Shown here: one piece after another, positions 1 to 64,000 of the stretch
How the letters are laid out: each line of letters opens with the position of its first letter
Position numbering within the stretch: the stretch's first letter is position 1
Source of the DNA: Bacteroidales bacterium
GTDB lineage: Bacteria; Bacteroidota; Bacteroidia; Bacteroidales; UBA3663
NCBI GenBank assembly: GCA_017519885.1
Contig: JAFWRO010000007.1
Coordinates: 39,815-103,814, forward strand
Length of the DNA stretch: 64,000 bases
Direction of reading: 5' to 3'
Position numbers and translations under genes: made by a program
The notes under the pieces: model-generated
The model's database searches: none
What the model was told of the DNA's origin: nothing
The model's input: only the letters and a program-made list of their open reading frames with translations

Positions 1-488
1 GAGCCTGCAGTCAGGATGATAATGCTGCTGAAGTTAAACCACCAGCCCTGATTTACAATAGCTGGACCGATCTGATAACGAAGGTTGGTCAGATAGGCGA
101 AGCTCTGGAAAATGAGCACAACTACTGTGAGCAGACGTGTGTACTGATTGATCTTGTTACGACCACTCTCACCTTCCATCGAAAGCTTGCGGAGCGATGG
201 GAGAACCATCGTCAGAAGCTGGATGATAATGGAAGCAGAGATGTAGGGCATAATACCCAATGCGAAGATTGAGGCATTCGAGAATGCTCCACCAGAGAAC
301 ATATCCAGGAGTGCCATAAGACCGCCACGTGTCTGATTGTGCAGCTCATCGAGCAGGCTGGCATCGATACCCGGAAGAACTATGAAGCAACCCAAGCGAT
401 AGATTGCAACGAGACCGAGCGTCCAAAGGATACGAGTGCGGAGCTCTTCAATCTTCCAAATGTTTTTGAATGTCTCAACTATTCTCAT
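1..488 (-). CDS. secY: Preprotein translocase SecY, N-terminal part only (gene continues past the left window edge)
   Basis: Hand translation of the minus strand from the ATG at 488 gives MRIVETFKNIWKIEELRTRILWTLGLVAIYRLGCFIVLPGID...IFALGIMPYISASIIIQLL, a typical SecY N-terminus. It lies directly downstream of rplO, as in spc operons. It is absent from the ORF track because no stop falls in the window. Confidence 0.9.
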   Translation of the reverse strand, partial: MRIVETFKNIWKIEELRTRILWTLGLVAIYRLGCFIVLPGIDASLLDELHNQTRGGLMALLDMFSGGAFSNASIFALGIMPYISASIIIQLLTMVLPSLRKLSMEGESGRNKINQYTRLLTVVVLIFQSFAYLTNLRYQIGPAIVNQGWWFNFSSIIILTAG

Positions 489-493
489 GACGT

Positions 494-946
494 TTACGCG
501 TTAACTTTTACTACTGTGCCACCAGCTGCTACGATAGCCTCCTCAGCCTTCTTAGAGAAAGCGTGGGCGGTAACCTCGAGAGCTACACTGAGGGCACCAT
601 TGCCAAGGATCTTAACAAGATCTTTCTTGGCTACAAGGCCAGCCTCATGAAGAGCCTGTACATCGATCTTTGTGAGCGACTTGGCAGTTGCAAGTGCATC
701 AAGGGTAGAAAGGTTGATGGCCTTGTACTCTACATGGTTGATGTTCTTGAAACCGAACTTCGGCAAACGACGCTGGATAGGCATCTGACCGCCTTCAAAG
801 CCGATCTTCTTCTTATAGCCGGAACGCTGCTTTGCGCCCTTGTTACCACGGGTAGAAGTGCCACCGAGACCGGAACCGGCACCACGGCCAATACGCTTAC
901 GGGTCTTTACAGAACCAGCGGCTGGCTTCAAATTACTTAAATTCAT
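494..946 (-). CDS. rplO: 50S ribosomal protein L15
   Basis: ORF 494..1021, trimmed to the internal start MNLSNLKPAAGS. It has the GRGAGSGLGGTSTRG motif and sits in conserved gene order. Confidence 0.95.
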   Translation of the reverse strand: MNLSNLKPAAGSVKTRKRIGRGAGSGLGGTSTRGNKGAKQRSGYKKKIGFEGGQMPIQRRLPKFGFKNINHVEYKAINLSTLDALATAKSLTKIDVQALHEAGLVAKKDLVKILGNGALSVALEVTAHAFSKKAEEAIVAAGGTVVKVNA

Positions 947-1041
947 ATTCTTTACACTTATTATTAAGTTAGTGATATGGAGGGGGTGTGACTTGGTTTC
1001 CCTATAATCGCCACATCCCACCCGAGGATTTTGTCTGTTAA

Positions 1042-1218
1042 TTAGTCAACAAGAGCGACAAGATGAGCGACCTTGCGAATCTGACCACGAGTGCACTCGT
1101 TGTCAGGAAGCTCGCGGACCAGACCAATGCGGGTCAGTCCGAGTGCATCAAGGGTCAACTTCTCCGTCTTAGGGCAGTTGATGCGGCTGCGAATAGCCTT
1201 TACTTTAATAGTTGCCAT
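1042..1218 (-). CDS. rpmD: 50S ribosomal protein L30
   Basis: 58-aa ORF below the ORF-track size cutoff. Hand translation gives MATIKVKAIRSRINCPKTEKLTLDALGLTRIGLVRELPDNECTRGQIRKVAHLVALVD. It lies between rpsE and rplO. Confidence 0.9.
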   Translation of the reverse strand: MATIKVKAIRSRINCPKTEKLTLDALGLTRIGLVRELPDNECTRGQIRKVAHLVALVD

Positions 1219-1235
1219 AATTTTACTGGAATTTA

Positions 1236-1751
1236 TTAACCTTTGAATACAACATCAAGTGAAACACCGCGGTTCTCAGCAACCTGCTTGGCATCACGAA
1301 GCTCACAGAGAGCCTGGATGGTAGCCTTCACGAGGTTGTGGGGGTTGGAAGAGCCCTTCGACTTGCAGAGGACATCCTTCACACCTGCACTCTCAAGGAC
1401 AGGACGCATAGCGCCACCTGCCTTCATGCCGGTACCTTCGGAAGCTGGAATGAGGAGAACCTCAGAACCACCGAAGCGAGCAGTTACCTCGTGAGGAATA
1501 GTACCCTTGAGCACGGGAACCTTAACAAGATTCTTCTTAGCGGACTCAACACCCTTTGCAATGGCAGCCTGAACTTCGCCTGCCTTACCAAGACCGTAAC
1601 CTACGATACCATTGCCATCACCTACTACAACGATAGCGGCGAAAGTAAAGGTGCGGCCACCCTTGGTAACCTTAGTAACACGATTGATAGCAACCAAACG
1701 GTCCTTCAACTCGATATCATTGGCATTCTTTACTCGAATCATATCTGTCAT
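1236..1751 (-). CDS. rpsE: 30S ribosomal protein S5
   Basis: 171 aa, with [27 protein letters not shown]. Conserved gene order. Confidence 0.97.
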
Positions 1752-1754
1752 TTA

Positions 1755-2096
1755 TTAGAATTTGAGACCACCTTCGCGGGCACCTTCTGCCAAGGCCTGT
1801 ACGCGGCCGTGATAGAGATAACCATTGCGATCGAAAACAACCTCAGTGATGCCGGCAGCTGCACACTTCTCAGCGACAGCCTGACCAACCTTCTTGGCAA
1901 CCTCAGTCTTGGTGCCCTCGGTAATACCCTTTGAGCCAGCGAATACAAGAGTCTTGCCCTCAAGGTCGTTGACAACCTGAGCATAGATAGCCTTGTTGCT
2001 GCGGAAAACGGTCAGACGAGGACGGCTGGCAGTACCATTAACCTTCTTACGAATACGGTGCTTAATCTTAATTCTTCTTTCTTTCTTAGTAATCAT
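1755..2096 (-). CDS. rplR: 50S ribosomal protein L18
   Basis: 113 aa, with [17 protein letters not shown]...[21 protein letters not shown]. Confidence 0.97.
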
Positions 2097-2119
2097 AATC
2101 GTCTAATTTAAAAGGTTAA

Positions 2120-2674
2120 TTATTTAGCACCGGCAGACTTGCCAGACTTACGACGAACAACCTCACCAACATAGAGGACACCCTTGCCCTTATATGGCTC
2201 AGGCTTGCGGAAAGAACGAATCTTGGTGCAAATCAGACCAAGCAGGGCCTTGTCACAAGACTCCAGGGTAATCAGTGGGTTCTGGTTACGCTCACTCTTG
2301 GTGGTCAACTTAACCTCCTTGGGGAGTACCATATAGATGGCATGAGAATAACCAAGAGCAAGTTCAAGGACATTACCATTGTTGCTGGCACGATAGCCGA
2401 CACCCACGAGCTGAAGCTCCTTCTTGAAGCCCTCGCTGCAACCAATGATCATATTGTTGATCAATGAGCGATAGAGGCCGTGCAGAGCCTTGGTCTGCTT
2501 CTCATCATTAGGACGGGTGAACTCAACCTTACCATCCTCAATGCCGAGCTGAATACCGCCAGTAAGTTTCTGGCTCATTTCGCCGTTCTTACCTTTTACG
2601 GTAACAACATCATCCTTCACAGTGACAGTTACACCTGCAGGAATAGTAATAGGCAATTTACCAATTCTTGACAT
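2120..2674 (-). CDS. rplF: 50S ribosomal protein L6
   Basis: 184 aa, with MSRIGKLPITIPAGVTVTV...PEPYKGKGV. Confidence 0.97.
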   Translation of the reverse strand: MSRIGKLPITIPAGVTVTVKDDVVTVKGKNGEMSQKLTGGIQLGIEDGKVEFTRPNDEKQTKALHGLYRSLINNMIIGCSEGFKKELQLVGVGYRASNNGNVLELALGYSHAIYMVLPKEVKLTTKSERNQNPLITLESCDKALLGLICTKIRSFRKPEPYKGKGVLYVGEVVRRKSGKSAGAK

Positions 2675-2692
2675 AGCTTATACCTCCTTTCA

Positions 2693-3088
2693 TTAATAGA
2701 TGTAACACAGAACCTCACCACCGACCTTCTGGGCAGCAGCCTCCTTGTCGGTCATGACGCCGCGCGAGGTGGAAAGGATGGCGATGCCGAGTCCGTTGAG
2801 GACGCGTGGCATGTCCTTATAGCCCACATACTTGCGGAGACCTGGTGTGGAAACACGAGTCAGACTCTTGATAGCACTCACGTGGTTTACAGGATCATAC
2901 TTCAAGGCAACCTTGATAGTACCCTGTGGGCCGTCGTCGATGAACTTGTAGTTCATGATGTAACCCTTCTCGAAGAGGATCTTGCAAATCTCCTTCTTCA
3001 AGTTTGACGCTGGAATCTCAACGACACGATGCTTAGCTGCGATGGCGTTGCGAAGACGGGTCAAAAAATCTGCAATTGAATCAGTCAT
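2693..3088 (-). CDS. rpsH: 30S ribosomal protein S8
   Basis: ORF 2693..3145, trimmed to MTDSIADFLTRLRNA (the canonical S8 start). It ends GGEVLCYIY. Confidence 0.95.
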   Translation of the reverse strand: MTDSIADFLTRLRNAIAAKHRVVEIPASNLKKEICKILFEKGYIMNYKFIDDGPQGTIKVALKYDPVNHVSAIKSLTRVSTPGLRKYVGYKDMPRVLNGLGIAILSTSRGVMTDKEAAAQKVGGEVLCYIY

Positions 3089-3215
3089 TTGATTTTGTTT
3101 GTTAAATTGATCCGGAACCTCCGGACAATATTTAATAAAAAACATATACGCAAATATCGGCGGGTCTTTAGGCCCGCTGATATTCTATAGTATCAGAGAG
3201 TGTGGGTCCACCGGA

Positions 3216-3503
3216 TTACCAGCTTGCCTTCTTGACACCAGGAATGAGACCGGCAGAAGCCATCTCACGGAACTGGATACGAGAAAGACCGAACTGACGC
3301 ATATATCCCTTTGGACGACCAGTCACCTTGCAACGGTTGTGAAGACGAACTGGGGAAGCATTCTTTGGAAGAGCTTGAAGCTCCTGAACAGCCTCATAGT
3401 CACCGGCAGCAGCACGCTTCTTGAGTTCAGCACGCTTAGCAGCATACTTCTTTACAAGAGCCTTACGCTTAACCTCACGGGCTACCATTGAAATCTTTGC
3501 CAT
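3216..3503 (-). CDS. rpsN: 30S ribosomal protein S14
   Basis: 95 aa, with [20 protein letters not shown]...[11 protein letters not shown]. Confidence 0.95.
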
Positions 3504-3512
3504 ATCTTGATC

Positions 3513-4067
3513 TTACTTTTTAGCGTTCTTGAATGGAAGACCGAACTCCTTCAGGAGAGCATAACCCTCCTCGTCAGTCCTGGCAGTAGTCACGAAGGTG
3601 ATGTTCATACCAAGGATGCGCTGAATGCTGTCGATGTTGATCTCAGGGAAAATAATCTGCTCGGTAATACCGAGAGTATAGTTGCCACGACCATCGAACT
3701 TGGAGTCGATACCGCCGAAGTCGCGGATACGGGGAAGAGCCACACGGATCAGACGCTCGAGGAACTCATACATCATCTGGTGACGAAGGGTAACACGTAC
3801 GCCGATAGGCATCTGCTTACGAACCTTGAACTGAGCGATATCCTTCTTCGAAAGAGTCTGCACAGCCTTCTGACCAGTGATGGCAGTCAGTTCGGTGATA
3901 GCAGTTTCAATGATCTTCTTGTCAGCAACAGCCATACCGAGGCCCTCGTTGATGACAATCTTCTCGAGACGGGGCACCTGCATTACAGTGGTATAACCAA
4001 ACTGCTTGGTGAGTGCAGGAACGATGGTCTCTTTGTAATATTGCTTAAGTGATGCAGTATTTGCCAT
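3513..4067 (-). CDS. rplE: 50S ribosomal protein L5
   Basis: 184 aa, with [13 protein letters not shown]...[19 protein letters not shown]. Confidence 0.97.
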
Positions 4068-4083
4068 TATTTAGACCTCCTTA

Positions 4084-4368
4084 TTACTTGTTGATTTTAA
4101 TATTGGTGACCTTGCCGTTGGAACGGATGGCCTTGCCATTCTCATTGATGCGATTGAGCTTGGAAACGTGGATAGGAGCCTCCTTCTCAATGATGCCGCC
4201 CTGAGGATACTTTGCATTTGGCTTGGTGCTCTTCTTTACGATGTTGATGCCTTCGACGATAGCCGTCTTCTTCTCGACATTCACAGAAAGAACTTTGCCA
4301 GTCTTGCCCTTGTTCTCGCCAGAGTTAACAACTACGTTGTCACCCTTCTTTACGTTCAATGTATTCAT
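4084..4368 (-). CDS. rplX: 50S ribosomal protein L24
   Basis: ORF 4084..4413, trimmed to [24 protein letters not shown] (KOW motif). The longer start would overlap rplN by about 29 nt. Confidence 0.9.
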
Positions 4369-4384
4369 ATCTGCATTTACGTTA

Positions 4385-4750
4385 TTAGAGCACTTCAGGT
4401 GCAAGTGAAACAATCTTCATATTAGCAGCACGGAGTTCACGGGCAACAGGGCCGAAAATACGTGATCCACGCATATCACCAGCGTTGTTCAGAAGAACAC
4501 AGGCGTTGTCATCGAAGCGGATATATGAACCATCGGGACGACGAACCTCCTTCTTGGTACGAACGATAATAGCTTTGCTGACGGTACCCTTCTTCATGTC
4601 GCTAGAAGGAACTACACTCTTAACAGTCACTACGATAATATCACCTACAGATGCATATCGGCGACCAGTGCCACCAAGCACGCGGATGCAGAGGCACTCC
4701 CTACCACCGGAATTATCGGCGATTTTAAGTCTTGATTCAGTCTGTATCAT
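4385..4750 (-). CDS. rplN: 50S ribosomal protein L14
   Basis: 121 aa, with [27 protein letters not shown]. Confidence 0.97.
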
Positions 4751-4755
4751 AATAT

Positions 4756-5013
4756 TTACTTAGCCTTTTCGAGGATTTCTACTAAACGCCAACGCTTTGT
4801 TTTGCTCAGCGGACGAGTTTCCATCAGGAGGACGCGATCGCCTACCTGGGCCTCATTCTTTTCGTCATGAGCGTGGTATTTCTTTGTCTTGTTGACAAAC
4901 TTACCATAGATTGGGTGCTTCTCCTTGTACTTCACAGTAACAGTGATGGTCTTGTCCATCTTATCGCTGGAGACGATGCCCATTCTAGTTTTTCTAAGAT
5001 TTCTTGTTTCCAT
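4756..5013 (-). CDS. rpsQ: 30S ribosomal protein S17
   Basis: 85 aa, with [19 protein letters not shown]...[14 protein letters not shown]. Confidence 0.96.
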
Positions 5014-5055
5014 TGAAAAAATCTGTTCTAAAATAAATTTGAGTTTTGAGGATGC

Positions 5056-5259
5056 TTACTCGACCTGAGCAGCAGCTGTACGGTTGTTGAGTTCTGTCAG
5101 CATACGTGCGACATCACGACGGGTAGTGCGGATCACCATTGGATTGTCCAGAGGGGCAATTGCATGGTTGAACTCCAACGATTCCAGCTTTGCCTTTGTC
5201 TCAGCAATACGACCTTGCAGTTCCTCAGTTGTAAGATTCTTAAGTTCTGAAGTCTTCAT
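5056..5259 (-). CDS. rpmC: 50S ribosomal protein L29
   Basis: 67 aa helical protein starting MKTSELKNLTTEELQGRI. Positioned between rplP and rpsQ. Confidence 0.93.
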   Translation of the reverse strand: MKTSELKNLTTEELQGRIAETKAKLESLEFNHAIAPLDNPMVIRTTRRDVARMLTELNNRTAAAQVE

Positions 5260-5276
5260 TGTAGTGGTTGTTTGTT

Positions 5277-5711
5277 TTAGAGAACGACAAGTTCTGGATC
5301 ATAGTCGCGACGAACGACAAACTTGGTCAGGACGGGGAGCTTCTGAGCACCGAGGCGGAGAGCCTCCTTGGCAACCTCGAAAGGCACACCATCAATCTCA
5401 AAAAGGATACGGCCTGGGTTGCAGTCTGCTACCCAACCTTCCGGATCACCCTTACCTTTACCCATTCGGACATCGGCAGGCTTGCGAGTGTAAGGCTTGT
5501 CAGGGAACACGCGGCACCAGAGCTGGCCTTCACGTTGCATGTAACGGGTGATAGCGACACGAGCGGCTTCAAGTTGACGCGCATTGATCCATTTATTCTC
5601 AAGCGTCTTGATTCCGAACGAACCGAAAGCCAACTGATTGCCTCGCTGGGCATTGCCCTTGAGGTTGTTCTTCTGCTGGCGGCGGTACTTAGTTCTTTTC
5701 GGCTGTAACAT
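5277..5711 (-). CDS. rplP: 50S ribosomal protein L16
   Basis: 144 aa, with [15 protein letters not shown]...[12 protein letters not shown]. Confidence 0.97.
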
Positions 5712-5740
5712 TGTTTTAAAGCTTCTAAATCGTTATTTAA

Positions 5741-6490
5741 TTATTTTTTGTTACGGAAACCGCCACGACGCTCGCCATCACGACGACCACGACGCTCGCC
5801 ACGACCTTCGCCCTGTGGACGACCAGTTTCCTTCTGCTTAGCGAAGTTTGGAGCAAGATCCTTCTTGCCATAAACCTCACCGCGGCAGATCCATACTTTG
5901 ATGCCGATCACACCAACCTTGGTGATTGCCTCAGCCAGAGCATAGTCGATGTCAGCACGGAAAGTGTGAAGTGGGGTACGACCCTCCTTGTACATCTCCT
6001 TGCGCGACATTTCAGCGCCATTGAGACGACCCGAGCACTGAACCTTGATACCCTCAGCACCTACACGCATTGCAGACTGGATAGCCATCTTGACAGCACG
6101 ACGGTAAGCAACCTTACCCTCTACCTGACGTGCGATGTTGTTTGCTACGATTGAGGCATCAACCTCAGGCTTCTTGATCTCGTAGATGTTGATCTGAACA
6201 TCCTTATCGGTGATTGACTTGAGCTCTTCCTTCAACTTATCGACCTCGCTGCCGGCCTTACCGATGATGATACCTGGACGGGCGGTGCAGATAGTGATGG
6301 TGACGAGCTTCAGTGTACGTTCGATCACAATGCGGGAAAGACTTGCCTTGGCAAGGCGTGCATTGAGATACTTGCGAATCTTAGCATCCTCTATGATGGT
6401 ATCACCACAGTTCTTGGAAGCAAACCAATTGGAATCCCAACCACGGATGATGCCCAGACGATTTGAAATTGGAGAAATTTTCTGTCCCAT
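5741..6490 (-). CDS. rpsC: 30S ribosomal protein S3
   Basis: 249 aa, with [23 protein letters not shown] and an R/G-rich C-terminal tail. Confidence 0.97.
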
Positions 6491-6501
6491 GTTAGAGAAT
6501 A

Positions 6502-6903
6502 TTAAGCTTCTTTGTTAATTGAATCTACGTAAATAGTCACGTGGTTAGAACGCTTGCGAACGCGATAAGCACGTCCCTGTGGTGCAGGGCGAAGGCGCTT
6601 GATGGTGGCGCCCTCGTCAACGACGATGGCACTCACCTTGAGCTGGCCAGCCTCGGCCTTCTGACCGGTCTTGGCCTCCCAGTTAGCGATTGCGGACTTC
6701 AAAAGAAGCTCAACACGGGCAGCAGCCTCCTTGTTGGAGAAATGAAGGACACCCAGAGCCTTGAAAGCCTCCATGCCGCGTACCATATCTGCTACGAGAC
6801 GCATCTTGCGTGGAGAGGTTGGGATATTGTTATACTTAGCGAAATAAGTAGCCTTACGAACTTCCTTCAGCTTATTGGCAGATGTCTGTTTTCTATTAGC
6901 CAT
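6502..6903 (-). CDS. rplV: 50S ribosomal protein L22
   Basis: 133 aa, with [14 protein letters not shown]...[22 protein letters not shown]. Confidence 0.96.
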
Positions 6904-6935
6904 TGTTCTAGAATTATTTTAGTAAGACCCTATAT

Positions 6936-7202
6936 TTACTTGCGATTACCAGAGTGGCCACGGAATGTGCGAGTCATTGAGAACTCACCGAGCTTGTGAC
7001 CTACCATGTTCTCAGTTACATAAACTGGAACGAACTTGTTACCGTTGTGAACAGCGATGGTGTGACCAACGAAATCAGGAGAGATCGTGGTAGCACGAGA
7101 CCAAGTCTTGACTACAGCCTTCTTGCCAGACTCATTCATGGCAAGGATCTTCTTCTCGAGCTTAACGCTAATAAACGGGCCTTTTTTTAAGGAACGACTC
7201 AT
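6936..7202 (-). CDS. rpsS: 30S ribosomal protein S19
   Basis: 88 aa, with [11 protein letters not shown]...[16 protein letters not shown]. Confidence 0.97.
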
Positions 7203-7234
7203 ATTATTATATTAAATAATGTGTTACTTCAAAA

Positions 7235-8062
7235 TTACTTCTTATTAGCTCTCTCGATAATGTACTTTGAAGACTGCTTCTTTGGTGAACGTGTCTTCAG
7301 ACCCTTAGCGTAGAGACCCTTACGCGAACGTGGGTGACCACCAGACTGACGACCTTCGCCACCACCCATCGGGTGATCGACTGGGTTCATCACAACGCCA
7401 CGGTTGTGTGGACGACGGCCCAACCAGCGAGAGCGACCTGCCTTACCACTCTTCTCGAGTGCGTGGTCAGAGTTGCCTACCGAACCGATAGTAGCCTTGC
7501 AGGTAGCAAGGATTTTGCGGGTTTCGCCAGAGGGGAGCTTGATGATTGCATAGTCACCTTCTTTTGAAGTAAGCTGAGCGAAGTTACCAGCAGAACGAAC
7601 AAGGGCGGCACCCTGTCCCGGGCGGAGCTCGATGTTGTGAATGACTGAACCTACTGGAATGTCCTTAAGTGCAAGAGCGTTGCCAACTTCAGGAAGAGCC
7701 TTGGCACCTGATTCTACATGTGCGCCTACCTTGAGGCCGTTAGGTGCGAGGATGTAACGCTTTTCGCCATCTACATAGTAGAGGAGTGCGATGTTAGCGC
7801 TGCGGTTAGGATCGTACTCGATAGACTTGACTACTGCAGGTACGCCATCCTTGTTGCGCTTGAAATCGATGAAACGATAAGACTGCTTGTGACCACCACC
7901 GATGTAACGCATGGTGAGGCGGCCCTGGTTGTTACGACCACCAGTCTTGGTCTTACCGACAGTGAGAGACTTTTCGGGCTTGCTAGCGGTGATCTCATCG
8001 AATGCGCTGATAGCCTTGCCTCTCTGGCCCGGAGTTGTGGGCTTGAATTTGCGGATTGCCAT
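7235..8062 (-). CDS. rplB: 50S ribosomal protein L2
   Basis: 275 aa, with [15 protein letters not shown]...[13 protein letters not shown]. Confidence 0.98.
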
Positions 8063-8196
8063 TTTTTTGTTTTAGCATTCTCGGCCGTCGCAGACGCAAT
8101 TGCTGAAATTCAGAGTTACCATCCGACGTATCGCGATGGGCTTTCGAACGACTTTGCTGCGCCAGGAGGGCGGCCGAAGTTAGTGAATATTGTTAA

Positions 8197-8532
8197 TTAG
8201 TTGATGTTAGCGTAGAAATCAATCGTATCGCCTTCCTTGAGGGTCACATAGGCCTTCTTGTAAGCGGCAGTCTTGCCGACCTGCAGACCTCTCTTGGTGT
8301 AGCGGCTCTTGACCTTGCCAGCGTAGTTGATGGTGTTAACCGACTCAACAGTGACGCCGAACTTCTGTTCTACAGCCTGCTTGATCTGGATCTTGTTGGC
8401 CTTGGTGTCAACATAGAAACCGTAAACGACGTTAACAGGAGCGCTACCATCCTTCTTCTTGCGAGCTTCAGATGACTTGTCTGTGATCTTGGTCATCTTC
8501 TCAGTTACGATGGGTTTAATCAGAATTGCCAT
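8197..8532 (-). CDS. rplW: 50S ribosomal protein L23
   Basis: 111 aa, with IKPIVTEKMTKITDK...KKAYVTLKEGDTIDF. Conserved gene order. Confidence 0.93.
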   Translation of the reverse strand: MAILIKPIVTEKMTKITDKSSEARKKKDGSAPVNVVYGFYVDTKANKIQIKQAVEQKFGVTVESVNTINYAGKVKSRYTKRGLQVGKTAAYKKAYVTLKEGDTIDFYANIN

Positions 8533-8546
8533 GTCTGTTACTTGCT

Positions 8547-9167
8547 TTAGAGGTTGTTAACTGTTTCAACAGCGCTCTCTGTAATCACGAGTGTGCCGCA
8601 GTTCATCACGTTGTAGGTGTTGAGTGAATCTGCTGGCAGGACGCTGACCTTCTTGAGGTTTCGAGCAGACAAAAGTACGTTTTTATTTTCATTTAAGCAA
8701 ACAAAAGCGACCTTTTTTTCTGCAACCTGCAGGTTTTTAACTATGTTAGCAATTGCTTTGGTAGATGGAGTTTCCAATTTAAGGTCCTCAATTACAACAA
8801 TTGCGTTCTCTGCAGCCTTGGTCGAGAGGGCGCTCTTACGAGCGAGAGCCTTCACCTTTTTGTTGAGCTTGAAGCTGTAATCGCGGGGCTTTGGACCGAA
8901 TACGCGACCGCCACCAACGAGCACTGGTGAGTTGATATCACCGCGACGTGCACCGCCGCCGCCCTTCTGGCGACCGAGCTTGCGGGTTGAACCGCTAACC
9001 TCTGAACGCTCCTTTGACTTATGGGTACCCTGACGCTGGTCAGCAAGGAACTGCTTAACAGCGAGGTAGATTACATGGTCGTTGGGCTCAATGCCAAAAA
9101 CCTCATCGTTGAGGACAACCGTACGACCGGTTTCCTTACCTTCCTTGTTTAATACTTTCAGTTCCAT
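8547..9167 (-). CDS. rplD: 50S ribosomal protein L4
   Basis: 206 aa, with [24 protein letters not shown]. Confidence 0.96.
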
Positions 9168-9787
9168 TACTTCTCAATTGTTAAAAGTGAACCCTTTGCT
9201 CCTGGCACGCTGCCCTTCACGAGAAGGAGGTTGTGCTCAGGAATAACCTTCAACACCTGGAGATTCTGTACAGTCACCTGCACATTACCCATCTGGCCAC
9301 CCATGCGGAGGCCCTTGAATACGCGTGCTGGATAAGAGCATGCGCCGATTGAACCTGGCTTACGCAGACGGTCGTCCTGGCCGTGAGTGGTCTGGCCTAC
9401 GCCACCGAAACCATGACGCTTAACAACGCCCTGGAAGCCGTGACCCTTCGACGTACCCACTACGTCAACGAACTCGGCGTCAGCGAAGAGATCATTCACG
9501 GTGATTACATCACCAAGCTGATACTGCTTCTCGTAACCCTTAAACTCTGCAAGGTGCTTCATTGGAGCAACACCTGCTTTCTTGAGGTGACCCATAACTG
9601 GCTTGGAGACATGCTTCTCAGTGGTCTCCTCGAAGCCGACCTGTACAGCTTCATAACCATCTTTCTCGATCGTCTTGATCTGAGTCACAACACAAGGACC
9701 TACTTCAATAACAGTGCATGGCACGTTCTTGCCATCAGCACTGAAGACGGAAGTCATTCCGACTTTTTTGCCTAATAATCCTGGCAT
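9167..9787 (-). CDS. rplC: 50S ribosomal protein L3
   Basis: 206 aa, with [15 protein letters not shown]...[15 protein letters not shown]. Confidence 0.97.
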
Positions 9788-9973
9788 ATTTCAGTTACTT
9801 GTTGTGCCTGGCGGGAATGCCTTCTTCCGAAAACGTTCCACAGGCGGTTAATAATATTAAATTGATTTGTTTTTTTTGACAGTTTAGGCCGAAACTTCCC
9901 CTGTTACAGGTTCCATCCCGGTTTGTAAGGCCGGGGAGGGGTCTCCTCCCCAGTCCCAAATAGTTTGTAGTTA

Positions 9974-10279
9974 TTATACCTTGATTTCAACCTCGACACC
10001 TGAAGGCAACTCGATCTTCATCAAAGCCTCTACAGTGCGTGGAGTAGCCGATACGATGTCGATGAGACGCTTGTAGGCGCAGAGCTGGAACTGCTCGCGG
10101 CTCTTCTTGTTAACGAAGGTCGAGCGGTTGACAGTAAAGATGCGCTTCAAGGTTGGCAACGGAATAGGACCGTTGACCTTGGCGCCTGTCGACTTCACAG
10201 TCTTTACGATCTTCTCAGCTGACTTGTCAACGAGCATGTGGTCGAAAGACTTCAACTTAATACGAATTTTCTGATCCAT
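9974..10279 (-). CDS. rpsJ: 30S ribosomal protein S10
   Basis: 101 aa, with [20 protein letters not shown]...[11 protein letters not shown]. Confidence 0.97.
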
Positions 10280-10330
10280 ATTTGGTTTTAAGAATTTACG
10301 TTAATTAATTATTGATCTTTACGACCTTGA

Positions 10331-12460
10331 TTACTTGATGAGGTCAGCGCGACCGCCGCACTCCTCGAGTACCTTGCGGGCATTGCCCTTATCAACCTCG
10401 GCATAGTGGTGGAACTCCATGGTAGAGCTTGCACGACCGGAAGTGATGGTACGAAGGTCTGTTACATAACCGAACATCTCGGCGAGCGGAACGAAAGCCT
10501 TCACGAGGCGTGCACCCGAACGTGTGCTGTCCATACCCTCTACCTGACCACGGCGCTTGTTGAGGTCGGAGATAACGTCGCCCATCGACTCCTCAGGAGT
10601 AACCACCTCAACCTTCATGATAGGCTCAAGCAGGATAGGCTGTGCCTTCTCGCAGCATGCCTTGAAGGCGAAGTTGGCAGCGAGTTCGAACGAAAGCTGA
10701 TCAGAGTCAACTGGATGGAAGCTACCATCCTCGAGGGTGACCTTCATCGAGTCAACTGGGAAGCCAGCCAAAACGCCTGACTTCATGGCTGCGGCGAAGC
10801 CCTTCTGTACCGATGGAATATATTCTGCAGGCACATTACCACCCTTGACGATGCTCTCGAACTGAAGTCCGGTAACGCCCTCGTCAGCTGGGCCAACGGT
10901 AACGATGATGTCTGCGAACTTACCACGGCCACCCGACTGCTTCTTGTAAACCTCGCGGTGACGGGTAACAACACCCTTGATGGACTCCTTGTACGAAACC
11001 TGAGGACGACCCTGGTTGCACTCAACCTTGAACTCACGCTTCAGACGATCGATGATGATGTCGAGGTGAAGCTCACCCATACCCGAGATAACGGTCTGAC
11101 CCGTATCCTCATTGGTCTTGACGGTGAAGGTTGGATCCTCCTCGGCGAGCTTGGCGAGGCCAATGCCGAGTTTGTCAAGGTCCTTCTGCGACTTGGGCTC
11201 AACTGCGATACCGATCACTGGATCGGGGAACTCCATCGACTCAAGCACTACAGGATTGTTCTCATCGCAAAGGGTATCACCCGTGCGGATATCCTTGAAG
11301 CCTACACCTGCACCGATGTCACCGCAACCGATCTCCTCCATTGGATTCTGGTGATTGGAGTGCATCTGGAACAGACGGCTGATACGCTCGCGCTTGCCCG
11401 AACGTGGGTTGTAAACGTAAGAGCCAGCCTCAATGGTGCCCGAATATACGCGGAAGTAGCAGAGACGACCTACATATGGATCGGTAGCGATCTTGAATGC
11501 GAGGGCCGACATTGGCTCGTCGTAGCTTGGATGACGCTGAATCTCCTTCTCGGAATCCTTGGGATCGTGACCGATGATAGCGGGGGTATCCACTGGAGAG
11601 GGGAGGTAGCGAACCACAGCATCGAGAAGTGGCTGTACGCCCTTGTTCTTGAACGAAGAACCGCAGAGTACTGGGAACACCTCCTGTGCGAGGGTCATCT
11701 TGCGGAGAGTGGTATAAACCTCCTCCTTGGTGATGGTCGAAGGATCGTCGAAGTATTTCTCCATGAGAGCGTCGTCAAAGTTGGCGACCTGCTCCAGGAT
11801 CTTGTCGCGATACTCCTGAGCCTCGGCAACGAGGTCAGCAGGAATCTCTTCGATCTCATATTCAGCACCCATGGTCTCATCGTGCCAGTAGATGGCCTTC
11901 ATCTCGATCAGGTCGATGATACCCTTGAAGGTCTCCTCCGAGCCGATAGGCAACTGGATAGCCAGGGCATTGGCACCGAGCATAGCGTGCATCTGATCCA
12001 CTACATCAAGGAAGTTGGCGCCCGAACGGTCCATCTTGTTGACGTAAGCGATACGAGGAACGTTGTACTTCTCAGCCTGACGCCATACGGTCTCCGACTG
12101 TGGCTCAACGCCGCCTACAGCGCAGTAGGTTGCAACGGCGCCATCAAGGATACGGAGCGAACGCTCTACCTCGACGGTGAAGTCCACGTGGCCTGGAGTG
12201 TCAATCAGGTTGAACTTATATTTCTCACCCTGAAAGTTCCAGTAAGCGGTAGTGGCAGCTGAGGTGATTGTGATACCGCGCTCCTGCTCCTGGGCCATCC
12301 AGTCCATGGTAGCAGAACCGTCGTGAGTCTCACCAATCTTGTGAGTCTTGCCAGTGTAAAAAAGGATGCGCTCTGAAGTAGTTGTCTTACCGGCATCGAT
12401 GTGGGCCATGATACCGAAGTTACGCGTGTACTTCAATGCTGCGTCTTTTGGATTTGCCAT
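10331..12460 (-). CDS. fusA: Translation elongation factor G
   Basis: 709 aa, with [33 protein letters not shown] and NKMDR GTPase motifs. It lies between rpsG and rpsJ. Confidence 0.98.
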
Positions 12461-12490
12461 ATTATATTAAATAATGTGTGAAGACTCAGA

Positions 12491-12970
12491 TTAGAACTTG
12501 AAGTGAGCGAATGCACGGTTGGCCTCGGCCATCTTGTGCATATCCTCCTTTCGCTTGAATGCACCGCCCTGCTCATTGTAGGCGTCCATGATCTCGGCAG
12601 CGAGCTTGTCAGCCATGGTCTTACCACCACGCTTGCGGCTGTAGATGATCATGTTCTTCATCGAGATAGACTCCTTACGGTCGGGACGAATCTCGGTAGG
12701 AACCTGATAGGTGGCACCACCAATACGGGTTGACTTAACCTCGACGAGTGGGGTGATGTTGTCGAGAGCCTTCTTCCACACCTCGAGGGCACTGATACCC
12801 TCCTTCTCGGCCAACTTCTTGCCGACGATATCCATGGCGGTGTAGAAAATAGTGAACGCAATGCTCTTCTTGCCATCGTACATCAGATGGTTTACGAACT
12901 TGGTTACTTTAACTTCGCTGAAGACAGGATCCGGAAGGATAACTCTCTTCTTCGGCTTTGCTTTTCTCAT
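12491..12970 (-). CDS. rpsG: 30S ribosomal protein S7
   Basis: 159 aa, with [17 protein letters not shown]...[13 protein letters not shown]. Confidence 0.97.
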
Positions 12971-13136
12971 TTTGTTTTGAAATGTTTAATGTTTGGTTGT
13001 TTCTCTTGGGGGAATCTTCATCCGCGCCTATCACGCTTGGTCCATCACTGGGTTTATGCGGGCCGGATTACTCAACCTTTAAGAGCCTTTACCAACTTGT
13101 GTAAAAGGTTTGAAACTTGTTTTCTCTCTGCGAAGA

Positions 13137-13532
13137 TTACTTCTTCTTTGGAGCTGCACCAGCCTTAGGACGCTTTGCACCGTACTTTGAACGACGCTGA
13201 GTGCGACCATTTACGCCGGCGGTATCCAACGTGCCGCGCACAATGTGATAACGTACACCTGGAAGGTCCTTCACACGACCGCCACGTACCATGACGATTG
13301 AGTGCTCCTGAAGGTTGTGACCCTCGCCCGGAATGTAGGCATTAACTTCCTTGCCGTTAGTCAAACGTACACGTGCCACCTTACGCATAGCAGAATTAGG
13401 TTTCTTAGGAGTTGTGGTGTAAACACGAGTACAAACGCCACGACGCTGTGGGCATGATGCCAGGGCCGGTGACTTGCTCTTGTCTTCCAGAACTACGCGA
13501 CCTTTTCTTACTAACTGTTGAATAGTAGGCAT
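13137..13532 (-). CDS. rpsL: 30S ribosomal protein S12
   Basis: 131 aa, with [12 protein letters not shown]...[17 protein letters not shown]. Confidence 0.98.
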
Positions 13533-13630
13533 TTTGTTTTTACTTTTAGACGATAATTTGTTTGTTTAACTCTCATGCAAAATCATTTCACCTCGGGCTC
13601 TCTTCGCCCTCGCGTGCGATTTAGCGGGTG

Positions 13631-13638
13631 CAAAGATA
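13631..13638 (-). promoter_or_regulatory. Bacteroidota sigma-A type -7 box (TATCTTTG, followed by CA) upstream of rpsL
   Basis: The minus strand reads TCTATCTTTGCACCC about 95 nt upstream of the rpsL ATG. This matches the TAnnTTTG -7 consensus described for Bacteroides promoters. Confidence 0.6.
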
Positions 13639-13975
13639 GAAAATATTTCTCAAACTACAATGGATTGCGCATCAATTTCTTTAAAACTTTTTCACTTTTC
13701 GCCACATTCGGCATATCCACATGGCATTTTTCGAGGGTCAAAGTGTAAAAATGTAGAATTCAAAGATGCGCTAACTCGTTCAATTTGAATTTAAAAGACC
13801 CGCTCTCCCATCCTACATCGCATTCGTTTTCCATAGTTCCACAATGCCGTTACTTCAACCAATTTTCAATCAAAATGACAAGCAAAAACAACGCAAAATA
13901 GCCCCCAAAATGATGTTCGCCTCTTGTTTCCTGCAGTTTTTTGCATCAAAAGTTGCAAGCAAAAGTAATTATTCA

Positions 13976-13983
13976 TATATTTG
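13976..13983 (+). promoter_or_regulatory. -7 box TATATTTG(CA) for the 14014 gene
   Basis: CATATATTTGCACACG lies about 30 nt upstream of the ATG at 14014. Confidence 0.6.
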
Positions 13984-14013
13984 CACACGAAACATAAAAA
14001 AACGACTACCGAT

Positions 14014-14784
14014 ATGAAGAAAGCCTTTTTCACCATGCTCGTTTTGTTCGCCGGAACATCTGTCCTTTCGGCCCAGAACGTCATCACCACTCCTGTCGAT
14101 AGCGACCTGTTCCCCACCGTAGGCAACATGTTCGATTTCTCGCCGAAGGCCATTCAGGCGTTCAAGGACAGAGAAGCGAAATATGCCCAGGTCCTGAAGG
14201 ATTACGAAGCTGGAAGGGCTACGCAGGAGCAGCTTGAGGCCGCAGAATACGACGATACCTTCGCCGATGTCTACGACATCCTCGGAGGCGGATGCAGCTT
14301 CTATTGCGGATGCCAGTACGACACGGTCATCTGCTCGTCATTCCTTCCGCCCCAAGGCAGTCGCACCTACGAAGCCTACGAAGCCGCCGACCTTTCCTAC
14401 GAAACTGCTTGGGTGGAAGGCAAGGCAGGCAACGGAATCGGCGAATGGATCGAATATCAGTTCCCCGCCAACAATCCACGCATCACCACCATCATTGTCT
14501 GCACCGGATATATCCGCACCCGTAAAGCATGGGAGGAGAACGGCCGTGTCAAGAAGTTGGAGGTCAGCGTCAACGGCAAGAAACTCACCACTTTGCATCT
14601 CGACGACATCTATGCCGAGCAGACCTTCGACGTGGGTGAGATAGGCTGGTCTCGCGAAGAGGGCACCGACCCCGGCACCGACCCGATCAAGATACGCTTC
14701 ACCATCGTCGATGTCTATCCCGGAACAAAGTATTCCGACACCGCCATTTCCGAAATCTATTTCGATGGCATCGATGTCCATTGA
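14014..14784 (+). CDS. Secreted protein with a C-terminal discoidin/NADase-type glycan-binding-like domain (hypothetical)
   Basis: ORF 13981..14784, trimmed to MKKAFFTMLVLFAGTSVLSAQ (signal peptide). The pattern W.EG..GNGIGEWIEYQF...ENGRVKKLEV...VYPGTKYSDTAISEIYFDG resembles F5/8-type-C-like glycan-binding domains. Confidence 0.6.
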   Translation: MKKAFFTMLVLFAGTSVLSAQNVITTPVDSDLFPTVGNMFDFSPKAIQAFKDREAKYAQVLKDYEAGRATQEQLEAAEYDDTFADVYDILGGGCSFYCGCQYDTVICSSFLPPQGSRTYEAYEAADLSYETAWVEGKAGNGIGEWIEYQFPANNPRITTIIVCTGYIRTRKAWEENGRVKKLEVSVNGKKLTTLHLDDIYAEQTFDVGEIGWSREEGTDPGTDPIKIRFTIVDVYPGTKYSDTAISEIYFDGIDVH

Positions 14785-14870
14785 TACTATCTTTACGCTG
14801 GCGCGTGCGTGTTTAAAATAGGACGCGCACATACGACGCGCACACGCATAAAACCCTCAAAAATAAAACA

Positions 14871-14901
14871 CGCCCCGGCATTCCATCGGAACACCGGGGC
14901 G
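14871..14901. terminator. GC-rich hairpin between convergent genes (probable bidirectional terminator)
   Basis: CGCCCCGG-15 nt-CCGGGGCG, A-rich upstream and TTACTTTC downstream. It sits between the 3' ends of the 14014..14784 (+) and 14959..15357 (-) genes. Confidence 0.6.
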
Positions 14902-14958
14902 TTACTTTCAAAAACCTATCTATTAATGATTGTAAGTTAATAACACATACACACACAA

Positions 14959-15357
14959 TTACTTGCTGGCAAGACCCTCCTCTTTGAGCAGGTTGTCCAG
15001 GCCCTTGTTCCTCAGCGAGTTGTTCATCAGAGCAAGGTACTTGCGATACTGAACTTCGTCAAGGTACTTGTGAGCGAAAGCAAGGTTGATATTCAGGGCT
15101 TTCTGCATACGAGCGCCGCGCTTCTCTACCTTGGTACGCTCCAGACGCTTCACCGAATAGCCGAAGTTATCCGATGCATATCCCATCACATCCATCTGAT
15201 CCGCAGAAAGGTTCAGATAACGTGACAAAGAACGCATGTTAATATTGAAATCGTAGTTTATAGGAGTTACATTGTTTACAGTATCAAGTTTCTCCTGGGC
15301 ATTTATATTTGCAGCGGCCATCATGATGGCTGCGACTGCGATAATCATCTTTTTCAT
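14959..15357 (-). CDS. Hypothetical secreted protein
   Basis: 132 aa with signal peptide MKKMIIAVAAIMMAAANINAQ. No recognisable domain. Confidence 0.65.
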   Translation of the reverse strand: MKKMIIAVAAIMMAAANINAQEKLDTVNNVTPINYDFNINMRSLSRYLNLSADQMDVMGYASDNFGYSVKRLERTKVEKRGARMQKALNINLAFAHKYLDEVQYRKYLALMNNSLRNKGLDNLLKEEGLASK

Positions 15358-15769
15358 AATTAAATTTTTAATACCTTAAATAAATTAAACAATAAAAGTT
15401 AATAATACAAATCAATTAAAATACAATTGATAAAAACAACCAAGCAAGCAGCAAGTACACTGCCATGGTAGCACCCATTGAAATAAAAAGTTTTTTCATA
15501 CCTTAAATTGTTTTTTAAAATTGTTAAAAATACTAAGCAATTAATAAACGCGATAAAAGTAGTTTGTAGTCTCTTTTGTCTTTTTGTTTTTGTTTTGTCT
15601 TTGTAGTTTCTTTGTTTTTGACGCTGCAAAGGTACGGGGTTTTTCGTTTACTCAATCAAAAAAGGGCCAAAATCGTGCAATCGGTTGCTCTCGGAGCCTC
15701 GTTTTGGGCATTTTTGATAATTGTGACTGGCAAATAAAAGGTCTAAAAATAGAAAAACGAACGCAAAAT

Positions 15770-15804
15770 GCCCTCATCCGAAACAAAAAGTTCGTGATGA
15801 GGGC
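15770..15804 (-). terminator. Hairpin downstream of the GH115-like/GH28/esterase operon
   Basis: GCCCTCATC-17 nt-GATGAGGGC (9-bp stem), 25 nt after the stop at 15829. On the minus strand it is followed by ATTTTGCGTTCGTTTTT. Confidence 0.55.
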
Positions 15805-15828
15805 CATATATTAATAATGTGTTACCAA

Positions 15829-18159
15829 CTAACGCACGCAAATCTGGTCCAGGACGATACCTTCATAAGGCGTTTTGAGCCTCAAAATCTGCTTTTTCCC
15901 GCGTTTGCAGGGCAATTTGACGCACTTCACAGCCTGGTTACGGAGCACATTTTGCTTCCATTCCTCACTTCGACCCACAGTGCGGTAATCTACCGAACAG
16001 TATTCTTTCGCATCGAGCGACACTTCGACTGCGAGGTGTTCATCATCGACGGGATGCGTGGGCAGCAAATGGAGTTCCACGGTCAAAGAATCGGCATCCT
16101 TGGGCGCTGTGAACGTATAGGTCACCTCCTCGTTGGGCAGAAGCAGGATGGCTTTCCCTGCATAGCCCAGCCCCTCACAAGGCGCATAGCGTCCTTTGGC
16201 ATCGGTTCCCTCCCATTGGGCAATAGAGTTTGCCTCTTCAGGCCACGGTTCGTCCACCTGGGTATGCTCCACAGGCTCGAAGACGCTCAGTTTACGCGGT
16301 TTGTAGTCCATGATGCGGTTCCATTTGCCGTTGTTGTGGATTCCCTCGTTGTAGATTTGCGTCAGATGCACGATGCTGTCGAAGGCGGCATCGCTCCGCT
16401 CCCACTCCATCAGGCCGTGTCGTGCATATTGGGCAAAGAGCAATTTGCGATTCATCTGGTCAGCAGCCTGCACAGGATATTTCACCAGTTGGAAATAAGC
16501 GTCCTTCCTATCCTCGGGGATACGCTTGTCAATCGCCTCGGCATTGTCCGAAAGGCGCTGATAGTCTTTGAGGCGCTGCTTGACGTAGTTTTTGCTCCAT
16601 GGCAGGTCGCGAACTGTGCCCCAATATCGTTTGTCAGCCTCCTCGGTGCGTGTACCGCCCAGGAACTCGGGTTTACGCACAAAAGCCAGTCTGAACGATT
16701 CATCCATCATCGCCTGGAGGTCTTTCGATAGTTCTTTGCCGAATTCACGGGCATAGAACTGTCGCGCGTGCTCCATCACGCCCATCTTGTTCACCTTGTC
16801 GATGTCCCAAGCCATGTCCATGAAAAGTTCTATCTGATACTCTGCCGGCTTGATGTCGCCCACGTTGAGGATCCAGATCTTCTTAATGCCCTTGTCATAG
16901 GCCAGCTTCATCTGCTGGTAAAGCAAGGCTGGGCTGAACGTGCCGAGCCAAAGATAATCGTGCGGACGCCCCCAATAGGAAACATGGTAATAGATGCCAT
17001 TGCCTCCCTGTCGTGCAGCCTCAGCCTCGGTGGGGAAATGTCGGATATATCCATAATTGTCGTCACACCACATCAGGCAGACGTCCTCTGGCACTTCCAG
17101 GCCCGCGTGGTAGATGTCGAGCACCTCCTTATATGGGATGAAGACCTGTGGCACCTGAGTTACATCTTCGTTGACGTATTGTTTCAAGAGTTGACGCTGG
17201 TCAGCAATAGCTCGCTTGAGCACAGCCTTCTGTTCCTCTACTCCTTTGGCTCCAAGCATACCGCTGTCATGCACGCCACGCATACCGATGGTATAGAGTA
17301 TCTCCTGACCTGCGACCTCCTTCATACGGTCTTCCCAAAAGCGATAGACCTCAGCCGAATTGTTCACATAGTCATAATCTCCCACACCACGGCGAGGCCA
17401 TTCTCCTGCTGGGCTGGTGGCCATAGGCTCGCAATGACTACCTCCCATATAGATGCCATAGCGGGCAGCCGCCTCACGGTTGCCAGGTACGAGGAAGAAA
17501 GGTACCGTGACTTCATGCATGGCGGGCCAGATGGTATTGGCACGCAGACGAAGCAGCAGTTCGAAGACCTTTGCGTAGGTCTTCGGTCCTATTTGTCCCG
17601 CCACGTCTGTCGGTTCATAGTTTTGCGAACTCCAAGGCATCAGTCCCCAATCCTCATCGTTGATGAAGATGCCACGGAAAGGCACGTCTGGTTTCTGGTC
17701 AATCGTTGTACCTTCGGCGACGCGCAGTTCTTTCTGCTTGCGTGCAGTTGCATCTGCCCACCATTCCCAAGGAGAGACACCCAGCAAGCGCGACACCTCC
17801 AACAGGCCATAGGCCATACCATGTGCATCTGAGGCGTTGAGAGTCAGGTTTCCATCTTTGGCTTCCAGACGGAAATGTTCCCAACCTTCGAGCGTATCGT
17901 TGCCCATCAAGATGACGTGTCCCTTCGCAGCAGCGCTGTCAAGGGTGGCAGCGATATGCAGTTCTGCATCGAGCACCGTGGCAAAATCATATGCAAGTAA
18001 TTCCAAAGCCGTTTTCACCACAGGCGCAACGCCAGCCGTATCACATTGGATATAGATGGGATCGCCCTGCTTCGCTACGAAGTCCTGTTGTGACCCATTG
18101 CCGCAGCCCGTCAGCAAACCGATTGCCGTAAGCGACAAAAATAGAAATGAATGCTTCAT
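15829..18159 (-). CDS. Glycoside hydrolase, GH115-like (alpha-glucuronidase family), lipoprotein
   Basis: 776 aa with lipoprotein signal LLTGCGNG. FRGIFINDEDWGLMPW and GPKTYAKVFELLLRLRANTIWPAMH...GGSHCEPM match my recollection of GH115 conserved blocks. Confidence 0.7.
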   Translation of the reverse strand: MKHSFLFLSLTAIGLLTGCGNGSQQDFVAKQGDPIYIQCDTAGVAPVVKTALELLAYDFATVLDAELHIAATLDSAAAKGHVILMGNDTLEGWEHFRLEAKDGNLTLNASDAHGMAYGLLEVSRLLGVSPWEWWADATARKQKELRVAEGTTIDQKPDVPFRGIFINDEDWGLMPWSSQNYEPTDVAGQIGPKTYAKVFELLLRLRANTIWPAMHEVTVPFFLVPGNREAAARYGIYMGGSHCEPMATSPAGEWPRRGVGDYDYVNNSAEVYRFWEDRMKEVAGQEILYTIGMRGVHDSGMLGAKGVEEQKAVLKRAIADQRQLLKQYVNEDVTQVPQVFIPYKEVLDIYHAGLEVPEDVCLMWCDDNYGYIRHFPTEAEAARQGGNGIYYHVSYWGRPHDYLWLGTFSPALLYQQMKLAYDKGIKKIWILNVGDIKPAEYQIELFMDMAWDIDKVNKMGVMEHARQFYAREFGKELSKDLQAMMDESFRLAFVRKPEFLGGTRTEEADKRYWGTVRDLPWSKNYVKQRLKDYQRLSDNAEAIDKRIPEDRKDAYFQLVKYPVQAADQMNRKLLFAQYARHGLMEWERSDAAFDSIVHLTQIYNEGIHNNGKWNRIMDYKPRKLSVFEPVEHTQVDEPWPEEANSIAQWEGTDAKGRYAPCEGLGYAGKAILLLPNEEVTYTFTAPKDADSLTVELHLLPTHPVDDEHLAVEVSLDAKEYCSVDYRTVGRSEEWKQNVLRNQAVKCVKLPCKRGKKQILRLKTPYEGIVLDQICVR

Positions 18160-18171
18160 TGTTGTGTGTTA

Positions 18172-19560
18172 TCAATATGTTTTTCTCAAAATGCCATCTC
18201 TCGAAGTGACAAAGTCTGCATTCTTGATCGTGACATTCTCCACATTATTTATATTAGTAGCATATTTGGTCACCAGTTCCACCTTGAGGTTCTCGATCGC
18301 CACATTGCGGATAGGCAGGTGTTCGTCACCGTTCAGGTCGATGGCAATGCCTACCGAGTCGCATTCCAGATCCCTGATGTGCAGGCCGTCAATCTCGGTA
18401 TAGACCGTATCATAATCGGGCAGTTTACGCCATTGGTAGAGCACGTCGGTATCGACAGCCACCAGTCGTTGAGCCGAACGCACCTGAGCTCGCTCCATGT
18501 AGATGTTCTTCACGAAACCACCACGTCGGTGATTGGTCTTCACGTAAAACACGGCCTTCACATCGCCTACGGCCCTGCAATCGTGCATCCAAACGTTCCG
18601 CACGCCTCCCGACATTTCCGAACCGATGCCGAGCAGTACATGTCCATCTTCCACCACGCAGTTCCTTACCACAATGTTCTCAGTGGGCTTGTTCAGCCGC
18701 CAAGCGTCCTGGTTACGACCTGCCTTGATCACCACAGCGTCATCACCCTGGTTGAAGTGGCAGTTCTCGACCAACAGATTGCTTGTCATGTCGATGTCGA
18801 TGCCGTCGTTGTTGTGGCCATGGGCATAAACATCGAGGCCACGCACCACGCCCTCATTGCACATATAGAGATGGATGGTCCAGAATGGGCTTTCGCGAAT
18901 CTTGAAGTCCTCAAGCACGATGTTCTTGCAGCGATTGAACTGTATCAGATGGGGCCGCATGTTGCTCTCTGGCAGATCCGTCAGCCGACGTTCTTCCACA
19001 GGAGTCAGTTCCGAGCACCAGCGATAAAGTTCACGCGTGGCATCCTGATGAGCCTGTGGTCGTTTGAACCACACCTTCCACAAGTCCATCTTCGGTGCCA
19101 ACGTTCCTGTGCCCGAAATCTTGATGTTCTTGCATTCGAAAGCATAGATTAAAGGCGAGTAGTTGTAGCACTCCACACCCTCCCAAGTAGTGAAGACTGC
19201 GGGCAAATAATCTGCCGGATTATCCGTAAAGACCAACCGAGCCCCTTCTTCCAGATGCAGATCCACGTTATCCATCAGGTGAATCGGCCCTGTAATCCAC
19301 TCTCCCGCAGGCACAACAACGTGTCCACCACCCGCCTTGTTGCAGGCTTTGATGGCCTTGGCAATTGCCTTTGTGCTCACCGTCTTTCCATCCGCTTTGG
19401 CGCCAAACTTCTTGATGTTGAAGTCCTTCGTTGGATAGATGAACTCATGGATTGACGCCATTTCGAATGGAGCATCCTTAATCTCCACAATCTTATATTC
19501 CTGTGCCCAACATCCTACGCTCATCAATAATGCAACAGTCAATAATGCAATCTTTCTCAT
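18172..19560 (-). CDS. Glycoside hydrolase family 28 (polygalacturonase/rhamnogalacturonase-like)
   Basis: 462 aa with a signal peptide. It has the GH28 beta-helix motifs GHNNDGIDID, QGDDAVVIKAG and GIGSEMSGG. Confidence 0.85.
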   Translation of the reverse strand: MRKIALLTVALLMSVGCWAQEYKIVEIKDAPFEMASIHEFIYPTKDFNIKKFGAKADGKTVSTKAIAKAIKACNKAGGGHVVVPAGEWITGPIHLMDNVDLHLEEGARLVFTDNPADYLPAVFTTWEGVECYNYSPLIYAFECKNIKISGTGTLAPKMDLWKVWFKRPQAHQDATRELYRWCSELTPVEERRLTDLPESNMRPHLIQFNRCKNIVLEDFKIRESPFWTIHLYMCNEGVVRGLDVYAHGHNNDGIDIDMTSNLLVENCHFNQGDDAVVIKAGRNQDAWRLNKPTENIVVRNCVVEDGHVLLGIGSEMSGGVRNVWMHDCRAVGDVKAVFYVKTNHRRGGFVKNIYMERAQVRSAQRLVAVDTDVLYQWRKLPDYDTVYTEIDGLHIRDLECDSVGIAIDLNGDEHLPIRNVAIENLKVELVTKYATNINNVENVTIKNADFVTSRDGILRKTY

Positions 19561-19606
19561 AATGATTCTCTTTCCGCTTTTGTATATTAAAATAATGTGT
19601 GGGCTC

Positions 19607-20410
19607 TTATTTTAACATTGCCTCAGCATAACGCTTACCAAGTTCGATGGCAGCTTCACGGCTGAAATGAGGATCGCCAGGATTGTCGGGCATACGATAA
19701 TCCAATCCATTGCTCGTGACTTTTCGGCAATTAGGCACTTCGCGGGTTAGGCGGTCGAGGGTGCCGTGATTGAATGCATCGATCTTGGTCGAATCCTCCC
19801 ATGCCCATTGCCCAACTTCGCCCACTACGACAGGCACTTCGTCACCCACGCCCAGACCATTTCTAAGTGCAGCAATCATCTTCGAAAATCGCTCCACATA
19901 GATATCTCCAGCCGTTCCATTCGTGATGTCTGTCTCACCCTGGTGCCAAACAATGCCTTTCAACTTACCATACTGCAAGGCAGGGACAGCTCTCACCAGC
20001 GCCGAATCGAGATACGACACAAGGCTATCTCCACCCACCTGCCATGATTTGAGGGCACTGCCTCCACGCGCATTCTGCACCAGCAAAACCTTACGCCCCG
20101 TCTTCTGATAGATAGCGGGACCGAACCCCACACCGGGACCAATCAACTGCATGCTAATGTCTTTGCGGATGTTGCTGTAACGATTGAGTGGAGCGACAGC
20201 AGGTTCTGGAACAAGTTCGGCATTCAGCAACCAAACACCCTCGAGAACGTTCAACGTATCCTCGGGAAGAAAATAACCTCGTCCTGCACAATTTGACTGA
20301 CCAATAAGCAGATAGATGTCATAATCATCGTTGTCATTGCAAGCGCCGAATAGAATAGCACAAACTGCTGCACACAGGCAGAAGCTAACATTTTTTACAA
20401 GTCTTTTCAT
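19607..20410 (-). CDS. SASA-family (sialate O-acetylesterase-like, SGNH-type) carbohydrate esterase
   Basis: ORF 19607..20485, trimmed to MKRLVKNVSFCLCAAVCAILFGAC (lipoprotein signal). It has the GQSNCAGRG catalytic-serine block and a WHQGETD block. Confidence 0.75.
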   Translation of the reverse strand: MKRLVKNVSFCLCAAVCAILFGACNDNDDYDIYLLIGQSNCAGRGYFLPEDTLNVLEGVWLLNAELVPEPAVAPLNRYSNIRKDISMQLIGPGVGFGPAIYQKTGRKVLLVQNARGGSALKSWQVGGDSLVSYLDSALVRAVPALQYGKLKGIVWHQGETDITNGTAGDIYVERFSKMIAALRNGLGVGDEVPVVVGEVGQWAWEDSTKIDAFNHGTLDRLTREVPNCRKVTSNGLDYRMPDNPGDPHFSREAAIELGKRYAEAMLK

Positions 20411-20482
20411 AATGACAGTAGTGTTCCTATAAAAAGAAGAAGTCAAAAAGTAAATTAAGTATTTCTTGAAAATTATTTGCCG

Positions 20483-20490
20483 CAAAGGTA
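20483..20490 (-). promoter_or_regulatory. -7 box TACCTTTG(CG) upstream of the esterase/GH28/GH115-like operon
   Basis: The minus strand reads ATTACCTTTGCGGCAA about 70 nt upstream of the ATG at 20410. Confidence 0.5.
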
Positions 20491-20656
20491 ATTATTTTAT
20501 TTCAATCTGCCAAATTTTCTCCAAATTTTCCCTAAAAAACAAATAAAAACTGCGCAGGGGGAGGAATGTCCGCAGATTGTCCAATGCAGCCCACCCAAAA
20601 ATCTTAGTCCAACGAAATATGAAAGCCACCTTCATCCTCGGCTCAATTTCGAACAG

Positions 20657-23089
20657 CTATTCTTCAATCCTATTTTGCTTAAGGATGCGAACGGGGCCAA
20701 TCAGTCCACTGCGTAAGAGCGATGAATGAGGGTTGAAGAACTTGAAATCGCTGAACGTATAGCGACGTGTGGGACGCGACTCGTGGTTTGCCAGCCATTC
20801 GGGAATCTCTTCAAGATAGCAGCCTACAGCAGGCTTGTCGGGTGAATAAGTATAGACTAGGGGTTCGCTCCAATGGGCGTCGTCGGGTTCCTGTTCGTCG
20901 CCGATCATTCGGTTTGCCCAAAGGTTGGTGATGCGTATTTCTATGTTGTTAGTTCCCTTGTGAAGCATTCCTGTGACATCTACTTGGTAGGGCGCCATCC
21001 AGACGACCCCACCACAAGGTATTCCGTTGACCGATACTTCGGCAATGTTCTTCATTTCGCCCAAATCGAGAACGAACGAACAGTTTTCGGTGTCCTTCAG
21101 AAACTTTCGGTCGATATTGATGGAGGTGCGATAGGTGGCCGTGCCTGAAAAATATCGGATACCAGCATCAGAATGCTCGGTCCACGAGATGAGGCTATCG
21201 AGCTTGATTTCAGTTGGTGCGCCCCAACCCGCAGGGAAGTTGATGGTCCATGAAGTATTGACGTTTCGGCTGTCGAGTGTTTCCTGCCGATGGAATTTGA
21301 TGCCGGGTCCTGTCGAGTTAGCCTGCTTTCTTAATAGAATAAAGGTAGAGGCATATGGCGACAGTTCGAGGGCAATTTGTGTTTGTCCGTCGAGTTGTTC
21401 CCAATCTGCTTCGCGTATTGAGCCATCGGTAGCATTCCATAACTCGGGTATGCGCCCAGTGGTAGAGAGTATCACCTTTTGTCGAACATCAGTGTTCTGC
21501 TGATTGCAGACGAAGAAGATATCGGCTTCCTCGCAGCGGCGATGGAGCCAAAGAATGGAGTCAGAAGAATTGGAGAAAGAGAGCTCGCAGTCGGTCATTC
21601 CCGTTACGTCTCTACCACGCTGCAACAGGCTTTGGCAACGCCCAAGATAAGCAAAGAAGGCCTTGCCGGCATTGTCCCACCACGTCTGGCCTATCGAGAA
21701 CTGTGTGCCCCATTTTCCGAACGACATACCCGGTTTGACATCAAGCCAGGGATTCTGTGCTCCGGCATGCAGCATCAGCATGTTGACGCCTTGGGCAAAG
21801 GCACGATCGGCGATGGGTTTGAGTGCGGCAGGATCGTCCTGCCAGGCTGTGAGCGGCCAGCAAGTGAAGCCCTCGCCATAGAGGTACTGGCGTCCTTGCC
21901 TACGTACGATGTCTCCCAGCTTTCGGACGCTGCCACCTCCCCAATGGCTGGGACGTGTCCAGAACTCGGCGCAAAGGAGTATGTTGTGGTCCATCCGCTC
22001 GCATACCATCTCGGTATTTAATGGAGCACCATATGGTTGGATGAGGAGTTGCATACCTGGCGTCTGTTCGGTCAGTTCCTTCATGTGGAGGTAGTAATGC
22101 TCGGTAAAAAGTTCTTCGATGGTGGTCTGCCAATCGCGCTTGAATGGCTTGGCCAGGGAGTCGGGCAGGGAGTATCCAGCCAGGCTTGGAAGCCACGGGG
22201 TGAGGTCGTAATGCCGACGCGAGAGGAACTCTTCACGCATCAGAGGTGTCCAGTCCTGAGGCCCTGCTTCGTAACTGTCGATCTCCAGGCGGCAGAAGGT
22301 TCGTCCTGCCAACGTGTCGGCCAGTTGCAGCAAAAGGGAGGGATAGGACTGCCAGAAATGATCGACCGCTTCACGGCTCATCTTGTCACATTCCAATCCA
22401 CTGCCCGATGGAGGTGCCTGGCTGGCATTGGTCTTGCCACTGCTGCAATGACCTATGCGCAGGATTGTCCAATCACCTTGGGGCACTTCCCACGTCAATG
22501 AGTTGGCAAGGGTGTCGAAGAATGCTGTGAGGTCAATCACTTCGGCAGGGTTGTAGGGATAGACGTTAGGGAAGGCCAAGATAGCGATGTCGGCATAATA
22601 GCCTGTCTCCAAGGGTCGGGTTAGACTGATGCTTTGCGTCCGACGCTTGCGTTCACCTCGCACTTGTGCTGTGGTCCAGATGAGGCGCTGCATGGAATAT
22701 TCGGGTCTTACGGAAGGATGGGCCGATGAAGACCAACCCGGGCAATTGTGAGTGCCGAATGAAAGTCCCAGTCGGGCACATTCGTTGATGGCGTGGTGCA
22801 TCAGACTGCACCATTTCTCATTACCTATCAGTACTGTCGAGTCGCCCAGATGTGTTTGTATCTGGCCTCCGATCTGGAAATTCTGCACACCTCCCAGTCC
22901 TGCCTCCCGATAGGCTTCCAGATCATGGGTGATGCCTTCCCGACTCACTACGCCATTCATCCATTGCCAAATAATGATGGGGCGCATAGACATCGGCGGC
23001 TGCTGGAAATCGCTGACGAGGTCTCCAGCCGAAACCATACTAGTTGTCAATCCAAGAAAAAGTGCTACGATAGTTCTTTTCATTGTCAT
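20657..23089 (-). CDS. Glycoside hydrolase, GH106-like (alpha-L-rhamnosidase-type architecture)
   Basis: 810 aa with a signal peptide. The N-terminal block is [36 protein letters not shown], and the C-terminus looks like a galactose-binding domain ([16 protein letters not shown]). It is a paralogue of 48850..51315. Confidence 0.6.
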
Positions 23090-23101
23090 TTAGGTGTTAT
23101 T

Positions 23102-25951
23102 TCATTGCTTCAATTCGATTCGGAGTCTGCCTGCAAAATGCTGGTTGCTATGTGTCTGTTCGAAAAATTCATCTGCGGCTCGCCCTTTCTCCGGGCGAGG
23201 ATAAATGGTCGAGACAAGATGTAGGACATCGGCCATCATGGCTTCGTGCTCAAGATAGCCATCGTAGACAAACGACAAGCAATATGAGTCGTAAATGCAA
23301 TCGACCCGTTCGACCTTCTTCGTCCCTGTCAGTTGGCGAGCATCTGTTTCCCAATAACCCAAGATGGAGGCAGCGCACCGGTTGGAATAGGCATCGTAGG
23401 GACCTTGTCCCAACCAATTGAGACGAGTCAATGAAGGATTCACGTTGATGGTCAAGCCAACATGCGGCAGGTCGTTGACTTCGACCGAGGGATCGATTGA
23501 GTAGGAAATGGTGAGGCTGCCATCGGTCGAGATGACGTAGCTGTAATGCGCCTTGAAGCGATTGTTCGCATCGACCAAACATTCCACATCGGCTTCGATC
23601 TCATAACCATCAGCCGTCGGTCGGACATTCCATGCCTTCACATAACTTTCGAACAGATTGAGGTCGGGACACGTCTTTGGCCGACCTTTCATCGAAAGTG
23701 TTTCACTGCTGTCGAGGGTGCGCCAAAGGGTAGGGCGTAGATGCTGTGCCAAAGAAAAGTCATCGTGGACGATAGCATCCAACAGTCCTGAGCGTGCATC
23801 GAAGCGATAGGTGAGTTTGCCCACTGTAAACTCCTCCTTGATTCCTTTTGTATGGGAGACTGGGTGTGCGTTCGGCGTTGACACGCCGAGGCCCTTCGGA
23901 ATGAGTCGGATGGCGTGTCGGGCTATATCGTGCCCTGCTGCATCTCTGATGGTGAGCCAAACGTAGTGGCAAAGGCCTTGAGTGGGATGTTCGATTGCAT
24001 CGAGCGGAAGAGAAAAAACAGCAGAAGTATGCGGCTTCCCATCGATGCATCCTATGCCTTTTGTCAGTTCATGCCCTTCGCAGAAGATCTGCCACTCTAT
24101 CTTGAACTGATTCAGGTCGGTGAAGTCGTAGTCATTCTGGAGTAGAATCCTTGCAGTTTCCTCACCCGGGATAAACTCCAAGGATGACGCAAGCGGATAA
24201 ATGGGCGCATAGACGGCCTTGGTTTCGTAATAGTCGTCGGTAGGATTGCGATAGGAATCGACAATGCCATCCCAACCTCGTGAATCGATGCGCAGATAGG
24301 GGTCGTCGCCCGTCATCTCATTGGCAGGCTCCTTTCTAGGAGTAGGGGCAGCCACCCCCTGGTCGGCCCACATCCAGACGGCAGCTCCTGCACCTGATGG
24401 ATAGCGAGTGAGTGCGTGCCAGCGTTCGGCTAGTCCTCCGAACCCCTTGGTACCGTATGCATGCGTATATTCGGTGGAGATAATCGGACGGCTGGAATGG
24501 GCTGCAAGTTGCTCGTAGAGTCCAGGTGTCCAGTAATGGACCGACAACAAGTCAACCTCTTCGGGCAGCGTTTCCTCGAAGCGCCATGGAATGAGCACTG
24601 GCCGCGTGGGATCGATGCCTTTAGCAAGTCGGATGCAGGCAAGATGCATCTGCGTCAGCGGGTCCTCGTTGCCAACCGACCAGTAGATGACCGAAGCGTT
24701 GTTGCGGTCACGGCTGACGGTTTCGTAGGTGCGTTGAAGTGCACCGTCGATGTGTGAAGGCTGGTAGAAGTAGTCGTTGCCGCCCCCAATGCCTACTTCG
24801 GCACCCACATACATGCCGATGGAATCGCACATCTCGATGAATCCCTTGGCATGCTGATAGTGACAGAGGCGCAGGTAATTGATGTTAGCCTCCTTCATCA
24901 TAGTGAGGTCATGAAGCCAGTGCTGGCGCGTGGTGGCACGGCCTACGGTCGGCCATTCATCATGGCGGTTGACTCCTCTCAGTTTCACGGCCTGACCGTT
25001 GATGCGCAAAACACCTCCATCGGTTTCGATTTCTCGGAATCCGATTTTTTGATGCCAGCGATGACTGATCTTGCCGTCTTCTACCAGGCAGATCGATAGA
25101 TCATAGAGATTCGGGGTTTCGGCATTCCAAAGTTGTGGATGCTCGATGTGGTACTGCAGATGTACCTCCTTGCCTGTATATGCATGGCTTTCGACTTCAA
25201 CGTTTCTATTCAAGATTGTCTTTCCTTCCTTGTCGATGAGCGAGACGCTGAGTGTATAGGGATGTCCTCCGTTGGGCCTGTAGATTTGTACGTTGTGAGG
25301 ATTCTGCTGATCGGCCACGAGGACACGGATGTCCAGATTGGCATTGACGTACTGTTGGTCGAGGTCGGTGGTGACACTGACATCCTCGATCCATCTTCCC
25401 TTGGGTAGCACGAAGAGCTTCACATCACGATAAATTCCTCCCAGAGACCAGTCGTCGTTGGTGTCGAAGCGATAGTCTCGGCTTGCCTGTATCACCTTTA
25501 CGGCAAGCAGATTCTCCTCACCTGCCTTGATGGCTCGGGTCACATCCATACGGAAGGTGGTGAACCCGCCTTCGTGACGGTCGATGTAGTTTCCGTTCAG
25601 CCATACTTCACACGCAGACCACACACCGCCAAACTCCAACTGATAGCGTCGGTCGGAAGTCGTGGAGGGCACTCGGAACGTATGTCGATAGAAACCTATA
25701 CTGGCCGAATCTCCCTTGAAGCCTTGATAAACGGGTTCCTCAAAACCTTCGATGGCCCAGCAGGAGGGAACAGAAATCGGGCTGAAGTCGTTCGTCTCGA
25801 AATCGACCCTATGGAAATCGGTGAGGGTCTGGGCTTCGACGCTGGTCGGGGCAAGACGGAACTGCCATGTCCCGTTTAGATTCAATGTGTCTTGAGCATG
25901 GGCATAAGCCGTGAGAGCCAACAGTGCTACGAGGCAAATGGGTCGTTTCAT
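23102..25951 (-). CDS. Glycoside hydrolase family 2 (beta-galactosidase/beta-glucuronidase type)
   Basis: 949 aa. LNGTWQF, WSLGGIYRDVKL, RGVNRHDEWP, ANINYLRLCHY and VIYWSVGNE are typical GH2 blocks. Confidence 0.85.
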   Translation of the reverse strand: MKRPICLVALLALTAYAHAQDTLNLNGTWQFRLAPTSVEAQTLTDFHRVDFETNDFSPISVPSCWAIEGFEEPVYQGFKGDSASIGFYRHTFRVPSTTSDRRYQLEFGGVWSACEVWLNGNYIDRHEGGFTTFRMDVTRAIKAGEENLLAVKVIQASRDYRFDTNDDWSLGGIYRDVKLFVLPKGRWIEDVSVTTDLDQQYVNANLDIRVLVADQQNPHNVQIYRPNGGHPYTLSVSLIDKEGKTILNRNVEVESHAYTGKEVHLQYHIEHPQLWNAETPNLYDLSICLVEDGKISHRWHQKIGFREIETDGGVLRINGQAVKLRGVNRHDEWPTVGRATTRQHWLHDLTMMKEANINYLRLCHYQHAKGFIEMCDSIGMYVGAEVGIGGGNDYFYQPSHIDGALQRTYETVSRDRNNASVIYWSVGNEDPLTQMHLACIRLAKGIDPTRPVLIPWRFEETLPEEVDLLSVHYWTPGLYEQLAAHSSRPIISTEYTHAYGTKGFGGLAERWHALTRYPSGAGAAVWMWADQGVAAPTPRKEPANEMTGDDPYLRIDSRGWDGIVDSYRNPTDDYYETKAVYAPIYPLASSLEFIPGEETARILLQNDYDFTDLNQFKIEWQIFCEGHELTKGIGCIDGKPHTSAVFSLPLDAIEHPTQGLCHYVWLTIRDAAGHDIARHAIRLIPKGLGVSTPNAHPVSHTKGIKEEFTVGKLTYRFDARSGLLDAIVHDDFSLAQHLRPTLWRTLDSSETLSMKGRPKTCPDLNLFESYVKAWNVRPTADGYEIEADVECLVDANNRFKAHYSYVISTDGSLTISYSIDPSVEVNDLPHVGLTINVNPSLTRLNWLGQGPYDAYSNRCAASILGYWETDARQLTGTKKVERVDCIYDSYCLSFVYDGYLEHEAMMADVLHLVSTIYPRPEKGRAADEFFEQTHSNQHFAGRLRIELKQ

Positions 25952-25960
25952 ATTGTTTGT

Positions 25961-27289
25961 CTATTTGATATTCACATTGCTGTGTTCGAAGTGCTCCACA
26001 AGCGACGTGTTGAAACTCGCATCTTTAAGTGCCGTAATCTCAAGGTCGCGAAAGATGAAGTTCGACAATTTGTATTGGTCGGGCTGGGGTGTGACATTGA
26101 AGAACTGATTGCATTGGATTTTACAGTCGGTCATCCGGATGTGGTCGGCATATGACATCGGTACGTCGGGGCGGTCCTTCAGGTCGTAGAACTGTGTCCA
26201 AGGACGCAGATAGATGAAGTTGTGGACATCACCTTCGCAGCGTTCCACGGTGATGTATTCGTATAGTTGTGGCGTGTCGGGCCTCATCTTCAACCAAAGC
26301 AGGTTGAATGCATCGGTGACGTGGATATTACGCATCACGATATTGCGGTTGTGCACCGATTCACTACCCATGGTGAGGCAGCTGTGGCAGAAGCCGTAGG
26401 TGCAGTTCTCAATGAGTACATTCTCGTTCATGCCATTGCCTACACTCTTTTCTGGATTGTCGGCCCAGGGACCTTTACCGCCTTTCATCGATACAGCATC
26501 GTCGTTGACCGACATGTAGCAGTCGCGTATCAGTACGTCCTTGACCACATCGAGGTCGATGGCATCTGTTGAGGGGCCTTTGCTATCGTCGGGCTTGTCA
26601 AGGCTGTAGATCTTCAATCCAACGAGCTTTAGTCGGTTGCAGCGATAGAAGTGGGTAGTCCAATAGGGGCTGTTCTGCAGCCGGACACCCTCGATCTGCA
26701 CATCGTTGCTGTTGGAAACATAGAGGAGTCGCGGTCGTTGTTCGTCCTTGTTAAGACATTTACGGTTCCATTGTCTCCTGAGCCAGAATGCCTGGTGGTA
26801 TCGTAGTCCATTGCCATCGATGGTGCCTTGGCCCGAGATGGTGAATCCATCCACACCATCGGCATTGATCAGGGCACCGAAATAGAGGCAGGTCTCGCCC
26901 TCGATGCGAGTGGTGTCGAGTCGATAGTCGCCGATGAAGTCGCTACCCTGCAGCACTGCACCTTCACGCAGATGCAGATGTGTGCCAGGTCGGAAGTAGA
27001 GTCCGCCTGTCAGATAAACTCCAGCAGGCACGACGATGACACCTCCACCTCGCTCGGCTGCCGTATCGATGAGTGCCTGAATCTCATGAGTATGGAGTCT
27101 GCCGTCGGCAAAGATGCCGTGGTCGGAGAGCAGATACTGCGTGCCGAGATCCTCCAGCTTGACCGGCTTGACCTCATGGAACCACTCGGTGATCTCCTGT
27201 CCGTCGGGGAAGTATTCCTTGGCTGACGCTCTGAAACTCAAGGAGGTGACACTTAAAAGTGAAAAAAGAAAGATAATCTTTTTCATCAT
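25961..27289 (-). CDS. Glycoside hydrolase family 28 (rhamnogalacturonase-like)
   Basis: ORF 25961..27343, trimmed to MMKKIIFLFSLLSVTSL. It has STDAIDLD, VNDDAVSMKGG and TMGSES beta-helix motifs. Confidence 0.8.
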   Translation of the reverse strand: MMKKIIFLFSLLSVTSLSFRASAKEYFPDGQEITEWFHEVKPVKLEDLGTQYLLSDHGIFADGRLHTHEIQALIDTAAERGGGVIVVPAGVYLTGGLYFRPGTHLHLREGAVLQGSDFIGDYRLDTTRIEGETCLYFGALINADGVDGFTISGQGTIDGNGLRYHQAFWLRRQWNRKCLNKDEQRPRLLYVSNSNDVQIEGVRLQNSPYWTTHFYRCNRLKLVGLKIYSLDKPDDSKGPSTDAIDLDVVKDVLIRDCYMSVNDDAVSMKGGKGPWADNPEKSVGNGMNENVLIENCTYGFCHSCLTMGSESVHNRNIVMRNIHVTDAFNLLWLKMRPDTPQLYEYITVERCEGDVHNFIYLRPWTQFYDLKDRPDVPMSYADHIRMTDCKIQCNQFFNVTPQPDQYKLSNFIFRDLEITALKDASFNTSLVEHFEHSNVNIK

Positions 27290-27367
27290 GGAACTGATTC
27301 TGAAAAGGGGATAACATAAAGCTATCCCCCTCCATACACACATATTAACTTAACTAACCAAAACTAA

Positions 27368-28855
27368 TCAATAACCGGGATTTTGAGTGATATTCGGATT
27401 CTCGTCAATGACACTCTGAGGCACAGGGTACAAAGCCATATGGCTCTCGGGGAACTTGTTCTGCTCGGCAACGGCCGAAACGAACTTGCCATGACGAATG
27501 AGGTCATCGCGGCGAACGCCTTCGCAATAGAGTTCGCGTCCACGTTCGTCAAGAAGGAAGTCGTTGAGGCTCTCCTTGGTGAAGTCGGCAGCGTTGATTT
27601 CTGAAACGCCGGCGCGACGACGAATCTGGTTGACCAGTTCTACGCATTCGGCTGTCGGGCCATTGAGCTGGTTCATAGCTTCGGCCTTTGAGAGCAGTAC
27701 ATCGGCATAACGGAGCAGCATCACGTCGTTGCCCTGATTGGCACCTACCTGGTCGGGATCTTCGCTGTACTTCATCGGGCAGGCACCAGTCTGCTTGGCG
27801 TGAACCACCTGACGGAAGTCCACATAGTTGCCATCGACATCATAATAGTAGCGTACGATGCCATTCAGACGTTCGTCGTTGGCCTCGAATTTGTCGTAGA
27901 ATTCCCAGGGCATGTGCAGACCGCCCGAGATGCCGCTGATGCTGGAATTCTGAGCTTTGAAAAGTGGTGAAGAGGGAAGTATGACTGAGAACCAAGTCCA
28001 GGCGAAGCTGGTGTTTGAAACGATGCGACCTATGGTCAGGATGGCTTCGGTGTTGGAGTTGTTTTCGTTCGAGATGTCAAATACGTCGGTATATTTCGGC
28101 ATCAGGGAGTATTGCCTGAGGGCGATGATCTTGTCGCAGACGTTGTTGGCATCTGACCAACGCTTCTCGTTCAAATAGACCTTCATCAGCAAGGCGAGAG
28201 CAGCGCCGCGTGTGATTCGGCCCCAATTCTGGTTGCTCACTTCGACGTCGAGATCCTCGTAGGACGAGAGGATGTCTTCTTCCATCCAGCTCACGTACTC
28301 GCTGGCAGATGGGCGCGAAGGATTCCATTCGGCATTAACGTTGGTGGCCACCTCAGGATCGCGTGCAACAGGCATAGGGCCAACGAGCGAATAAATTTGC
28401 TGCATAAAGAATACTCGGAGTGCCTTCAGTTCGGCGATATACTGCCGCTTGGTCTTTTCGTTGAGCGTTGTTGAACTCTCTACCGAAGCAATGATCTTCG
28501 AGGCTTTGGTGACGCCTTTCTGATAAGCTGTATAGCAAGTCTTGATGGGGTTGTCGTTGGCAGTCCAGATGTAGGTATCGTACTTTATCCAAGGATTGCT
28601 GGTCCAGCCGGTGTTCAGTTCGTCGGTCGATAATTCCTGTGCGATGAAGCCTGAATTGTTGAGCCACTGATAGATATAGCTGTTGCCCAAGGTGTTATAG
28701 ACACCGATGAGTGAGGAATAGAGGTCTTCGTTCGATTGCGGGAAGTTGTCGGAATCTATATATGTATAGTTCTCGTAGTCAAGATCTGTGCAACTGGTCG
28801 TCAGCGTGAGGGCAAGGCCAAGTGCCATGAAGTATTTGGTGATTATCTGTTTCAT
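27368..28855 (-). CDS. SusD/RagB-family outer-membrane nutrient-binding lipoprotein
   Basis: 495 aa with lipoprotein signal LTLTTSC. The C-terminal block is LLRYADVLLSKAEA...R.ELYCEGVRRDDLIR. It lies directly downstream of the SusC-like gene. Confidence 0.9.
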   Translation of the reverse strand: MKQIITKYFMALGLALTLTTSCTDLDYENYTYIDSDNFPQSNEDLYSSLIGVYNTLGNSYIYQWLNNSGFIAQELSTDELNTGWTSNPWIKYDTYIWTANDNPIKTCYTAYQKGVTKASKIIASVESSTTLNEKTKRQYIAELKALRVFFMQQIYSLVGPMPVARDPEVATNVNAEWNPSRPSASEYVSWMEEDILSSYEDLDVEVSNQNWGRITRGAALALLMKVYLNEKRWSDANNVCDKIIALRQYSLMPKYTDVFDISNENNSNTEAILTIGRIVSNTSFAWTWFSVILPSSPLFKAQNSSISGISGGLHMPWEFYDKFEANDERLNGIVRYYYDVDGNYVDFRQVVHAKQTGACPMKYSEDPDQVGANQGNDVMLLRYADVLLSKAEAMNQLNGPTAECVELVNQIRRRAGVSEINAADFTKESLNDFLLDERGRELYCEGVRRDDLIRHGKFVSAVAEQNKFPESHMALYPVPQSVIDENPNITQNPGY

Positions 28856-28884
28856 AATGCTGTCTTTTTGGTGGAAATCATTGA

Positions 28885-31800
28885 TTAGAATGTGATGTCA
28901 AGACCCAGAGAGAAGGTACGCTGGTTGGGGTAGGCAGCAAAGCTGTCGGTCTCAGGATCTGTGCCAGTATAGTTAGTGATGCAGAATAGGTTTTGAGCAT
29001 CGAAATAGAGACGGCATCGTGAAATGCCACGGATCTTGCCTTGTGGCAGCGTGTAGCCGAGAGTCAGGTGCTTGAGGCGAACGAAGTCAGCATCTTCTAC
29101 CCAGAAGTCGGATGCACTTTCCCACTTGGTGTAGAAACCATTGGGATATTTGCCATTGGGATTGGATGAAGTCCAGATGTCACGTGTATCGGTCGAGATA
29201 TTGTCGAGATAGTTGAGACGATCAGGCTTGAGGAACTGTTGGCGCGTGTAGTTGTAGCGCTCCTGTCCTAAGGCGCCATAGAAGAAGAGCGTGAGGTCGA
29301 AGTCCTTGTAGGTGATGGTGTTGCCGAAGCCAAGGGTGAGTTCTGGCGCTGAGTCGCAGATGATAGTTTTGTCGTTGTCGTCAATCTTGTTGTCGCCATT
29401 CAGGTCAATCACCTTGATCGAACCAGGCACAGCACTGGCATCCCAAGCTACAGTCTCGCCTGCCTGAATCAGACCGTCGGTCTTGTAACCCCAAGTGATG
29501 TGGAGAGGGTCGGTGTCGCCTTGATACACAGCCAGAATGGTGTAAGGGTTGCGTGTCTTCCAGCGATCCTTGTAGTGCGAGAGGGTGAGGTCGGTGCTCC
29601 AGGTGAAATCTTTCTTGACGATGTTTTGTGTCGAAAGCTGGAACTCTACGCCTGTGCTTTGAGTAGAGCCAAGGTTGTCGGCAACACTTGAAACAGGATA
29701 GTAGGAACCTACGCTGCGCGAATCGAGCAGGTCGTCGATGACCTTGTGGAAGTATTCGAAGCTGCCGGTAATACGGTTGTGGAAGAAGCCGAAATCAAGG
29801 CCTACGTTATATTCAGTTGTAGTTTCCCACTTGAGATTTGGGTTGGATAGCTGCGACTCGGAGGTGCCGGTAACAAGTGATCCGCCGATTACGGCATTGG
29901 TTCCCGAACGGTAGTATCCATAGGCATTGCCACCGATCTCAGCATTACCTGTTTGGCCGAGGCTCAGGCGGAGCTTGAGGTTAGAGATCCAGTTGATGTC
30001 CTTTACCCATTCCTCCTCGGAGATACGCCAAGCGATGGCTCCCGAAGGGAAGATACCGTACTTGTGGTTGTCACCGAACTTGTCGGAACCATCGGCACGA
30101 AGTGTGAAGTTGAAGAGGTAGCGATCCTTTAGGTCATAGTTGATTCGTCCGAACCAGGAAACATATTTCGAGATACTTAGCGAACTGCCCACTTTCTTTG
30201 TGAGGTCGCCACCGCCACCGAGGTTATATACATTAGATATGTCGGAGAGGAAGTCTGAGTTGGCAGCCATGAAGTAGTCCGACTCATATTTCTGATAGGC
30301 ATAGCCTGCCATAACCTTGATGGCATGTATCTTGGCCAATGTCTTGCTATAGGTCAGCGTGGCATCGAGCAGATAGTCGTTTCGTGTGGTCTGCGAGATG
30401 GTGGCAGAAGAGTTGCTCTGCATGCCCGTGAATGTTGTCTTTGGATAATATTCGTCACGACGGGTTTCGCCATAGTTCCAGCCCCAGCTTACGCGAGCCA
30501 AAAGGTCGGGAGTGATCTGGAAGTTCCAGTAGTTGCTGATGAGCAGACGTGTGTTCTTTCTGCGATTGGTAACCTCGTTGAGCGACAAGGGGTTGTTACC
30601 ACCATGATTGGGGTTGAGGGTGTAATTGCCATCTGCATCGTAGGGCTGCAGATAGTTGGGGAACATGATGATTGAGTTGATGATGCTCAGATTGTCGCTA
30701 TTTGACGATTCCTGCAGCAGGTCAAAGAGAGCGCGGGTGCCCGATGCTGTCACGCCGGTAGAGATATATTTGTTGAATGTGTAGTCCATATTAAAGCGTG
30801 CCATGAACTTCTGCTTTCCGCTGTTCTCGATCACACCTTTCTGATTATAGTGGCCCAATGAGAGCAGGTAATGCATCTTCTCGCTTCCACCGCTTATCGA
30901 GAGATTCTCTTCGTTGATCACACCTGTGCGAGTCATCTGGTCCCAATAGTCAGTGTTGACGGCACTAGCGATATCGGCATCACTGAAAGGGTAGGTTGGA
31001 GTAGAGGTGATGGTACTTGGATCGACAGTACCGTAAGGGGCAATCTTGTTGCTGTAGAGCCATTTCTCATAATAATAGTTGTTGGCAAGCTGCATATATT
31101 CCTTGGCATCCACGATGTCATAGGGATTTTCGATGGATTGCAGCGAACCGCTCAACTTAAGGTTGACTATGGCTTTTCCTTCCTTGCCCTTCTTGGTGGT
31201 GACGAGGATAACGCCGTTGGCTGCACGGGCACCATAAATGGAGGTAGATGATGCATCCTTGAGCACTTCGACCGACTCGATATCGCTCGGGTTGACAGTG
31301 CTGATGTCACCTCCAGGGAAACCATCGATGACGTAGAGCGGAGTATTGCCTGCACCCGTAGAGGCTTGTCCTCGGATCACCATCGAATAGCCTCCATCGG
31401 GAGAAGCAGAGGTTTGTGAGATGTCGAGACCAGCGACACGCCCCATCAGGATGTTCGAGACGTCGGTGGTTGCAACTTTTTCGACCTTGTCCATCTTGAC
31501 GCTGGCTACGGCACCGGTAAGGTTGGATTTCTTGACACTGCCATAACCTACGACCACTACGTCATCAAGCAGTTCGGTATCTTCTTCAAGTGTGATCTTG
31601 AGGTCTCCCTTTTTGGCCGAAGTTTCTGCTTGCTGATAACCCAAATAAGAGATTACAAGGGTGGAATTGGGTGCGGCATTGAGTTCGAATCGTCCATTGG
31701 CATCCGTGATGGTACCGACGGTGGTGCCTTTGACGATGACAGTGGCACCGACAATAGGTTCGCCATCGTTGCCGCGTACTACACCCTTGATTGGAGCCTG

Positions 31801-32118
31801 CTGCCCAGAATTGGTGTCCTGGCTGGATTCGCGGTGAATGATGATACGCTTTCCTTGCACCTCGAAGGTGACATTCTGGCCGGTAATAATCTGACTGACG
31901 GCCTCCTTGAGGTCGGTAGCCTTGACGTTCACCACCTTCTTGGTGTCGAGGTCTTCGGTGGAGAAGACGACCGAATATCCAGTCTTCTCCTTGAGCTCGG
32001 TGATGGCTTTTTTGACTGTTACATTTTGGAGGTCGATCGAAACGGCCTGTCCATAGACGCTCATGTTGAAGCACAGCGCAGCTCCGCATATGAGCAAGGT
32101 CTTCAAGTGATTAATCAT
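28885..32118 (-). CDS. SusC-like TonB-dependent transporter with an N-terminal STN signalling domain
   Basis: 1077 aa. An STN-like N-terminus (LQNVTVKKAITELKEKTGYSVVF) is followed by a carboxypeptidase-regulatory-like domain (GVVRGNDGEPIVGATVIVKGT). It also has the TonB box/plug DDVVVVGYGSVKK and the terminal F of a beta-barrel. Confidence 0.92.
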   Translation of the reverse strand: MINHLKTLLICGAALCFNMSVYGQAVSIDLQNVTVKKAITELKEKTGYSVVFSTEDLDTKKVVNVKATDLKEAVSQIITGQNVTFEVQGKRIIIHRESSQDTNSGQQAPIKGVVRGNDGEPIVGATVIVKGTTVGTITDANGRFELNAAPNSTLVISYLGYQQAETSAKKGDLKITLEEDTELLDDVVVVGYGSVKKSNLTGAVASVKMDKVEKVATTDVSNILMGRVAGLDISQTSASPDGGYSMVIRGQASTGAGNTPLYVIDGFPGGDISTVNPSDIESVEVLKDASSTSIYGARAANGVILVTTKKGKEGKAIVNLKLSGSLQSIENPYDIVDAKEYMQLANNYYYEKWLYSNKIAPYGTVDPSTITSTPTYPFSDADIASAVNTDYWDQMTRTGVINEENLSISGGSEKMHYLLSLGHYNQKGVIENSGKQKFMARFNMDYTFNKYISTGVTASGTRALFDLLQESSNSDNLSIINSIIMFPNYLQPYDADGNYTLNPNHGGNNPLSLNEVTNRRKNTRLLISNYWNFQITPDLLARVSWGWNYGETRRDEYYPKTTFTGMQSNSSATISQTTRNDYLLDATLTYSKTLAKIHAIKVMAGYAYQKYESDYFMAANSDFLSDISNVYNLGGGGDLTKKVGSSLSISKYVSWFGRINYDLKDRYLFNFTLRADGSDKFGDNHKYGIFPSGAIAWRISEEEWVKDINWISNLKLRLSLGQTGNAEIGGNAYGYYRSGTNAVIGGSLVTGTSESQLSNPNLKWETTTEYNVGLDFGFFHNRITGSFEYFHKVIDDLLDSRSVGSYYPVSSVADNLGSTQSTGVEFQLSTQNIVKKDFTWSTDLTLSHYKDRWKTRNPYTILAVYQGDTDPLHITWGYKTDGLIQAGETVAWDASAVPGSIKVIDLNGDNKIDDNDKTIICDSAPELTLGFGNTITYKDFDLTLFFYGALGQERYNYTRQQFLKPDRLNYLDNISTDTRDIWTSSNPNGKYPNGFYTKWESASDFWVEDADFVRLKHLTLGYTLPQGKIRGISRCRLYFDAQNLFCITNYTGTDPETDSFAAYPNQRTFSLGLDITF

Positions 32119-32337
32119 AAAGTTTGTTAAATTATTTAAGTAATTTGACCACAGTCCGAGAAAAAGCCATATATTTGCAAAACTTTCTGGATGTGGATTT
32201 CACACTCTCACATTGGCGAAAGATTCTTGTTGGCAGAGGGATGGTCCAGATCTCTCTGCTTTTCGTATCTAATGCCCGATGCTTCTGCTTAAGGACTGGA
32301 TGATGGGTTGGGATGTTTCATGTTTTTGTGTGTTGAA

Positions 32338-33246
32338 TTAGTTGCGTCTCGAAAGGGCGATGCTTCCGTCAGTATTGTAGGAATATTTTAGTTTGCCTGT
32401 TTCACACAGAATGTCGAGCACCTCGTTGATGGTCTGTTCGCTGCGCGAGAAGTCGCCATAGAAGCACAGAGTCCTGATGGAAGGGTCGTCGATGCGAATC
32501 TTGACATTATAACTGTGATTCAATATGTTCACGATATGTTCCAAGGGATCTTCGTCAAAGAAGAGTTGGCCCGATGTCCAGAGCGAAGCGGTCGTGGCGT
32601 TGGTCGTGTCGATGCTCATCTTTCCAGTGGTCTTGTCAAGGATGCAGTGTTGGTTGGGTGTCAGGGTGATGATGTTGTTCGCATCGACGATGCTGTTCAT
32701 GGCGACGCTGCCTTCCTCGAGTGTCACTTCGGCGAGTGACTCGTCCTGGTAGTCGCAGACGTTGAACTTCGTTCCCAGAACTGTGACCTTGATAGCGTTG
32801 CTTTCCACAGTGAAAGGTTTGCTCTTGTCATGGGTTACCTCGAAATAGCCTTCGCCCGACATCCTGACGTCCCTATTCTTTACACCGAAGCCTTGCGAGT
32901 AGGTGAGCGAGGAACCTGCGTTAAGCCATACGATGCTACCATCAGGAAGAACGATGCGTGATCGTGAATCGGAAGGTGCCTCTATGGTCATGTCTGCCAT
33001 CTTGCTTTCCACACTGACCTGTCCGAAATAGTTCGAGACGACAGCAATGAGGATAACGACTGCCGCAGCAGCTGCATATCTGAGCCATCGTCTTGTCGGC
33101 GATTGTGCTTGATGGCCTTTTACGCGTTTCTGGAACCGTTGATAGCCAGCTTCTGCATCGAATCGCGGCGTGGCGCCATTAGTGTCCTCTCTCTCACTCA
33201 GGAGAGCAGTCAGGAGCTCATCGAATTGTTTCTGCTTGTTTGCCAT
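32338..33246 (-). CDS. FecR-family anti-sigma factor
   Basis: 302 aa with a central transmembrane segment (RYAAAAAVVILIAVV), then the FecR block DGSIVWLNAGSSLTY...R.V.MSGEGYFEV. It is paired with an ECF sigma factor and an STN-SusC. Confidence 0.88.
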   Translation of the reverse strand: MANKQKQFDELLTALLSEREDTNGATPRFDAEAGYQRFQKRVKGHQAQSPTRRWLRYAAAAAVVILIAVVSNYFGQVSVESKMADMTIEAPSDSRSRIVLPDGSIVWLNAGSSLTYSQGFGVKNRDVRMSGEGYFEVTHDKSKPFTVESNAIKVTVLGTKFNVCDYQDESLAEVTLEEGSVAMNSIVDANNIITLTPNQHCILDKTTGKMSIDTTNATTASLWTSGQLFFDEDPLEHIVNILNHSYNVKIRIDDPSIRTLCFYGDFSRSEQTINEVLDILCETGKLKYSYNTDGSIALSRRN

Positions 33247-33285
33247 TTTTGTATCGGTTTCAATTGTATGACGGGATAATTTGAA

Positions 33286-33303
33286 AGGCGGGTAGTCCCG
33301 CCT
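33286..33303 (-). promoter_or_regulatory. Hairpin between the ECF sigma and anti-sigma genes (possible attenuator or processing site)
   Basis: AGGCGGG-tagt-CCCGCCT. On the minus strand it is followed by TTTCAAATT, and a long homopurine/A-rich tract (33314-33350) lies upstream on the mRNA strand. Confidence 0.3.
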
Positions 33304-33366
33304 ACAAAATTTGTTTATTTTTTTTCTTTTTTTTATTTTCTTCTTTCCAAAGTATCTTATCAGGTC

Positions 33367-33957
33367 TCAGTGCCTCAGGAAGAGCAAGGCAATGAGCATG
33401 AGTTGTGGCCCTAACGTCTCACGCAGTTGGCGCAAGGCATTTTTGATATGGTATTTCACGGTATTGATTGTTATTCCCAGTTCGTCGGCAATCTCTTGAT
33501 AGGATTTCTCCTCCATACGACTTTCAATGAATACTCGCCGACACTCATCTGGAAGAGCATCTATAGCCTTCTGTACGATATCGACCAGTTGCTCTTCTTC
33601 AAGAGGCATGGACGTATCGGAAAGCATTGAGTGCACTTGTTGCATCTCAGACTCGGAGATTTTTGATGCAGCTATTTCATATTCATGGTGCGATGATTCC
33701 AGATAATCGATACAGCGGTTTCGGATGGCTGCCAAAAGATAGCTTCGCAGCGAAACCTTCACTATCAACGAATCTCGGTGTTGCCAAAGGTGTACGATGA
33801 GGTCTTCGACCAGATTCTCTGCAAGGAATGCATCTTCCACGTATCGGAACGCCACACGACAAAGGGCATCATAATGATGCTCATACAAGTATTTGTATGC
33901 CTTGTCGTTTCCCAGCTTGAGTTGCTCGATGATCAGTCGTTCTTCAATAGGTAGCAT
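33367..33957 (-). CDS. ECF-type RNA polymerase sigma-70 family factor
   Basis: 196 aa with region 2 (DLIVHLW) and the region 4 HTH (SYQEIADELGITINTVKYHIKNAL). Confidence 0.9.
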   Translation of the reverse strand: MLPIEERLIIEQLKLGNDKAYKYLYEHHYDALCRVAFRYVEDAFLAENLVEDLIVHLWQHRDSLIVKVSLRSYLLAAIRNRCIDYLESSHHEYEIAASKISESEMQQVHSMLSDTSMPLEEEQLVDIVQKAIDALPDECRRVFIESRMEEKSYQEIADELGITINTVKYHIKNALRQLRETLGPQLMLIALLFLRH

Positions 33958-34030
33958 GATTAATTATAGGTATATATGAATAGGCAAGAATGCTGTGGAT
34001 TTAGCGTGTGTGTTAGCCGCTAATCGGCTG

Positions 34031-34038
34031 CAAATATA
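34031..34038 (-). promoter_or_regulatory. -7 box TATATTTG(CA) upstream of the ECF sigma gene
   Basis: The minus strand reads CCATTATATTTGCAGCC about 75 nt upstream of the ATG at 33957. Confidence 0.55.
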
Positions 34039-34086
34039 ATGGATAGTTTTGTATTTTGCAAATATTTTGTCCGGAAAACTGATTAT

Positions 34087-34157
34087 CTCTATCACGAATT
34101 ATCGAAATAAATAATTATTCTGCAACCCTAGACCTTAAAAATTCGATAATTCGTGAT
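34087..34157. repeat. Inverted-repeat element, copy 1 (ATCACGAATTATCGAA / TTCGATAATTCGTGAT)
   Basis: Perfect 16-bp arms separated by about 34 nt. The same CTCTATCACGAATTATCGAA arm recurs at 37564. Confidence 0.8.
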
Positions 34158-34167
34158 AAAAAGAAAG

Positions 34168-34405
34168 TCAAATATTCCCTAAATACACTTTCTTGATGAC
34201 CTCGTCCAGCGCGATGTCACGCGCCTTGATGAGGGTATTCTTGGGCGTGGAATAACTGTTGCTCAAATGGCTCACTTCCGTTGGCAAAGCCTGTGAGATG
34301 TCATGATTCTGGCAATTCAGACAACGGATATTACAGTTCGCACAGGCCAGCACAAATCAAGATGGAACCCGTAATTCGGCCTCTTCTCAATTGAATTGCC
34401 TGCCC
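34168..34405 (-). pseudogene. Decayed partial copy of the AmmeMemoRadiSam radical SAM gene (internally deleted and frameshifted)
   Basis: The 61-aa ORF 34168..34353 reads LACANCNIRCLNCQNHDISQALPTEVSHLS joined directly to NSYSTPKNTLIKARDIALDEVIKKVYLGNI. In the intact gene at 37734..38597 these parts lie about 150 codons apart. Further upstream, IEKRPNYGFH (matching IEKKPLYGFH) appears in another frame. Confidence 0.85.
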
Positions 34406-34487
34406 AATAATCTCCACTTTTTTCCAAAAAAATGAATAAATCCGCACATTTTCATCCATTCTCTTGCACGGAATAAGAAAAAATTCG

Positions 34488-34495
34488 TATATTTG
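34488..34495 (+). promoter_or_regulatory. -7 box TATATTTG(CG) for the pectate lyase gene
   Basis: CGTATATTTGCGGCAC lies about 50 nt upstream of the ATG at 34544. Confidence 0.6.
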
Positions 34496-34543
34496 CGGCA
34501 CAAACATATCGTTAACACTTCTTATTTCAAACCACGCACTGTC

Positions 34544-37540
34544 ATGAAAACCAGAATCTTCCTCCTTGCTGCCCTTCTTCCACTCTTAGCCGTGGCGCAG
34601 ACCGGCAATGGTCCCGTGGGCTTTGTCAACTACTCTGACCTTGGTAACGACGGCATCACCGGTGGTGGTGCAGGTCCCGTGGTACGCGTCAGCACACGCG
34701 CCGAATTCGAACGCTACGTGCAAGGCTCTGCCCCCTACGTCATCATTCTCGATGCTGACATCACGGGTGGAGGCATGCAGGATCTCAACGATGCCATCTC
34801 AGTTGGCTCCAACAAGACCATCATCGGTGCCGGTAGCGGCAAGGCGCTCAACGGCATATGCATCGACATGAAGAACCAGCACAACGTCATCTTCCGAAAC
34901 ATCATCCTCACAAAGGGACGCGAAGACGGCATCGCCATGCGCAACTGCCATCACATATGGATTGACCACTGCGACCTCTCCGACTCCTACGACGGACTGC
35001 TCGACTTCACACTGGGCTCCGACTATCTGACGTGCAGTTGGACCAAACTCCATCACCACGACAAGGTGTCGATTGTCAATTCGGGCACCTGTCATTTCGA
35101 GGACTATGGTCGCGAACACGTCACCTATGCCCATTGCTGGTTTTCCAACAATGTACAGCGCAATCCGCGCATCGGCTATGGTCGTGCCCACGTGTATAAC
35201 TGCTATTGGACCGACATCTCGAGTTACTGCATCGGCTTCCATTCGCAGGCACAGGTGCTTTCCGAAAACAATTACTTCACACGTTCGGCCAACCATCCGT
35301 TCAACAACCAGTACTCCGACGTGTTGCCCTATTGCGGTTACCTCACCGACCGCGGCTCTTACTTCGCCAATGGCAATCCCGGCACCAACTATTCACAACG
35401 GTTCACAGGCATCAGTTATTCCCCACTCACGTTCTACGAATATGCCTTCGATCTCGACGAAACTCAGGATGTCGCCACCTCCACGCCCGAGGGTGTAGGA
35501 CCCAAAGAAGGCCTCGAATACGAACCCATCCTAAACCCGGGCAATGGTGCCATCGAAGTCTCAGCTGACCGACAACTCACCTGGGGCAACATCGAAGGTG
35601 TGACAGCCAGCCGTGTGCTTATCGGAACTGAACGTGAAACCCTTGTCGAAACGCATGTCGAAGACATAACGCTGCAACCATCGACCACCTATTTCTGGCA
35701 AGTCGTCGTCACCATCGACGGCACCGAGCACCCCTCTCCTATCTGCCAGTTCACGACAGCGGCCAAGACTGCTTCGAAGCCCTATCCCGCCGACTGCGAG
35801 ACCCATCCCTGGCTCCGCTGGCCCTCTTCGTCCAGCGCATTCTGTTCTAACATGCAGCTCTCATGGCGTCCGGCATTCGATGCTGCAAGCTACAAGGTAT
35901 ATGTTGGCGAAACAGCCGATGATCTTGCCTTGGTTGACGAGACCAGTACGCTGACGAGCACCAGATACGACTTCGCGTTGGGCAAATCCTATTTCTGGCG
36001 CGTCGATGCCGTACGAGCCGATGGCACTGAACAGTCTGGCGACGTATGGCAATTCTCAACCCCAGCAACGGTGCTTCGTGAAGGCAGGAACGAAACCGAA
36101 AACTTGTACCTTTCAGGCATCGTATTCACCGAAACGCTCGGCGGAGCGTCAAAGAATGTAGCCACCGCAGGCGATCAGGGTCCGGGTGCACTGATGGGCA
36201 TATGGGATGGCGAAGAGGGCACCTACGCCATCTCGACCACTTCCTACGACCAGCCTCTTGGTCCAAACCTCATCGGCATCACCGTGGGCGACAAACTGAT
36301 TGATGCCTGGCTCACCAACGATGCCGACTATAAGTTCAGCACGCGCAAGACGCGTCACACCGTCCATCTGCAGAAGGGTGACCCCATCCGCATCGACTTC
36401 GTGGCAGGTTATGTCGATGGCGGCCTCAACGAGAGCCGTGCCCACATCGACTATATCACTTTCACTCCCGCTGAAGGCGACGTTGTCGAAACAAGTCGAC
36501 CCAGCGGACAATACCATTCGCCTGTTTCAACCAAGGGCTACGATTGCGAATACCTTCCCCTTTCCTCCGTGCTTTTCACCGACAGCCTCGGTACGGTAGG
36601 CGACTATGGGTCAACGCAAGTCAAGGACATGTACTGTTCGTGGATCAGCCGCACGGACGACGCGATGACCTATTACCTGAAGGAATGCGCCATGACAAAG
36701 CTGGAATACAAGAGCAAGTCGGGTGCCATCTCGCTCGTGACCCGCATGCTTGACTTCAACCAGACCTTCGCCCTCGGCGCACCGCTCACCGACAGCGGCA
36801 ACTCGCTCCATGCCGTGCGCCTCTACAAGACCACTCCCGCCGACACACTCTATTATCGTCCCGTAGCCACCGAGGGTTACGAATGGCAACTCCTGCTTTC
36901 GCCCGACTGCATCTTCCTCGACTCCGAGGGCGTCAAGGGCAACAAGAACAAGGTACAGATACGCGACGGCTACGACCAGTGGATGAAGTACTACAATCCA
37001 TCGGCCAACGAAGTGCAGGCAAAGAACTCCTCCAACGGTATCCGTGCATTCATCGACCCCATAACCGACAATCAAGTCTATCCATTCGTGCCCAGGGGAA
37101 GCGATGGCTCAACCTATTCCTATGTCGTTGGCACGGAAAAGAGCATGACTTATTTCCTCCAAGCGTGCGAACGCGTGAAGTTCTATTATAGCGGCACGGG
37201 CGGAGCCGCCACCAACCTCACCCTCACCATCACTGACGTGGAAACTGGTGAGAAAACAGTCATCGAAGGTCCAGATGCAAGGGGAAAGAATGTAGCTTCT
37301 GCAACTGTCGAAGCAGAATTAAATCCCAATCATCTCCATACCGTTATGATCAAAGCCACCACAGGAGACATGCTCATTTACGCCCTCAAAATGTGGCCAG
37401 GCGATGCAGAAGGCATCCGTGAAGTGAATCCCGACAATCAGTTGCGCACCGCATCTCCCTCCTACAATCTTTGGGGGCAAAGGGTTGGCAACAATCACAG
37501 CGGAATCGTCATTCAAGATAGAATGATCAAAATCAAGTAA
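34544..37540 (+). CDS. PL1-family pectate lyase with a long C-terminal extension and a T9SS sorting domain
   Basis: ORF 34493..37540 (TTG), trimmed to MKTRIFLLAALLPLLAVAQ. The PL1 core is NKTIIGAGSG...DGIAMRNCHHIWIDHCDLSDSYDGLLDF...NNVQRNPRIGYG. The tail YNLWGQRVGNNHSGIVIQDRMIKIK resembles Por-type C-terminal domains. Confidence 0.88.
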   Translation: MKTRIFLLAALLPLLAVAQTGNGPVGFVNYSDLGNDGITGGGAGPVVRVSTRAEFERYVQGSAPYVIILDADITGGGMQDLNDAISVGSNKTIIGAGSGKALNGICIDMKNQHNVIFRNIILTKGREDGIAMRNCHHIWIDHCDLSDSYDGLLDFTLGSDYLTCSWTKLHHHDKVSIVNSGTCHFEDYGREHVTYAHCWFSNNVQRNPRIGYGRAHVYNCYWTDISSYCIGFHSQAQVLSENNYFTRSANHPFNNQYSDVLPYCGYLTDRGSYFANGNPGTNYSQRFTGISYSPLTFYEYAFDLDETQDVATSTPEGVGPKEGLEYEPILNPGNGAIEVSADRQLTWGNIEGVTASRVLIGTERETLVETHVEDITLQPSTTYFWQVVVTIDGTEHPSPICQFTTAAKTASKPYPADCETHPWLRWPSSSSAFCSNMQLSWRPAFDAASYKVYVGETADDLALVDETSTLTSTRYDFALGKSYFWRVDAVRADGTEQSGDVWQFSTPATVLREGRNETENLYLSGIVFTETLGGASKNVATAGDQGPGALMGIWDGEEGTYAISTTSYDQPLGPNLIGITVGDKLIDAWLTNDADYKFSTRKTRHTVHLQKGDPIRIDFVAGYVDGGLNESRAHIDYITFTPAEGDVVETSRPSGQYHSPVSTKGYDCEYLPLSSVLFTDSLGTVGDYGSTQVKDMYCSWISRTDDAMTYYLKECAMTKLEYKSKSGAISLVTRMLDFNQTFALGAPLTDSGNSLHAVRLYKTTPADTLYYRPVATEGYEWQLLLSPDCIFLDSEGVKGNKNKVQIRDGYDQWMKYYNPSANEVQAKNSSNGIRAFIDPITDNQVYPFVPRGSDGSTYSYVVGTEKSMTYFLQACERVKFYYSGTGGAATNLTLTITDVETGEKTVIEGPDARGKNVASATVEAELNPNHLHTVMIKATTGDMLIYALKMWPGDAEGIREVNPDNQLRTASPSYNLWGQRVGNNHSGIVIQDRMIKIK

Positions 37541-37563
37541 TCCACAAGAACAATCACGTTTAT

Positions 37564-37680
37564 CTCTATCACGAATTATCGAATTATAGAATTATGCCGC
37601 AGAACCAAGCTATGTAATTCTATAATTCGATAATCAATAATTCATGATAAGCACCCGCAGGAAAATTCGATAATTCGTGA
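37564..37680. repeat. Inverted-repeat element, copy 2 (expanded)
   Basis: The CTCTATCACGAATTATCGAA left arm is followed by a degenerate internal arm (TTCGATAATCAATAATTCATGAT) and a terminal TTCGATAATTCGTGAC. Confidence 0.75.
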
Positions 37681-37733
37681 CAATTAAATTGTTAATTGTT
37701 AATTTTTAATTGTTATTTTTCAATTGTTAATTG
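37681..37733. repeat. TTGTTAA-type heptamer microsatellite
   Basis: CAATTAAATTGTTAATTGTTAATTTTTAATTGTTATTTTTCAATTGTTAATTG. Related tracts occur at 38596-38622 and 52916-52949. Confidence 0.8.
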
Positions 37734-38597
37734 TCATATATTCCCTAGATACACTTTCTTGATGCCCTCTTCAATCGCGATATCACGCGCCTTGATGAGG
37801 GTATTCTTTGGTGTGGGATAACTGTTGCTCATCTTATAGCGCGGGAAGAAGCGGCTGAAATGGAGCGGACAATCCTGCATATCGTGTTCGACGAGCCAGC
37901 GGCACATCTGCCGTATCAAATCCATATCGTCGTTCACCTCAGGAATCAGCAGATTCGTGATTTCGAGGTGTGTGCCTGCTTCGTGCAAGGTGATAAGCGT
38001 ATCGAGCACAGGTTGCAAGCTTCCACCGCTCACACGACGATAGATGTCGTCGGAGAACGATTTCAGGTCGATGTTGGCAGCATCGATGAGCGGAGCCAAG
38101 TCGCGCAGCGGCTCGGGATTGACGTAGCCTGCCGAGACGAGGATGTTCCACAGCCCTTGTTCGTGAGCCAAAGTGGCTATGTCCATCATGTATTCAATCC
38201 ACGTCAACGGCTCGGTATAGGTGTAGGCGATACCGGGGATATGGTGCTGCAAGGCCAGCTCCACCACTTGCTGCGGGGTCAGCGAATAATGCGACACCTC
38301 GGCAGGCAAAGCCTGCGAGATGTCGTGGTTCTGACAGTTCAGACAGCGGAAGTTACAGCCCGTGCAAGCCAGCGACAGGCAGCGCGTGCCAGGATGGAAG
38401 CCGTAGAGCGGCTTTTTCTCGATAGGGTCGTCAGCCAGCGCACACGGCTTGCCGTAGGCATCGCTCACCATCACGCCGCCCTCGTTCCTGCGGCTTCCGC
38501 ATCGCCCATGCTGCCCCTCCCCCATCGTGCATCCATGTGGACACAGGAGACATTTCAGCCTGCCATCCTCCTGTTTCTGATAATATCTACACTCCAA
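37734..38597 (-). CDS. amrS: AmmeMemoRadiSam system radical SAM enzyme
   Basis: 287 aa with the CX3CX2C cluster motif CNFRCLNC followed by QNHDISQ. It is adjacent to a Memo/AMMECR1 gene, matching the genome-context family defined as AmmeMemoRadiSam. Confidence 0.85.
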   Translation of the reverse strand: MECRYYQKQEDGRLKCLLCPHGCTMGEGQHGRCGSRRNEGGVMVSDAYGKPCALADDPIEKKPLYGFHPGTRCLSLACTGCNFRCLNCQNHDISQALPAEVSHYSLTPQQVVELALQHHIPGIAYTYTEPLTWIEYMMDIATLAHEQGLWNILVSAGYVNPEPLRDLAPLIDAANIDLKSFSDDIYRRVSGGSLQPVLDTLITLHEAGTHLEITNLLIPEVNDDMDLIRQMCRWLVEHDMQDCPLHFSRFFPRYKMSNSYPTPKNTLIKARDIAIEEGIKKVYLGNI

Positions 38598-38622
38598 ATT
38601 GTTAATTATTAATTGTTAATTA
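38596..38622. repeat. TTGTTAA-type heptamer tract in the amrS / Memo-AMMECR1 spacer
   Basis: AAATTGTTAATTATTAATTGTTAATTA fills the 22-nt intergenic gap and overlaps both gene ends. Confidence 0.7.
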
Positions 38623-40161
38623 AAAAACTATTGCCTCATACACATACAGCTCGGCATCCTTCCACCCATTCCAGCCGATACCGGCCTTTTCGGCCGCGCA
38701 ATGCGATACGAACTCTTCTTTCGACCAGTTCACCTCGTCTGCCACCTGGGGCAGATAAGTGCCCGAACGCCAGCCCTTGCGAATGTAGATGCCGTGCTTG
38801 CCCAGCACGAACTCGTCGAGACTCTTTATGCGACGCATCGGCGTCAGTACCGAAATCTCGATGTCGATGTCTTCAAGCTCCGACTGACGGACACTGTCAA
38901 AGCGTGGGTCCTCAAAAGCAGCAGCACGTGCCATTTGGGCCACAATCTCGCCTAGCATATGGTCCTCGCCGAAGTGTCCGATGCAGCCACGAAGCCTTCC
39001 GTGCTTATGCAGGCTCACGAATGCACCGCATTTCTGTTTCAAGGTCGGCGAGAGATTCTCTGGCTTATAGTTCCGACCGAAAAACGACAGACGAATGGAT
39101 TCACGTGCGATCTCCTTGAGCGCTGCCTTGTCGGCGTCCGATAACTGGAACTCCGCTGTCAACTGTTCTCCTCCTCCCTTCCCTTGAGGGGAGGGTTGGG
39201 GAGAGGCTTTCCCCTCTTCAAACGCAGGCACCGTTGGCACACGGGCGCCCTTTTCCTCCCTTGTAAAGGCGAACGCATGATAACCCACCACGCGGTCATG
39301 TCCGCCATACTGCGAATCACCCGAATTGCAGTAACGAATATGGTGTATCTGGATGCCCTTGCTGTCCTCCGTCATCATCAACAGCACGGCGATGGCAGCT
39401 TCGCCACAGGCACTGGTGTCCAGGTTTCGGATGCCTAGGTTCTCATTCTTCTCAAGAGCTTCGACAAACTTCAGGACGCTGCCCGTCTTGATGGCTTCGC
39501 CCGTGGCTCCATCCACCTGTTGCGCATCCTTGTACGACGGATAGTGCGAGAAGTCACTGCTGATTACGAAGAGATTCTTCTCGTTGAAATATGGCAAAAG
39601 CGCTTCGGCTATCTGCTCCAGTTTCTGCCAGTTTTGCGTAGCGATGACGATGGGCACGATGGGCGGCATCTCCTTGAAACGATATTGTAACAGCGGCAAT
39701 TGAACTTCCAGACAATGCTCCTTGCTGTGAGCACGTTCCTCGTAAGTAAATACGGAGTTCGACGCGATGATCTGCCGACCGAGTTCTGCATCTACCTTCA
39801 CGTTGCCCAAAGGCGTGTTGTAGGCTTCGTAACCCACTCCCACCGAAGCCTTGTCGAGCCAAACATGATGACTGGGGCCCAACAGAAAGATATGCTCATA
39901 CTGGGCCGAAGGATCGATGCAACTGAAAGCCGAGGCTGCCGTGGCTCCCGAAAAGACATATCCTGCATGGGGCACAATGACCGCCTGCACACGTTGCAGC
40001 GCTCGAATATCCTTCGACGCCTCGTAACATCCGACCACATCAGCGAGTAGTTGTTTCTGACTGCCTGCGTAGAATTGTCCGGCCACAGCCGGGCGTCTAA
40101 TCTTGCCTTCCATAGTAGTACCAGTTATAAGAATCAATATAAAAATGAGCCACTTTTTCAT
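38620..40161 (-). CDS. Fusion protein: Memo-like (AmrB) N-terminal domain + AMMECR1 (AmrA) C-terminal domain
   Basis: ORF 38620..40185 (non-ATG start); the likely start is MKKWLIFILILITG. Memo blocks are RRPAVAGQFYAG and VIVPHAGYVFSG. The AMMECR1 block is CGAFVSLHKHGRLRGCIGHF. The linker is EEGKASPQPSPQGKGGGEQ. Confidence 0.85.
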   Translation of the reverse strand: MKKWLIFILILITGTTMEGKIRRPAVAGQFYAGSQKQLLADVVGCYEASKDIRALQRVQAVIVPHAGYVFSGATAASAFSCIDPSAQYEHIFLLGPSHHVWLDKASVGVGYEAYNTPLGNVKVDAELGRQIIASNSVFTYEERAHSKEHCLEVQLPLLQYRFKEMPPIVPIVIATQNWQKLEQIAEALLPYFNEKNLFVISSDFSHYPSYKDAQQVDGATGEAIKTGSVLKFVEALEKNENLGIRNLDTSACGEAAIAVLLMMTEDSKGIQIHHIRYCNSGDSQYGGHDRVVGYHAFAFTREEKGARVPTVPAFEEGKASPQPSPQGKGGGEQLTAEFQLSDADKAALKEIARESIRLSFFGRNYKPENLSPTLKQKCGAFVSLHKHGRLRGCIGHFGEDHMLGEIVAQMARAAAFEDPRFDSVRQSELEDIDIEISVLTPMRRIKSLDEFVLGKHGIYIRKGWRSGTYLPQVADEVNWSKEEFVSHCAAEKAGIGWNGWKDAELYVYEAIVF

Positions 40162-40276
40162 GTAAAAATTCATTTTCGAGTGCAAATATAACCTAAATAA
40201 TCACTCAATGCAAGGTTTTTTCGGATATTTTTGTTAAAAACAGACGAAATAATTTGGATTCATACAAAAAAATACA

Positions 40277-40284
40277 TATATTTG
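40277..40284 (+). promoter_or_regulatory. -7 box TATATTTG(CA) for the 40370 gene
   Basis: ACATATATTTGCACCGC lies about 85 nt upstream of the ATG at 40370. Confidence 0.55.
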
Positions 40285-40369
40285 CACCGCATAACACCAA
40301 GAATAACAAACCACTTTGTGATCCGCGTCAGTACCAGTCAGCACCGGACACGATTAAAATTTAAGTAAC

Positions 40370-40615
40370 ATGGAAAATCGAATAGGATGGGTTCCCCTTG
40401 GCTTAGCCACAGGATTCATTTTTTCAAAGTTAGGCAAAACACCAACACAAAGAGTCGGAAAACTTGAAATGTCACGTTCAGACAACCGTTACATTTACCG
40501 CTACACCCCCGACTATGTCAGATACCTGACAGTCGAAACAGGTGAGTGGCAATTCGGCAATTCATCTTTTAATGCAAAAGCTGGCGACTTCTACCTGAAC
40601 GTCCCTTTCACATGA
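40370..40615 (+). CDS. Small hypothetical protein (81 aa)
   Basis: The ORF is bracketed by a consensus -7 box (40277) and a strong intrinsic terminator (40681). No recognisable domain. Confidence 0.55.
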   Translation: MENRIGWVPLGLATGFIFSKLGKTPTQRVGKLEMSRSDNRYIYRYTPDYVRYLTVETGEWQFGNSSFNAKAGDFYLNVPFT

Positions 40616-40680
40616 CAAGCTTTCCCCCTTTGCGACCATAAAGCCTACAACAACACTCCCCAGTAATAGAACCTCTTCAA

Positions 40681-40711
40681 TTCCCGCCCTTAAGTGGCGG
40701 GAATTCTTTTT
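40681..40711 (+). terminator. Intrinsic terminator
   Basis: TTCCCGCC-cttaagt-GGCGGGAA followed by TTCTTTTT. Confidence 0.8.
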
Positions 40712-40795
40712 GAGAGCAATCCTTGATTATTTCAACTTTCGTTTATTCTAAGGGGAAAACCACACTGCCTTATGCTATGGAATGGAGATGAGATG

Positions 40796-40835
40796 AAAAA
40801 ACTCCGAAACCCGCGATAGATTTCGGAGCTTTTTT
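40796..40835. terminator. Bidirectional intrinsic terminator; ends the minus-strand surface-protein operon
   Basis: AAAAAA-CTCCGAAA-11 nt-TTTCGGAG-CTTTTTT, with a perfect 8-bp stem and U-tracts on both strands. Confidence 0.8.
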
Positions 40836-40895
40836 ATTTCTGATGCAGATACATATATGCCAAATATCTACATTGAAGCCATAGACTCACAAAAA

Positions 40896-41060
40896 TTACC
40901 AATCCTCATCTTCTTCGTCACCGAAGATCGGATTGCTCATTTTTCTTGCTTGGGCAGGCCGTCCATCGCCATTGCCATCGTATGAAATCGACTGGCAAAT
41001 GATCTGAATATTCGGGCACTGAACGATTACCAAATCAGGTGTTGCATATTCTTTTTTCAT
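40896..41060 (-). CDS. Small ORF (54 aa), translationally coupled to the upstream 504-aa gene
   Basis: Below the ORF-track cutoff. Hand translation gives MKKEYATPDLVIVQCPNIQIICQSISYDGNGDGRPAQARKMSNPIFGDEEDEDW. Its ATG overlaps the TGA of the 41057..42571 gene (ATGA). Confidence 0.45.
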   Translation of the reverse strand: MKKEYATPDLVIVQCPNIQIICQSISYDGNGDGRPAQARKMSNPIFGDEEDEDW

Positions 41061-42571
41061 CTCTTCATTACTTTTTTGCCGTTAATTATGTTGATTCCGC
41101 TCTCCATTTGTTGCTGTCTCTGGCCACTGACATTATAGATCACTTCTACACTACCGTCGGCCTTCTCTACGAACTGCAGGCCAGCTGCCTCTTCATCAAA
41201 ACTGATTGAGAAGCTGGGGGCCATACTGCCAGAACTATTCTGTGTTTCGAACCAGGCACGGAAAGTCCCCACAGCAAAGGCCTGATTGGCATAGTAGAAC
41301 TTGTCGCCAGAGATGTAGTAAATGTCAGACGCATTGGCTGCGGGGTCAAGTTCCTGGTCATAGTACGAGCCTTTAGCTGTCCAGCCATCAGCCTTGGTCG
41401 TTGCACTTACCACAAAATCCTTTGCTTTGTCAGCTTCAGTTACTGGAAAAATGGTATTTGCCACAGATGTCTTGAAAATGGCAGGAGTATTGGCCGACAA
41501 CGACTCTACGGGAGAGAATTTCATGACCCCTGCGGTCAAATCAACACTCGATAACCCATAGAGCTGCACGTCATCTGTCGTCTGTGTTGCGTATGGCAAG
41601 CAGATGGTTCCCCACTGGTAAGACGTGGAGCGAGAATATTCATCTTGAATCAAGTAGGTGGTAAATGGTGCAGCATGGTACTCAACGCCTTCGGTATCAG
41701 TAAGTACGACATTCTTGATAGTAATGCTGTGGGCACCAGGAGCAATCGCATTATCGTAGATGATGCCAAGAGTAGCAATTTCTGTATTTTCACCAATAGC
41801 GATGGTATTGGATGACCTACGCGCCACACTGACATGTATAGTCGTGCCATTAAGATCATCTGATGTGGAGAATTGTGTTCTTTTCAGCAGTGCTTCGATA
41901 TAATAGAGTTCATTAGTTATAAAGTCTGCTGGCAGCACGACATCAAATTCTACATTTGTCAGCGATGTTGCATTAGTAACAAGGAATGTGCCTTCTGCAT
42001 CCTCAGTCACAAGAAACGGCAGTATTTGCACCGAATAGCCTTCGTCGTATTGAGCACTGCCGACAGTCAATGTTGCCTCTACCTGAGTCACTCTGTAAGC
42101 TACAGCATCCGCATCACTAATTTCTATATTTTTGAAGATGATAGGATAATTTCCATCTGCTACATTTTCACCGATATTAAGTGTGATGGTACATACTTCA
42201 CCTGTTGATCCATCGAAAGTGTAACTATTTGTTGAGCTGCACATCACACGTACAGACCCATCGTCCTGAAGAGCACTGCTAAAGAAGTCGGTCTTCTTCG
42301 AAGTCGTGCGTTCTTCGCTGAGTGCGATGAGATAGAAGCCATCCTCGTCGGTAGCGACAGTAATACCTTCCGGCAGGACGATATCAAACTGGTATCCTGT
42401 TGCTTCGACCGTGTTGTTCATCTCCACGGATACTGTCACACTTGTACCGGCTTCGCCTGTAGTTGATACGGGGAACACGACGTTCTCAAACTGAGAGATG
42501 TCTGTGTCCTCTGCCTTGGCGATAAGGCCAAGGCAGAGACAAAGTGTTGATAGGAATAATTTCTTTTTCAT
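41057..42571 (-). CDS. T9SS-sorted surface protein with two cohesin-like modules
   Basis: 504 aa with a signal peptide. Two modules are paralogous to those in the 1703-aa protein (ERTTSKKTDFFSSALQDDGSVRVMCSS...NYPIIFKNIEISDADAVAYRV). The C-terminal tail is VIYNVSGQRQQQMESGINIINGKKVMKR. Confidence 0.7.
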   Translation of the reverse strand: MKKKLFLSTLCLCLGLIAKAEDTDISQFENVVFPVSTTGEAGTSVTVSVEMNNTVEATGYQFDIVLPEGITVATDEDGFYLIALSEERTTSKKTDFFSSALQDDGSVRVMCSSTNSYTFDGSTGEVCTITLNIGENVADGNYPIIFKNIEISDADAVAYRVTQVEATLTVGSAQYDEGYSVQILPFLVTEDAEGTFLVTNATSLTNVEFDVVLPADFITNELYYIEALLKRTQFSTSDDLNGTTIHVSVARRSSNTIAIGENTEIATLGIIYDNAIAPGAHSITIKNVVLTDTEGVEYHAAPFTTYLIQDEYSRSTSYQWGTICLPYATQTTDDVQLYGLSSVDLTAGVMKFSPVESLSANTPAIFKTSVANTIFPVTEADKAKDFVVSATTKADGWTAKGSYYDQELDPAANASDIYYISGDKFYYANQAFAVGTFRAWFETQNSSGSMAPSFSISFDEEAAGLQFVEKADGSVEVIYNVSGQRQQQMESGINIINGKKVMKR

Positions 42572-42581
42572 TACTTAATAA

Positions 42582-45500
42582 TTATTTTGATATTTTCTTG
42601 CCATTAATAATATAAATGCTTTTCTGCAAGCTTGAAGCATTGCCATCGTACCTTAACATTCTTCCAGTAAGATCATAGACTGTAGCATTGCTTCCGAATT
42701 CTTCAGTAAGTGTGGTTATACCTGTACTATTGCTGGAGATGTCAACATGGAGCGAACTCTCGTTCATAGCAAAGGTGGCGCCATTTGCTGAAAGTATGGC
42801 ATTCTCAATGTCAATAGTGTAGATGCCTTCGCTGTCTGCTGCCAGGGTTATAGCTATCACACCACTTTCAGAGGTTTCTCCAATGGTAGAAGCACAAAGC
42901 ACACGAAGAGTGTTGTCATTTACCATGCGGCTCATGAACAAGTCTGAAGCCTTTGTCTGTCCACTGACATCTTTCACAGTCAATCCCTCGGGAAGAATCA
43001 TATCAAACTGATAGCCTGAATATGCGTAAATGCCGTTAATGCTGACAGCAACAGTAAACTCCTTATCTATTGAAGCAACTACATCATTCGCTCCAATCGT
43101 TGCATATTTTGCAGCCACGTCATCATGTGCTTTTGCATGAGAAGCATTGGAAGAAACAGAGCCATAAAGAATAAGATTTGCTTCTCCTGTCAAGTCACTG
43201 ACACTTATCACGCCATCAACATTGACATCGGCAGCTTTCTCAACGAATGTGGCAGGCGGTGTACCCATGATGAAGTTGGCAATAGCTGTGAAGTCACTCA
43301 CGCCGATGCTACCATCATTGTTGGCATCGCCAAGCGTATAAGAGGAGATGGTCAGTGTTGTCTTAACGTAGCTGACACGGTATGCATTGGAATTGGCATC
43401 TGAGATCTCGATGTTCTTCAGAATGAGGGGATATGTTCCTTCTTCGATGTCGGGATCAATATCGACAATCAAATAAGCGACCTCGCCCTCATTGCCACTA
43501 AAGGTGTAGCTCTTTGTCGAACTGCACATGAAACGCAAGCCACCGTCAGATTGCAGAGCACTGTTGGAGTAGTCAGTCTTCTTCGACGTAGTTCGTTCTG
43601 TACTGATGTCTATCAAGTAGAAGCCATCCTCGTCCTGTGCAGCCGTCACTCCATCGGGCAGATAAACGTCGCATTGGAAACCTGTAGGTGCAATCGTGTT
43701 GTTCATCTTCAGCGAGAGACGCACTTGCTGTCCGGCTGCGGCTTCTGCTCCTTCGATATAGACAATATTATCATAGGCCAGGATGTCAGTATCTTCACCG
43801 GCAGTTACTTGCTTTGCCTTGAATGCAGCCACTGCATTGTTGATTTCGTTAGTGCAAGCTGTAATAGTCTCATCGTCCATTGTTGAGCTTATCTGTGCAC
43901 GGACGTTCCTGATTACTGCCAACAGAGCAGCGCGTGCTCCTACTTCATATTGTCCTATATTCTCGCCTTCTGTACTGTTGTCATATAGAGCTTGAGCCTC
44001 GTCAACGAGAGCCTGTAGTTCAGCAATGGCAGCATCATGGTTGGCAACGACTGTTACCTTGCAAGTAGCACTGATATTACTGCCGTCGGTAGAAGTGGCT
44101 GTGATAGTAGCGGTGCCCACACCGACAGCTGTCACTTCACCATCGGCAACAGTTGCCACAGCGTTGTTGCTTGTCGTCCAAGCGATTCGTTTGTTAGTGG
44201 CGCCAAGAGGCATCACGCTGGCAGTGATGGTGGCGCTGTTGCCCTGTGCAATGATCAGAGTATTGTTGTCGAGAGTAATCTCAGTGACGGGGTTGACATC
44301 TATTTCCCAAAGGAGATAGGGATAAGCTTCACCTTCCTCAATGGCCCATACAGAAGAATAGTCCCAGCCAAGGCCAATGTAAGTTTGGGCTGTCTGTAAT
44401 ACAGACTCCGTTTTGGCTATACCTTCCACCTTGTCATCAGTCTTCTTCTGTGCCACACCGTTCAGTGATACTTGCATGGTTGACAAAGCATAATTGCTGT
44501 CGTCCGGCTCGGGACAACCATTCTTGAAACCTCCGATGACACGGCTGCCCCATGAGCTCTGTGCGCTCAGAGACAGGATGTTGTTGGCTGCCACACTATT
44601 TGTCAATGCAGCCGTAGTTCCATCAAGCTGAGCGACTACACCTGCCCCGTATCTAACGCCGTAGATATCCCCCTTGGCATAACATTTGTCAATGGTGGAG
44701 AATGTATAAGCACAGATGCCGGCCGTGTAATAAGTTCCCGTCACCTTAGCGGTTGAGTAGCTGTTCACAATTGGGCTGTTAGCATAGCCAACAAGACCGG
44801 CGGTGTAGGAGTCGTCGCCTGAAGCGGTAATCTCACCTGTAGTGTAGCAGAGCGTTACATCTGCGTTGCTATACCCGATAGCACCACCGACGTAGTCATT
44901 GGCTCCTGTTGCAGTGAGGGCATTCTCAGCATGACTCTTGGTCAGTGTTCCATTGTTCGCCCGACCTATGAGGCCACCGACGAACGAGTCACTGCCTGTA
45001 GCAGATATCGTCGTGTAGGTATGAACGGCTGTGATGTTGTCGTCCTCTGAGAGTCCTGCGAAACCGCCGACGTATGCGCCCGTTGCACTTGTGGAGACAT
45101 TGCCCTCGTATGTGACTGCGTTGATGGTGTTATTGCCCGAGTAACCTGTAACGCCACCGACATGAGCGGTGCCCTCGACATCACCTTTCACAGTACAGTT
45201 GAGCAACTGACCATTAGCATTACGTCCGATAAGCACGCCTGTATAGTCTCCACCTTTCACTTTCTTGCCACTGGCCACTTCAACAGTAAGATTCTTGATG
45301 ATACCGGCCGAGAAATTGGAGAAGAGGCCCGTGTAGTCCTGCGTGGTGTTAATCCAAAGCCCACTAATCTTGTGTCCGTCGCCATTGATATAGGTAGCCT
45401 CACCGGAGTTGCGGCCGATGCTTATCCAACCCTCGGTCGGAGAGTTTTCGTTAATCCAAGAGGCAAGGTCGATGTCGTTCATCACCTTGTAATACCCCTT

Positions 45501-47693
45501 GTTGCTTGCGCCCTGAAGGTCTTCTGCCGTATAGATACGATATGGATCCGCCTCTGTACCACTGCCAGGATAGCCTACGGTGGTCGATGTTAGGTAAGAC
45601 GGAGTCATATCATCTACATCGGCATAGAGCTGAACAGGAGCACCCGACTGTAAAGCATCGGTCGTAAACGACCAGGCATGGCCGTTGCAAATGGTGCTGA
45701 CAGCCTCCCTATCCTTATAATAGAGATATACAGTACCGTCGTTGAGTGACGAACCACTAATTGCAGTTTCTTGACTCACAAGAGTTGACTCAATGACTGG
45801 TGGAGCAGCCTGATACTTCTTGTAAGGGAAGCATTCGGTCTCCAGAATATCCCAATTGTTGTCGAAATCCCAACCAAGAGCTACGTAGTTTGCCTTCAGT
45901 CGCAGGAGCGAAGGGCCCATAACGTTGCCATTTTGCAGATCATCAGTAATCTCCTGCACAACACCTTGAAGAATAACTTTGGTAGTAGTCAATGCTCGGT
46001 TGCCTTCGGCTGAAGCCAAAGCACCGATGTTTAAATAATCATTTTTAGTACCGTAAATTCGGCCAATGTTCTCTACAGTTGCCGAAATCGTATTATTGAT
46101 TGCGACATTCGACTTCAACGTCAGCTCTGAAGTGGAATATCCTTCACCATTGCCGATAATGCCGCCTATGTTGCTGTCGCCATATACAGTTGCATTCGTG
46201 TAACAGTTTTGAATCCTACCACACCACTTATAACCAGCGATGCCACCGACGTTACGTGTACCCTTGATGATGCCGGAATAGTAGCTATTGGTGTAGATAA
46301 GGGCTTTTACTCGGATGTTGGGAGACCATTCTGGCAGATATTGTTGTTGTCTCTGCCCTGTATAAGAGTCACCATACCAAAGATAGCAAAAGGCAGAATT
46401 ATACCAACCTACACCTATAGTAGCAGCCCCTCCGTTCCTCCAATCTGAGCATCCAAATGTTTTTTCGTCCCAGCCGACAAGACCTCCGATATAAGAGGAT
46501 CCGGTCATATTACCGATTGCGAGGCAATTGTTGATTGCAATCTCATCTGTTCCAGTGCAGAAATCAATCGTGGAAGCCGTTACATCCTTCGAATTGGTAT
46601 CACTGCTTGTACTAATATAAATATGTTCTGCATCAGAATTGCCGGCAAGGGTTGCTCCGATTAAACCGCCCACATAATTCACACCGTTGATGTCACCGAA
46701 GTGGCTACAACTTTCCATGCCTGAAATACATCCGCCTTTACTTAAGCCGACAACACCACCTGTATAATCACCCGTGTTCGTTATCTTGCCTTTTGAATGG
46801 CAGTTTGTAAATGATACTGAGATGCCCAAGTCGAGATTTCCTGCAATACCTGCTATATATGACGTGCCTGTCAAATCGCCAGTATATTTGCAATTTGTCA
46901 GGGAACTCGTTCCAGCAGAAATGTTTCCAACAATACCACCAGTCATTGAGGATCCCGTTATGCTTCCGTTAGCTACACAATCTGTGAGCGTCGTCGCCTG
47001 CATTGCTCCGACAATGCCGCCTACCTGTTGATCTGAGCCAATAACATTGCCGTTCATTGTACAGTTGCTTACTGCACACGCATCTAAGAGACCAGCAATT
47101 CCTCCAGTATAAGAAGGACAGGTTACATCACCAGTATAGGAGCAGTTTGTCATGGTGGAATTATCGCAATGACCTGCTATGGCACCAGCAGAACCATCAG
47201 AAGCAACAAGCATTGACGAACCAGTTAACTCAGCGGAACAGTTGCTGATTGTGGAGTTAATGGCATTGCCAACGAGCACACCGACATATAGATTGCCAAT
47301 GACATCTGTTCCTTGAACAGTAAAATCCTGAATAGTAGCTCCATCAATATATCCGAAGAATCCAACATTGTCGATTGTGCTTTTGTTGATGCTCAATCCA
47401 CTAATCGTGTGATTATTGCCCAAAAACTTTCCTTTAAAGCGAGAAGTTTCGACACCGACGGGTGTCCAGCCTTCTGAGGGAAAGTTTTCTGCAATGAACT
47501 TCGTCAGGTCGAGGTCTTTCATCAATTTGAACACTACTCCCTCTTGATTGAGGAAGTTTGACATCTGATACAACTGTGTCTCATTATAGATGAGATACGG
47601 ATCGTTCTCAGTTCCATTACCGGAACCGGTATACTGTGCTGATGCCCAAATTGAGCTGAGCATACATGCTAAAAGTAGAAGATAACGCTTCAT
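42582..47693 (-). CDS. Giant T9SS-sorted surface protein: two GLUG-repeat beta-helix regions, Big_2 Ig-like domain, cohesin-like module, dockerin, cohesin-like module, C-terminal sorting domain
   Basis: 1703 aa with signal peptide MKRYLLLLACMLSSIWASAQ. It carries many GG(I/L/V)(A/V)G GLUG motifs and a Big_2 block (ITLDNNTLIIAQGNSATITASVMP...ISATCKVTV). The canonical dockerin has two loops, DANNDGSIGVSD and DVNVDGVISVSD. The T9SS tail is VYDLTGRMLRYDG...IYIINGKKISK. Confidence 0.85.
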   Translation of the reverse strand: MKRYLLLLACMLSSIWASAQYTGSGNGTENDPYLIYNETQLYQMSNFLNQEGVVFKLMKDLDLTKFIAENFPSEGWTPVGVETSRFKGKFLGNNHTISGLSINKSTIDNVGFFGYIDGATIQDFTVQGTDVIGNLYVGVLVGNAINSTISNCSAELTGSSMLVASDGSAGAIAGHCDNSTMTNCSYTGDVTCPSYTGGIAGLLDACAVSNCTMNGNVIGSDQQVGGIVGAMQATTLTDCVANGSITGSSMTGGIVGNISAGTSSLTNCKYTGDLTGTSYIAGIAGNLDLGISVSFTNCHSKGKITNTGDYTGGVVGLSKGGCISGMESCSHFGDINGVNYVGGLIGATLAGNSDAEHIYISTSSDTNSKDVTASTIDFCTGTDEIAINNCLAIGNMTGSSYIGGLVGWDEKTFGCSDWRNGGAATIGVGWYNSAFCYLWYGDSYTGQRQQQYLPEWSPNIRVKALIYTNSYYSGIIKGTRNVGGIAGYKWCGRIQNCYTNATVYGDSNIGGIIGNGEGYSTSELTLKSNVAINNTISATVENIGRIYGTKNDYLNIGALASAEGNRALTTTKVILQGVVQEITDDLQNGNVMGPSLLRLKANYVALGWDFDNNWDILETECFPYKKYQAAPPVIESTLVSQETAISGSSLNDGTVYLYYKDREAVSTICNGHAWSFTTDALQSGAPVQLYADVDDMTPSYLTSTTVGYPGSGTEADPYRIYTAEDLQGASNKGYYKVMNDIDLASWINENSPTEGWISIGRNSGEATYINGDGHKISGLWINTTQDYTGLFSNFSAGIIKNLTVEVASGKKVKGGDYTGVLIGRNANGQLLNCTVKGDVEGTAHVGGVTGYSGNNTINAVTYEGNVSTSATGAYVGGFAGLSEDDNITAVHTYTTISATGSDSFVGGLIGRANNGTLTKSHAENALTATGANDYVGGAIGYSNADVTLCYTTGEITASGDDSYTAGLVGYANSPIVNSYSTAKVTGTYYTAGICAYTFSTIDKCYAKGDIYGVRYGAGVVAQLDGTTAALTNSVAANNILSLSAQSSWGSRVIGGFKNGCPEPDDSNYALSTMQVSLNGVAQKKTDDKVEGIAKTESVLQTAQTYIGLGWDYSSVWAIEEGEAYPYLLWEIDVNPVTEITLDNNTLIIAQGNSATITASVMPLGATNKRIAWTTSNNAVATVADGEVTAVGVGTATITATSTDGSNISATCKVTVVANHDAAIAELQALVDEAQALYDNSTEGENIGQYEVGARAALLAVIRNVRAQISSTMDDETITACTNEINNAVAAFKAKQVTAGEDTDILAYDNIVYIEGAEAAAGQQVRLSLKMNNTIAPTGFQCDVYLPDGVTAAQDEDGFYLIDISTERTTSKKTDYSNSALQSDGGLRFMCSSTKSYTFSGNEGEVAYLIVDIDPDIEEGTYPLILKNIEISDANSNAYRVSYVKTTLTISSYTLGDANNDGSIGVSDFTAIANFIMGTPPATFVEKAADVNVDGVISVSDLTGEANLILYGSVSSNASHAKAHDDVAAKYATIGANDVVASIDKEFTVAVSINGIYAYSGYQFDMILPEGLTVKDVSGQTKASDLFMSRMVNDNTLRVLCASTIGETSESGVIAITLAADSEGIYTIDIENAILSANGATFAMNESSLHVDISSNSTGITTLTEEFGSNATVYDLTGRMLRYDGNASSLQKSIYIINGKKISK

Positions 47694-47757
47694 AATTTTT
47701 TGGTTTGAATGTTTATATATATAAGACTATCTTTGTCCAAATCATGCGAACTTAATA

Positions 47758-48303
47758 TTATAGTGAATTCTTCGTAAGGATAAACATATACATATTCTCA
47801 ACGTTCTTGTATTTTTCAAAATACTTGCATAGCTCCGCTTGCTTAGACTTATCCTCAAGTAATGCTACTACAAAAAAAGCACAATGATTATAGTTGTCAT
47901 TTAAGATTGAATCTGCTTTCTTTAAATCTTTTTCAATAGTTGCTATGCTATCTTTTTCACGATAGTATTTTAACTCCATCGCAACAGAATCTCCATAATA
48001 TATAAATTCTTTGTGGTGTATGTCTCCTTTTTGCAAATCAGCATTCTTCATGACTAATATATCCACCTGATAGTCGCGCTTATTTTCTTTTGACAAACAC
48101 TCTGAAGGATATGGATAATGGGAAATCTGATTATGAACAGAGAAAGGATTCTCTTTTTGCATACATAAACATCTATCAATCTCATTTGATAGGTGTCTTT
48201 CTAAGTCAGCCTCAGTCAGGATAATTTCAGGATTAACTTTAATTCTGTTTGCACATGCATCGATAGCCACTTTTATGGCATTAATAAGTTCATTGAATTC
48301 CAT
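47758..48303 (-). CDS. Hypothetical protein with a PD-(D/E)xK nuclease-like motif, in a visibly AT-rich gene
   Basis: ORF 47758..48366; the likely start is MEFNELINAIK at 48303. It has YQVDILVM...(about 25 aa)...VAMELKYY, the spacing and pattern of D...(D/E)xK. No signal peptide. Confidence 0.45.
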   Translation of the reverse strand: MEFNELINAIKVAIDACANRIKVNPEIILTEADLERHLSNEIDRCLCMQKENPFSVHNQISHYPYPSECLSKENKRDYQVDILVMKNADLQKGDIHHKEFIYYGDSVAMELKYYREKDSIATIEKDLKKADSILNDNYNHCAFFVVALLEDKSKQAELCKYFEKYKNVENMYMFILTKNSL

Positions 48304-48370
48304 AGATTCTTTAATTGTGTCTATAGAAGCCCAATATAGCAGTTGAACTACTGTTTGTACTGACACAACG

Positions 48371-48539
48371 AAAAAACGCAGGCTTCCACTTCAACTCGTC
48401 AGCTCTTGAGGCCCTGAGAATTGCCCTTGTGTGTTGACGAGTAGAGTGTCTGCCTGCGCTAGTATGTATGTGCCTCCGGGGAAAAGTGTGTAGGAGGATA
48501 AAAGATACCCTCACTGCACACCCCGGCACACCGATATAA
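48371..48539 (-). ncRNA. Candidate structured RNA or leader: about 70-nt extended hairpin plus about 82-nt nested hairpin ending in U6
   Basis: Hairpin 1 (48470-48539) has stems GTGCC..GGGG/CCCCGGCAC, GTGTG/CACAC and GAGG/CCTC. Hairpin 2 has an outer stem CGCAGGC (48377-83)/GCCTGCG (48452-58) and an inner stem ACTCGTCA/TGACGAGT. On the minus strand it is followed by TTTTTT (48376-71). A -7 box TATCTTTG lies at 48705-48712 (minus). Confidence 0.35.
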
Positions 48540-48849
48540 GCATACCAGTAGCATTCACTTCTGACATTGCCATTGACACACAAATTGAAATTTCTCAGGT
48601 TTCAAGAAGCCAATAGACAAAGCATCGATGACGCTTTTACATTATGTAGTGCCTTTGCCAATGATATAGACATATAGCCTATATACAATTAACATTGACG
48701 GCTCCAAAGATACAAAAATAATCAATTAATTAATCAAAAAAGGTTAAAAACTGAGAATCGAGGCATATATACTTCACATTTCGTTAAAAAATGACAAATC
48801 GAGATATCTTTTATAGTCCGTTTGGCGAACCGCATGAATGTATAAAAAT

Positions 48850-51315
48850 TTAGTTCTCGCACATCACCACCGACTCTCCTGCCTGAAGCTCCAGCAGGAA
48901 GCATCCGTCAGCGCCCTTCATGATTCCTCCTACCCTGCCATCGGCAGTGTGGAACACCGTCAGTGCGTCGGCCTTGGTGCCGAACACGACGCGTTGCGCC
49001 TGCCCGGTGATGTTGGCCAGAAAGAACATATCGCGCCCATCAACCAATCGATGCGTATGCACCACGGCCTCATCACCTTCCAGTATCTGAAGCGGTCTTT
49101 CGACATCGAAAGCTTGCTTGAGCACCTGTACCCCACTTGCCTGTAATCGTTCGAGTGCAGCCTGCGATGCGGGAATGACGGTGGCATCATCGGCAATGAG
49201 CAATGCCCTATAGGTGATGCCGTCGGGTGTCGTGAGTTGTCCGTCGGCGGTAGGCGAAAGCCTGTGTTGCAAGGCATCGCCCGTACACACGTCCCAATCC
49301 AGGCCGTGCAGACCGTGAGGCAACCGATGGGTCAACGTCTTCATAGGCAGATCGTCGCCCATATAGACCAGCACGTCGGGTGCCGCCTTGCCCAGTCGCA
49401 GCATCGCCATCGAGCGATTCAGTGCCATCCACATCGGCTTCATGTCCTCCCATTGCGGATTGCTGCGGTTTACGGCATAGACGCGACCTGCAACGTAAGG
49501 TTCCGTGGGATGCGCCATGGGCAGATGCGGCGTAGCGCACACCACCATCTCCTGTGCCCCATTGGCCAAAGCGATATCGGCCACACGCTTCAAACTGAGA
49601 GGCGTATCCTCGTAACTTGCATCGGTCATGGCCTCTGCCGAAGCGATAGGCTTGCCGTAGAGGTGGCAGGCCGAAGCACCGTCCTTGACGTCCCAGGCAC
49701 CATTTTTCTGATAGGCCCAGAATTCCGTCTGCGGCTTGTCCACCACCTGCTTCACATCGATGGCATCACCCGTAATGCAAAGTCCGTTGCCGATAGCTTG
49801 TGCCGTGAAAGTGAGCCCGTTCTCTCTTGCCAGACGCTGAAATGTGCCGTAGTAGTTTTCTCTCATGCAATCGTTCACAGTCCTTCGTAGGTCCAGGAGT
49901 ACGTTCTTCGTCTTTTCGACCGAATCAATGATGTAACCTGCCAGCATAGGCAGATATGGCTTCAAATCATATCCGCGCCGCATCTGGAACTCCTCCAGCA
50001 TCTGCGGTGTCCAATTTTGCGAACCGCCTTCATGCGAGTCCATGCAGACACCTTCCACCCAGTCGATGCCGTTGGTACGCAAAGTATCGAGAATGGGCTG
50101 CATATAACTGTTCCAATGCAGTTCGGCAGCTTCCTTCGAAAGTTTGTCACATTCATAGCCTAAAAGATTCTCTCTACCATGTTTCGAACGTGCTCCCGTC
50201 AGCACAGCTGCAAACCTAACAACACGCCACGAAGAGCCCTCTGGAGCTTTCCAGTGCAGTCGTCCATCTTTTATTTTTGAAGTGAGGTCAATGATGTCGC
50301 ACGACCTTACTACCTCGTCAGCGGCATACGTTGGACTTTTGTCTTGTTCCGAGAAATCGCTATGCAGGGCGGCACGTTCCTCCCATCGGTCCAGTTTTGC
50401 CTCCTGCCCCACACTCAACGTGCGCAGCAGTGTATCGCCGTAATACTTCACTCTAAATTGTTTCGCACGAGTGGCAGGGAATGCCGTTGTGCGGAAGGAA
50501 TAGCCGCTTAGGCTGCTGTACATATGCTGCAGTTCCACCACATCTTTCCACAATTCGCCATCCTCACTTGCTTGCAGCATTCCGATGGGACCAAACGTCT
50601 TGAAGAGAGCACCATCGAAGGGTCTTGGCCCCTCAATCATCGTTTCCTTTGTCTCTCGTTCCAAAACAGAATCGGGCATCTGCATTGCCCCGTTCCTGCC
50701 CTTTCCTCGGGCCACATAACGCGCCGTGAAGTGCCGATAGATGTCCGGTTCATTCCTCACAGGAAAAGCCATGACGGCAATGTCTTTCACATATCCACGC
50801 GTATCGGCTATTGCAGGCAGATCCACATCAATTTCCTGTCCTCCCTCTATCGTCATCTCTGCCGAGGTCACCCGTTGCATGGCATGAGGCGGATCAATCC
50901 ATCGTCCACCTGCCACGTAACCATTTGAAATATTTAGTTCGAACGTAAGCCCCACGCGATGTGCTTCACGTGCCGCAAACTTCAGGTGTTCCCACCACGT
51001 TGGTGAGAAGCCATCCTCTGGTTCATTCTCTTGTTTCAAACGATTATCCCCTTCCACGGCCTTCCTGCTGGGGCGATGGTTCTGATCATAATAAACCACG
51101 CCACCGAATCCAGCCTCTTTGAGCGACTCCACATCTGCCGTGATCCCTTCGTTTGTGGTGTGCTCATATCCGAAGAACCACCACGTCTTGACGCGGCTGT
51201 CGTTCCTCGTCTCCGCCGCTTTCCATACTTCAATCAGTTTATCATTGGGAGCCTGCGAGAAGAGACTGATGCTCGAAAATAGAGCCAAAAAGGGAAGAAT
51301 ATACCTTGTTTTCAT
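48850..51315 (-). CDS. Glycoside hydrolase, GH106-like (second paralogue)
   Basis: ORF 48850..51372, trimmed to MKTRYILPFLALFSSISLFSQ. The N-terminal block is RVKTWWFFGYEHTTNEGITADVESLKEAGFGGVVYYDQ. The architecture matches 20657..23089. Confidence 0.6.
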   Translation of the reverse strand: MKTRYILPFLALFSSISLFSQAPNDKLIEVWKAAETRNDSRVKTWWFFGYEHTTNEGITADVESLKEAGFGGVVYYDQNHRPSRKAVEGDNRLKQENEPEDGFSPTWWEHLKFAAREAHRVGLTFELNISNGYVAGGRWIDPPHAMQRVTSAEMTIEGGQEIDVDLPAIADTRGYVKDIAVMAFPVRNEPDIYRHFTARYVARGKGRNGAMQMPDSVLERETKETMIEGPRPFDGALFKTFGPIGMLQASEDGELWKDVVELQHMYSSLSGYSFRTTAFPATRAKQFRVKYYGDTLLRTLSVGQEAKLDRWEERAALHSDFSEQDKSPTYAADEVVRSCDIIDLTSKIKDGRLHWKAPEGSSWRVVRFAAVLTGARSKHGRENLLGYECDKLSKEAAELHWNSYMQPILDTLRTNGIDWVEGVCMDSHEGGSQNWTPQMLEEFQMRRGYDLKPYLPMLAGYIIDSVEKTKNVLLDLRRTVNDCMRENYYGTFQRLARENGLTFTAQAIGNGLCITGDAIDVKQVVDKPQTEFWAYQKNGAWDVKDGASACHLYGKPIASAEAMTDASYEDTPLSLKRVADIALANGAQEMVVCATPHLPMAHPTEPYVAGRVYAVNRSNPQWEDMKPMWMALNRSMAMLRLGKAAPDVLVYMGDDLPMKTLTHRLPHGLHGLDWDVCTGDALQHRLSPTADGQLTTPDGITYRALLIADDATVIPASQAALERLQASGVQVLKQAFDVERPLQILEGDEAVVHTHRLVDGRDMFFLANITGQAQRVVFGTKADALTVFHTADGRVGGIMKGADGCFLLELQAGESVVMCEN

Positions 51316-51341
51316 AGTTGTCCTGTTTATCCTCTTGCGTG

Positions 51342-51349
51342 CAAAGATA
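51342..51349 (-). promoter_or_regulatory. -7 box TATCTTTG(CA) for the GH106-like gene
   Basis: The minus strand reads GCTTATCTTTGCACGCA about 27 nt upstream of the ATG at 51315. Confidence 0.55.
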
Positions 51350-51410
51350 AGCTTTTTCAAAGCATATTCCAAATAATTTAGGGAGAAAGTGGAATCGACG
51401 CAGAATTAAA

Positions 51411-51848
51411 TGGACAAATTGGGACATAATTGGACAAATTTGGACAGTGCCAAATTTCGATTTCGTAACTTTGCAGCGAAAAAGGAATGCGGACAAAAGC
51501 GGACATTTCCGGACATATGCGGACAAATGCGGACAGTGCCAAATTTCTTTTTTGTAACTTTGCATCGTGAAAAAGCAATTTGCTGAAAGGTGACAAAAGG
51601 TGACAAATAGTGACAAAAGGTGACAGTGCCAAATTTACTTTTCGTAACTTTGCAACGTGAAAGAGGTTATGTATCGGAAAGTGACATAAAGTGACATAGA
51701 CTGACACAAACTGACAGTGCCAAATTTACTTTTTGTAACTTTGCAGCGAGAAAAAGCATTGTTCCGAAAACTGACAAAAACTGACAAAAGCCGACAAAAA
51801 CCGACAAATTCGGACATTGCCAAATTTGCTTTTCGTAACTTTGCAACG
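51411..51848 (+). repeat. Five tandem ~90-bp units, each with 4-5 phased 10-bp GACA iterons plus a conserved ~35-bp core carrying a TAACTTTGCA -7-like box
   Basis: The cores GACAGTGCCAAATTTnnTTTTCGTAACTTTGCAnCG end at about 51478, 51567, 51657, 51748 and 51848. Iteron flavours differ by unit: TGGACAAATT, GCGGACAnnn, GGTGACAAAn, (A/C)(G/T)TGACAnAA, and CTGACAAAA/CCGACAAAA. Confidence 0.9.
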
Positions 51849-52020
51849 TAAAACGATTAATGGTCGCACAGCTCAAAATTATAAAAAAATTGAATCAAAA
51901 AATTATAAGAAGAAAGGGACGAAATTGACCACAACTATTTTGGTACAATCCTCCTTTGATAATTTTAAAACTAATTTTCTTATAATTTTGAGCGCAGCGA
52001 CCCCAAAAATAAAAAAAACA

Positions 52021-52887
52021 ATGAGACCAAGAGTACTGACAATGGACTACATCAACGTGCCGATGGCACTGCTGCAGGAGGTCAAGGACGACCCCTTGCA
52101 GTGGAGCCTCGTCGCCCTCAGTGTAGCCATGAAGTGCCTTAGTCCCAGCAGCACCTACATCTTCACCAGTGAGAAGAAGTTCCGTGGTGACTTCCATCTC
52201 GGCTACACCAAGGCGCGAAATCTCCTCGAAGCCATCCGCGAAGGCAACAGCCTGTTCCAGATGACGACATGTCCCAACGGCAGGACAATCATCGTTGCCC
52301 GCTCGCTGAAAAAGATTTACGCCTCCAAAGTCATCCTCAAGGACGGACGCAAGAGCCTTGAGATGGTCGTAGGAAAGATAAGGTGCTGCACCCGCGAAAA
52401 CCTCCACGTCACAGAAATCGAAAGCGAGATGCGCCAACTGCTTCTCCTGACCAACATCAGTGCCAAGACCCGCGCCGACGAGTTACAATCGAAGGGGCTT
52501 CCCCTCACGGGAAGTGCTTCTCATGCGGCAAAGACCATCTTGTCAGTGAACTACCTGGCCAGGGCAACAGGACGCAGCCCTCGCACCGTCAGTCGAATGA
52601 CCAAGGCCGCCCGTCAGCAGCGTGTGATCAACGTCATCCAGTATCCGCTCGTCCGGTGCTGCGATGACATCCTCCACACCCTGCCACCTGACTCGGTCGG
52701 CAAGGTCATCCGCATCGGTTTCCTCGGCTTCACTCGTCGCTGCAACGACTACCAGCTCCTCTCGTGGGACTGGCGCCACCGTTTCCAGCACATCCTCTAC
52801 GCCCATCGTCGCCGTCTTACTCAAAACCTCGTCCTCCGTCATGGCGAGGTTCTGAGCCAGACCGATCTCCACGCTCTCTACGATTAG
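52021..52887 (+). CDS. Hypothetical protein with a putative HTH (possible iteron-binding or initiator-like protein)
   Basis: ORF 51817..52887, trimmed to MRPRVLTMDYINV because the upstream part reads through the repeat array. The HTH-like segment is SVNYLARATGRSPRTVSRMTKAARQQ. GACA iterons flank it on both sides. Confidence 0.6.
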   Translation: MRPRVLTMDYINVPMALLQEVKDDPLQWSLVALSVAMKCLSPSSTYIFTSEKKFRGDFHLGYTKARNLLEAIREGNSLFQMTTCPNGRTIIVARSLKKIYASKVILKDGRKSLEMVVGKIRCCTRENLHVTEIESEMRQLLLLTNISAKTRADELQSKGLPLTGSASHAAKTILSVNYLARATGRSPRTVSRMTKAARQQRVINVIQYPLVRCCDDILHTLPPDSVGKVIRIGFLGFTRRCNDYQLLSWDWRHRFQHILYAHRRRLTQNLVLRHGEVLSQTDLHALYD

Positions 52888-52915
52888 AAAACGCGACAAA
52901 AACTCGACAAGCAAT

Positions 52916-52949
52916 CATTGTTAATTGTTAACTGTTAATTGTTAATTGC
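52916..52949. repeat. TTGTTAA heptamer microsatellite
   Basis: CATTGTTAATTGTTAACTGTTAATTGTTAATTGC, the same motif as at 37681 and 38596. Confidence 0.8.
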
Positions 52950-53093
52950 TCTCGGGTCCACTTTGTCCTCCTATAAATAAACGAAGGGTCTAAGAGAGAG
53001 AGTTTAAAGAATGGGAATACGAAAAATGAGTGTGTGCGTAAAAAGAAGAGAGGAAGTAGATGAAAGGTGGGAAGCGAGACAAATTCTCCTGGA

Positions 53094-53173
53094 GGAAATA
53101 GTCGGGGCTTTTAGCCCCCCTACCCCCCCTCAAAGGGGGGCGGGGTAGGCTAAGCCCCACTAAGACTATTTCC
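53094..53173. repeat. 80-bp GC-rich imperfect palindrome (REP/MITE-like hairpin)
   Basis: GGAAATAGTC-GGGGCTT-TTAGCC-CCCCTACCCC..caaa..GGGGTAGG-CTAA-GCCCC-(5-nt bulge)-GACTATTTCC. The arms pair along almost the whole length. Confidence 0.8.
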
Positions 53174-53258
53174 AAGAGAATTTGTAGAGCGAAGCATCTT
53201 GAGAGTGATTTTATTGATAAACAACCAACCAAAATTATTAACCCTTTAAAAAAAAAGT

Positions 53259-53747
53259 ATGATTTTCATCAAACAAATCACCACAGTTGAGGAGCTCTGG
53301 AACACAGCAGGGGCTCCCACCGGACAGATCGCCGTCGATGCCGTCGTCGATTACGTCAAGCGAGTAAACAGTCATTCCGCACAGCAAGTCGCCTTCTACC
53401 TGAACGTCGATCAGCGTTTCCTGAACGAGACGATGAAGTTGTTCGTAGGCGTCAGCCTCAAGGAGTTCATCATGCAATGGCGTATGCGCCAAGCTCTCGA
53501 CCTGCTCGATGACGAGAACCTCTCAGTCGAGGAAGTGGCCCATCGCTGTGGATTCCGCCGAGTAAAGAACCTCATTGCCGCCATCCACGCACGTTTCGGC
53601 ACCACCCCGTATGCCTATCGCAATGGCTCCGTACTCCGCAACGGCAACTACCGATTCAACCAGGAGACGCACCAGCGCAAGAGCATCATCGAGAATGCTG
53701 AGAAACTCCGCTCCCGCAACGAGAAACCCACTCCGAAAGAAGAATGA
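53259..53747 (+). CDS. AraC-family helix-turn-helix domain protein (short, 162 aa)
   Basis: FIMQWRMRQALDLLDDENLSVEEVAHRCGFRRVKNLIAAIHARFGTTPYAYR is a typical AraC-type double-HTH C-terminal region. Confidence 0.8.
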   Translation: MIFIKQITTVEELWNTAGAPTGQIAVDAVVDYVKRVNSHSAQQVAFYLNVDQRFLNETMKLFVGVSLKEFIMQWRMRQALDLLDDENLSVEEVAHRCGFRRVKNLIAAIHARFGTTPYAYRNGSVLRNGNYRFNQETHQRKSIIENAEKLRSRNEKPTPKEE

Positions 53748-53764
53748 TCCATCTCCAACGTCGG

Positions 53765-54177
53765 CATAACCTTTTTTGGCCAAGATTGGTTATGCTCCCA
53801 TCGCTGCATACCCTTTCTTGGCCAAGATTGGTTATTCTCCCATCGCTGCATACCCTTTCTTGGCCAAGATTGGTTATGCTCCAACCGGAGCAAGCATTCT
53901 GTCGGCCGTCAGAGTACTCTATCCAACCGCGGCATAACCATTCCTGGCCAAAACTGGTCATTCTCCTCCCTCCGCATACCCTTTCTCGGCCAGGATTGGT
54001 TATGCTCCCATCGGCGAAAGCATTCTGTCGGCCGTCAGAGTACTCCATCCAACCGCGGCATACCCATTCTTGGCTAACTTTGGTCATTCTCCCATCGTCG
54101 CATACCCATTCTTGGCCAAAATTGGTCATGCTCCTGCAGAAGAATACCCAATCTTGGCCAAGATTGGTCATGCCTCG
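53765..54177. repeat. Tandem array of about 8 copies of a 42-bp partially palindromic unit; two units carry an extra 42-bp insert
   Basis: The unit is CATAaCCtTTcTTGGCCAAGATTGGTTATGCTCCCATCGCTG, with a nested palindrome CATAACC...TTGGCCAA...GGTTATG. The insert AGCATTCTGTCGGCCGTCAGAGTACTCnATCCAACCGCGG occurs twice. Long ORFs are open on both strands (53744..54238 + and 53686..54246 -). Confidence 0.9.
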
Positions 54178-54212
54178 ATTTCCACCACGCATCCTATCCA
54201 TTTTGGTTCTGC

Positions 54213-54400
54213 GCAATCGGTTGAATCGCGAAAAATAATGAGCCACAACAATCTTTTTTCTCGTTGAATGAGCATTATATCAAAAAAATGCGTATATTTG
54301 CACGCAGAAATGAATTCCTATCATTTCACATCATTCTACCCATTTCGGTTCCGACCTGCCATGTGACGGGCGTTAGCGAAGTTGTGCAAGAAGATTGCCA
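54213..54400 (+). repeat. Conserved ~190-bp module, copy A: GCAATCGGTTGAAT box, -7 promoter box, 18-codon ORF
   Basis: It aligns with 56745-56930. Shared blocks are GCAATCGGTTGAAT, GCATTAT.TCAA.AAAAATGCGTAT.TTGCA, CTTCTACCC, GTGAC.GG and A.CGAAGTTGTG. The -7 box TATATTTG is at 54293-54300. The micro-ORF 54310..54366 encodes MNSYHFTSFYPFRFRPAM. Confidence 0.75.
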
Positions 54401-54668
54401 TTCTATTTGGGCGTGACTATAAGAGCATCAGCAAGCATATCAATAAAGCGCGTAAAGAGGAATTTGCAGGTTCTGTGGTAGTCGCAAAATTTGCGAATAC
54501 CACTCGACATGGAAATGAGCATTATATAAAAAATGAAGAAAGAGAATTATAAACAACAAATCGAGCAATTTTGCCTTAAAGAAAAGCAAAACAAGCATTC
54601 TAAATGTTAAATTTGCAAAATATATGCAGATTCTCAAAATAAAAGTTCATTAATTGGGATTTTATCTT

Positions 54669-54676
54669 TATATTTG
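54669..54676 (+). promoter_or_regulatory. -7 box TATATTTG(CA) for the AAA15 ATPase gene
   Basis: CTTTATATTTGCACCG lies about 23 nt upstream of the ATG at 54699. Confidence 0.6.
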
Positions 54677-54698
54677 CACCGAGAAAAACGCCAAATAT

Positions 54699-55991
54699 AT
54701 GATACAGGAAATAAAAATCAGAAACTTTTTATCGTTCAAAGATGAAGTAAAATTCAGCTTTGAGGCTACAAACGATAAGTTTGCCGAAGATTCCCAGGTA
54801 GTAACAATCAACGAGAATACCAGACTGTTACGATTTGCCATCATCTACGGCTACAATGCTTCGGGAAAATCTAATTTGATAAGCGTTTTAGATTTTTTGT
54901 CTTACTTCTGGTCTGCTAAACCTAACGACATGGATTCAAAGACCGGAGTAATACCTTTTAAGCTTGATGGCATATCTTCAGACAAACCTTCAAGCTTTGA
55001 GGTAGTATTCTTTGTGCAAGATACCAAATATTGCTATCAGTTGGAATTGGATCAGCATCAGGTATATTTAGAGAAGCTGTCATATTACAAAACGACTCAG
55101 CCCATCATGTTGTTTGAAAGGACGCTGAAAGATGGGCAGTCGGATATTCAATTTAATCCAAAGGCAGAAAAGATAAGTTCCGCAGCAAAAGATATGATAA
55201 GCGTAAATTGCCTGAAGAATACGTCTTTCTTCGTAGCACGCAACCAGGTGAACGTGAACCTTCCGATTATCGATGCGGCAAAAGATTGGATGAGGAAACA
55301 GCTGATGCCTGTGATTTCACCGACAACTGGTCTAACTTCCTACGCCCAAAAGAAAGCTTCGGAAAACAGATCATTGATAAACTACATCGTAAAATTTCTG
55401 CATGAAGCCGATTTCAACGTTACAGATGTTTCAGCCAATGTCATTAGCAAACAACTGACAGATGATGCGGTAAAGTACCTAACAGAAGAGAGTGACATCG
55501 CTGATGAAGAGACTGCAAGGGAGGTTGAAAGAATCAAAAAAGAACGAACGATCAAGCAGATTCAGACGGTATTTGAACACACGGTAGAAAATGACAATGG
55601 AACAGAGACCTACCAGATGGACAAAAAGGAAGAATCCACAGGAACGATGCGGACTTTTGGAATCGAAGCAGCCCTTTATGAGGCACTTAAGGACGAAGCA
55701 GTTCTACCGATTGATGAATTAGAGACATCGCTACACCCAATGCTGTTAGAAAAGATCTTGTTTGAATATCTGAAGACACCTTCAAGATCTCAGCTTATTG
55801 TCACAACGCACAATGACGGGTTGCTGGATTTGCTTGATGACTTAATCCGAAAAGACTCAGTCTGGTTTACCGAGAAAAAGAAGTCCGGCATTACAGACCT
55901 TTACAAGCTCACAGATTTCCGAGGGATCAATCGACTTTCGTCAATAAGGGAGGCATACCGAAACAAACGTTTTGGAGCCACAATGAGATAA
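54699..55991 (+). CDS. AAA15/AAA_21-type ATPase (OLD/Abi-like ABC ATPase)
   Basis: ORF 54654..55991, trimmed to MIQEIKIRNFLSFKDEV. Walker A is GYNASGKSN. Walker B/D-loop is VLPIDELETSLHP. The H-loop region is LIVTTHN. Confidence 0.85.
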   Translation: MIQEIKIRNFLSFKDEVKFSFEATNDKFAEDSQVVTINENTRLLRFAIIYGYNASGKSNLISVLDFLSYFWSAKPNDMDSKTGVIPFKLDGISSDKPSSFEVVFFVQDTKYCYQLELDQHQVYLEKLSYYKTTQPIMLFERTLKDGQSDIQFNPKAEKISSAAKDMISVNCLKNTSFFVARNQVNVNLPIIDAAKDWMRKQLMPVISPTTGLTSYAQKKASENRSLINYIVKFLHEADFNVTDVSANVISKQLTDDAVKYLTEESDIADEETAREVERIKKERTIKQIQTVFEHTVENDNGTETYQMDKKEESTGTMRTFGIEAALYEALKDEAVLPIDELETSLHPMLLEKILFEYLKTPSRSQLIVTTHNDGLLDLLDDLIRKDSVWFTEKKKSGITDLYKLTDFRGINRLSSIREAYRNKRFGATMR

Positions 55992-55995
55992 AACC

Positions 55996-56718
55996 ATGGA
56001 GGAAAGAGAAATTGCAGAAGGCATAGAGAAGCGTCCCTATTTTGAAACTGTCTCTCCTGTTTCGATGCCATTACCAGATGACGGAACGAGGGAGATGGGC
56101 GAGCTTTACCCATTTCTCATTTGTGGAGGCACAAACACTGAGCGCTATTATTTTACGCATATCAACGACAAAACAGAATACAAATTCAACATAAGGCCAA
56201 GGTACTTTGGCGATGAGTCGAATTATACCAACGCTTTCCCCAAAAGAATTAGAGAAGTGCTCAGTGCCAATAACGATGCGAAGATATATTGTGTATTCGA
56301 TTGGGACACGATATATGGTGATGGGACAAAGCTAAAGAAACATGAGGCTTTTGAAAAGCAATTCCAAACAGAAATCCTCAATGGAACAGTTACGATATGT
56401 CCCAGTATGCCTTGCATTGAGTATTGGTTTCTACTTCACTTTTGGGATTATACCAAGCTTTTGAAGAGCTATGGAGAAGTTGCGGACTTGTTGGCTCCAC
56501 ACTTGAAGCCGTGCTTCCCGTATGAGGATATCTCTTTGAAGAAGCTATTGAAAACCGAGAAGTATCTTATAGACCCTACGTGGGTCGAGAATCTATGCGC
56601 CGAAGGGAAACTTGCGTTAGCGATTGAGCGTGCCGAGAAAAATATTGTTGCTGCTGTTGCAAATGGAACTCTAAAAGAACAATCGTTCTCCTATGTTTAT
56701 AAGGTTTTTAAGAAGTGA
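55996..56718 (+). CDS. RloB-like (Toprim-related) protein, partner of the AAA15 ATPase
   Basis: 240 aa, starting 4 nt after the ATPase stop. FLICGGTNTERYYF resembles the RloB N-terminal (CEG.kTE..YF) block, and a later acidic block is IYCVFDWDT. Confidence 0.65.
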   Translation: MEEREIAEGIEKRPYFETVSPVSMPLPDDGTREMGELYPFLICGGTNTERYYFTHINDKTEYKFNIRPRYFGDESNYTNAFPKRIREVLSANNDAKIYCVFDWDTIYGDGTKLKKHEAFEKQFQTEILNGTVTICPSMPCIEYWFLLHFWDYTKLLKSYGEVADLLAPHLKPCFPYEDISLKKLLKTEKYLIDPTWVENLCAEGKLALAIERAEKNIVAAVANGTLKEQSFSYVYKVFKK

Positions 56719-56744
56719 GCCTCTTTTCTCCCTCCCTTTGTCCC

Positions 56745-56930
56745 CGTGCAATCGGTTGAATTATGAAAATAGACTCAAATTACACATTTTTTCTAATTGT
56801 TTGCGCATTATGTCAAGAAAAATGCGTATCTTGCAGCCCGAAATATGAAGTTTCTTCATCTTTCATCCTTCTACCCCACTTGTATTAGGCCAGTTCTGTG
56901 ACTGGCCATAACGAAGTTGTGGATACAAAT
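56745..56930 (+). repeat. Conserved ~190-bp module, copy B
   Basis: Homologous to 54213-54400. The -7-like box is TATCTTGC. The micro-ORF 56845..56901 encodes MKFLHLSSFYPTCIRPVL, with the same length and the same TGTGA stop context as copy A. A GGCCAG-ttctgtga-CTGGCC hairpin spans the stop. Confidence 0.75.
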
Positions 56931-56964
56931 AGCAATTGAGGATTAATTTGTAGCGTTAATCATT

Positions 56965-57609
56965 ATGAATGAAATATCATCAAAACCCATACAACATTTC
57001 AGGAAAGGCGACGCCTTTGTAGAAATGGCACCACGCCCTCTCGTTTTCATGGAGATAAACGAGGTGGACAAGAGTACCGAGAATATGGATTTCTGTATTG
57101 TCACATGGTATATGCTTGACGAAAAGGGACTCAACGCTCAGCGACGATTCCCTATGGCTGCTCGTGATGGTAAGTTCAGCGACTTTGAACCGATTTCCCG
57201 CCGCCTTCTCAAAGAAGCTAAAAGCTTGATGCGCCAATATGATGCGGATGTAAAACTGTTGACAGAAAAGAAAGAGGTAAAGTCGCTGTACCAAGAATAT
57301 AATCGTAAGTTGATAGAGTTGCTTCCCGATGCCGAAGACAGACTAGAACTTGCAAAGCAAGAAGAAAAGAAGATTATCACAAACAAATGGCTCGACTGTG
57401 AAGATGATAACTACTGGGTGGAAGAAAACTCAGAACTAAGTGACAAGTATGCCACACTTGTATGTGTAAGAATCGATTCTTACGATGACAAGAATGATAA
57501 AACCATTACTAAGCAATCCATCTACCTGCGTAACAACTGCCCGTATGGTTGGAGCACACTCGTAAAAAGTGGTGCCAAGTATATGGTGATTGAGAAGCCA
57601 AAGAGGTAA
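56965..57609 (+). CDS. Hypothetical protein (214 aa) between the two defence-type modules
   Basis: Uninterrupted ORF with no recognisable motifs, a charged central helical segment and no signal peptide. Confidence 0.6.
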   Translation: MNEISSKPIQHFRKGDAFVEMAPRPLVFMEINEVDKSTENMDFCIVTWYMLDEKGLNAQRRFPMAARDGKFSDFEPISRRLLKEAKSLMRQYDADVKLLTEKKEVKSLYQEYNRKLIELLPDAEDRLELAKQEEKKIITNKWLDCEDDNYWVEENSELSDKYATLVCVRIDSYDDKNDKTITKQSIYLRNNCPYGWSTLVKSGAKYMVIEKPKR

Positions 57610-57715
57610 AACATTATTAATACTCGCAATTATTTTGCAGTCGTCCTAATAATGGGTAGTACTATACTTCCTTCGGTATTTCGGGCAGCAATAATAATTT
57701 TTTAGGATTACCGAT

Positions 57716-58936
57716 ATGGACAACCTATCACATTTCCACTCGTTAGAAGAACTGATACGTGCGCTGGACAGGGAGCGCCGACTGCTTCAAGCCCTGTTTC
57801 AGGACAGGAAGAAGCTGTCGTTCCGCTATGACCTGGCACGCGAATTGGCGAGCAAGCGTGATGAAAGCCTTGAGTTTCTGCGACGACACGGCATCATTCG
57901 TGAGAATATCGACTTTGTAGAACTGGAGGACGTATATCTGAAGTTCTTCGAGGATGTGCTGGAGGTGAACGAGGAGATCAGTGTGGCTAGCGTCAAGGAG
58001 AGCATCGACAGCTTGAACAATGCCATAGACTACTATCTCAGCGAGAACAATCCCGGCAGGAAGTACGGCTATCTGCGCGATGTTAAGCGGATACTGCGTA
58101 GCATTGCGCTCACGACCCTGAGGAACGTCATCGACCTGAAACGTAATATAGACAACACCTACAAGAACGAGCCGACCTTTGCCATCAAGAAAAAGAAACT
58201 GGTGCATCTCGATGAAAAGCGTCAGGACATTGCGGCCCTGATCAACGAATGCGAGAGGGTGATTGACGAGAAACAGACCACGTTCTTTATGGTGGCGATG
58301 GACGTACAGTTGAAAGACATCGTGACGGACGTGAAACTGCAACTGCGCGAGGTATATCACAACCTATTGGAGCTCGACCGACAAATCATCAACTACCTGA
58401 ACCTCATAGAGTACCAAAGCCGTCTGTTTCAGAAGGTGCAGAAGCTGAAATACCTGCGCGACCAGATGCTGCTCGACACGAATACCGACATACGGGCAAA
58501 GCTGCAGACGAGGAATCCCGTATGGATGGAACCACGGCCGAGATATGCGCTGAAGGTATCGCTCTCCATGCTCCGAAATTCGGAAGAAGGCCTCAGGGTG
58601 CTGCAGGATGTAGCCAAAGGAAAGGGCAATAGCCGTCTGAGGAAAGGGAATCTGGCCGAACCGCTGACGAAGAGCGAGCTGACAGAACAGCAGGAGGTGC
58701 TGCAGATGGTTGACGTAAGCGAGGTGAAGAATGCGTTCATGGCTTCGAGCGACCACCTGTTTCACTTCGTGATGAACTATTCCGGCTACAGAATCAAGAT
58801 GGACGATGAGGCGAAGCTGGTGCTCTTCTGTCAGATTGCCACACAGTATCTTGACGAACTGCATATCGATGACGAATTCCGTCAATATGGAGCCATCGAG
58901 TATCCCGTTATCTATCCACACTCAAAGATGATGTAA
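57716..58936 (+). CDS. jetA: JetA-like (kleisin/MksF-like) subunit of a Wadjet-like system
   Basis: 406 aa, helical and charged, first gene of a tightly packed 4-gene operon. The assignment rests on position and size only; no motif could be verified by eye. Confidence 0.5.
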   Translation: MDNLSHFHSLEELIRALDRERRLLQALFQDRKKLSFRYDLARELASKRDESLEFLRRHGIIRENIDFVELEDVYLKFFEDVLEVNEEISVASVKESIDSLNNAIDYYLSENNPGRKYGYLRDVKRILRSIALTTLRNVIDLKRNIDNTYKNEPTFAIKKKKLVHLDEKRQDIAALINECERVIDEKQTTFFMVAMDVQLKDIVTDVKLQLREVYHNLLELDRQIINYLNLIEYQSRLFQKVQKLKYLRDQMLLDTNTDIRAKLQTRNPVWMEPRPRYALKVSLSMLRNSEEGLRVLQDVAKGKGNSRLRKGNLAEPLTKSELTEQQEVLQMVDVSEVKNAFMASSDHLFHFVMNYSGYRIKMDDEAKLVLFCQIATQYLDELHIDDEFRQYGAIEYPVIYPHSKMM

Positions 58937-58941
58937 ACAAT

Positions 58942-59481
58942 ATGCGCTATACGAAAGAAATATTCGACATACTGAGCAAGGGTGGTTTCATCGCCCAGAA
59001 CTCCATCTCGCAGCAGCGTTCACACCTGTACGATGCCATAGAGGATGACTTCAACGACTATCAGGAGTACTTCAGCGGCATAGGGTTCCAGTTGGAGGGT
59101 GGCAATGGCTACTACTATTTCTCAAGGGCAGAGAACAGGGTGGATCTGACTGACAAAGTGCAACGCCTGGCACAGTGGATTGACCGTGTGGATTTCCTCA
59201 AGACGTTCAACAACACCTTTGCATCGGGCTTTACGTTCCGCAAGTCGAACATCCTCGAACAGTTCTCAAGCGACATCGAGTTGAAGGAAAAGGCACGCAA
59301 CCTATATACGGATGTGAAGACCAACGAAGAGAAGATCGACAAACTGGTAGGCGACCTGGAGCGAATGGGGTTCGTGGAGCTGGAGAACGAGCTGGACGGC
59401 ACCTACAAGGTGACTGCCGCCTTCCACTATATCGAGGAACTGATAGATTGTCTCACCATCATCGAAACGGAAAAGTCATGA
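58942..59481 (+). CDS. jetB: JetB-like (DUF4194/MksE-like) subunit
   Basis: 179 aa. The block YQEYFSGIGFQLEGGNGYYYFSR resembles the DUF4194 pattern (yf..iGl.L..de.eGyayL). It starts 5 nt after jetA-like, and its stop overlaps the next ATG. Confidence 0.6.
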   Translation: MRYTKEIFDILSKGGFIAQNSISQQRSHLYDAIEDDFNDYQEYFSGIGFQLEGGNGYYYFSRAENRVDLTDKVQRLAQWIDRVDFLKTFNNTFASGFTFRKSNILEQFSSDIELKEKARNLYTDVKTNEEKIDKLVGDLERMGFVELENELDGTYKVTAAFHYIEELIDCLTIIETEKS

Positions 59482-62400
59482 GAGCACTACGCAAGATCGC
59501 CTTTATCAACAGTGCCAATATACGTTATGCAGAAGTGAAGCTGGACGGCAACGTTCACTTTATCGGCACGCAGGGTGTGGGCAAGAGCACTTTGCTCAGG
59601 GCCGTCCTGTTTTTCTACAATGCCGACAAGCTGCATCTGGGCATACCCAAGGAGATGAAGTCGTTCGACGAATTCTATCTGCCCCATGCCAATTCGTACG
59701 TGGTCTATGAAGTGGAGCATGAGCACGGACCTTTCAGCATCCTTGTGTTCCGCTCGTCGGGCAGAGCATGTTATCGGTTTGTAGATGCCGCCTACCGAAA
59801 AGAATGGCTGGTGGACGAACGCGGCGAAGTGACGGCAGAATGGAAGGTGATACGCGACAGGCTCGGCAGTGCCTACATGAGCAAGATCATCGACCGCTAT
59901 GAGCAGTATCGCGATATCCTCTATGGCAACAAGCAGACTGTAGGGAAAGAGTTTGCGCGCTTCCAGCTGCTGGAGACCAACAGTTACCAGAATATCCCCC
60001 GAAGCATACAGAACGTGTTTCTCAACTCACGCCTGGATGCCAATTTCATCAAGGACATCATCATCCGTTCGATGAGCGATGAAGAGGCGAATATCGACCT
60101 GGGGTATTTCCGCAGGCAGGTGGCAGACTTTGAGCAGGAGTACAAAGACATCTCCTGCTGGTACAAGCTGAACCAGAAGGGAGAGTCGATGGTCAGGAAA
60201 CAGGCGGATGCTGTAGTGAAAGCCTACCACGAACTGCTGTACATGAGGCAGCAAATAGAAGAATTGTGCGGTGAGCTGAAATATGCCGAACGGGTGTCGC
60301 GAGAGAAACTCCCGCTGATCGAAGCTAGGATTGCAGAACTGACCCAGGAGCAAGACCGGCAAAAGCGCCTCGTGTCGGAGATCCAGCAAAAGCATGATGC
60401 TGAGAAAACGAAGCTGAACCAGGACCAGGGTGTTGTGAACGACAAACTGAAACGTCTGAAGGAGCGGAAAGAATACTATTCTGCTCAGCAGATAGAAAGC
60501 GTGCTGAGCCGCTGTGAAAGAGAGCAGGGTCTGAAGGCCGAACTTGAAAGTCTCAAGGACAAGCTGGCAGACCTGACAGCACGGTTCAACGATGTCACCA
60601 CGAAATACAAGGCCTTGCGCCAGAATATCACCCATCAGCTTGAATCGTTCCGACAAGCGCAGCAGCAACGCATCCTCTCGGAAGAGGAAGAAAAGCAAAA
60701 GACTGACGAACGTTTGCTGAAAGCCTTCACGGTTGCGAGGACAGAGATCGAGCAGTCTTTTACAGAGAAGATGACAGAAGCTTCGAATGTAATCGATTCC
60801 GTGAAGGCGGAGATGAATGATTGCGAAAAAGAACTTCTAAAATTAAAGTATCTCGTACCGTTCAAAGAAGAAAAGGAGTCGCTGAATCAGCAACTGTATG
60901 AGCTGCAACTCAGCGAGAAAGAGCTGACGGGCAAGATAGGCTCATTGGCTTCTGACATCAACCGCATTCAGGCAGAATATGACAAGAAAGAGGCTGAAAC
61001 GACTGCTGACTACCAACGAAAGCTGGAAGAAAAACAAGCGGAGATTGAGAAATATTCAGCACAGATTACCGCTATTGACAGGTTGCTTGAACGCACAAAG
61101 GGATCACTCTACGAATGGCTTGAAGAGAACAAGATCGACTGGGAACAGAACATCGGCAAGATCATCAACGAGGAGAAGGTGCTTTATCAGACAGGTCTGC
61201 ATCCGCAGATGGCCGAAGGTGCTTCGCTGTATGGCGTGAAGCTTGCCTTGACCGACCTGCCGCTTAATGTCAGAAAACCAAAGCAGCTTCAGGAAGAGAA
61301 GTCGAACCTGGAGAAGGAACTGAAGCGAAGAAAAGAGGAATGTCAGCAGATTCAGCAACAGCAGGAAAAGGCCATCGAAGCGTTGAAACACCAGTTCGCA
61401 CCCCAGATAAAGGAACTTCGCCAGCAGAAGTCGCTTGCTGAAACGGAGCTTCGAGTGATACCTCAACGACGAAAGTCTATCGCTGTCAGAATCGAAGACT
61501 ATGAGGCGAGAGCCAAGCAAATCATCGAGGAAAGACAGCATGCACTCAATACGCGTCAGCAGGAGTTGGCCCACAAATTATCATTGGCACTAAGCACTCT
61601 TGAGAAGCTAAATGCCGACAAGCAGAAGCAGTTGAATGGTGCAGAGAAGAAGTATCGTGAAGCCGAGGACGAAAATGTCAAAGTGCATGCCGAGCGTGTA
61701 GCTACTATCAATGCCGAGACCAAGGTTAGCGAGAAGAACGCCGATACTGAACTGATGAGGCTGAAGCAACAAGAGATAGACGAGCTGAAAGGCCGTGGTG
61801 CAGATACAACGCTTGTGGAGGACTGCAAGGCGAAGATAACGTTGGCCGAAGATGAACTTCGCTTTATTGACGCGCATCGCAAACTGGTGTATGACTATCA
61901 GCGAGACAAGGAAGAGCTCTTTGACCAGGAGGACAACTTGAAGAATCAGAAGAAAACGCTTTCAGAAAAGCTGTTGCAACTGAATGAGAAGTATCAGCAA
62001 CGCAAACTCAAGTACGACCAGCAGCTGGCTGCCTTAGGCAGGGAACTGGCAGAACGCAGAGATGAACAGAAACATCTGGATGAAGAATTGCAGAAAGCTG
62101 ACCGTTTTGCTCATGACGAGAACCTGTGCCCACCGATGTATGCCGATGCGAAGGAGAAACAGACGTTGCGCACACCCGGACAGGCCGTTGACGAGCTGAC
62201 GGGCATCATAGTTCAACGTCAGTCGCGCCATAACCAGTTCAAGCAGAGCGTCAATGTGTTCAAGAGCAATTTCTCGGCGAAGAACACTTTCAACTTCAGA
62301 ACAGAGCTGACGATAGACGATGACTACCTTGATTTCGCCAGCAATCTCGACGACTTCCTCATCAATAACAAACTGGAAGAGTATCGGCGCAGGACCAGTG

Positions 62401-63125
62401 TACGGTATGTGGATATCCTGGCGCGAGTGTCGAAGGAGATGGGCGAGCTGACGCGCCATGAGTCGGACGTTGACAAAATTATTCACGAGATCAACAGAGA
62501 TTTCAAGGAACGCAACTTTGTCGGAGTCATCAAGCTCATTGCCTTGCAGTCGATCCCCTCAACCGACAAAATGGTACAGTTGATGAAGCGCATCAAGGAA
62601 TTCAATGATGAGAACCAGTTTGCCATGGGTGAGCTGAACCTGTTCTCAACCGTCAACAGGGACGAGGTAAACCAGAAGGCAGTCAGTCATTTGCTCGACT
62701 TCATGAAGTCGCTAACGGATAATCCTTCGCGTCATTATCTGACGCTCTCCGACTTGTTCCAACTGCAGTTCCGCATCATCGAAAACGACAACGATACAGG
62801 ATGGGCAGACAAACTGTCGCATGTGGGCAGTGAGGGTACCGATACGCTGGTCAAGGCGATGATCAACATCATGCTCATTAATGTGTTCAAGGAGAAGGTA
62901 AGCAGAAAATTCGGCGACTTCTTCATCCATTGCATGATGGACGAGATAGGCAAGCTGCATCCCCAGAATGTCAAGGGAATACTCGACTTTGCCAACGCTC
63001 GCAACATCCTGCTCATCAATTCATCACCTACAACCTATAACGTCTCTGACTATCGCTACACCTATCTCTTACAAAAGGACGGAAAGTCGAAGACCATCGT
63101 TCATCCATTGATTTCGCAGAAATGA
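59478..63125 (+). CDS. jetC: JetC-like SMC/Rad50-family ATPase
   Basis: ORF 59448..63125, trimmed to MRALRKIAFINS (ATGA overlap with the jetB-like stop). Walker A is GTQGVGKST. A K/E/Q-rich coiled coil of roughly 700 aa follows. The C-terminal head has GSEGT, and Walker B is FFIHCMMDEIGKL. Confidence 0.8.
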   Translation: MRALRKIAFINSANIRYAEVKLDGNVHFIGTQGVGKSTLLRAVLFFYNADKLHLGIPKEMKSFDEFYLPHANSYVVYEVEHEHGPFSILVFRSSGRACYRFVDAAYRKEWLVDERGEVTAEWKVIRDRLGSAYMSKIIDRYEQYRDILYGNKQTVGKEFARFQLLETNSYQNIPRSIQNVFLNSRLDANFIKDIIIRSMSDEEANIDLGYFRRQVADFEQEYKDISCWYKLNQKGESMVRKQADAVVKAYHELLYMRQQIEELCGELKYAERVSREKLPLIEARIAELTQEQDRQKRLVSEIQQKHDAEKTKLNQDQGVVNDKLKRLKERKEYYSAQQIESVLSRCEREQGLKAELESLKDKLADLTARFNDVTTKYKALRQNITHQLESFRQAQQQRILSEEEEKQKTDERLLKAFTVARTEIEQSFTEKMTEASNVIDSVKAEMNDCEKELLKLKYLVPFKEEKESLNQQLYELQLSEKELTGKIGSLASDINRIQAEYDKKEAETTADYQRKLEEKQAEIEKYSAQITAIDRLLERTKGSLYEWLEENKIDWEQNIGKIINEEKVLYQTGLHPQMAEGASLYGVKLALTDLPLNVRKPKQLQEEKSNLEKELKRRKEECQQIQQQQEKAIEALKHQFAPQIKELRQQKSLAETELRVIPQRRKSIAVRIEDYEARAKQIIEERQHALNTRQQELAHKLSLALSTLEKLNADKQKQLNGAEKKYREAEDENVKVHAERVATINAETKVSEKNADTELMRLKQQEIDELKGRGADTTLVEDCKAKITLAEDELRFIDAHRKLVYDYQRDKEELFDQEDNLKNQKKTLSEKLLQLNEKYQQRKLKYDQQLAALGRELAERRDEQKHLDEELQKADRFAHDENLCPPMYADAKEKQTLRTPGQAVDELTGIIVQRQSRHNQFKQSVNVFKSNFSAKNTFNFRTELTIDDDYLDFASNLDDFLINNKLEEYRRRTSVRYVDILARVSKEMGELTRHESDVDKIIHEINRDFKERNFVGVIKLIALQSIPSTDKMVQLMKRIKEFNDENQFAMGELNLFSTVNRDEVNQKAVSHLLDFMKSLTDNPSRHYLTLSDLFQLQFRIIENDNDTGWADKLSHVGSEGTDTLVKAMINIMLINVFKEKVSRKFGDFFIHCMMDEIGKLHPQNVKGILDFANARNILLINSSPTTYNVSDYRYTYLLQKDGKSKTIVHPLISQK

Positions 63126-63982
63126 AGATTACGGCATCACTCATCAACAGGCTTATCCGTCTTCGCAACGGTGAGAGACTGCCCGCCAGCCAGCTTCGTA
63201 CCGAGTGGATTGATGAACTAGTGCGCGAAGGGGTGATTGTAAACACCTCTCATGGCAGCCAGCGTACCATCTTTGTGTCTCAGCCAGACGCATTCCAACA
63301 AGCTCTATCCGCCATCGACGAAAGACTATCCGATCTGGATTTGCTTCAAGACACACTGCAGACTGACGAGACATCTCGTTCTGTTCAAGCTTCTGTTACT
63401 GGCAATTCAAAACTCATAGCCATACGTTCATGTCCTGGTTTCCCTGTCAACTCATACGAACCAATACCTTGTATGCTGAATGGAAGCGAAATAACGGTAA
63501 ACCCTGCCGAAGGCAGTTTTGTGTTTATAGCCGATTGGCAGTCGTTTGCCATTCCCTGTGACGTCATTGTTGTAGGCATTGAGAATATGGAGAATTTTCG
63601 TATGATTCGCCAGCAGCGAGCATTGTTTGAGCAGACGATTGGCTCCCACCGTTTGCTGTTTGTCTCCCGTTATCCACAATCCACTGACCTTCGTTCCTGG
63701 CTGCAGTCCATCCCCAATCGCTATGTCCATTTCGGGGATTTCGATTTGGCTGGAATACACATTTTCCTCACCGAATTTCAAACCTTTTTAGGAGAGCGCA
63801 GTTCGCTCTTTATACCTGAAGATATAGACCAAAAGTTGGCTAATGGTTCCCTGGAAAGGTATAACGCGCAATACCCCAAATTCAATTACCTAACAACAGA
63901 AATTCCTGTTCTTCAGCATCTTATTGATACAATAAACATGTATCATAGGTGTTATGATCAAGAAGGATACATAAATGCTTAA
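63122..63982 (+). CDS. jetD: JetD-like Toprim (DUF2220-type) nuclease subunit, short form
   Basis: 286 aa with an ATGA overlap with the jetC-like stop. It has VIVVGIENMENFRMI and YVHFGDFDLAGIHIF, which fit the ENxxxF and GDxDxxG Toprim signature of JetD/Topo VI-A-like proteins. Confidence 0.7.
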   Translation: MKITASLINRLIRLRNGERLPASQLRTEWIDELVREGVIVNTSHGSQRTIFVSQPDAFQQALSAIDERLSDLDLLQDTLQTDETSRSVQASVTGNSKLIAIRSCPGFPVNSYEPIPCMLNGSEITVNPAEGSFVFIADWQSFAIPCDVIVVGIENMENFRMIRQQRALFEQTIGSHRLLFVSRYPQSTDLRSWLQSIPNRYVHFGDFDLAGIHIFLTEFQTFLGERSSLFIPEDIDQKLANGSLERYNAQYPKFNYLTTEIPVLQHLIDTINMYHRCYDQEGYINA

Positions 63983-64000
63983 TCTTGTAATAATATGTCA

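Follow-up and report, generated by a model that had tools for sequence, protein, structure and literature searches.

The locus analysed here raises the question of what a head-to-tail series of repeat units, each ending in a promoter-like core, is doing ahead of a gene of an unannotated family. The preliminary description of the window (the whole 64,000-nucleotide stretch of DNA that was analysed) had reported five units with periods of 89, 90, 91 and 100 bp, each holding 4-5 phased GACA decamers, and exact counts of cores and decamers confirmed this anatomy (Table 1). The 33-nt core GACAKTGCCAAATTTNNWTTTYGTAACTTTGCA was found in five exact copies in the window, all on the plus strand and starting at 51443, 51532, 51622, 51713 and 51813, against a chance expectation of 0 (100 shuffles), and the cores are preceded, in order, by 4, 5, 4, 4 and 5 copies of GACA (22 in total) in exact 10-bp steps. 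The pattern GACA-N6-GACA-N6-GACA matched 12 times in the window, with 12 of the 12 matches lying inside the array (0.01 expected), and GACA-N19-TAnnTTTG did not recur in the window outside the array. All five cores point, as had been claimed, towards the helix-turn-helix (HTH) gene at 52021, which encodes a 288-aa protein. The array had also rightly been considered non-coding, since the short ORFs over it lie on both strands in differing frames, and the differences among related arrays amount to whole units and 10-bp steps.

Table 1. Features of the array and of the module around it, with positions in the window
Feature	Positions	Strand	Remarks
Conserved leader TTTAGGGAGAAAGTGGAATCGACGCAGAATTAA ahead of first unit	51377..51410	+	Common to related arrays
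Unit a	51411..51475	+	4 decamers with TTGGACA-type flanks (GACA at 51413, 51423, 51433, 51443), then core; -7 box TAACTTTG at 51466-51473
Unit d	51476..51564	+	5 GCGGACA decamers (51492-51535), core, -7 box 51555-51562
Unit e	51565..51654	+	4 (G/A)GTGACAAA decamers (51592-51625), core, -7 box 51645-51652
Unit f	51655..51745	+	4 AGTGACA/ACTGACA decamers (51683-51716), core, -7 box 51736-51743
Unit g	51746..51845	+	5 ACTGACA/CCGACA/TCGGACA decamers (51773-51816), core, -7 box 51836-51843; promoter unit nearest the gene
MITE-like insert, about 141 bp, in the gene's 5' leader	51862..52002		Terminal inverted repeats GGTCGCACAGCTCAAAATTATAA, TTATAATTTTGAGCGCAGCGACC
Gene of 288-aa predicted DNA-binding protein, unannotated family	52021..52887	+	AlphaFold2 model, profile matches
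Short repeats past the stop codon	52888..52948	+	GACA-N7-GACA (AAAACGCGACAAAAACTCGACA), then ATTGTTA x4.6
Conserved hairpin, about 105 nt, between both genes	53077..53182	+	
Gene of 162-aa AraC/XylS-type protein	53259..53747	+	HTH_18, E 8.8e-15
Second tandem array, 42-bp units x9.8	53764..54173		126-bp super-period

A search for the core in related genomes, which had been proposed as a check, revealed the same architecture in 43 loci with 179 units, from rumen metagenome-assembled genomes (MAGs) and metagenomes. Since 43 independent loci share this structure, the array is no assembly artefact, and that possibility, raised earlier, can be set aside. Wherever the contig is long enough, the array is followed by a homologue of the 288-aa gene, and its tie to this gene is thus established; the one exception, L048, has kept the array without the gene. 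Across the 43 loci the arrays comprise 1-7 units of 1-8, mostly 4-5, decamers each, and the occurrence of arrays with 1-3 units indicates that a high unit number is dispensable. The distance from the last GACA to the TAnnTTTG box was 19 nt in 179 of the 179 units of the 43 loci, in a search whose unit pattern tolerated spacers several nucleotides shorter or longer, and neighbouring GACAs are spaced by 10 bp in 579 of 631 cases (92%), the remainder being 11, 20 or 21 bp apart. In an alignment of 47 cores, variation was confined to the 'nn' of the box and to parts of the spacer, and TGCCAA was almost invariant though it lies outside the search pattern; GACA, TA and TTTG were imposed by that pattern, so their invariance in this alignment carries no evidence.

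Conservation of the array extends beyond close relatives. Lineages whose protein is 71-80% identical to the 288-aa protein possess arrays with decamer variants of their own under the same GACA-N19-box rule, and multi-unit arrays are retained in L008, L044 and L027, where the protein has diverged by about 30%. Orthologous arrays differ in unit number (six in L002 versus three in L005, five in L003 versus four in L004); unit a is the first unit of nearly all related arrays, and in the close lineage the unit types keep one order across genomes, which implies that the array derived from a multi-unit ancestor. The leader TTTAGGGAGAAAGTGGAATCGACGCAGAATTAA recurs ahead of the arrays of L001, L002 and L005, which occupy a second chromosomal locus, as well as in L027 and L053. 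We found no published description of comparable arrays in the literature on Prevotella or Bacteroides.

The core itself has the identity of a promoter. Promoters read by sigma-ABfr consist of a -7 element, TAnnTTTG, and a -33 element, TTTG (PMC7366714). The -7 box TAACTTTG is present in five of the five cores of the window and TAnnTTTG in all 179 parsed units, and, as stated in the preliminary description, the core thus ends in the same extended box as do genuine promoters of the window: intergenic promoters elsewhere in it have the form TAnnTTTGCA, 9-73 nt ahead of long ORFs (for example at 13976, 34488 and 54669, and on the minus strand at 51349, 40190 and 34038). By comparison, the promoters of two Bacteroidota rplC (ribosomal protein operon) genes read TTTG-C-TGCCAAATTTTATTTCAG-TAACTTTGCA and the array cores GACA-G-TGCCAAATTTCGATTTCG-TAACTTTGCA, with equal spacer length, the same -7 box, and 14 of 18 bases matching between the first spacer base and the box, which places GACA in the exact position of the rplC TTTG. 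The -33 TTTG, which would lie about 19-21 nt upstream of the -7 box, is missing from the cores and GACA stands there instead, at the end of the 19-nt spacer, whereas TTTG is present at -33 in the rplC promoters and in the single promoters of distant homologues. In the latter, at 50-62% identity to the 288-aa protein, there is no array but a single orthologous promoter, AAATTTGGAAAt..GTAACTTTGCAnCG, whose TTTG is normal. The distance to the gene also fits a promoter: in the loci without the MITE-like insert (L001, L002, L003, L005 and L012) 16-27 nt lie between the TTTGCA of the last unit and the ATG. In the window, the 141-bp insert, which is present in L004 as well and missing from those five loci, separates the last unit from the 288-aa gene. 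MITEs were also seen inside or after the array in some related loci, several of them just downstream of cores.

The flanks of the decamers had been described as homogenised within a unit and different between units. For the three bases 5' of GACA this proved correct, with 72% identity within units versus 29% between them (permutation p <= 0.0002); the 3' flank, which is A/T-rich in all units, was no different within than between units (63% versus 59%, not significant), and homogenisation is therefore restricted to the 5' flank. The accompanying claim that such a pattern is not expected from simple duplication was half right, as duplication of units combined with 10-bp slippage within them gives flanks of this kind. 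This account rests on the finding that orthologous units differ by whole decamers; the orthologue of unit d has 4-6 of them in L001, L003, L005, L007 and L012. On this basis, an ancestral single promoter would have been duplicated as a unit, slippage by 10 bp within units would have expanded and contracted the decamers while keeping the flanks within a unit alike, and recombination between cores would have removed whole units.

The 288-aa protein has no family above threshold in Pfam, NCBIfam, PHROG or PADLOC. In its AlphaFold2 model (mean pLDDT 79.7) a winged-helix-like domain at the N-terminus is followed by a long helix, a winged HTH and a beta-rich C-terminal part, the winged HTH, at about residues 160-212, being Crp/MarR-like. 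Its close homologues form 43 clusters and a profile search extended the family to 130 representative clusters, members of which are matched by HTH_Crp_2, MarR and HTH_36; chains of CRP and MarR align to profile positions 157-204, and sequence searches of the PDB with the protein returned generic winged HTH only. A Rep fold was considered for the protein and dropped, as Foldseek against the PDB gave only generic winged-helix matches, none with E < 0.03. Against viral models, Foldseek found two uncharacterised gut-phage proteins (E 3e-9 and 2e-6) and, with marginal E values of 1e-3 to 0.1, models named 'replication initiator protein', 'replication protein O', 'replisome organizer' and 'DnaD'; some family members have weak matches to HTH_36 and to replication-initiator PHROGs. 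Distant members occur in phage genomes, one beside an RNase H gene and another with a DnaB-type helicase gene about 0.7 kb upstream of it, and no repeat arrays were found near the phage homologues L016 and L019, the latter having two spaced promoter-like boxes only. The recognition helix of the protein is nearly identical in lineages with and without arrays, which argues against the 288-aa protein as the reader of GACA.

The array belongs to a larger conserved module of about 2.8 kb (51377-54173), and we found no description of a module combining such an array, a winged-helix gene, a hairpin, an AraC-type gene and a 42-bp array. The two predicted DNA-binding proteins are encoded directly downstream of the array and are conserved as a pair, the AraC-type gene following the 288-aa gene in L002, L004, L005, L008-L013, L021, L027, L041 and L045. 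The 162-aa AraC-type protein amounts to little more than the DNA-binding domain with its two HTH motifs, is about the size of MarA or SoxS, and is found in array-less lineages as well. Between the genes, a conserved box, CCACTTTGTCCTCCTATAAATAAACGAAGGG (52958-52988), lies upstream of the hairpin, which has a minimum free energy of -65.6 kcal/mol (z -6.3) and 36 predicted pairs, 7 of them with compensatory changes; in L013 the middle stem is wholly different in sequence and its pairing is kept. The hairpin belongs to no Rfam family, and there are no tRNA genes in the window. In every sufficiently long locus a 42-bp array follows the AraC stop codon, lineage-specific in sequence, and in the window each of its units forms an imperfect palindrome spanning about 32-36 bp (GCATAACC..CTTGGCCAAG..GGTTATGC). 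Both strands of this region are open, and the possibility that it encodes a protein of 14-residue repeats was rejected, since between lineages the 42-bp period is maintained but the counterpart ORFs have no protein similarity. Inverted repeats of the form GACAT..ATGTC were seen elsewhere in the module, in the leaders of units b and d, upstream in L009 and in the 42-bp units of L008; their occurrence in several lineages is compatible with a module protein that reads GACA.

The array and the 288-aa gene sit within a defence island of rumen Prevotellaceae. Homology to the island-free flank beside a GH106 gene stops at about 51374-51376, where the alignments of the window with L012 and L004 break (51374/51376), and islands around the module carry AbiL, Wadjet-like, restriction-modification, Nmad and AAA_14/DUF4143 genes. 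The neighbouring ATPase is AbiLi, and the module itself encodes only the winged-helix and AraC-type proteins. In view of the differing left flanks, the array and gene were considered as the end of a mobile element; this was rejected, as the loci fall into only two chromosomal positions and the cargo varies on both sides of the module.

The explanation that we favour, and hold to be rather probable, is that the array is a tandemly amplified promoter in which a phased operator, probably bound by one of the module's own proteins, has taken over the position of the -33 element. Operator-controlled tandem promoters had been among the roles first proposed, and this role gains from the 19-nt distance kept in every unit, from the rplC-like core, from the 16-27 nt to the ATG and, further, from the single orthologous promoter borne by distant homologues. 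Each unit of about 90-100 bp would be a complete primary-sigma promoter with its 19-nt spacer and its -7 box TAACTTTG, the last GACA decamer of the run standing in for the -33 TTTG and the decamers lying on one helix face at about -33, -43, -53, -63 and -73. The run of GACAs would be the operator, and there are two candidate binders, the 288-aa double winged-helix protein and the AraC-type protein of 162 aa, in which the pair of HTH motifs would suit two consecutive decamers. Since this putative operator sits where sigma reads -33, a bound protein would either recruit RNA polymerase or block it, recruitment being like that by PhoB at pho boxes or by MarA at class II promoters. All units would transcribe towards the gene at 52021 and probably through the hairpin region to the AraC-type gene, and the outcome would be a regulator-dependent drive from 1-7 promoter copies, while the decamers, about 22 in each array, would also offer a large sink of sites for the bound protein. 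The firing of all units, the identity of the binding protein and the sign of regulation are here inferred. With a much lower probability, the module might be a phage-responsive switch, for example one in which the arrays capture a winged-helix homologue of a phage or are triggered by it, or an origin of in-situ replication or amplification through which the flanking defence genes would gain in dosage upon infection.

A rather doubtful alternative is that the locus is an iteron-type replication origin or control locus, the 288-aa protein acting as a Rep- or O-like initiator on the phased repeats, the embedded promoters autoregulating as in P1 incC and F-type replicons and the 42-bp array forming a second iteron set. 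The helical phasing, the repeat arrays on either side of the gene pair, the marginal Foldseek likeness to phage replication initiators, the weak HTH_36 and replication-initiator PHROG matches and the phage-borne relatives near RNase H or DnaB-type helicase genes all speak for it. However, the repeats return every 10 bp, or at times 11, where 17-22 bp would be usual, no DnaA box TTATCCACA was found with up to 1 mismatch in 51300-54400, stretches of at least 85% AT in the same interval are confined to the MITE and thus offer no unwinding region, and the module has no integrase, helicase or primase gene. In addition, neither 72,556 plasmids nor 50,697 phages yielded a tblastn match to the 288-aa protein, IMG/VR scans with the core and the close family were likewise negative, the PDB matches found by Foldseek were generic winged helices with E > 0.03, the core nearly copies a housekeeping promoter, and L048 keeps the array without the proposed initiator. 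The iteron and partition roles suggested at the outset are weakened, although the protein's marginal likeness to phage replication-module proteins leaves an origin-like role some probability. It is equally improbable, in our estimate, that only the gene-proximal unit works and that the units upstream of it are a neutral minisatellite, spread by unequal crossing-over and slippage and kept uniform by gene conversion. The variation from 1 to 7 units, even between orthologous loci, and from 1 to 8 decamers per unit, as well as the MITEs tolerated within and after arrays, would agree with neutrality, and gene conversion between cores could preserve the upstream boxes without selection; against this, none of the 179 parsed units has lost its GACA, its 19-nt spacer or its intact TAnnTTTG, multi-unit arrays persist in L008, L044 and L027 despite the divergence of the protein, and the order of unit types is constant in the close lineage.

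That a module protein coats the decamers as a centromere-like or architectural site, building a higher-order complex for segregation, pairing or island insulation, is quite unlikely. The decamers share one helix face, the downstream array of 42-bp palindromes recalls the sopA-sopB-sopC layout, and R1 parC likewise embeds a promoter among phased iterons; yet the module has no gene for a ParA, ParM or TubZ-type NTPase, and the locus is chromosomal, with no sign of an extrachromosomal form found. From one unit to the next the GACA runs are separated by mostly 60, 61 or 49-50 bp, and 65 of 97 distinct junctions come within +/-1 of a multiple of 10, which speaks for such a site, but the resultant of the phases is weak (0.46) and is inflated by the common descent of the units. 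The earlier proposal of five short RNA genes with 5' parts made of 10-nt repeats, for instance protein-sponging RNAs, found no support and appears very improbable: although the cores are plausible promoters and firing units would yield GACA-repeat RNAs, no Rfam family reached its gathering score anywhere in the window, no terminator-like elements were seen between the units in the array sequence, the repeat spacing of 10, 11, 20 or 21 follows the DNA helix, and the fixed 19 nt couples GACA to the promoter that follows and not to the transcript of the preceding one. Hardly credible, finally, is the suggestion of stacked att-site relics left by repeated integration beside a TTTGC-type core, as by integrases of the CTnDOT family, whose att consensus is TTTGCNNNNN (PMC2034462). 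A site of this type would have TTTGC with a 5-bp crossover region after it, and a tyrosine recombinase and arm sites beside it. TTTGC does occur in every core and in several loci MITEs have inserted just downstream of cores, but TTTGC is part of the ordinary promoter consensus of this organism, a scan of the ORFs across 32338-63982 gave no recombinase, one fixed unit order recurs in different genomes, and no direct repeat of the left junction, the sign of a site-specific insertion, is present in the window.

If the array is a tandemly amplified promoter with a phased operator, its interest is mechanistic. Bacteroidota promoters lack the classical -35 and -10 elements and, to our knowledge, the action of regulators on them is poorly understood; a phased operator that takes the place of the -33 box in every one of 179 copies would be a clean model for activation or repression there. 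A repeat on two levels, decamers within promoter units of about 90 bp, that shifts in copy number from one close genome to another would represent an expression rheostat, or a sink for a regulator, of a new kind. The array marks a conserved, unannotated two-protein module at the core of defence islands, which may help explain how those of rumen Prevotellaceae are organised or controlled, and its promoter units could be used as parts for genetic tools in Bacteroidota.

Several known systems share features with the array. Replication origins with iterons and an embedded rep promoter, such as P1 incC/oriR, F oriS and lambda ori with its O protein, resemble it in having a promoter within repeats that lie beside a gene for a two-winged-helix protein, here of weakly phage-initiator-like fold; they differ in that our repeats are of 10 bp and come with no DnaA box or unwinding element, no known Rep family and no evidence of a replicon. 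In R1 parC, which is coated by ParR, a promoter lies between two sets of five phased iterons of about 10-11 bp, so that clusters of about five such iterons around a promoter are common to both, and SopB binds the 43-bp repeats of F sopC, inverted-repeat units downstream of the gene of a DNA-binding protein, as is the 42-bp array at 53764-54173. Unlike these partition sites, the locus is chromosomal, has no partition NTPase gene and has a promoter in every unit. A likeness in layout is also offered by the pho boxes of PhoB, the tor boxes of TorR and the class II promoters of MarA and SoxS, where phased direct repeats replace the -35 element: in both cases direct repeats of 10-11 bp reach and occupy the upstream promoter element and a small HTH protein is encoded nearby. 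The array differs from them in having 4-5 repeats per promoter instead of 2-4, in repeating the whole operator-promoter in tandem and in that binding and activation are predicted here; a response-regulator receiver domain is absent, and a scan of the module proteins and their neighbours (32338-63982) against Pfam gave no match to a response-regulator family. With an ordinary sigma-ABfr promoter, the units share a perfect -7 box, a spacer of the TGCCAAATTT type, as in rplC, the orientation and the distance of the last unit from its gene, and they depart from it in having GACA for the -33 TTTG and in standing in 1-7 tandem copies instead of one.

The preliminary description had recognised five head-to-tail units with periods of 89, 90, 91 and 100 bp, and the core positions collected in the table confirmed these values. 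Stepping back from each core in exact 10-bp steps, we counted 4, 5, 4, 4 and 5 GACA decamers, 22 in total, in line with the four to five repeats per unit seen before, and Tandem Repeats Finder reported both a 10-bp repeat before each core and a super-repeat of ~90 bp. All 12 matches of the window to GACA-N6-GACA-N6-GACA lay inside the array, with 0.01 expected. The three bases 5' of GACA were 72% identical within a unit versus 29% between units (permutation p <= 0.0002), so that the claim of flanks homogenised within units but different between them holds for the 5' flank, the 3' flank being A/T-rich in all units. The short ORFs that overlap the array are scattered over both strands and different frames, and the differences between related arrays amount to whole units or multiples of 10 bp, so we also agree that the array is non-coding.

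Features of the module and its right flank
Feature	Position	Strand or placement	Remarks
Cores, 33 nt (n=5)	51443, 51532, 51622, 51713, 51813	+ only	none expected by chance
MITE-like insert, 141 bp	51862-52002	last core to ATG, in 5' leader of 288-aa gene	23-bp terminal inverted repeats
288-aa gene	52021-52887	+	
Conserved box CCACTTTGTCCTCCTATAAATAAACGAAGGG	52958-52988	5' of hairpin	
Hairpin, ~105 nt	53077-53182	between 288-aa and AraC-type genes	conserved; no Rfam family
AraC-type gene	53259-53747	+	162 aa
42-bp imperfect-palindrome tandem array	53764-54173	directly after AraC-type stop	9.8 copies, 126-bp super-period
AbiLi/AbiLii pair	54654-56718	right of module	E 4.8e-71 and 4.6e-19
Wadjet-like set	57716-63982	right of module	MksE, DUF3584/JetC-like, DUF7281/JetD-like

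A search of related genomes for the core, as the preliminary description had suggested, was run against 185,579 species genomes and found seven loci in four rumen Prevotellaceae/Bacteroidales MAGs, to which a metagenome scan added 36 further stretches and protein look-ups additional loci. The parsed set comprised 43 arrays and 179 units, with one to seven units per array (most commonly five) and one to eight GACA decamers per unit (chiefly four or five). Of 631 GACA-to-GACA intervals, 579 measured 10 bp, 29 measured 11 bp and 23 measured 20 or 21 bp. Using a search pattern that tolerated GACA-box spacers several nucleotides either side of 19, we found that every one of the 179 units has exactly 19 nt between the end of its last GACA and the TA of TAnnTTTG. 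Contigs of sufficient length carried a homologue of the 288-aa gene 3' of the array, with the sole exception of the related locus L048, where this gene is absent and the array, plus a MITE, precedes the AraC-type gene.

By decamer flank the units can be typed as a (TTGGACA), b (CTGGACA/ATGGACA), c (AAGGTGACA, with an 11-bp period), d (GCGGACA), e (GGTGACAAA), f (AGTGACA/ACTGACA) and g (CCGACA/TCGGACA), and the order of types is constant among the close relatives of the window. All seven occur in the related locus L001, while the window array has a, d, e, f and g, those of L002 and L012 a, b, d, e, f and g, that of L005 a, d and e, and that of L004 a, b, e and g; orthologous units vary by whole decamers. 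The earlier remark that the flank pattern is not expected from simple duplication stands insofar as 10-bp slippage inside units and unit loss through core-core recombination are needed, but, given these, descent from a multi-unit ancestor accounts for the pattern. Lineages whose protein is 71-80% identical (L008, L044 and L027) have arrays of 4-5 units with decamer variants of their own and keep the GACA-N19-box rule; in L044 the unit order differs. The 141-bp insert is common to the window and L004 and missing from most related loci. A different MITE of ~290 bp (inverted repeats GGTGAAAATGGC and GCCATTTTCACC) was repeatedly inserted just 3' of array cores, at 6040-6330 and 6525-6790 of L007 and 3' of the arrays of L048 and L050; L007 and L048 carry it both within the array and beyond the last unit.

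Judged by its sequence, the core is a promoter. The Bacteroides primary-sigma consensus has TAnnTTTG at -7 and TTTG near -33 (PMC7366714). Intergenic promoters of the window read TAnnTTTGCA, 9-73 nt 5' of long ORFs and often with AAATTTGG ~20 nt upstream, which bears out the claimed match of the core to the -7 box of promoters elsewhere in the window. Two metagenome matches to the core pattern were rplC (ribosomal protein L3) promoters of other Bacteroidota. These read TTTG-C-TGCCAAATTTTATTTCAG-TAACTTTGCA and the array cores GACA-G-TGCCAAATTTCGATTTCG-TAACTTTGCA, with the same spacer length, the same -7 box, 14 of 18 bases equal between the first spacer base and that box, and GACA at the exact position of TTTG. 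Among 47 aligned cores, the 'nn' of the box and parts of the spacer varied, and TGCCAA was nearly invariant although it lay outside the requirements of the search pattern. Homologues of the gene with 50-62% identity (in L009, L010, L013, L014 and L015) have a single promoter, AAATTTGGAAAt...GTAACTTTGCAnCG, and no array, and at loci lacking the 141-bp MITE-like insert the last unit ends 16-27 nt 5' of the ATG. On the grounds of the rplC likeness, the single promoters of distant homologues, the distance to the ATG and the conservation of the core, we consider it on balance probable that the array is the 288-aa gene's own promoter, tandemly amplified, with a phased repeat in place of the -33 element. 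Among the candidate roles listed initially, operator-controlled tandem promoters are thus favoured, the invariable 19-nt distance being a further argument.

The 288-aa protein received no family assignment; it has 43 close clusters, and a profile search of 1.8 billion proteins gave 130 representative clusters, none annotated. Its AlphaFold2 model (mean pLDDT 79.7) predicts an N-terminal winged-helix-like domain, a long helix, a second winged HTH (residues ~160-212) matching Crp/MarR-type domains, and a beta-rich C-terminal part. With Foldseek the best E against the PDB was 0.04; among viral models, two uncharacterised proteins of gut phages ranked first (E 3e-9 and 2e-6), and below them, with marginal scores, came proteins labelled replication initiator, protein O, replisome organizer and DnaD. 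Two distant family members reside in phage genomes, one adjoining an RNase H gene and the other ~0.7 kb away from a DnaB-type helicase gene, on its downstream side; the close family had zero matches in phage, plasmid and IMG/VR collections. On the phage contig L019, a promoter-like box, GTATCTTTG, occurs twice in near-identical form (6499-6520 and 6783-6804, 284 bp apart) within the 600-bp gap from a DnaB-type helicase gene to a distant homologue of the 288-aa protein. The AraC/XylS-type protein is barely more than a two-HTH DNA-binding domain, and its gene lies 3' of the 288-aa gene in almost all loci.

The fold hints and phage contexts of the 288-aa family would suit an iteron origin, but the repeat measures 10 bp, neither DnaA boxes nor an unwinding element was found, replicon genes are absent and the core is of the housekeeping promoter type, which makes an origin unlikely. 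That only the last unit matters is just as doubtful: copy number varies widely, as this would allow, yet there are zero decayed units. A centromere-like scaffold is more improbable still, as no NTPase gene accompanies the array. Short RNA genes, also proposed initially, have essentially no support and seem very improbable; the same is true, slightly more so, of att-site relics.

Among the other non-coding features, the hairpin has an MFE of -65.6 kcal/mol (z -6.3) and shows compensatory changes at seven pairs across lineages, the middle stem being wholly replaced with pairing kept in the related locus L013. In every related locus that is sequenced far enough, a 42-bp array occupies the same position with the same period, but lineages share neither its sequence nor any protein similarity in the ORFs open over it on both strands. 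In L014 the arrangement differs: the homologue has no AraC-type gene after it and a 41-bp array on its upstream side instead. Just 3' of the 288-aa stop (52888-52948), two GACA sites 11 bp apart are followed by 4.6 copies of the heptamer ATTGTTA, and the equivalent intergenic region of L009 holds four CAAGCATGGn decamers.

Left of the array, the minus strand carries a GH106 rhamnosidase gene with its own TATCTTTGCA promoter. The cargo beside the module varies, both to its left and to its right: in L012 the left side holds Nmad2/Nmad3 and the right side restriction-modification together with AAA_14/DUF4143 genes, and L008 and L010 have AAA_14/DUF4143. Because such genes replace AbiL and the Wadjet-like set elsewhere, the module site is a defence hotspot. 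At 6698-9221 of L012, a three-gene set (358-aa unknown, Nmad2, Nmad3) is divergent from the array, and the same set is found on the left flanks of L003 and L004. A transposing element was rejected, since the related loci reduce to two chromosomal positions of variable content; a scan of the ORFs at 32338-63982 revealed no recombinase gene, and a direct repeat flanking the module was likewise not found. The segment at 40627-48862 (~8.2 kb), which carries cohesin, dockerin and GLUG-domain genes, a 1703-aa ORF among them, has no counterpart in L006, L007 and L012, orthologous loci in which Memo/AMMECR1 adjoins GH106; L002 has a homologous segment beside its own module copy, and this distribution suggests rearrangement between the two module loci.

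The strict GACA-box distance and the spacing by 10, 11, 20 or 21 bp speak for a function at the DNA level, exerted on one face of the helix and coupled to RNA polymerase. By analogy, an activator bound at the phased GACA repeats would recruit polymerase; from sequence alone, occlusion leading to autorepression would be equally possible. The AraC-type protein has two HTH motifs, which could each read one of two consecutive decamers. In the 288-aa protein, the recognition helix hardly differs between lineages with and without arrays, which argues mildly against this protein as the GACA reader. Inverted repeats of the form GACAT..ATGTC are also present in unit leaders, in the 42-bp units of L008 and upstream of L009, and GACA may therefore serve the module as a general recognition word. 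With amplification, transcription would be multiplied and each array would offer ~22 candidate binding sites; it might work as a rheostat, as a sink or in both ways. As components, phased operators, tandem repeats and iteron-like arrays are each already known; our literature search turned up no account of hierarchical arrays built from complete operator-promoter units, or of the module itself. Phased direct repeats that replace the upstream element, and whose bound activator recruits polymerase, are familiar from the pho boxes of PhoB, the tor boxes of TorR and class II MarA/SoxS promoters, which are the closest working analogues of the array units.

What the first reader, a model, noticed from the sequence alone, without database searches (positions are those of the whole stretch)
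54213..56930. Duplicated ~190-bp module (promoter + conserved 18-codon ORF) brackets the AAA15/RloB pair
Segments 54213-54400 and 56745-56930 are clearly homologous direct repeats. Shared blocks are GCAATCGGTTGAAT, GCATTATnTCAAnAAAAATGCGTATnTTGCA, CTTCTACCC, GTGACnGG and AnCGAAGTTGTG.

Each has a Bacteroidota -7 box, followed within about 10 nt by an 18-codon ORF. The two ORFs have identical length and the same stop context:
- MNSYHFTSFYPFRFRPAM at 54310-54366
- MKFLHLSSFYPTCIRPVL at 56845-56901
- shared pattern: H..SFYP...RP

Copy A precedes the ATPase gene and copy B precedes the orphan 214-aa gene, so the two-gene Abi-like module is flanked by the repeat. Possible roles are a leader-peptide or attenuator regulatory unit, a small toxin/peptide gene, or a cassette-boundary recombination site.

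A fragment (GAGCATTATATAAAAAATG) recurs at about 54517. A 14-nt identical string (CGTGCAATCGGTTG) plus TTGTGACTGG occurs at 15674-15731, hinting at a genome-wide repeat family.
Basis: seen in the sequence. Interest (0 to 1): 0.65.

Follow-up and report, generated by a model that had tools for sequence, protein, structure and literature searches.

The report
Junction repeat in a defence-gene array
A ~177-bp non-coding unit with a promoter-like core sits in front of each gene cassette in an anti-phage defence island of uncultured rumen Bacteroidales; its copies recombine with one another, and its 18-codon ORF shows no sign of encoding a peptide.

Summary
The duplication is real. Copy A (54211-54386) and copy B (56746-56922) are 71% identical over 179 nt (E 2e-12).

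They belong to a family of at least 17 distinct copies found in relatives. The family is confined to one island type in rumen Bacteroidales: 2 of 185,579 GTDB species, and single-copy depth in the source metagenome.

In every locus the module lies 5' of a cassette. Cassettes seen are AbiL, SLFN/AlbA_2, DUF1016/YhcG, an unknown 193-aa gene, a RhuM relic, and always the conserved 214-aa gene that heads variable defence operons (Wadjet here). The module's 3' end tracks the downstream gene. Its ~60-nt core is near-invariant and the copies are mosaics (Rm >= 11).

The 18-codon ORF shows no codon-position bias and is cut short in two lineages. Its "stop context" is the loop of a hairpin that has only marginal covariation support. 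There is no Rfam match and no recombinase nearby. The 15674 match is short and scores at chance level on its own.

Best reading: a portable promoter/5'-leader that also serves as the homology patch for cassette gain, loss and exchange. The promoter function and any RNA role are inferred; no transcription start site could be resolved.

The parts
54211..54386 (+). Module copy A, the divergent A type. Contains block 1 GCAATCGGTTGAAT (54213-54226), canonical -7 box TATATTTG (54293-54300), mini-ORF (54310-54366), predicted hairpin 1 (54306-54329) and hairpin 2 (54345-54379).
   Evidence: nhmmer E 1e-38; alignments; consensus fold.
54392..54512 (+). Internal fragment of a RhuM-family gene, truncated at both ends and fused directly to the 3' end of module A. 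It is the relic of a former cassette.
   Evidence: Contigs from other genomes match this stretch and continue as ..NDMIWLTRQ|QIAILFG.. upstream and ..HG|AIEGKTQTH.. downstream (loose ends). That these motifs are RhuM-like is my own reading from memory; Pfam, PHROGs and NCBIfam gave no hit on the short fragment. The whole stretch ~54230-54550 is absent from the 94%-identical relatives L004/L005.
54513..54536 (+). Partial third module copy: an A-type core piece, AATGAGCATTATAT--AAAAAATG.
   Evidence: 22 of 24 bases match module A; 0 of 300 shuffles reach the score; family D7.
54654..56718 (+). AbiL cassette: AbiLi (AAA_21/AAA_15; probable start ATG at 54700) and AbiLii (RloB, 55996-56718). It has its own canonical -7 box at 54669.
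   Evidence: Pfam; PADLOC AbiLi 4.8e-71 and AbiLii 4.6e-19; -7 motif list.
56746..56922 (+). Module copy B, the common B type. Contains block 1 (56748-56761), core with TATCTTGC (56827-56834), mini-ORF (56845-56901), hairpin 1 (56840-56864) and hairpin 2 (56880-56914; inner stem GGCCAG/CTGGCC, 56888-56907).
   Evidence: nhmmer E 1.6e-57; folds.
56965..57609 (+). Conserved 214-aa gene of unknown function. It is always directly downstream of a module in this clade and always at the head of variable defence genes.
   Evidence: No Pfam, PADLOC, PHROGs, NCBIfam, PDB-sequence or fold match.
57716..64000 (+). Wadjet-like condensin operon running off the window: JetA-like 406 aa, MksE/JetB, DUF3584/JetC, and a 286-aa last gene with DUF7281 (the JetD_C hit is sub-threshold).
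   Evidence: Pfam: MksE 4.4e-42, DUF3584 6.7e-69; last gene DUF7281 1.3e-07, JetD_C only E 0.086. The 406-aa first gene has no family hit; JetA is inferred from its position in the operon.
51407..54173 (+). The 'platform' that precedes the first module in every module-bearing locus whose DNA extends that far upstream: iteron-like repeats (51407-51808), a 288-aa multi-winged-helix-like protein (52021-52887), a MarA-sized AraC/HTH_18 protein (53259-53747), and a 42-nt palindromic tandem array (53764-54173).

Best explanation
The ~177-bp module is the shared 5' control region of the cassettes in a defence-gene array.

Each cassette consists of a module plus its gene or genes. The module supplies an upstream element (block 1, G[T/C]GCAATCGGTTGAAT, a near-palindrome at about -95), a promoter-like core (GCATT-N11-AATGC overlapping a -7-type box), and roughly 85 nt of common leader that can form two hairpins.

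Because every cassette carries the same ~60-nt near-identical core in the same orientation, the copies recombine with each other. This is homologous recombination or gene conversion, within a genome and between strains. It adds, deletes and swaps cassettes between the fixed platform (winged-helix protein, AraC-like regulator, palindromic array) and the fixed 214-aa gene.

The 18-codon ORF is a by-product of nucleotide conservation, not a peptide gene.

Shown here: family membership, position, boundaries, linkage of the 3' end to the downstream gene, mosaicism, decay relics, and absence of coding constraint.

Inferred: promoter activity, regulation (possibly by the adjacent AraC-like protein), and recombination at the module being the actual route of cassette turnover.
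For: 1. Real family. There are 16 distinct copies in the aligned set plus one more in L030, from metagenome, ENA, NCBI and Logan contigs.

2. Position. The module is always on the gene strand, about 43-105 nt upstream of a start codon. It precedes SLFN_AlbA_2/HATPase_c_4 (L007, L008, L024), DUF1016/YhcG, i.e. PDC-S02 (L011), a 193-aa gene (L030), the RhuM relic (window), and the 214-aa gene in every locus.

3. Sharp boundaries. Homology starts at about TTTGYCCYCGTGCAATCGG and ends at CGAAGYTNTR. Outside these points the sequence follows the neighbouring gene.

4. The last ~15 nt co-vary with the downstream gene: ATAACGAAGTTGTGG before the 214-aa gene, TAAGCGAAGCTTTGT before AlbA_2. The 5' sub-blocks are not tied to the upstream cassette. 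The unit therefore belongs to the downstream cassette.

5. Mosaicism. 121 of 595 site pairs fail the four-gamete test, giving Hudson-Kaplan Rm >= 11 in 179 nt. L008_2 combines three parental types. Between the window and L004 the adjacent gene is 99.8% identical but the module's 3' part is only 87%.

6. Turnover and decay. L004/L005/L010 lack copy A and keep only a block-1 relic, ATCGGTAGAATTATCAAAA (1 of 300 shuffles reach its score). L009 holds an internally deleted AlbA_2 cassette between two modules. L011 keeps an RloB 3'-end relic. L018-L021 have a single module whose 5' part matches first-copy types and whose 3' part matches the 214-aa type.

7. Promoter-like. Copy A has a canonical TAnnTTTG 17 nt before the ATG, the same geometry as other genes in the window.

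8. RNA-run contigs run from inside the module (56859, 56905) into the 214-aa gene.

9. No coding constraint on the ORF.
Against: - No transcription start site could be resolved. Only assembled contigs of metatranscriptomes were available, and their ends coincide with de Bruijn branch points of the repeat.
- B-type copies have a non-canonical -7 box (TATCTTGC). The only TTTG lies 23 nt upstream of it (my count on the sequence), longer than the 19-21 nt -33/-7 spacing I recall for Bacteroides promoters.
- The AbiL cassette uses its own promoter and has only module relics in front of it.
- The module is not more conserved than third codon positions of the neighbouring gene. The near-identity of the core could therefore reflect gene conversion rather than selection for function.
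- Homologous recombination would need no dedicated sequence. The invariant block 1 at the exact left edge is not explained by a promoter alone.
- Copies A and B of this window are only 71% identical, which makes them poor substrates for recombination with each other.
Confidence: 0.55

Rival explanations
1. Site-specific recombination site. The module, or its invariant block 1 or core, is the att/attC-like target of a recombinase encoded elsewhere, and cassettes move as excised units, as in an integron.
For: - Direct repeats at every cassette junction.
- A razor-sharp left edge at an invariant near-palindrome, CAATCGGTTG.
- A block-1 relic left exactly at the junction where the module is missing.
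- A GCATT-N11-AATGC inverted repeat in the core.
- 5' and 3' sub-blocks reassort across the core.
- The A-type core GTATATTTGC resembles, from my memory only, the GTANNTTTGC target consensus of CTnDOT-type integrases.
Against: - No integrase, resolvase or transposase domain is recorded for any called gene in the fetched loci.
- The 288-aa platform protein models as winged-helix repeats, not as a recombinase.
- Recombination breakpoints are spread along the module (Rm >= 11), not at one point.
- The module stays with the downstream gene and sits 5' of it, with none after the last cassette (L012).
- Cassette relics show imprecise deletions (RhuM fragment, RloB tail, truncated AlbA_2).
- GTANNTTTGC is essentially the generic -7 promoter context in this genome.
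Confidence: 0.12
2. Cis-regulatory RNA leader. The transcribed ~85 nt (hairpin 1 over the AUG, hairpin 2 with the TGTGAC loop) together with the upstream ORF forms an attenuator or sensor that sets expression of each defence cassette. This would refine the main explanation rather than replace it.
For: - Both copies and their relatives fold into the same two hairpins.
- 91.9% of cells are paired, against 31-62% when the partners are slid by 1-3 columns.
- Three pairs change on both sides; only 6 of 500 shuffles reach that.
- GGCC[A>T]G...C[T>A]GGCC differs in a compensated way between the window and L004.
- There are no indels in the leader across the copies.
- TGTGAC is invariant in the 16 aligned copies.
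Against: - The RNAalifold covariation term is +0.66, i.e. no net support.
- Percentage paired is 91.9 against 90.6 in shuffles (31 of 500 reach it).
- Pair 60-71 is unpaired in 5 of 13 sequences, and hairpin 2 carries two mismatches in the L018 type.
- L030 has TAGTGAC in place of TGTGAC.
- Folding z-scores are only -1.1 to -2.5.
- There is no terminator or obvious alternative structure and no Rfam hit.
- The upstream ORF is not length-conserved.
Confidence: 0.15
3. Functionless duplication. The upstream region of the 214-aa gene was copied passively each time a cassette was inserted or rearranged, and the copies are kept similar only by gene conversion.
For: - The module is no better conserved than synonymous sites of the neighbouring gene.
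- Relics decay.
- The AbiL cassette works from its own promoter.
- The family is restricted to a very narrow clade.
- In sister lineages the slot is occupied by an HTH_3 gene and there is no module.
Against: - The core and block 1 are nearly invariant across the 17 copies, while the sub-blocks between them differ by 10-25%.
- Orientation and distance to the downstream start codon are maintained in front of four unrelated genes.
- Full copies persist in front of genes that have no other -7 box.
Confidence: 0.13
4. Small-protein or toxin gene: the 18-codon ORF encodes a functional peptide.
For: - The ORF is open in most copies.
- The ATG sits 17-18 nt after the start of the -7-like box, as at real genes in this window.
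- M-K-F-H-H-L-S and I-R-P-V recur.
Against: - There is no third-position excess (9:8:11), and pairwise codon differences are 110 synonymous against 314 non-synonymous.
- A premature stop at codon 13 occurs in the L018 lineage, which is seen on five contigs. The ORF has 17 codons in L030.
- The conserved residues coincide with hairpin stems and the promoter-proximal core.
- The peptide is not hydrophobic in the way type I toxins are.
Confidence: 0.03

Closest known systems
Integron cassette arrays, including sedentary chromosomal integrons that store defence genes
   Same: - A fixed platform followed by a one-directional array of unrelated, exchangeable cassettes.
- Cassettes are separated by copies of one repeat family.
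- The cargo is defence genes, and arrays differ between close strains.
   Different: - There is no IntI or any other recombinase.
- The repeat is 177 bp, lies 5' of its cassette, carries a promoter-like core and stays with the downstream gene. attC lies 3' of mostly promoterless cassettes.
- Breakpoints are scattered, as in homologous exchange, rather than falling at a G|TT-like point.
- There is no attC-type folded bottom-strand architecture.
Core-gene-flanked defence hotspots (E. coli, P. aeruginosa, Listeria ICR; PMC10121019, PMC10250203, PMC10059834 seen by title and abstract only)
   Same: Variable defence systems sit between conserved anchors (platform and the 214-aa gene on one side, chromosomal genes on the other) and are exchanged between strains, probably through flanking homology.
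   Different: Here a dedicated non-coding unit is repeated inside the hotspot, in front of each cassette. The abstracts I saw for those hotspots do not mention such an internal repeat.
Restriction-linked ORF (rlo) slots of type I R-M loci (from my own knowledge)
   Same: The same cast of inserted genes appears: RloA/RloB-type AbiL pair, RhuM, DUF1016/YhcG, AlbA_2/HATPase_c_4.
   Different: Those genes sit between hsd genes, without a shared repeated leader.
Promoter-bearing intergenic repeats such as neisserial Correia elements and other MITEs (from my own knowledge)
   Same: A short repeated non-coding unit that can supply a promoter and hairpins to adjacent genes.
   Different: - There are no terminal inverted repeats or target-site duplication.
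- The unit is not dispersed: it is single-copy in depth outside the island, with only 2-3 copies per genome, all in one locus and one orientation.
Leader-peptide attenuators and upstream-ORF leaders
   Same: A short ORF lies immediately after the promoter-like core and overlaps predicted hairpins upstream of the regulated gene.
   Different: There is no codon-level conservation, no regulatory codon run, no terminator/antiterminator pair, and the ORF is truncated in some lineages.

Membership tests
Integron (cassette array with attC) | An IntI-type tyrosine recombinase next to the array. | tested here: not met
   No Phage_integrase or any other recombinase domain in the window genes 48850-63982 that were scanned, nor recorded for called genes of the fetched loci. 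The platform protein is winged-helix-like.
Integron (cassette array with attC) | The repeat lies 3' of a promoterless cassette and travels with it, with crossover at one fixed point. | tested here: not met
   The module's 3' end co-varies with the downstream gene. There is no module after the last cassette (L012). Breakpoints are spread along the unit, Rm >= 11.
MITE / Correia-like element | Terminal inverted repeats, target-site duplication, and many dispersed copies. | tested here: not met
   No inverted repeat between the module ends. Depth equals that of the flanks in the source metagenome. Only 2 GTDB species carry it, and always in this island.
Any described RNA family (Rfam 15) | A covariance-model match. 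| tested here: not met
   0 hits at gathering score over the whole window. Nothing on the modules at E <= 5.
Structured cis-regulatory RNA (new family) | Base pairs supported by compensatory changes beyond what phylogeny gives. | tested here: inconclusive
   Covariation term +0.66. 3 pairs with double changes (6 of 500 shuffles reach this), but percentage paired is 91.9 against 90.6 (31 of 500) and some lineages have broken pairs.
Leader peptide / small protein gene | ORF length and amino-acid sequence under purifying selection. | tested here: not met
   Variable sites 9:8:11 by codon position. 110 synonymous against 314 non-synonymous pairwise codon differences. Stop at codon 13 in L018-L022, and a 17-codon ORF in L030.
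Bacteroidota sigma-ABfr-type promoter | A -7 box TAnnTTTG, with or without a -33 TTTG. | tested here: inconclusive
   Copy A: perfect TATATTTG. B-type copies: TATCTTGC, one T short. The motif is intergenic-enriched in this window. The -33 spacing is atypical by my own count.
Bacteroidota sigma-ABfr-type promoter | A mapped transcription start a few nt downstream of the -7 box. | not testable with these tools
   Only Logan contigs of metatranscriptomes were available, and contig ends are repeat branch points.
Defence island / hotspot | Known defence systems clustered together, with variable content between close relatives at the same anchor. | tested here: met
   AbiL, Wadjet, type I R-M-like genes with OLD-family ATPase and GmrSD, DEDDh plus PIF1, PDC-S02, AccI/Eco57I R-M and GmrSD, all found behind the same 214-aa anchor.

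The most novel reading that the evidence does not exclude
The platform (multi-winged-helix protein, MarA-sized AraC regulator, lineage-specific palindromic 42-nt array) plus the repeated 177-bp module would form a previously undescribed, integrase-less cassette-capture and expression system of Bacteroidales. The module would act as the functional equivalent of attC plus Pc. It would be a dedicated, protein-recognised junction (block 1 and the GCATT-N11-AATGC core) that both drives and mobilises defence cassettes, possibly under control of the AraC-like protein.
Probability: 0.12. Interest if true: 0.75.

Novelty: new variant of a known kind. Interest (0 to 1): 0.4.

Why it matters
Defence islands are known to be mosaics, but how individual systems are slotted in and expressed is mostly unexplained outside integrons and phage or satellite hotspots.

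Here a small non-coding unit marks every cassette junction. It carries the likely promoter, and it shows direct traces of recombination, gain, loss and decay among close strains of an abundant but uncultured rumen lineage. If the module really is both the expression signal and the exchange handle, it offers:
- a simple, recombinase-free way to build a defence array;
- a sequence tag for finding new defence genes in Prevotella-like genomes (whatever lies between two modules);
- a candidate portable promoter for Bacteroidales genetics.

If it is only a duplicated upstream region, the finding is ordinary.

Tried and rejected
- **Genome-wide repeat family.** Rejected. nhmmer and blastn over the window find only the two copies plus the 23-nt relic. 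Depth in the source metagenome equals single copy. The strict three-block pattern gave 0 hits in viral and genome collections. The 24-nt core hit 2 GTDB species. No match in plasmids.
- **The 15674 match.** The 14-mer alone scores E 0.15. The 11-mer GCAATCGGTTG occurs twice outside modules in 0.8 Mb against 0.19 expected, and both times as a GCAA-TCGG-TTGC hairpin. I leave it as unexplained, not as a family member.
- **Peptide gene.** Rejected.
- **Copy A's ORF as the N-terminus of the downstream RhuM-like reading frame.** Rejected. Full-length relatives continue differently upstream of 54392, so module A is fused to an internal gene fragment.
- **Module as a degenerate HTH_3 gene** (the HTH_3 gene occupies this slot in sister lineages). 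No similarity by nhmmer or by eye.
- **Modules behind more distant platforms** (L031-L035). None found at E <= 10.
- **Function of the 214-aa and 288-aa proteins.** Sequence, profile and fold searches gave nothing significant.
- **Transcription start site from public RNA runs.** Not resolvable.
- **Literature.** Two searches found no description of this element.
Full report
**1. Observation**

The two segments are homologous direct repeats.
- blastn of each copy against the window finds the other at 71% identity over 179 nt, E 2e-12.
- A profile built from 13 copies places the units at 54211-54386 (A) and 56746-56922 (B).
- Both 18-codon ORFs exist.
- Copy A has a perfect TAnnTTTG -7 box at 54293. 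In this window that motif is a real promoter signal: 36 of its 63 occurrences fall in the 14% of DNA that is intergenic, and 13 of them lie 10-200 nt upstream of a same-strand gene.
- Copy B has only TATCTTGC.
- The fragment at 54513-54536 is a genuine partial third copy: 22 of 24 bases match, and 0 of 300 shuffles reach that score.
- The 15674 string scores at chance level on its own (E 0.15), and no module is detected there.

**2. Context in the window**

The genes around the repeats are as follows.
- A GH106 gene at 48850-51372 on the minus strand.
- Iteron-like 10-nt and 90-nt repeats at 51407-51808.
- A 288-aa protein at 52021-52887.
- A MarA-sized AraC/HTH_18 protein at 53259-53747.
- A tandem array of about ten 42-nt palindromic units at 53764-54173.
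- Module A.
- A 120-nt internal fragment of a RhuM-family gene at 54392-54512.
- The 23-nt module relic.
- AbiLi/AbiLii (AAA_21 and RloB; PADLOC 4.8e-71 and 4.6e-19), with their own -7 box at 54669.
- Module B.
- A 214-aa gene of unknown function at 56965-57609.
- A Wadjet-like condensin operon running off the window. JetB (MksE) and JetC (DUF3584) have strong Pfam hits. The first gene (406 aa) has no family hit, and the last carries DUF7281 with only a sub-threshold JetD_C match.

The source is a ruminant gut organism. The nearest named records are "Bacteroidales bacterium" MAGs from rumen and omasum, and homologues of the 214-aa protein are labelled Prevotella sp..

**3. More copies, and what they flank**

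Exact-protein look-ups, one metagenome pattern scan and one genome scan gave 16 distinct copies in the aligned set plus one more in L030. All lie in the same island type.

The arrangement in every module-bearing locus that extends far enough upstream is: platform (288-aa protein, AraC-like gene, palindromic array), then one or more module-plus-cassette units, then module plus the 214-aa gene, then variable defence genes.

Cassettes between modules:
- a 501-aa SLFN_AlbA_2/HATPase_c_4 protein (L007, L008, L012, L024);
- an internally deleted remnant of that gene (L009);
- a DUF1016/YhcG nuclease, i.e. PDC-S02, followed by the last ~30 nt of RloB (L011);
- an unknown 193-aa gene (L030);
- AbiL (window, L004, L010).

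Genes behind the 214-aa gene:
- Wadjet (window, L004, L012);
- a type I R-M-like set with an OLD-family ATPase and GmrSD (L009, L011);
- a DEDDh exonuclease with a PIF1 helicase (L010);
- an AccI/Eco57I R-M pair (L018-L021).

L018-L021 have a single module directly between the platform and the 214-aa-family gene. The 94%-identical relatives L004, L005 and L010 lack copy A and the RhuM relic. At that junction they keep only ATCGGTAGAATTATCAAAA, a degenerate block 1.

**4. Distribution**

- The module is not a dispersed repeat. In the source metagenome its depth equals that of its flanks (15.7), while the conserved start of the 214-aa gene reaches about 460 because many other species carry that gene.
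- The 24-nt core occurs in 2 of 185,579 GTDB species representatives.
- Loci whose 214-aa homologue is 70-81% identical (L013-L017) have no module. There a small HTH_3 gene, sometimes followed by an AlbA_2 gene, sits in front of the 214-aa gene.
- More distant platforms (L031-L035) keep the winged-helix protein, the AraC-like gene and a palindromic array, but have no module.

**5. Anatomy**

- Homology among copies begins at about TTTGYCCYCGTGCAATCGG and ends at CGAAGYTNTR. Beyond these points the sequence follows the neighbouring gene.
- Block 1 (GCAATCGGTTGAAT) is identical in 15 of the 16 aligned copies.
- A core of about 60 nt, TTGCGCATTATGTCAAAAAAAATGCGTATCTTGCAGCCCGAAATATGAAGTTTCATCATCTTTCA, is almost invariant among B-type copies. 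The sub-blocks on either side differ by 10-25%.
- The last ~15 nt co-vary with the downstream gene, whereas the 5' sub-blocks are not tied to the upstream cassette. The unit therefore belongs to the cassette on its 3' side.

**6. Recombination**

- Among 14 copies, 121 of 595 pairs of informative sites fail the four-gamete test. The minimum number of recombination events is 11 in 179 nt.
- Individual copies are visible mosaics. L008_2, for example, has a 5' part like L007_1, a middle like L008_1 and a 3' part like the window's copy B.
- The module has a different history from the gene beside it. Between the window and L004 the first 540 nt of the 214-aa gene are 99.8% identical, but the 3' part of the module is only 87%.
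- The module is not more conserved than synonymous sites of the gene. The uniformity of the core may therefore owe as much to gene conversion as to selection.

**7. The ORF**

- Across 12 distinct ORF sequences, variable sites fall 9:8:11 on codon positions 1, 2 and 3.
- Pairwise codon differences are 110 synonymous against 314 non-synonymous.
- The L018 lineage, seen on five contigs, has TGA at codon 13. L030 ends one codon early with TAG.
- The "same stop context" is TGTGAC, which lies in the loop and closing pair of a predicted hairpin.
- There is no evidence for a selected peptide.

**8. RNA structure**

- Single-sequence and consensus folds give two hairpins. One covers the ATG and the other carries the TGTGAC loop.
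- Support is weak. The RNAalifold covariation term is +0.66. 91.9% of cells are paired against 90.6% in shuffles (31 of 500 reach it). Three pairs change on both sides (6 of 500 reach it). Pair 60-71 is broken in 5 of 13 sequences.
- There is no Rfam match, and no terminator follows.
- A structured leader is possible but not demonstrated.

**9. Transcription**

Metatranscriptome contigs cover the 214-aa gene and begin inside the module at 56859, 56905 and 56922. The 3' half of the module is therefore present on RNA that is contiguous with the gene. Contig ends at 56820 and 56838 recur in DNA runs and are repeat branch points. No transcription start site can be read.

**10. Recombinases**

- No recombinase domain is recorded for any called gene in the fetched loci.
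- The AlphaFold2 model of the 288-aa protein (pLDDT 82.5) resembles multi-winged-helix proteins only weakly, with a best E-value of 0.03.
- The 214-aa protein has no sequence or fold match: 0 Foldseek hits at E <= 0.001, and an AlphaFold2 model with pLDDT 72.7.

**11. Interpretation**

The best-supported reading is that the module is a portable 5' control region, promoter-like core plus common leader, carried by each cassette. Its near-identical core also serves as the homology patch through which cassettes are gained, lost and exchanged between the fixed platform and the fixed 214-aa gene.

Shown: position, boundaries, linkage to the downstream gene, mosaicism, relics, and lack of coding constraint.

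Inferred: promoter activity, any regulation by the AraC-like protein through block 1, and recombination at the module as the causal route of turnover.

Rivals:
- a true site-specific att-like site, which the invariant sharp left edge favours, while the absence of a recombinase, the scattered breakpoints and the imprecise relics count against it;
- a regulatory RNA leader, which is compatible with the main reading;
- a functionless duplicated upstream region;
- a peptide gene, which is the least likely.

**12. Comparison and novelty**

The system works like an integron array in outline: a platform, then repeat-delimited cassettes of defence genes. It fails the integron's defining tests (no IntI, repeat on the wrong side, no fixed crossover). 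It is not a MITE, and it matches no Rfam family. It fits the known kind "defence hotspot with exchangeable cargo", with an unusual internal junction repeat.

I rate it a new variant of a known kind, of moderate interest. The family is very narrow and its function is untested.

Noticed in passing
window 53764-54173; L031 11650-12030; L033 8700-9080: A tandem array of about ten 42-nt units follows the MarA-sized AraC/HTH_18 gene. Each unit is a ~30-nt palindrome plus a ~12-nt spacer. Distant relatives keep the gene and the array, but each lineage has a different palindrome, which suggests that protein and site co-evolve. This is the deepest region of the locus in RNA-run contigs (depth 22-73 against about 4). 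Gene callers annotate it as a 164-aa ORF, although long ORFs lie open on both strands.
   Followed up: partly
window 51407-51808 and 52021-52887: Iteron-like 10-nt repeats ending in GACA, with a 90-nt period repeated three times, lie upstream of a conserved 288-aa protein. That protein's AlphaFold2 model resembles multi-winged-helix DNA binders only weakly (best E 0.03). The layout is reminiscent of a plasmid Rep-plus-iteron module. The pair recurs with the AraC-like gene at different chromosomal sites (L031-L035).
   Followed up: partly
window 56965-57609: The 214-aa protein belongs to a narrow, well-conserved Prevotella-like family (686 homologues, all of the best 120 at >= 70% identity). 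It has no domain, PDB or fold match. It always sits at the head of variable defence operons. In sister lineages it is preceded by an HTH_3 gene, with or without a SLFN_AlbA_2/HATPase_c_4 gene. It is a possible hotspot anchor or shared defence accessory.
   Followed up: partly
window 54392-54512: An internal fragment of a RhuM-family gene is truncated on both sides and lies between a full module and a 23-nt module relic. The whole stretch ~54230-54550 is missing from the 94%-identical relatives L004/L005.
   Followed up: yes
window 15674-15731; L033 ~917 (minus strand): GCAATCGGTTGC forms a GCAA-TCGG-TTGC hairpin at two places outside any module. The 11-mer occurs twice in 0.8 Mb against 0.19 expected. 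At 15721 it is followed by TGTGACTGGC, as in the module loop. This is either a heavily deleted solo relic or coincidence; it is unresolved.
   Followed up: partly
window 57716-58936: The first gene of the Wadjet-like operon (406 aa, in the JetA/MksB position) has no significant Pfam, PADLOC, PHROGs or NCBIfam hit, although JetB and JetC are recognised. It may be a divergent kleisin.
   Followed up: no
L018 14773-16713; L024 14040-14705: The far end of some islands carries a second AlbA_2 gene, or its Fic-like_C relic, followed by a gene of about 201 aa. I did not compare that gene with the 214-aa family. If the two are related, the variable region would be bracketed by paralogous pairs.
   Followed up: no

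What the first reader, a model, noticed from the sequence alone, without database searches (positions are those of the whole stretch)
57716..63982. Compact Wadjet-like jetABCD operon with unusually short JetA- and JetD-like subunits
Four co-directional genes of 406, 179, 1215 and 286 aa are packed with a 5-nt gap and two ATGA start/stop overlaps (59478-59481 and 63122-63125).

- Gene 3 is an SMC/Rad50-type ATPase. It has Walker A GTQGVGKST, a very long K/E/Q coiled coil, and Walker B FFIHCMMDE.
- Gene 4 carries the ENxxxF ... GDFDLAG Toprim signature of JetD.
- Gene 2 has a DUF4194-like YF.GIGF.LEGGNGYYYF block.

Order and chemistry match the Wadjet (JetABCD / MksBEFG-like) anti-plasmid system. 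From memory, canonical JetA is noticeably longer. Canonical JetD is also about 100 aa longer and has an extra N-terminal domain. The Walker A (GTQGVGKST) also differs from the usual G.NGSGKS. This may therefore be a minimal or divergent subtype rather than a textbook Wadjet.
Basis: partly seen in the sequence, partly recalled or inferred. Interest (0 to 1): 0.7.

Follow-up and report, generated by a model that had tools for sequence, protein, structure and literature searches.

The report
Divergent Wadjet-like SMC nuclease operon
These four tightly packed Prevotella genes encode a DNA-loop-extruding SMC complex plus a DNA-cutting enzyme, a very divergent relative of the Wadjet anti-plasmid system that current defence-gene and annotation models miss although it is common in gut Bacteroidales.

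Summary
Four co-directional genes (406, 179, 1215 and 286 aa) have a 5-nt gap and two ATGA overlaps, and all quoted motifs are present and invariant across the family.

- **Gene 1:** no sequence family, but a confident model (pLDDT 91.8) whose ten best PDB matches are all JetA or MukF kleisins.
- **Gene 2:** a full-length Pfam MksE (KITE subunit).
- **Gene 3:** a full-length DUF3584 (MksB/MukB-like) ATPase.
- **Gene 4:** a DUF7281 protein. Its best fold matches are Topo VI-A, Spo11 and JetD. It carries the five published MksG/JetD motif blocks in the same order and similar spacing, behind an N-terminal part about 70 aa shorter.

The module is conserved in every sufficiently long one of 80 related loci. 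Gene 4 relatives occur in at least 221 species, mainly Prevotellaceae and other Bacteroidales, and related modules reach Bacteroides, Cytophagales plasmids and Moduliflexus. Neighbours vary. PADLOC's Wadjet I–III models give only feeble partial hits. PGAP calls the genes hypothetical, and no paper in the library describes the lineage.

Best reading: a fourth, MksBEF-proper-like lineage of Wadjet/MksBEFG plasmid restriction. A nuclease-less three-gene version also exists. Function is inferred, not shown.

The parts
57716..58936 (+). Gene 1, 406 aa: kleisin subunit (JetA/MksF/MukF-like). N-terminal winged helix (aa ~10-70), long helical bundle (~72-250), flexible linker (~250-330), C-terminal winged-helix-like domain (~334-401).
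   Evidence: No Pfam, NCBIfam or PADLOC family, even for members only 24% identical. AlphaFold2 model on 71 diverse sequences has pLDDT 91.8. Foldseek top 10 are all kleisins: JetA 8q72_E (E 7.3e-4, 479 columns) and MukF 9gm7, 3euh, 9gm9, 3rpu, 7nz2 and 1t98. The family has 422 clusters at 50% identity with a constant length of about 400 aa.
58942..59481 (+). Gene 2, 179 aa: KITE subunit (MksE/JetB/MukE-like).
   Evidence: Pfam PF21980 MksE, E 4.4e-42, profile positions 2-163 of 163. NCBIfam condensin MksE is weak (E 3.5e-6, 26.7 bits against a cut-off of 400). DUF4194/JetB is only E 0.01-0.036.
59478..63125 (+). Gene 3, 1215 aa: SMC-like ABC ATPase (MksB/JetC/MukB-like). Walker A at 59565-59591, Q-loop-like block at 59991-60026, conserved mid-protein hinge-like block at 61101-61160, signature-like VGSEGTD at 62823-62843, Walker B at 62919-62945.
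   Evidence: Pfam PF12128 DUF3584, E 6.5e-69, profile positions 12-1175 of 1191. Head motifs are invariant in 24-65 homologues. The arms (aa ~250-550 and ~600-850) match only coiled-coil proteins in the PDB. PADLOC JetC1 matches only the first 44 residues.
63122..63982 (+). Gene 4, 286 aa: CAP-like winged helix plus Toprim nuclease (JetD/MksG-like, DUF7281). R86..S96-K97 at 63377-63412, I-E154-N-M-E157-N-F at 63578-63598, SRY184 at 63665-63682, FGD206FD208LAG at 63731-63754, YD279QE281GY at 63953-63970.
   Evidence: Pfam DUF7281, E 1.3e-7. PADLOC JetD1, E 5e-4, on the Toprim part; the same holds in four other diverse family members. Foldseek top hits are Topo VI-A 9o8p_A (E 1.3e-3, 269 columns), Spo11 8urq_A, Topo VI-A 1d3y and JetD 7til_B, from a model of only pLDDT 68.5. 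Motif residues are invariant down to 30% identity and match the MksG/JetD blocks in supplementary Fig. S4 of PMC10123090.
57610..57715 (+). 106-nt A+T-rich intergenic region upstream of gene 1, the presumed promoter region of the operon (not demonstrated).
   Evidence: It is the only sizeable gap before the four overlapping or abutting genes. A sigma-70-like match at 57590-57617 is no better than chance, and Bacteroidota promoters are not covered by that scan.

Best explanation
The four genes encode a MukBEF/Wadjet-class SMC complex armed with a nuclease.

- Gene 3 dimerises through its mid-protein hinge and long coiled coils.
- Gene 1, the kleisin, bridges the ATPase heads and, like MukF and JetA, probably pairs two motors through its N-terminal winged helix.
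- A gene 2 KITE dimer sits on the kleisin.
- This ATP-driven core loads on DNA and extrudes loops. On a small circular molecule extrusion runs to completion and stalls. The stalled complex then presents bent DNA to a gene 4 dimer, whose Toprim site cuts it with metal ligands E154 (perhaps with E157) and D206/D208 plus the Q280-E281 block.
- The result is restriction of plasmids and other circular extrachromosomal DNA, while the large chromosome is spared.

Shown here: subunit identities, operon conservation, invariant catalytic motifs, accessory distribution. Inferred from type I and II Wadjet biochemistry: loop extrusion, circle sensing and the cleavage trigger.

The lineage is separate from Wadjet types I-III. 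Its KITE and ATPase subunits belong to the MksE (PF21980) and DUF3584 families, and its nuclease has a short CAP-like domain without the long 'arm'.
For: - **Subunit identities:**
- **Nuclease motifs:** five MksG/JetD motif blocks lie in the same order with similar spacing. In gene 4: R86 then 11 residues to K97, 57 to E154, 52 to D206, 73 to D279/E281. In MksG: R156, then 10, 70, 43 and 70. They are invariant to 30% identity. E236A and D279A abolish MksG nuclease activity (PMC10123090).
- **JetD link:** JetD is the best PADLOC hit for all five diverse DUF7281 proteins, in four of them spanning most of the Toprim half.
- **Operon conservation:** the order kleisin-KITE-SMC-nuclease with translational coupling is kept in all 62 loci where gene 1 was found (59 in this order, 3 with the nuclease gene first). 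It also holds at 25% gene 1 identity in Moduliflexus, and in a contig beside conjugative-transposon genes.
- **Accessory, mobile behaviour:** no conserved neighbour. Flanks mix housekeeping genes with AlbA_2/HATPase_c_4, YhcG PDDEXK, RhuM, Fic and HNH genes. An AbiL-like pair lies directly upstream in the window.
- **Plasmid copies:** found on Persicobacter and Phocaeicola plasmids.
- **Known mechanism of relatives:** Wadjet I and II cleave circular DNA after extrusion (10.1101/2025.03.10.642339; PMC10586767).
Against: - No experiment exists on any member of this lineage.
- The gene 4 model is of mediocre confidence (pLDDT 68.5). Its fold matches are marginal (E 1e-3 to 2e-2), and Topo VI-A and Spo11 score above JetD.
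- Profiles of all four families find no solved Wadjet or MukBEF protein by sequence.
- The nearest curated families of genes 2 and 3 are those of MksBEF-type condensins. A nuclease-less DUF3584 trio in Shewanella has cisplatin and motility phenotypes, not defence phenotypes (10.1101/072470).
- The shorter CAP-like domain means nuclease docking and activation may differ. The JetB IFDR-JetD aCAP contact of type I cannot be assumed.
- Copies on 65-76 kb Phocaeicola 'plasmid' records would be within the size range that type I Wadjet cuts.
Confidence: 0.7

Rival explanations
1. It is a chromosome-maintenance or DNA-repair condensin of the MksBEF type, as in Pseudomonas or Shewanella. Gene 4 would be an accessory DNA-processing factor, for example resolving or cutting damaged or entangled chromosomal DNA, rather than a weapon against foreign DNA.
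For: - Gene 2 falls in the Pfam MksE family and gene 3 in DUF3584.
- A Shewanella DUF3584 gene is cofit with two adjacent hypotheticals and is important under cisplatin stress.
- A three-gene version without the nuclease exists in the same family (L089/L090).
- A review notes that no condensin homologue was identified in some Bacteroidales (PMC11894783).
Against: - The distribution is patchy and accessory, with no conserved neighbours and presence on plasmids and beside conjugative-transposon genes.
- The nuclease catalytic motifs are invariant and the gene is translationally coupled to the ATPase gene.
- NCBIfam MksE scores 26.7 bits against an equivalog cut-off of 400.
- Every characterised SMC-plus-Toprim four-gene system is a plasmid restriction system.
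Confidence: 0.15
2. It is a defence system with a different target or trigger from Wadjet. For example, it could act against phage or ICE DNA, or act by abortive self-cleavage, using the SMC core only as a generic DNA sensor.
For: - It lies next to an AbiL-like pair, and in other loci next to AlbA_2/HATPase_c_4, PDDEXK, Fic and HNH genes.
- The nuclease N-terminal domain differs from the JetD aCAP, so the activation logic may differ.
- JetABC and JetD of different types are not interchangeable.
Against: The subunit set and order are exactly those of Wadjet. No extra sensor or effector gene is conserved with the module. No homologue was found in 50,697 phage records, which says nothing either way about targets.
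Confidence: 0.1
3. Gene 4 is a true Topo VI-A/Spo11-type enzyme that makes covalent, reversible tyrosine-linked breaks. The system would then be a topoisomerase-like machine rather than a nuclease.
For: Topo VI-A and Spo11 are the top fold matches and align over about 270 of 286 residues, covering the winged helix plus Toprim. The size (286 aa) is close to the 290-residue M. jannaschii Topo VI-A chain.
Against: - There is no invariant tyrosine in the N-terminal winged-helix region (aa 1-100) in alignments of 10-48 members.
- No GHKL B-subunit gene is linked.
- The conserved R..[S/T]K and [D/E]QE blocks are MksG/JetD features.
- Y184 is replaced by F in Segatella copri.
Confidence: 0.04

Closest known systems
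Wadjet / JetABCD (= MksBEFG, EptABCD), types I-III
   Same: - It has four subunits in the same gene order: kleisin, KITE, SMC-like ATPase, then CAP-plus-Toprim nuclease.
- The kleisin fold matches JetA (8q72_E).
- The nuclease shares the R..K, VEN, GDxDxxG and [D/E]QE blocks with MksG/JetD.
- It has an accessory, island- or plasmid-borne distribution.
   Different: - None of the four proteins reaches the type I-III profile models. PADLOC E values are 3e-4 to 0.04 over short stretches, and the kleisin has no hit.
- The KITE is PF21980 (MksE), not DUF4194 or DUF2398.
- The kleisin has no Pfam family (not DUF3375) and is about 60 aa shorter than the JetA chain.
- The nuclease is DUF7281. It is about 90-120 aa shorter, with only about 85 residues before the R..K block against about 155 in MksG, so it lacks the long arm of the aCAP.
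- Three species have the nuclease gene first.
MksBEF condensin (Pseudomonas aeruginosa type; Shewanella DUF3584 trio)
   Same: The KITE falls in the Pfam MksE family and the ATPase in DUF3584, each over the full profile length. The kleisin is likewise not in an annotated family. A nuclease-less three-gene form exists within this very family (L089/L090).
   Different: - A Toprim nuclease gene is translationally coupled to the ATPase gene.
- NCBIfam MksE equivalog score is 26.7 against 400 bits, and there is no NCBIfam hit for genes 1 or 3.
- The genomic location is variable and partly on mobile elements, rather than a housekeeping locus.
MukBEF
   Same: MukF is among the best structural matches of gene 1, including the N-terminal dimerisation domain (1t98, 3euh, 9gm7). 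The overall kleisin-KITE-SMC logic and the dimer-of-motors architecture are expected to be shared.
   Different: No sequence-level match to MukB, MukE or MukF. MukBEF has no nuclease. Gene order also differs, since in E. coli it is mukF-mukE-mukB without a fourth gene (from general knowledge).
Topoisomerase VI-A / Spo11
   Same: The fold order is a winged-helix (CAP) domain followed by Toprim. The acidic metal ligands E and DxD are present. The size is similar to archaeal Topo VI-A.
   Different: There is no conserved catalytic tyrosine in the CAP-like domain and no B subunit. It is embedded in an SMC operon.

Membership tests
Wadjet (JetABCD/MksBEFG) | SMC-like ABC ATPase with Walker A/B, signature motif and long coiled-coil arms (JetC/MksB) | tested here: met
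   DUF3584 at E 6.5e-69 over the full length. GxxGxGKS, hhhhDE and a signature-like SxG are invariant. The arm regions hit only coiled-coil proteins.
Wadjet (JetABCD/MksBEFG) | Kleisin with N-terminal WHD, helical bundle and C-terminal WHD (JetA/MksF) | tested here: met
   Met at fold level only. The model has pLDDT 91.8, and the Foldseek top 10 are all JetA or MukF. No sequence or profile match was found.
Wadjet (JetABCD/MksBEFG) | KITE subunit (JetB/MksE) | tested here: met
   Pfam MksE PF21980 at E 4.4e-42, full length. JetB/DUF4194 models are below threshold.
Wadjet (JetABCD/MksBEFG) | Toprim nuclease with a CAP-like N-domain and conserved acidic metal ligands (JetD/MksG) | tested here: met
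   Invariant E154, D206xD208 and Q280-E281, plus R86..S96-K97, match the MksG/JetD blocks. Fold matches are Topo VI-A, Spo11 and JetD. JetD is the best PADLOC hit in 5 of 5 diverse members. Weak points: model pLDDT is 68.5 and the E values are marginal.
Wadjet (JetABCD/MksBEFG) | Four genes in one operon, order A-B-C-D | tested here: met
   Conserved in 59 of 62 loci, with 3 permuted to D-A-B-C.
Wadjet (JetABCD/MksBEFG) | Recognition by the type I, II or III profile models used to call Wadjet | tested here: not met
   PADLOC v2.0.0 results: JetA none; JetB E 0.036; JetC E 3e-4 (44 residues); JetD E 5e-4 (about 70 of 409 positions). The same holds for distant members. DefenseFinder was not available.
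Wadjet (JetABCD/MksBEFG) | ATP-dependent cleavage of circular DNA, and reduced plasmid transformation | not testable with these tools
   This needs an experiment.
MksBEF condensin (nuclease-less) | MksE and MksB family membership | tested here: inconclusive
   Pfam MksE and DUF3584 are met over the full length. The NCBIfam MksE equivalog scores 26.7 against 400 bits, and no NCBIfam model matches genes 1 or 3. Reference P. aeruginosa sequences could not be fetched for a direct comparison.
MksBEF condensin (nuclease-less) | Three-gene operon without a nuclease, in a stable chromosomal role | tested here: not met
   The nuclease gene overlaps the ATPase gene. The neighbourhood varies, and copies lie on plasmids and next to ICE genes.
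Topoisomerase VI-A / Spo11 | Catalytic tyrosine in the 5Y-CAP domain, and a partner GHKL B subunit | tested here: not met
   No invariant Tyr in aa 1-100. No linked B-subunit gene.
OLD / Gabija GajA / PARIS-type ATPase-Toprim systems | ABC ATPase and Toprim in one polypeptide or a two-gene pair, without kleisin or KITE | tested here: not met
   The ATPase and Toprim are separate proteins, with kleisin and KITE genes between or before them. The upstream AAA_21 + RloB pair is a separate AbiL-like unit.

The most novel reading that the evidence does not exclude
This would be a fourth Wadjet lineage that is the nuclease-bearing sister, or parent, of the 'true' MksBEF condensins (the PF21980/DUF3584 type). 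It keeps a minimal Topo VI-A-sized nuclease with a short CAP domain, and it has members that have already lost the nuclease (L089/L090). It would therefore capture the proposed transition from a defence system to a chromosome organiser. It would also be a widespread, so far uncounted barrier to plasmid uptake in Prevotella, Segatella and Bacteroides.
Probability: 0.4. Interest if true: 0.7.

Novelty: new variant of a known kind. Interest (0 to 1): 0.55.

Why it matters
- **An uncounted defence system.** Wadjet is counted in about 5-10% of bacteria on the basis of three types. This lineage escapes PADLOC's Wadjet models and PGAP naming. Yet it has thousands of protein clusters in gut and rumen Bacteroidales, including Segatella copri, Leyella stercorea, Bacteroides and Parabacteroides. 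If it restricts plasmids, surveys of gut defence repertoires under-count Wadjet-like immunity.
- **A possible cause of poor tractability.** It would also be a concrete candidate for the poor genetic tractability of Prevotella and Segatella (the tractability problem is from general knowledge and was not checked here). Deleting it, or using vectors that evade it, could help.
- **Mechanism.** A nuclease about 100 aa shorter, without the aCAP arm, offers a natural minimal version for asking how an SMC motor licenses a Toprim nuclease.
- **Evolution.** An MksE/DUF3584-type core occurring with and without the nuclease bears directly on the proposal that MksBEF and MukBEF descend from a defence system.

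Tried and rejected
- **Single-sequence and profile searches against PDB sequences** for all four proteins found no Wadjet, MukBEF or Topo VI hit, only coiled-coil noise for gene 3.
- **Pfam scan of ten distant gene 1 relatives** gave no family.
- **NCBIfam scan of distant operons** gave nothing useful.
This was solved for gene 1 by searching with an alignment of representatives. It was not solved for gene 4, whose alignment stayed shallow (65-99% identity), hence the pLDDT of 68.5.
- **A conserved fifth gene** was looked for and not found. The AlbA_2/HATPase_c_4 gene inside some operons is sporadic.
- **Recent import of gene 4** was considered because of its low GC3, and rejected: the GC3 drop is seen across the family.
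- **Sigma-70 promoter and terminator scans** were at chance level.
- **Petrushenko et al. 2011** is not held.
- **Reference JetA-D or P. aeruginosa MksBEF sequences** could not be obtained, so no profile-profile comparison was run.
- **Literature searches** for DUF7281, for a fourth Wadjet type, and for Wadjet in Bacteroides or Prevotella returned nothing relevant.

Full report
**1. The observation**

The window holds four co-directional ORFs at 57716-58936 (406 aa), 58942-59481 (179 aa), 59478-63125 (1215 aa from the ATG) and 63122-63982 (286 aa). Read directly from the sequence, gene 1 ends in TAA, then come five bases (ACAAT) and the ATG of gene 2. Genes 2/3 and 3/4 overlap by ATGA at 59478-59481 and 63122-63125. 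The ORF lister offers an upstream TTG for gene 3, but all homologues begin at the ATG that overlaps the stop of gene 2. The window ends 18 nt after gene 4.

**2. Family assignments by sequence**

- **Gene 2** matches Pfam MksE (PF21980) at E 4.4e-42 over positions 2-163 of 163.
- **Gene 3** matches DUF3584 (PF12128) at E 6.5e-69 over positions 12-1175 of 1191.
- **Gene 4** matches DUF7281 (PF23947) at E 1.3e-7 over its C-terminal half. JetD_C reaches only E 0.086.
- **Gene 1** matches nothing in Pfam, NCBIfam or PADLOC.
- **PADLOC's Wadjet models** give only feeble, partial hits: JetB E 0.036, JetC1 E 3e-4 on 44 residues, JetD1 E 5e-4 on about 70 positions. NCBIfam gives a weak MksE hit for gene 2, at 26.7 bits against a cut-off of 400.
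- **PDB sequences:** neither the single sequences nor the family profiles find any solved Wadjet, MukBEF or Topo VI chain.

**3. Conservation and distribution**

- **Database size.** Gene 1 and gene 4 each have thousands of homologues, named where named at all as Prevotella hypothetical proteins.
- **Species count.** A scan of one genome per species found relatives of gene 4 in at least 221 species. Most are Prevotellaceae and other Bacteroidales, including Segatella copri, Leyella stercorea and Prevotella merdae. Bacteroides and Parabacteroides goldsteinii carry related gene 1 proteins.
- **Operon conservation.** Genes 1-3 are present next to gene 4 in every one of the 80 fetched loci that has enough flanking DNA. 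Gene 1 was found in 62 of them. The order is g1-g2-g3-g4 in 59, and g4-g1-g2-g3 in three (L027, L029, L037).
- **Two clades.** They differ at about 65-93% against 37-50% identity to the window in genes 1-3.
- **Variable neighbours.** No flanking gene is conserved. The 148 nearest flanking ORFs mix housekeeping genes with AlbA_2/HATPase_c_4 (6), YhcG PDDEXK (4), RhuM, Fic and HNH (3 each). There is no control set, so I do not claim enrichment.
- **Neighbours in this strain.** An AbiLi/AbiLii-like pair (AAA_21 + RloB) lies directly upstream. Contigs carrying the identical gene 4 show, downstream, small ORFs, an AAA ATPase, an AAA_34/Helicase_C_4 protein and a group II intron reverse transcriptase.
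- **Plasmids.** The module is on a 157-kb Persicobacter plasmid, where PGAP names the genes 'hypothetical', 'hypothetical', 'ATP-binding' and 'hypothetical'. Gene 4 also matches two Phocaeicola massiliensis plasmid records. No phage record matched.
- **Breadth and length.** An exhaustive search gave 422 gene 1 clusters at 50% identity, with a steady length of about 395-410 aa down to 24% identity. One member is from Candidatus Moduliflexus.
- **Distant operons.** At that distance the operon is still g1-MksE-DUF3584-DUF7281, in Moduliflexus (L086) and in L087 next to DUF4134/DUF4133 conjugative-transposon genes. L089/L090 keep only the first three genes.

**4. Gene 1 is a kleisin**

With an alignment of 71 diverse members, the AlphaFold2 model has mean pLDDT 91.8. 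It shows an N-terminal winged helix, a long helical bundle (aa 72-250), a lower-confidence linker and a C-terminal helices-plus-hairpin domain. In Foldseek against the PDB, the ten best matches are all kleisins of the MukF/JetA kind: JetA of E. coli JetABCD (8q72_E, E 7.3e-4, 479 aligned columns) and MukF from six entries. Global TM-scores are low, as expected for a flexible multi-domain protein. The exclusive kleisin ranking and the full-length alignments are the evidence.

**5. Gene 4 is a JetD/MksG-like nuclease with a short N-terminal domain**

- **Model quality.** Only a shallow alignment was admissible, so the model is mediocre (pLDDT 68.5). It shows a winged helix (aa 1-82), a disordered linker (aa 82-104) and an alpha/beta core.
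- **Fold matches.** The best are Topo VI-A (9o8p_A, E 1.3e-3, 269 columns; 1d3y), Spo11 (8urq_A) and JetD (7til_B, E 2.2e-2).
- **PADLOC.** Independent support comes from five diverse DUF7281 proteins. The best PADLOC hit is always JetD, at E 9e-5 to 2e-3. In the Persicobacter and Moduliflexus members it spans most of the C-terminal Toprim half.
- **Motifs.** Supplementary Fig. S4 of the MksG paper lists the conserved blocks of MksG/JetD: R156..K166 ('..TK'), VE236N, Y258, WGD279xD281xxG and E349-Q-E351. E236A and D279A abolish nuclease activity. Gene 4 has R86-x10-K97 (S96-K97), I-E154-N, SRY184, FGD206-F-D208-LAG and D279-Q280-E281, in the same order with similar spacing.
- **Invariance.** R86, S96, K97, E154, E157, D206, D208, Q280 and E281 are invariant down to 30% identity.
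- **Where the length goes.** About 85 residues precede the R..K block here, against about 155 in MksG. The missing ~70 residues therefore lie in the N-terminal CAP/arm region.
- **Not a covalent topoisomerase.** No tyrosine is invariant in aa 1-100, as in JetD and MksG and unlike Topo VI-A.

**6. How it most likely works**

By analogy with type I and II Wadjet, the gene 1-2-3 core is an ATP-driven, loop-extruding DNA sensor. It probably works as a dimer of motors joined through the kleisin N-terminal domain. On small circular DNA it extrudes to completion and then licenses a gene 4 dimer to cut. Subunit identities, invariant catalytic residues, translational coupling and accessory distribution are shown here. 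Loop extrusion, circle sensing and the licensing step are inferred.

Because the nuclease lacks the long arm, its docking to the core probably differs from the type I JetB-IFDR/JetD-aCAP contact. The invariant R86..S96-K97 stretch sits in a predicted flexible linker, and its role is open.

**7. Comparison with known systems**

- **What it works like.** Functionally and architecturally it is Wadjet/MksBEFG.
- **Failed membership test.** It fails one test for Wadjet types I-III, namely recognition by the type-specific profile models.
- **Nearest curated families.** For the KITE and ATPase subunits these are MksE and DUF3584. A DUF3584 gene forms a nuclease-less trio in Shewanella, with cisplatin and motility phenotypes.
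- **Link to MksBEF evolution.** The Wadjet literature recognises only three types. [quoted passage not shown] A lineage with an MksE/DUF3584 core that usually has, but sometimes lacks, a Toprim nuclease fits that proposal and may document it.
- **What I could not do.** I could not obtain reference P. aeruginosa MksBEF or JetA-D sequences, so the placement relative to those is not established.

**8. Rivals**

- **Chromosome-maintenance or repair role (0.15).** The family names and the Shewanella phenotype suggest it. The accessory, mobile distribution and the conserved coupled nuclease argue against it.
- **Defence with a different target or trigger (0.10).** This cannot be excluded.
- **A covalent topoisomerase-like mechanism (0.04).** This is unlikely without a conserved CAP tyrosine or a B subunit.

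**9. Novelty and verdict**

No paper in the library mentions DUF7281, a fourth Wadjet type, or Wadjet in Bacteroides or Prevotella. The kind of system is known. The lineage appears undescribed and unannotated, and it is abundant in gut Bacteroidales.

I rate it a new variant of a known kind, with interest 0.55. Confidence that it is a Wadjet-like SMC-nuclease system acting on extrachromosomal circular DNA is 0.7.

One caveat on taxonomy: several loci are labelled as Firmicutes or even archaeal MAGs (for example L020, L029, L069). They are 72-83% identical in gene 1 to this Prevotella sequence, where gene 1 is on the contig. They all come from a single study, so they are probably binning errors.

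Noticed in passing
window 54654-56718 (+): A two-gene AbiL-like defence pair lies directly upstream. It comprises a 445-aa AAA_21/AAA_15 ATPase (PADLOC AbiLi, E 4.8e-71) and a 240-aa RloB-family protein (AbiLii, E 4.6e-19), 4 nt apart.
   Followed up: partly
window 56965-57609 (+): A 214-aa ORF between the AbiL-like pair and gene 1 has no family hit. It has no homologue next to the module in the 80 related loci and is present only in contigs of the same strain (L081, L084).
   Followed up: partly
window 53764-54173: A degenerate tandem array of a 42-bp unit (9.8 copies, 68% matches; higher-order 126-bp period at 83%) contains a TTGGCCAA palindrome. It creates spurious overlapping ORFs on both strands, just after an AraC-type HTH_18 gene (53259-53747).
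   Followed up: partly
L045 4786-6330, L056 4786-6330, L057 4722-6356; also L029 10885-12588: A 514-567-aa AlbA_2 (Schlafen) + HATPase_c_4 (+ HTH) protein is inserted co-directionally between genes 2 and 3 in three loci, and between gene 4 and gene 1 in one. Paralogues lie beside the module in several other loci. It could be a sporadic accessory or regulatory partner, or simply a common island gene.
   Followed up: partly
L027, L029, L037 (gene 4 at 10001-~10870, gene 1 from ~10900/12700): A permuted operon has the nuclease gene first (g4-g1-g2-g3). There is no second copy of any gene in the locus.
   Followed up: partly
L089 8001-13770 and L090: A distant branch of the same family has only kleisin-MksE-DUF3584, followed by an acetyltransferase and no DUF7281 nuclease. 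This is an MksBEF-like three-gene form.
   Followed up: partly
window 63122-63982 versus 57716-63125; 56 related loci: Gene 4 has lower GC3 than genes 1-3, here (0.45 against 0.64-0.72) and family-wide (mean 0.47 against 0.54-0.58). Its identity to the window levels off at 55-60% in both clades, and L039 pairs far-clade genes 1-3 with a gene 4 that is 64% identical to the window's. The nuclease gene does not track the core genes cleanly, which may reflect module exchange.
   Followed up: partly
window 58957-58974 (gene 2 aa 6-11, EIFDIL): The N-terminus of the KITE subunit has a conserved T-x-x-I-F stretch (T4 and I7 invariant, F8 nearly so). It is reminiscent of the N-terminal IFDR motif of type I JetB that contacts JetD. 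The D is not conserved, so this may be coincidence.
   Followed up: no
window 63377-63412 (gene 4 aa 86-97) and aa 102-112 RSCPGFPVNSY: Invariant R86, S96 and K97 lie in or next to a segment predicted as a disordered linker (pLDDT below 50 for aa 82-104). A block conserved in Bacteroidales (R102, G106, F107) follows it. The first corresponds to the R156..K166 block of MksG. The role of the second is unexplained.
   Followed up: partly
window 20657-52887: The rest of the window looks like ordinary Prevotella polysaccharide-utilisation genes. They include a SusC-like TonB-dependent receptor (28885-32118), GH2 (23102-25951), GH106 rhamnosidase (48850-51372), a pectate lyase (34493-37540), and a 1703-aa GLUG/Big_2/dockerin protein (42582-47693). 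The defence genes begin only after about 53.2 kb.
   Followed up: partly
L081 14705-20861: Downstream of the module in the same strain lie a 548-aa AAA ATPase, a 1090-aa AAA_34/Helicase_C_4 protein, and a group II intron reverse transcriptase (RVT_1 + GIIM). This suggests the island continues beyond the window.
   Followed up: no
L020, L024, L025, L029, L033, L034, L036, L037, L069: Contigs labelled Clostridium, Oribacterium, Lachnospiraceae, Agathobacter, Methanomethylophilaceae and so on carry modules 57-64% (gene 4) identical, and where gene 1 is on the contig 72-83% identical, to this Prevotella one. All come from one MAG study ('cleanbin'). They are probably mis-binned Bacteroidales contigs, not cross-phylum transfer.
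   Followed up: no
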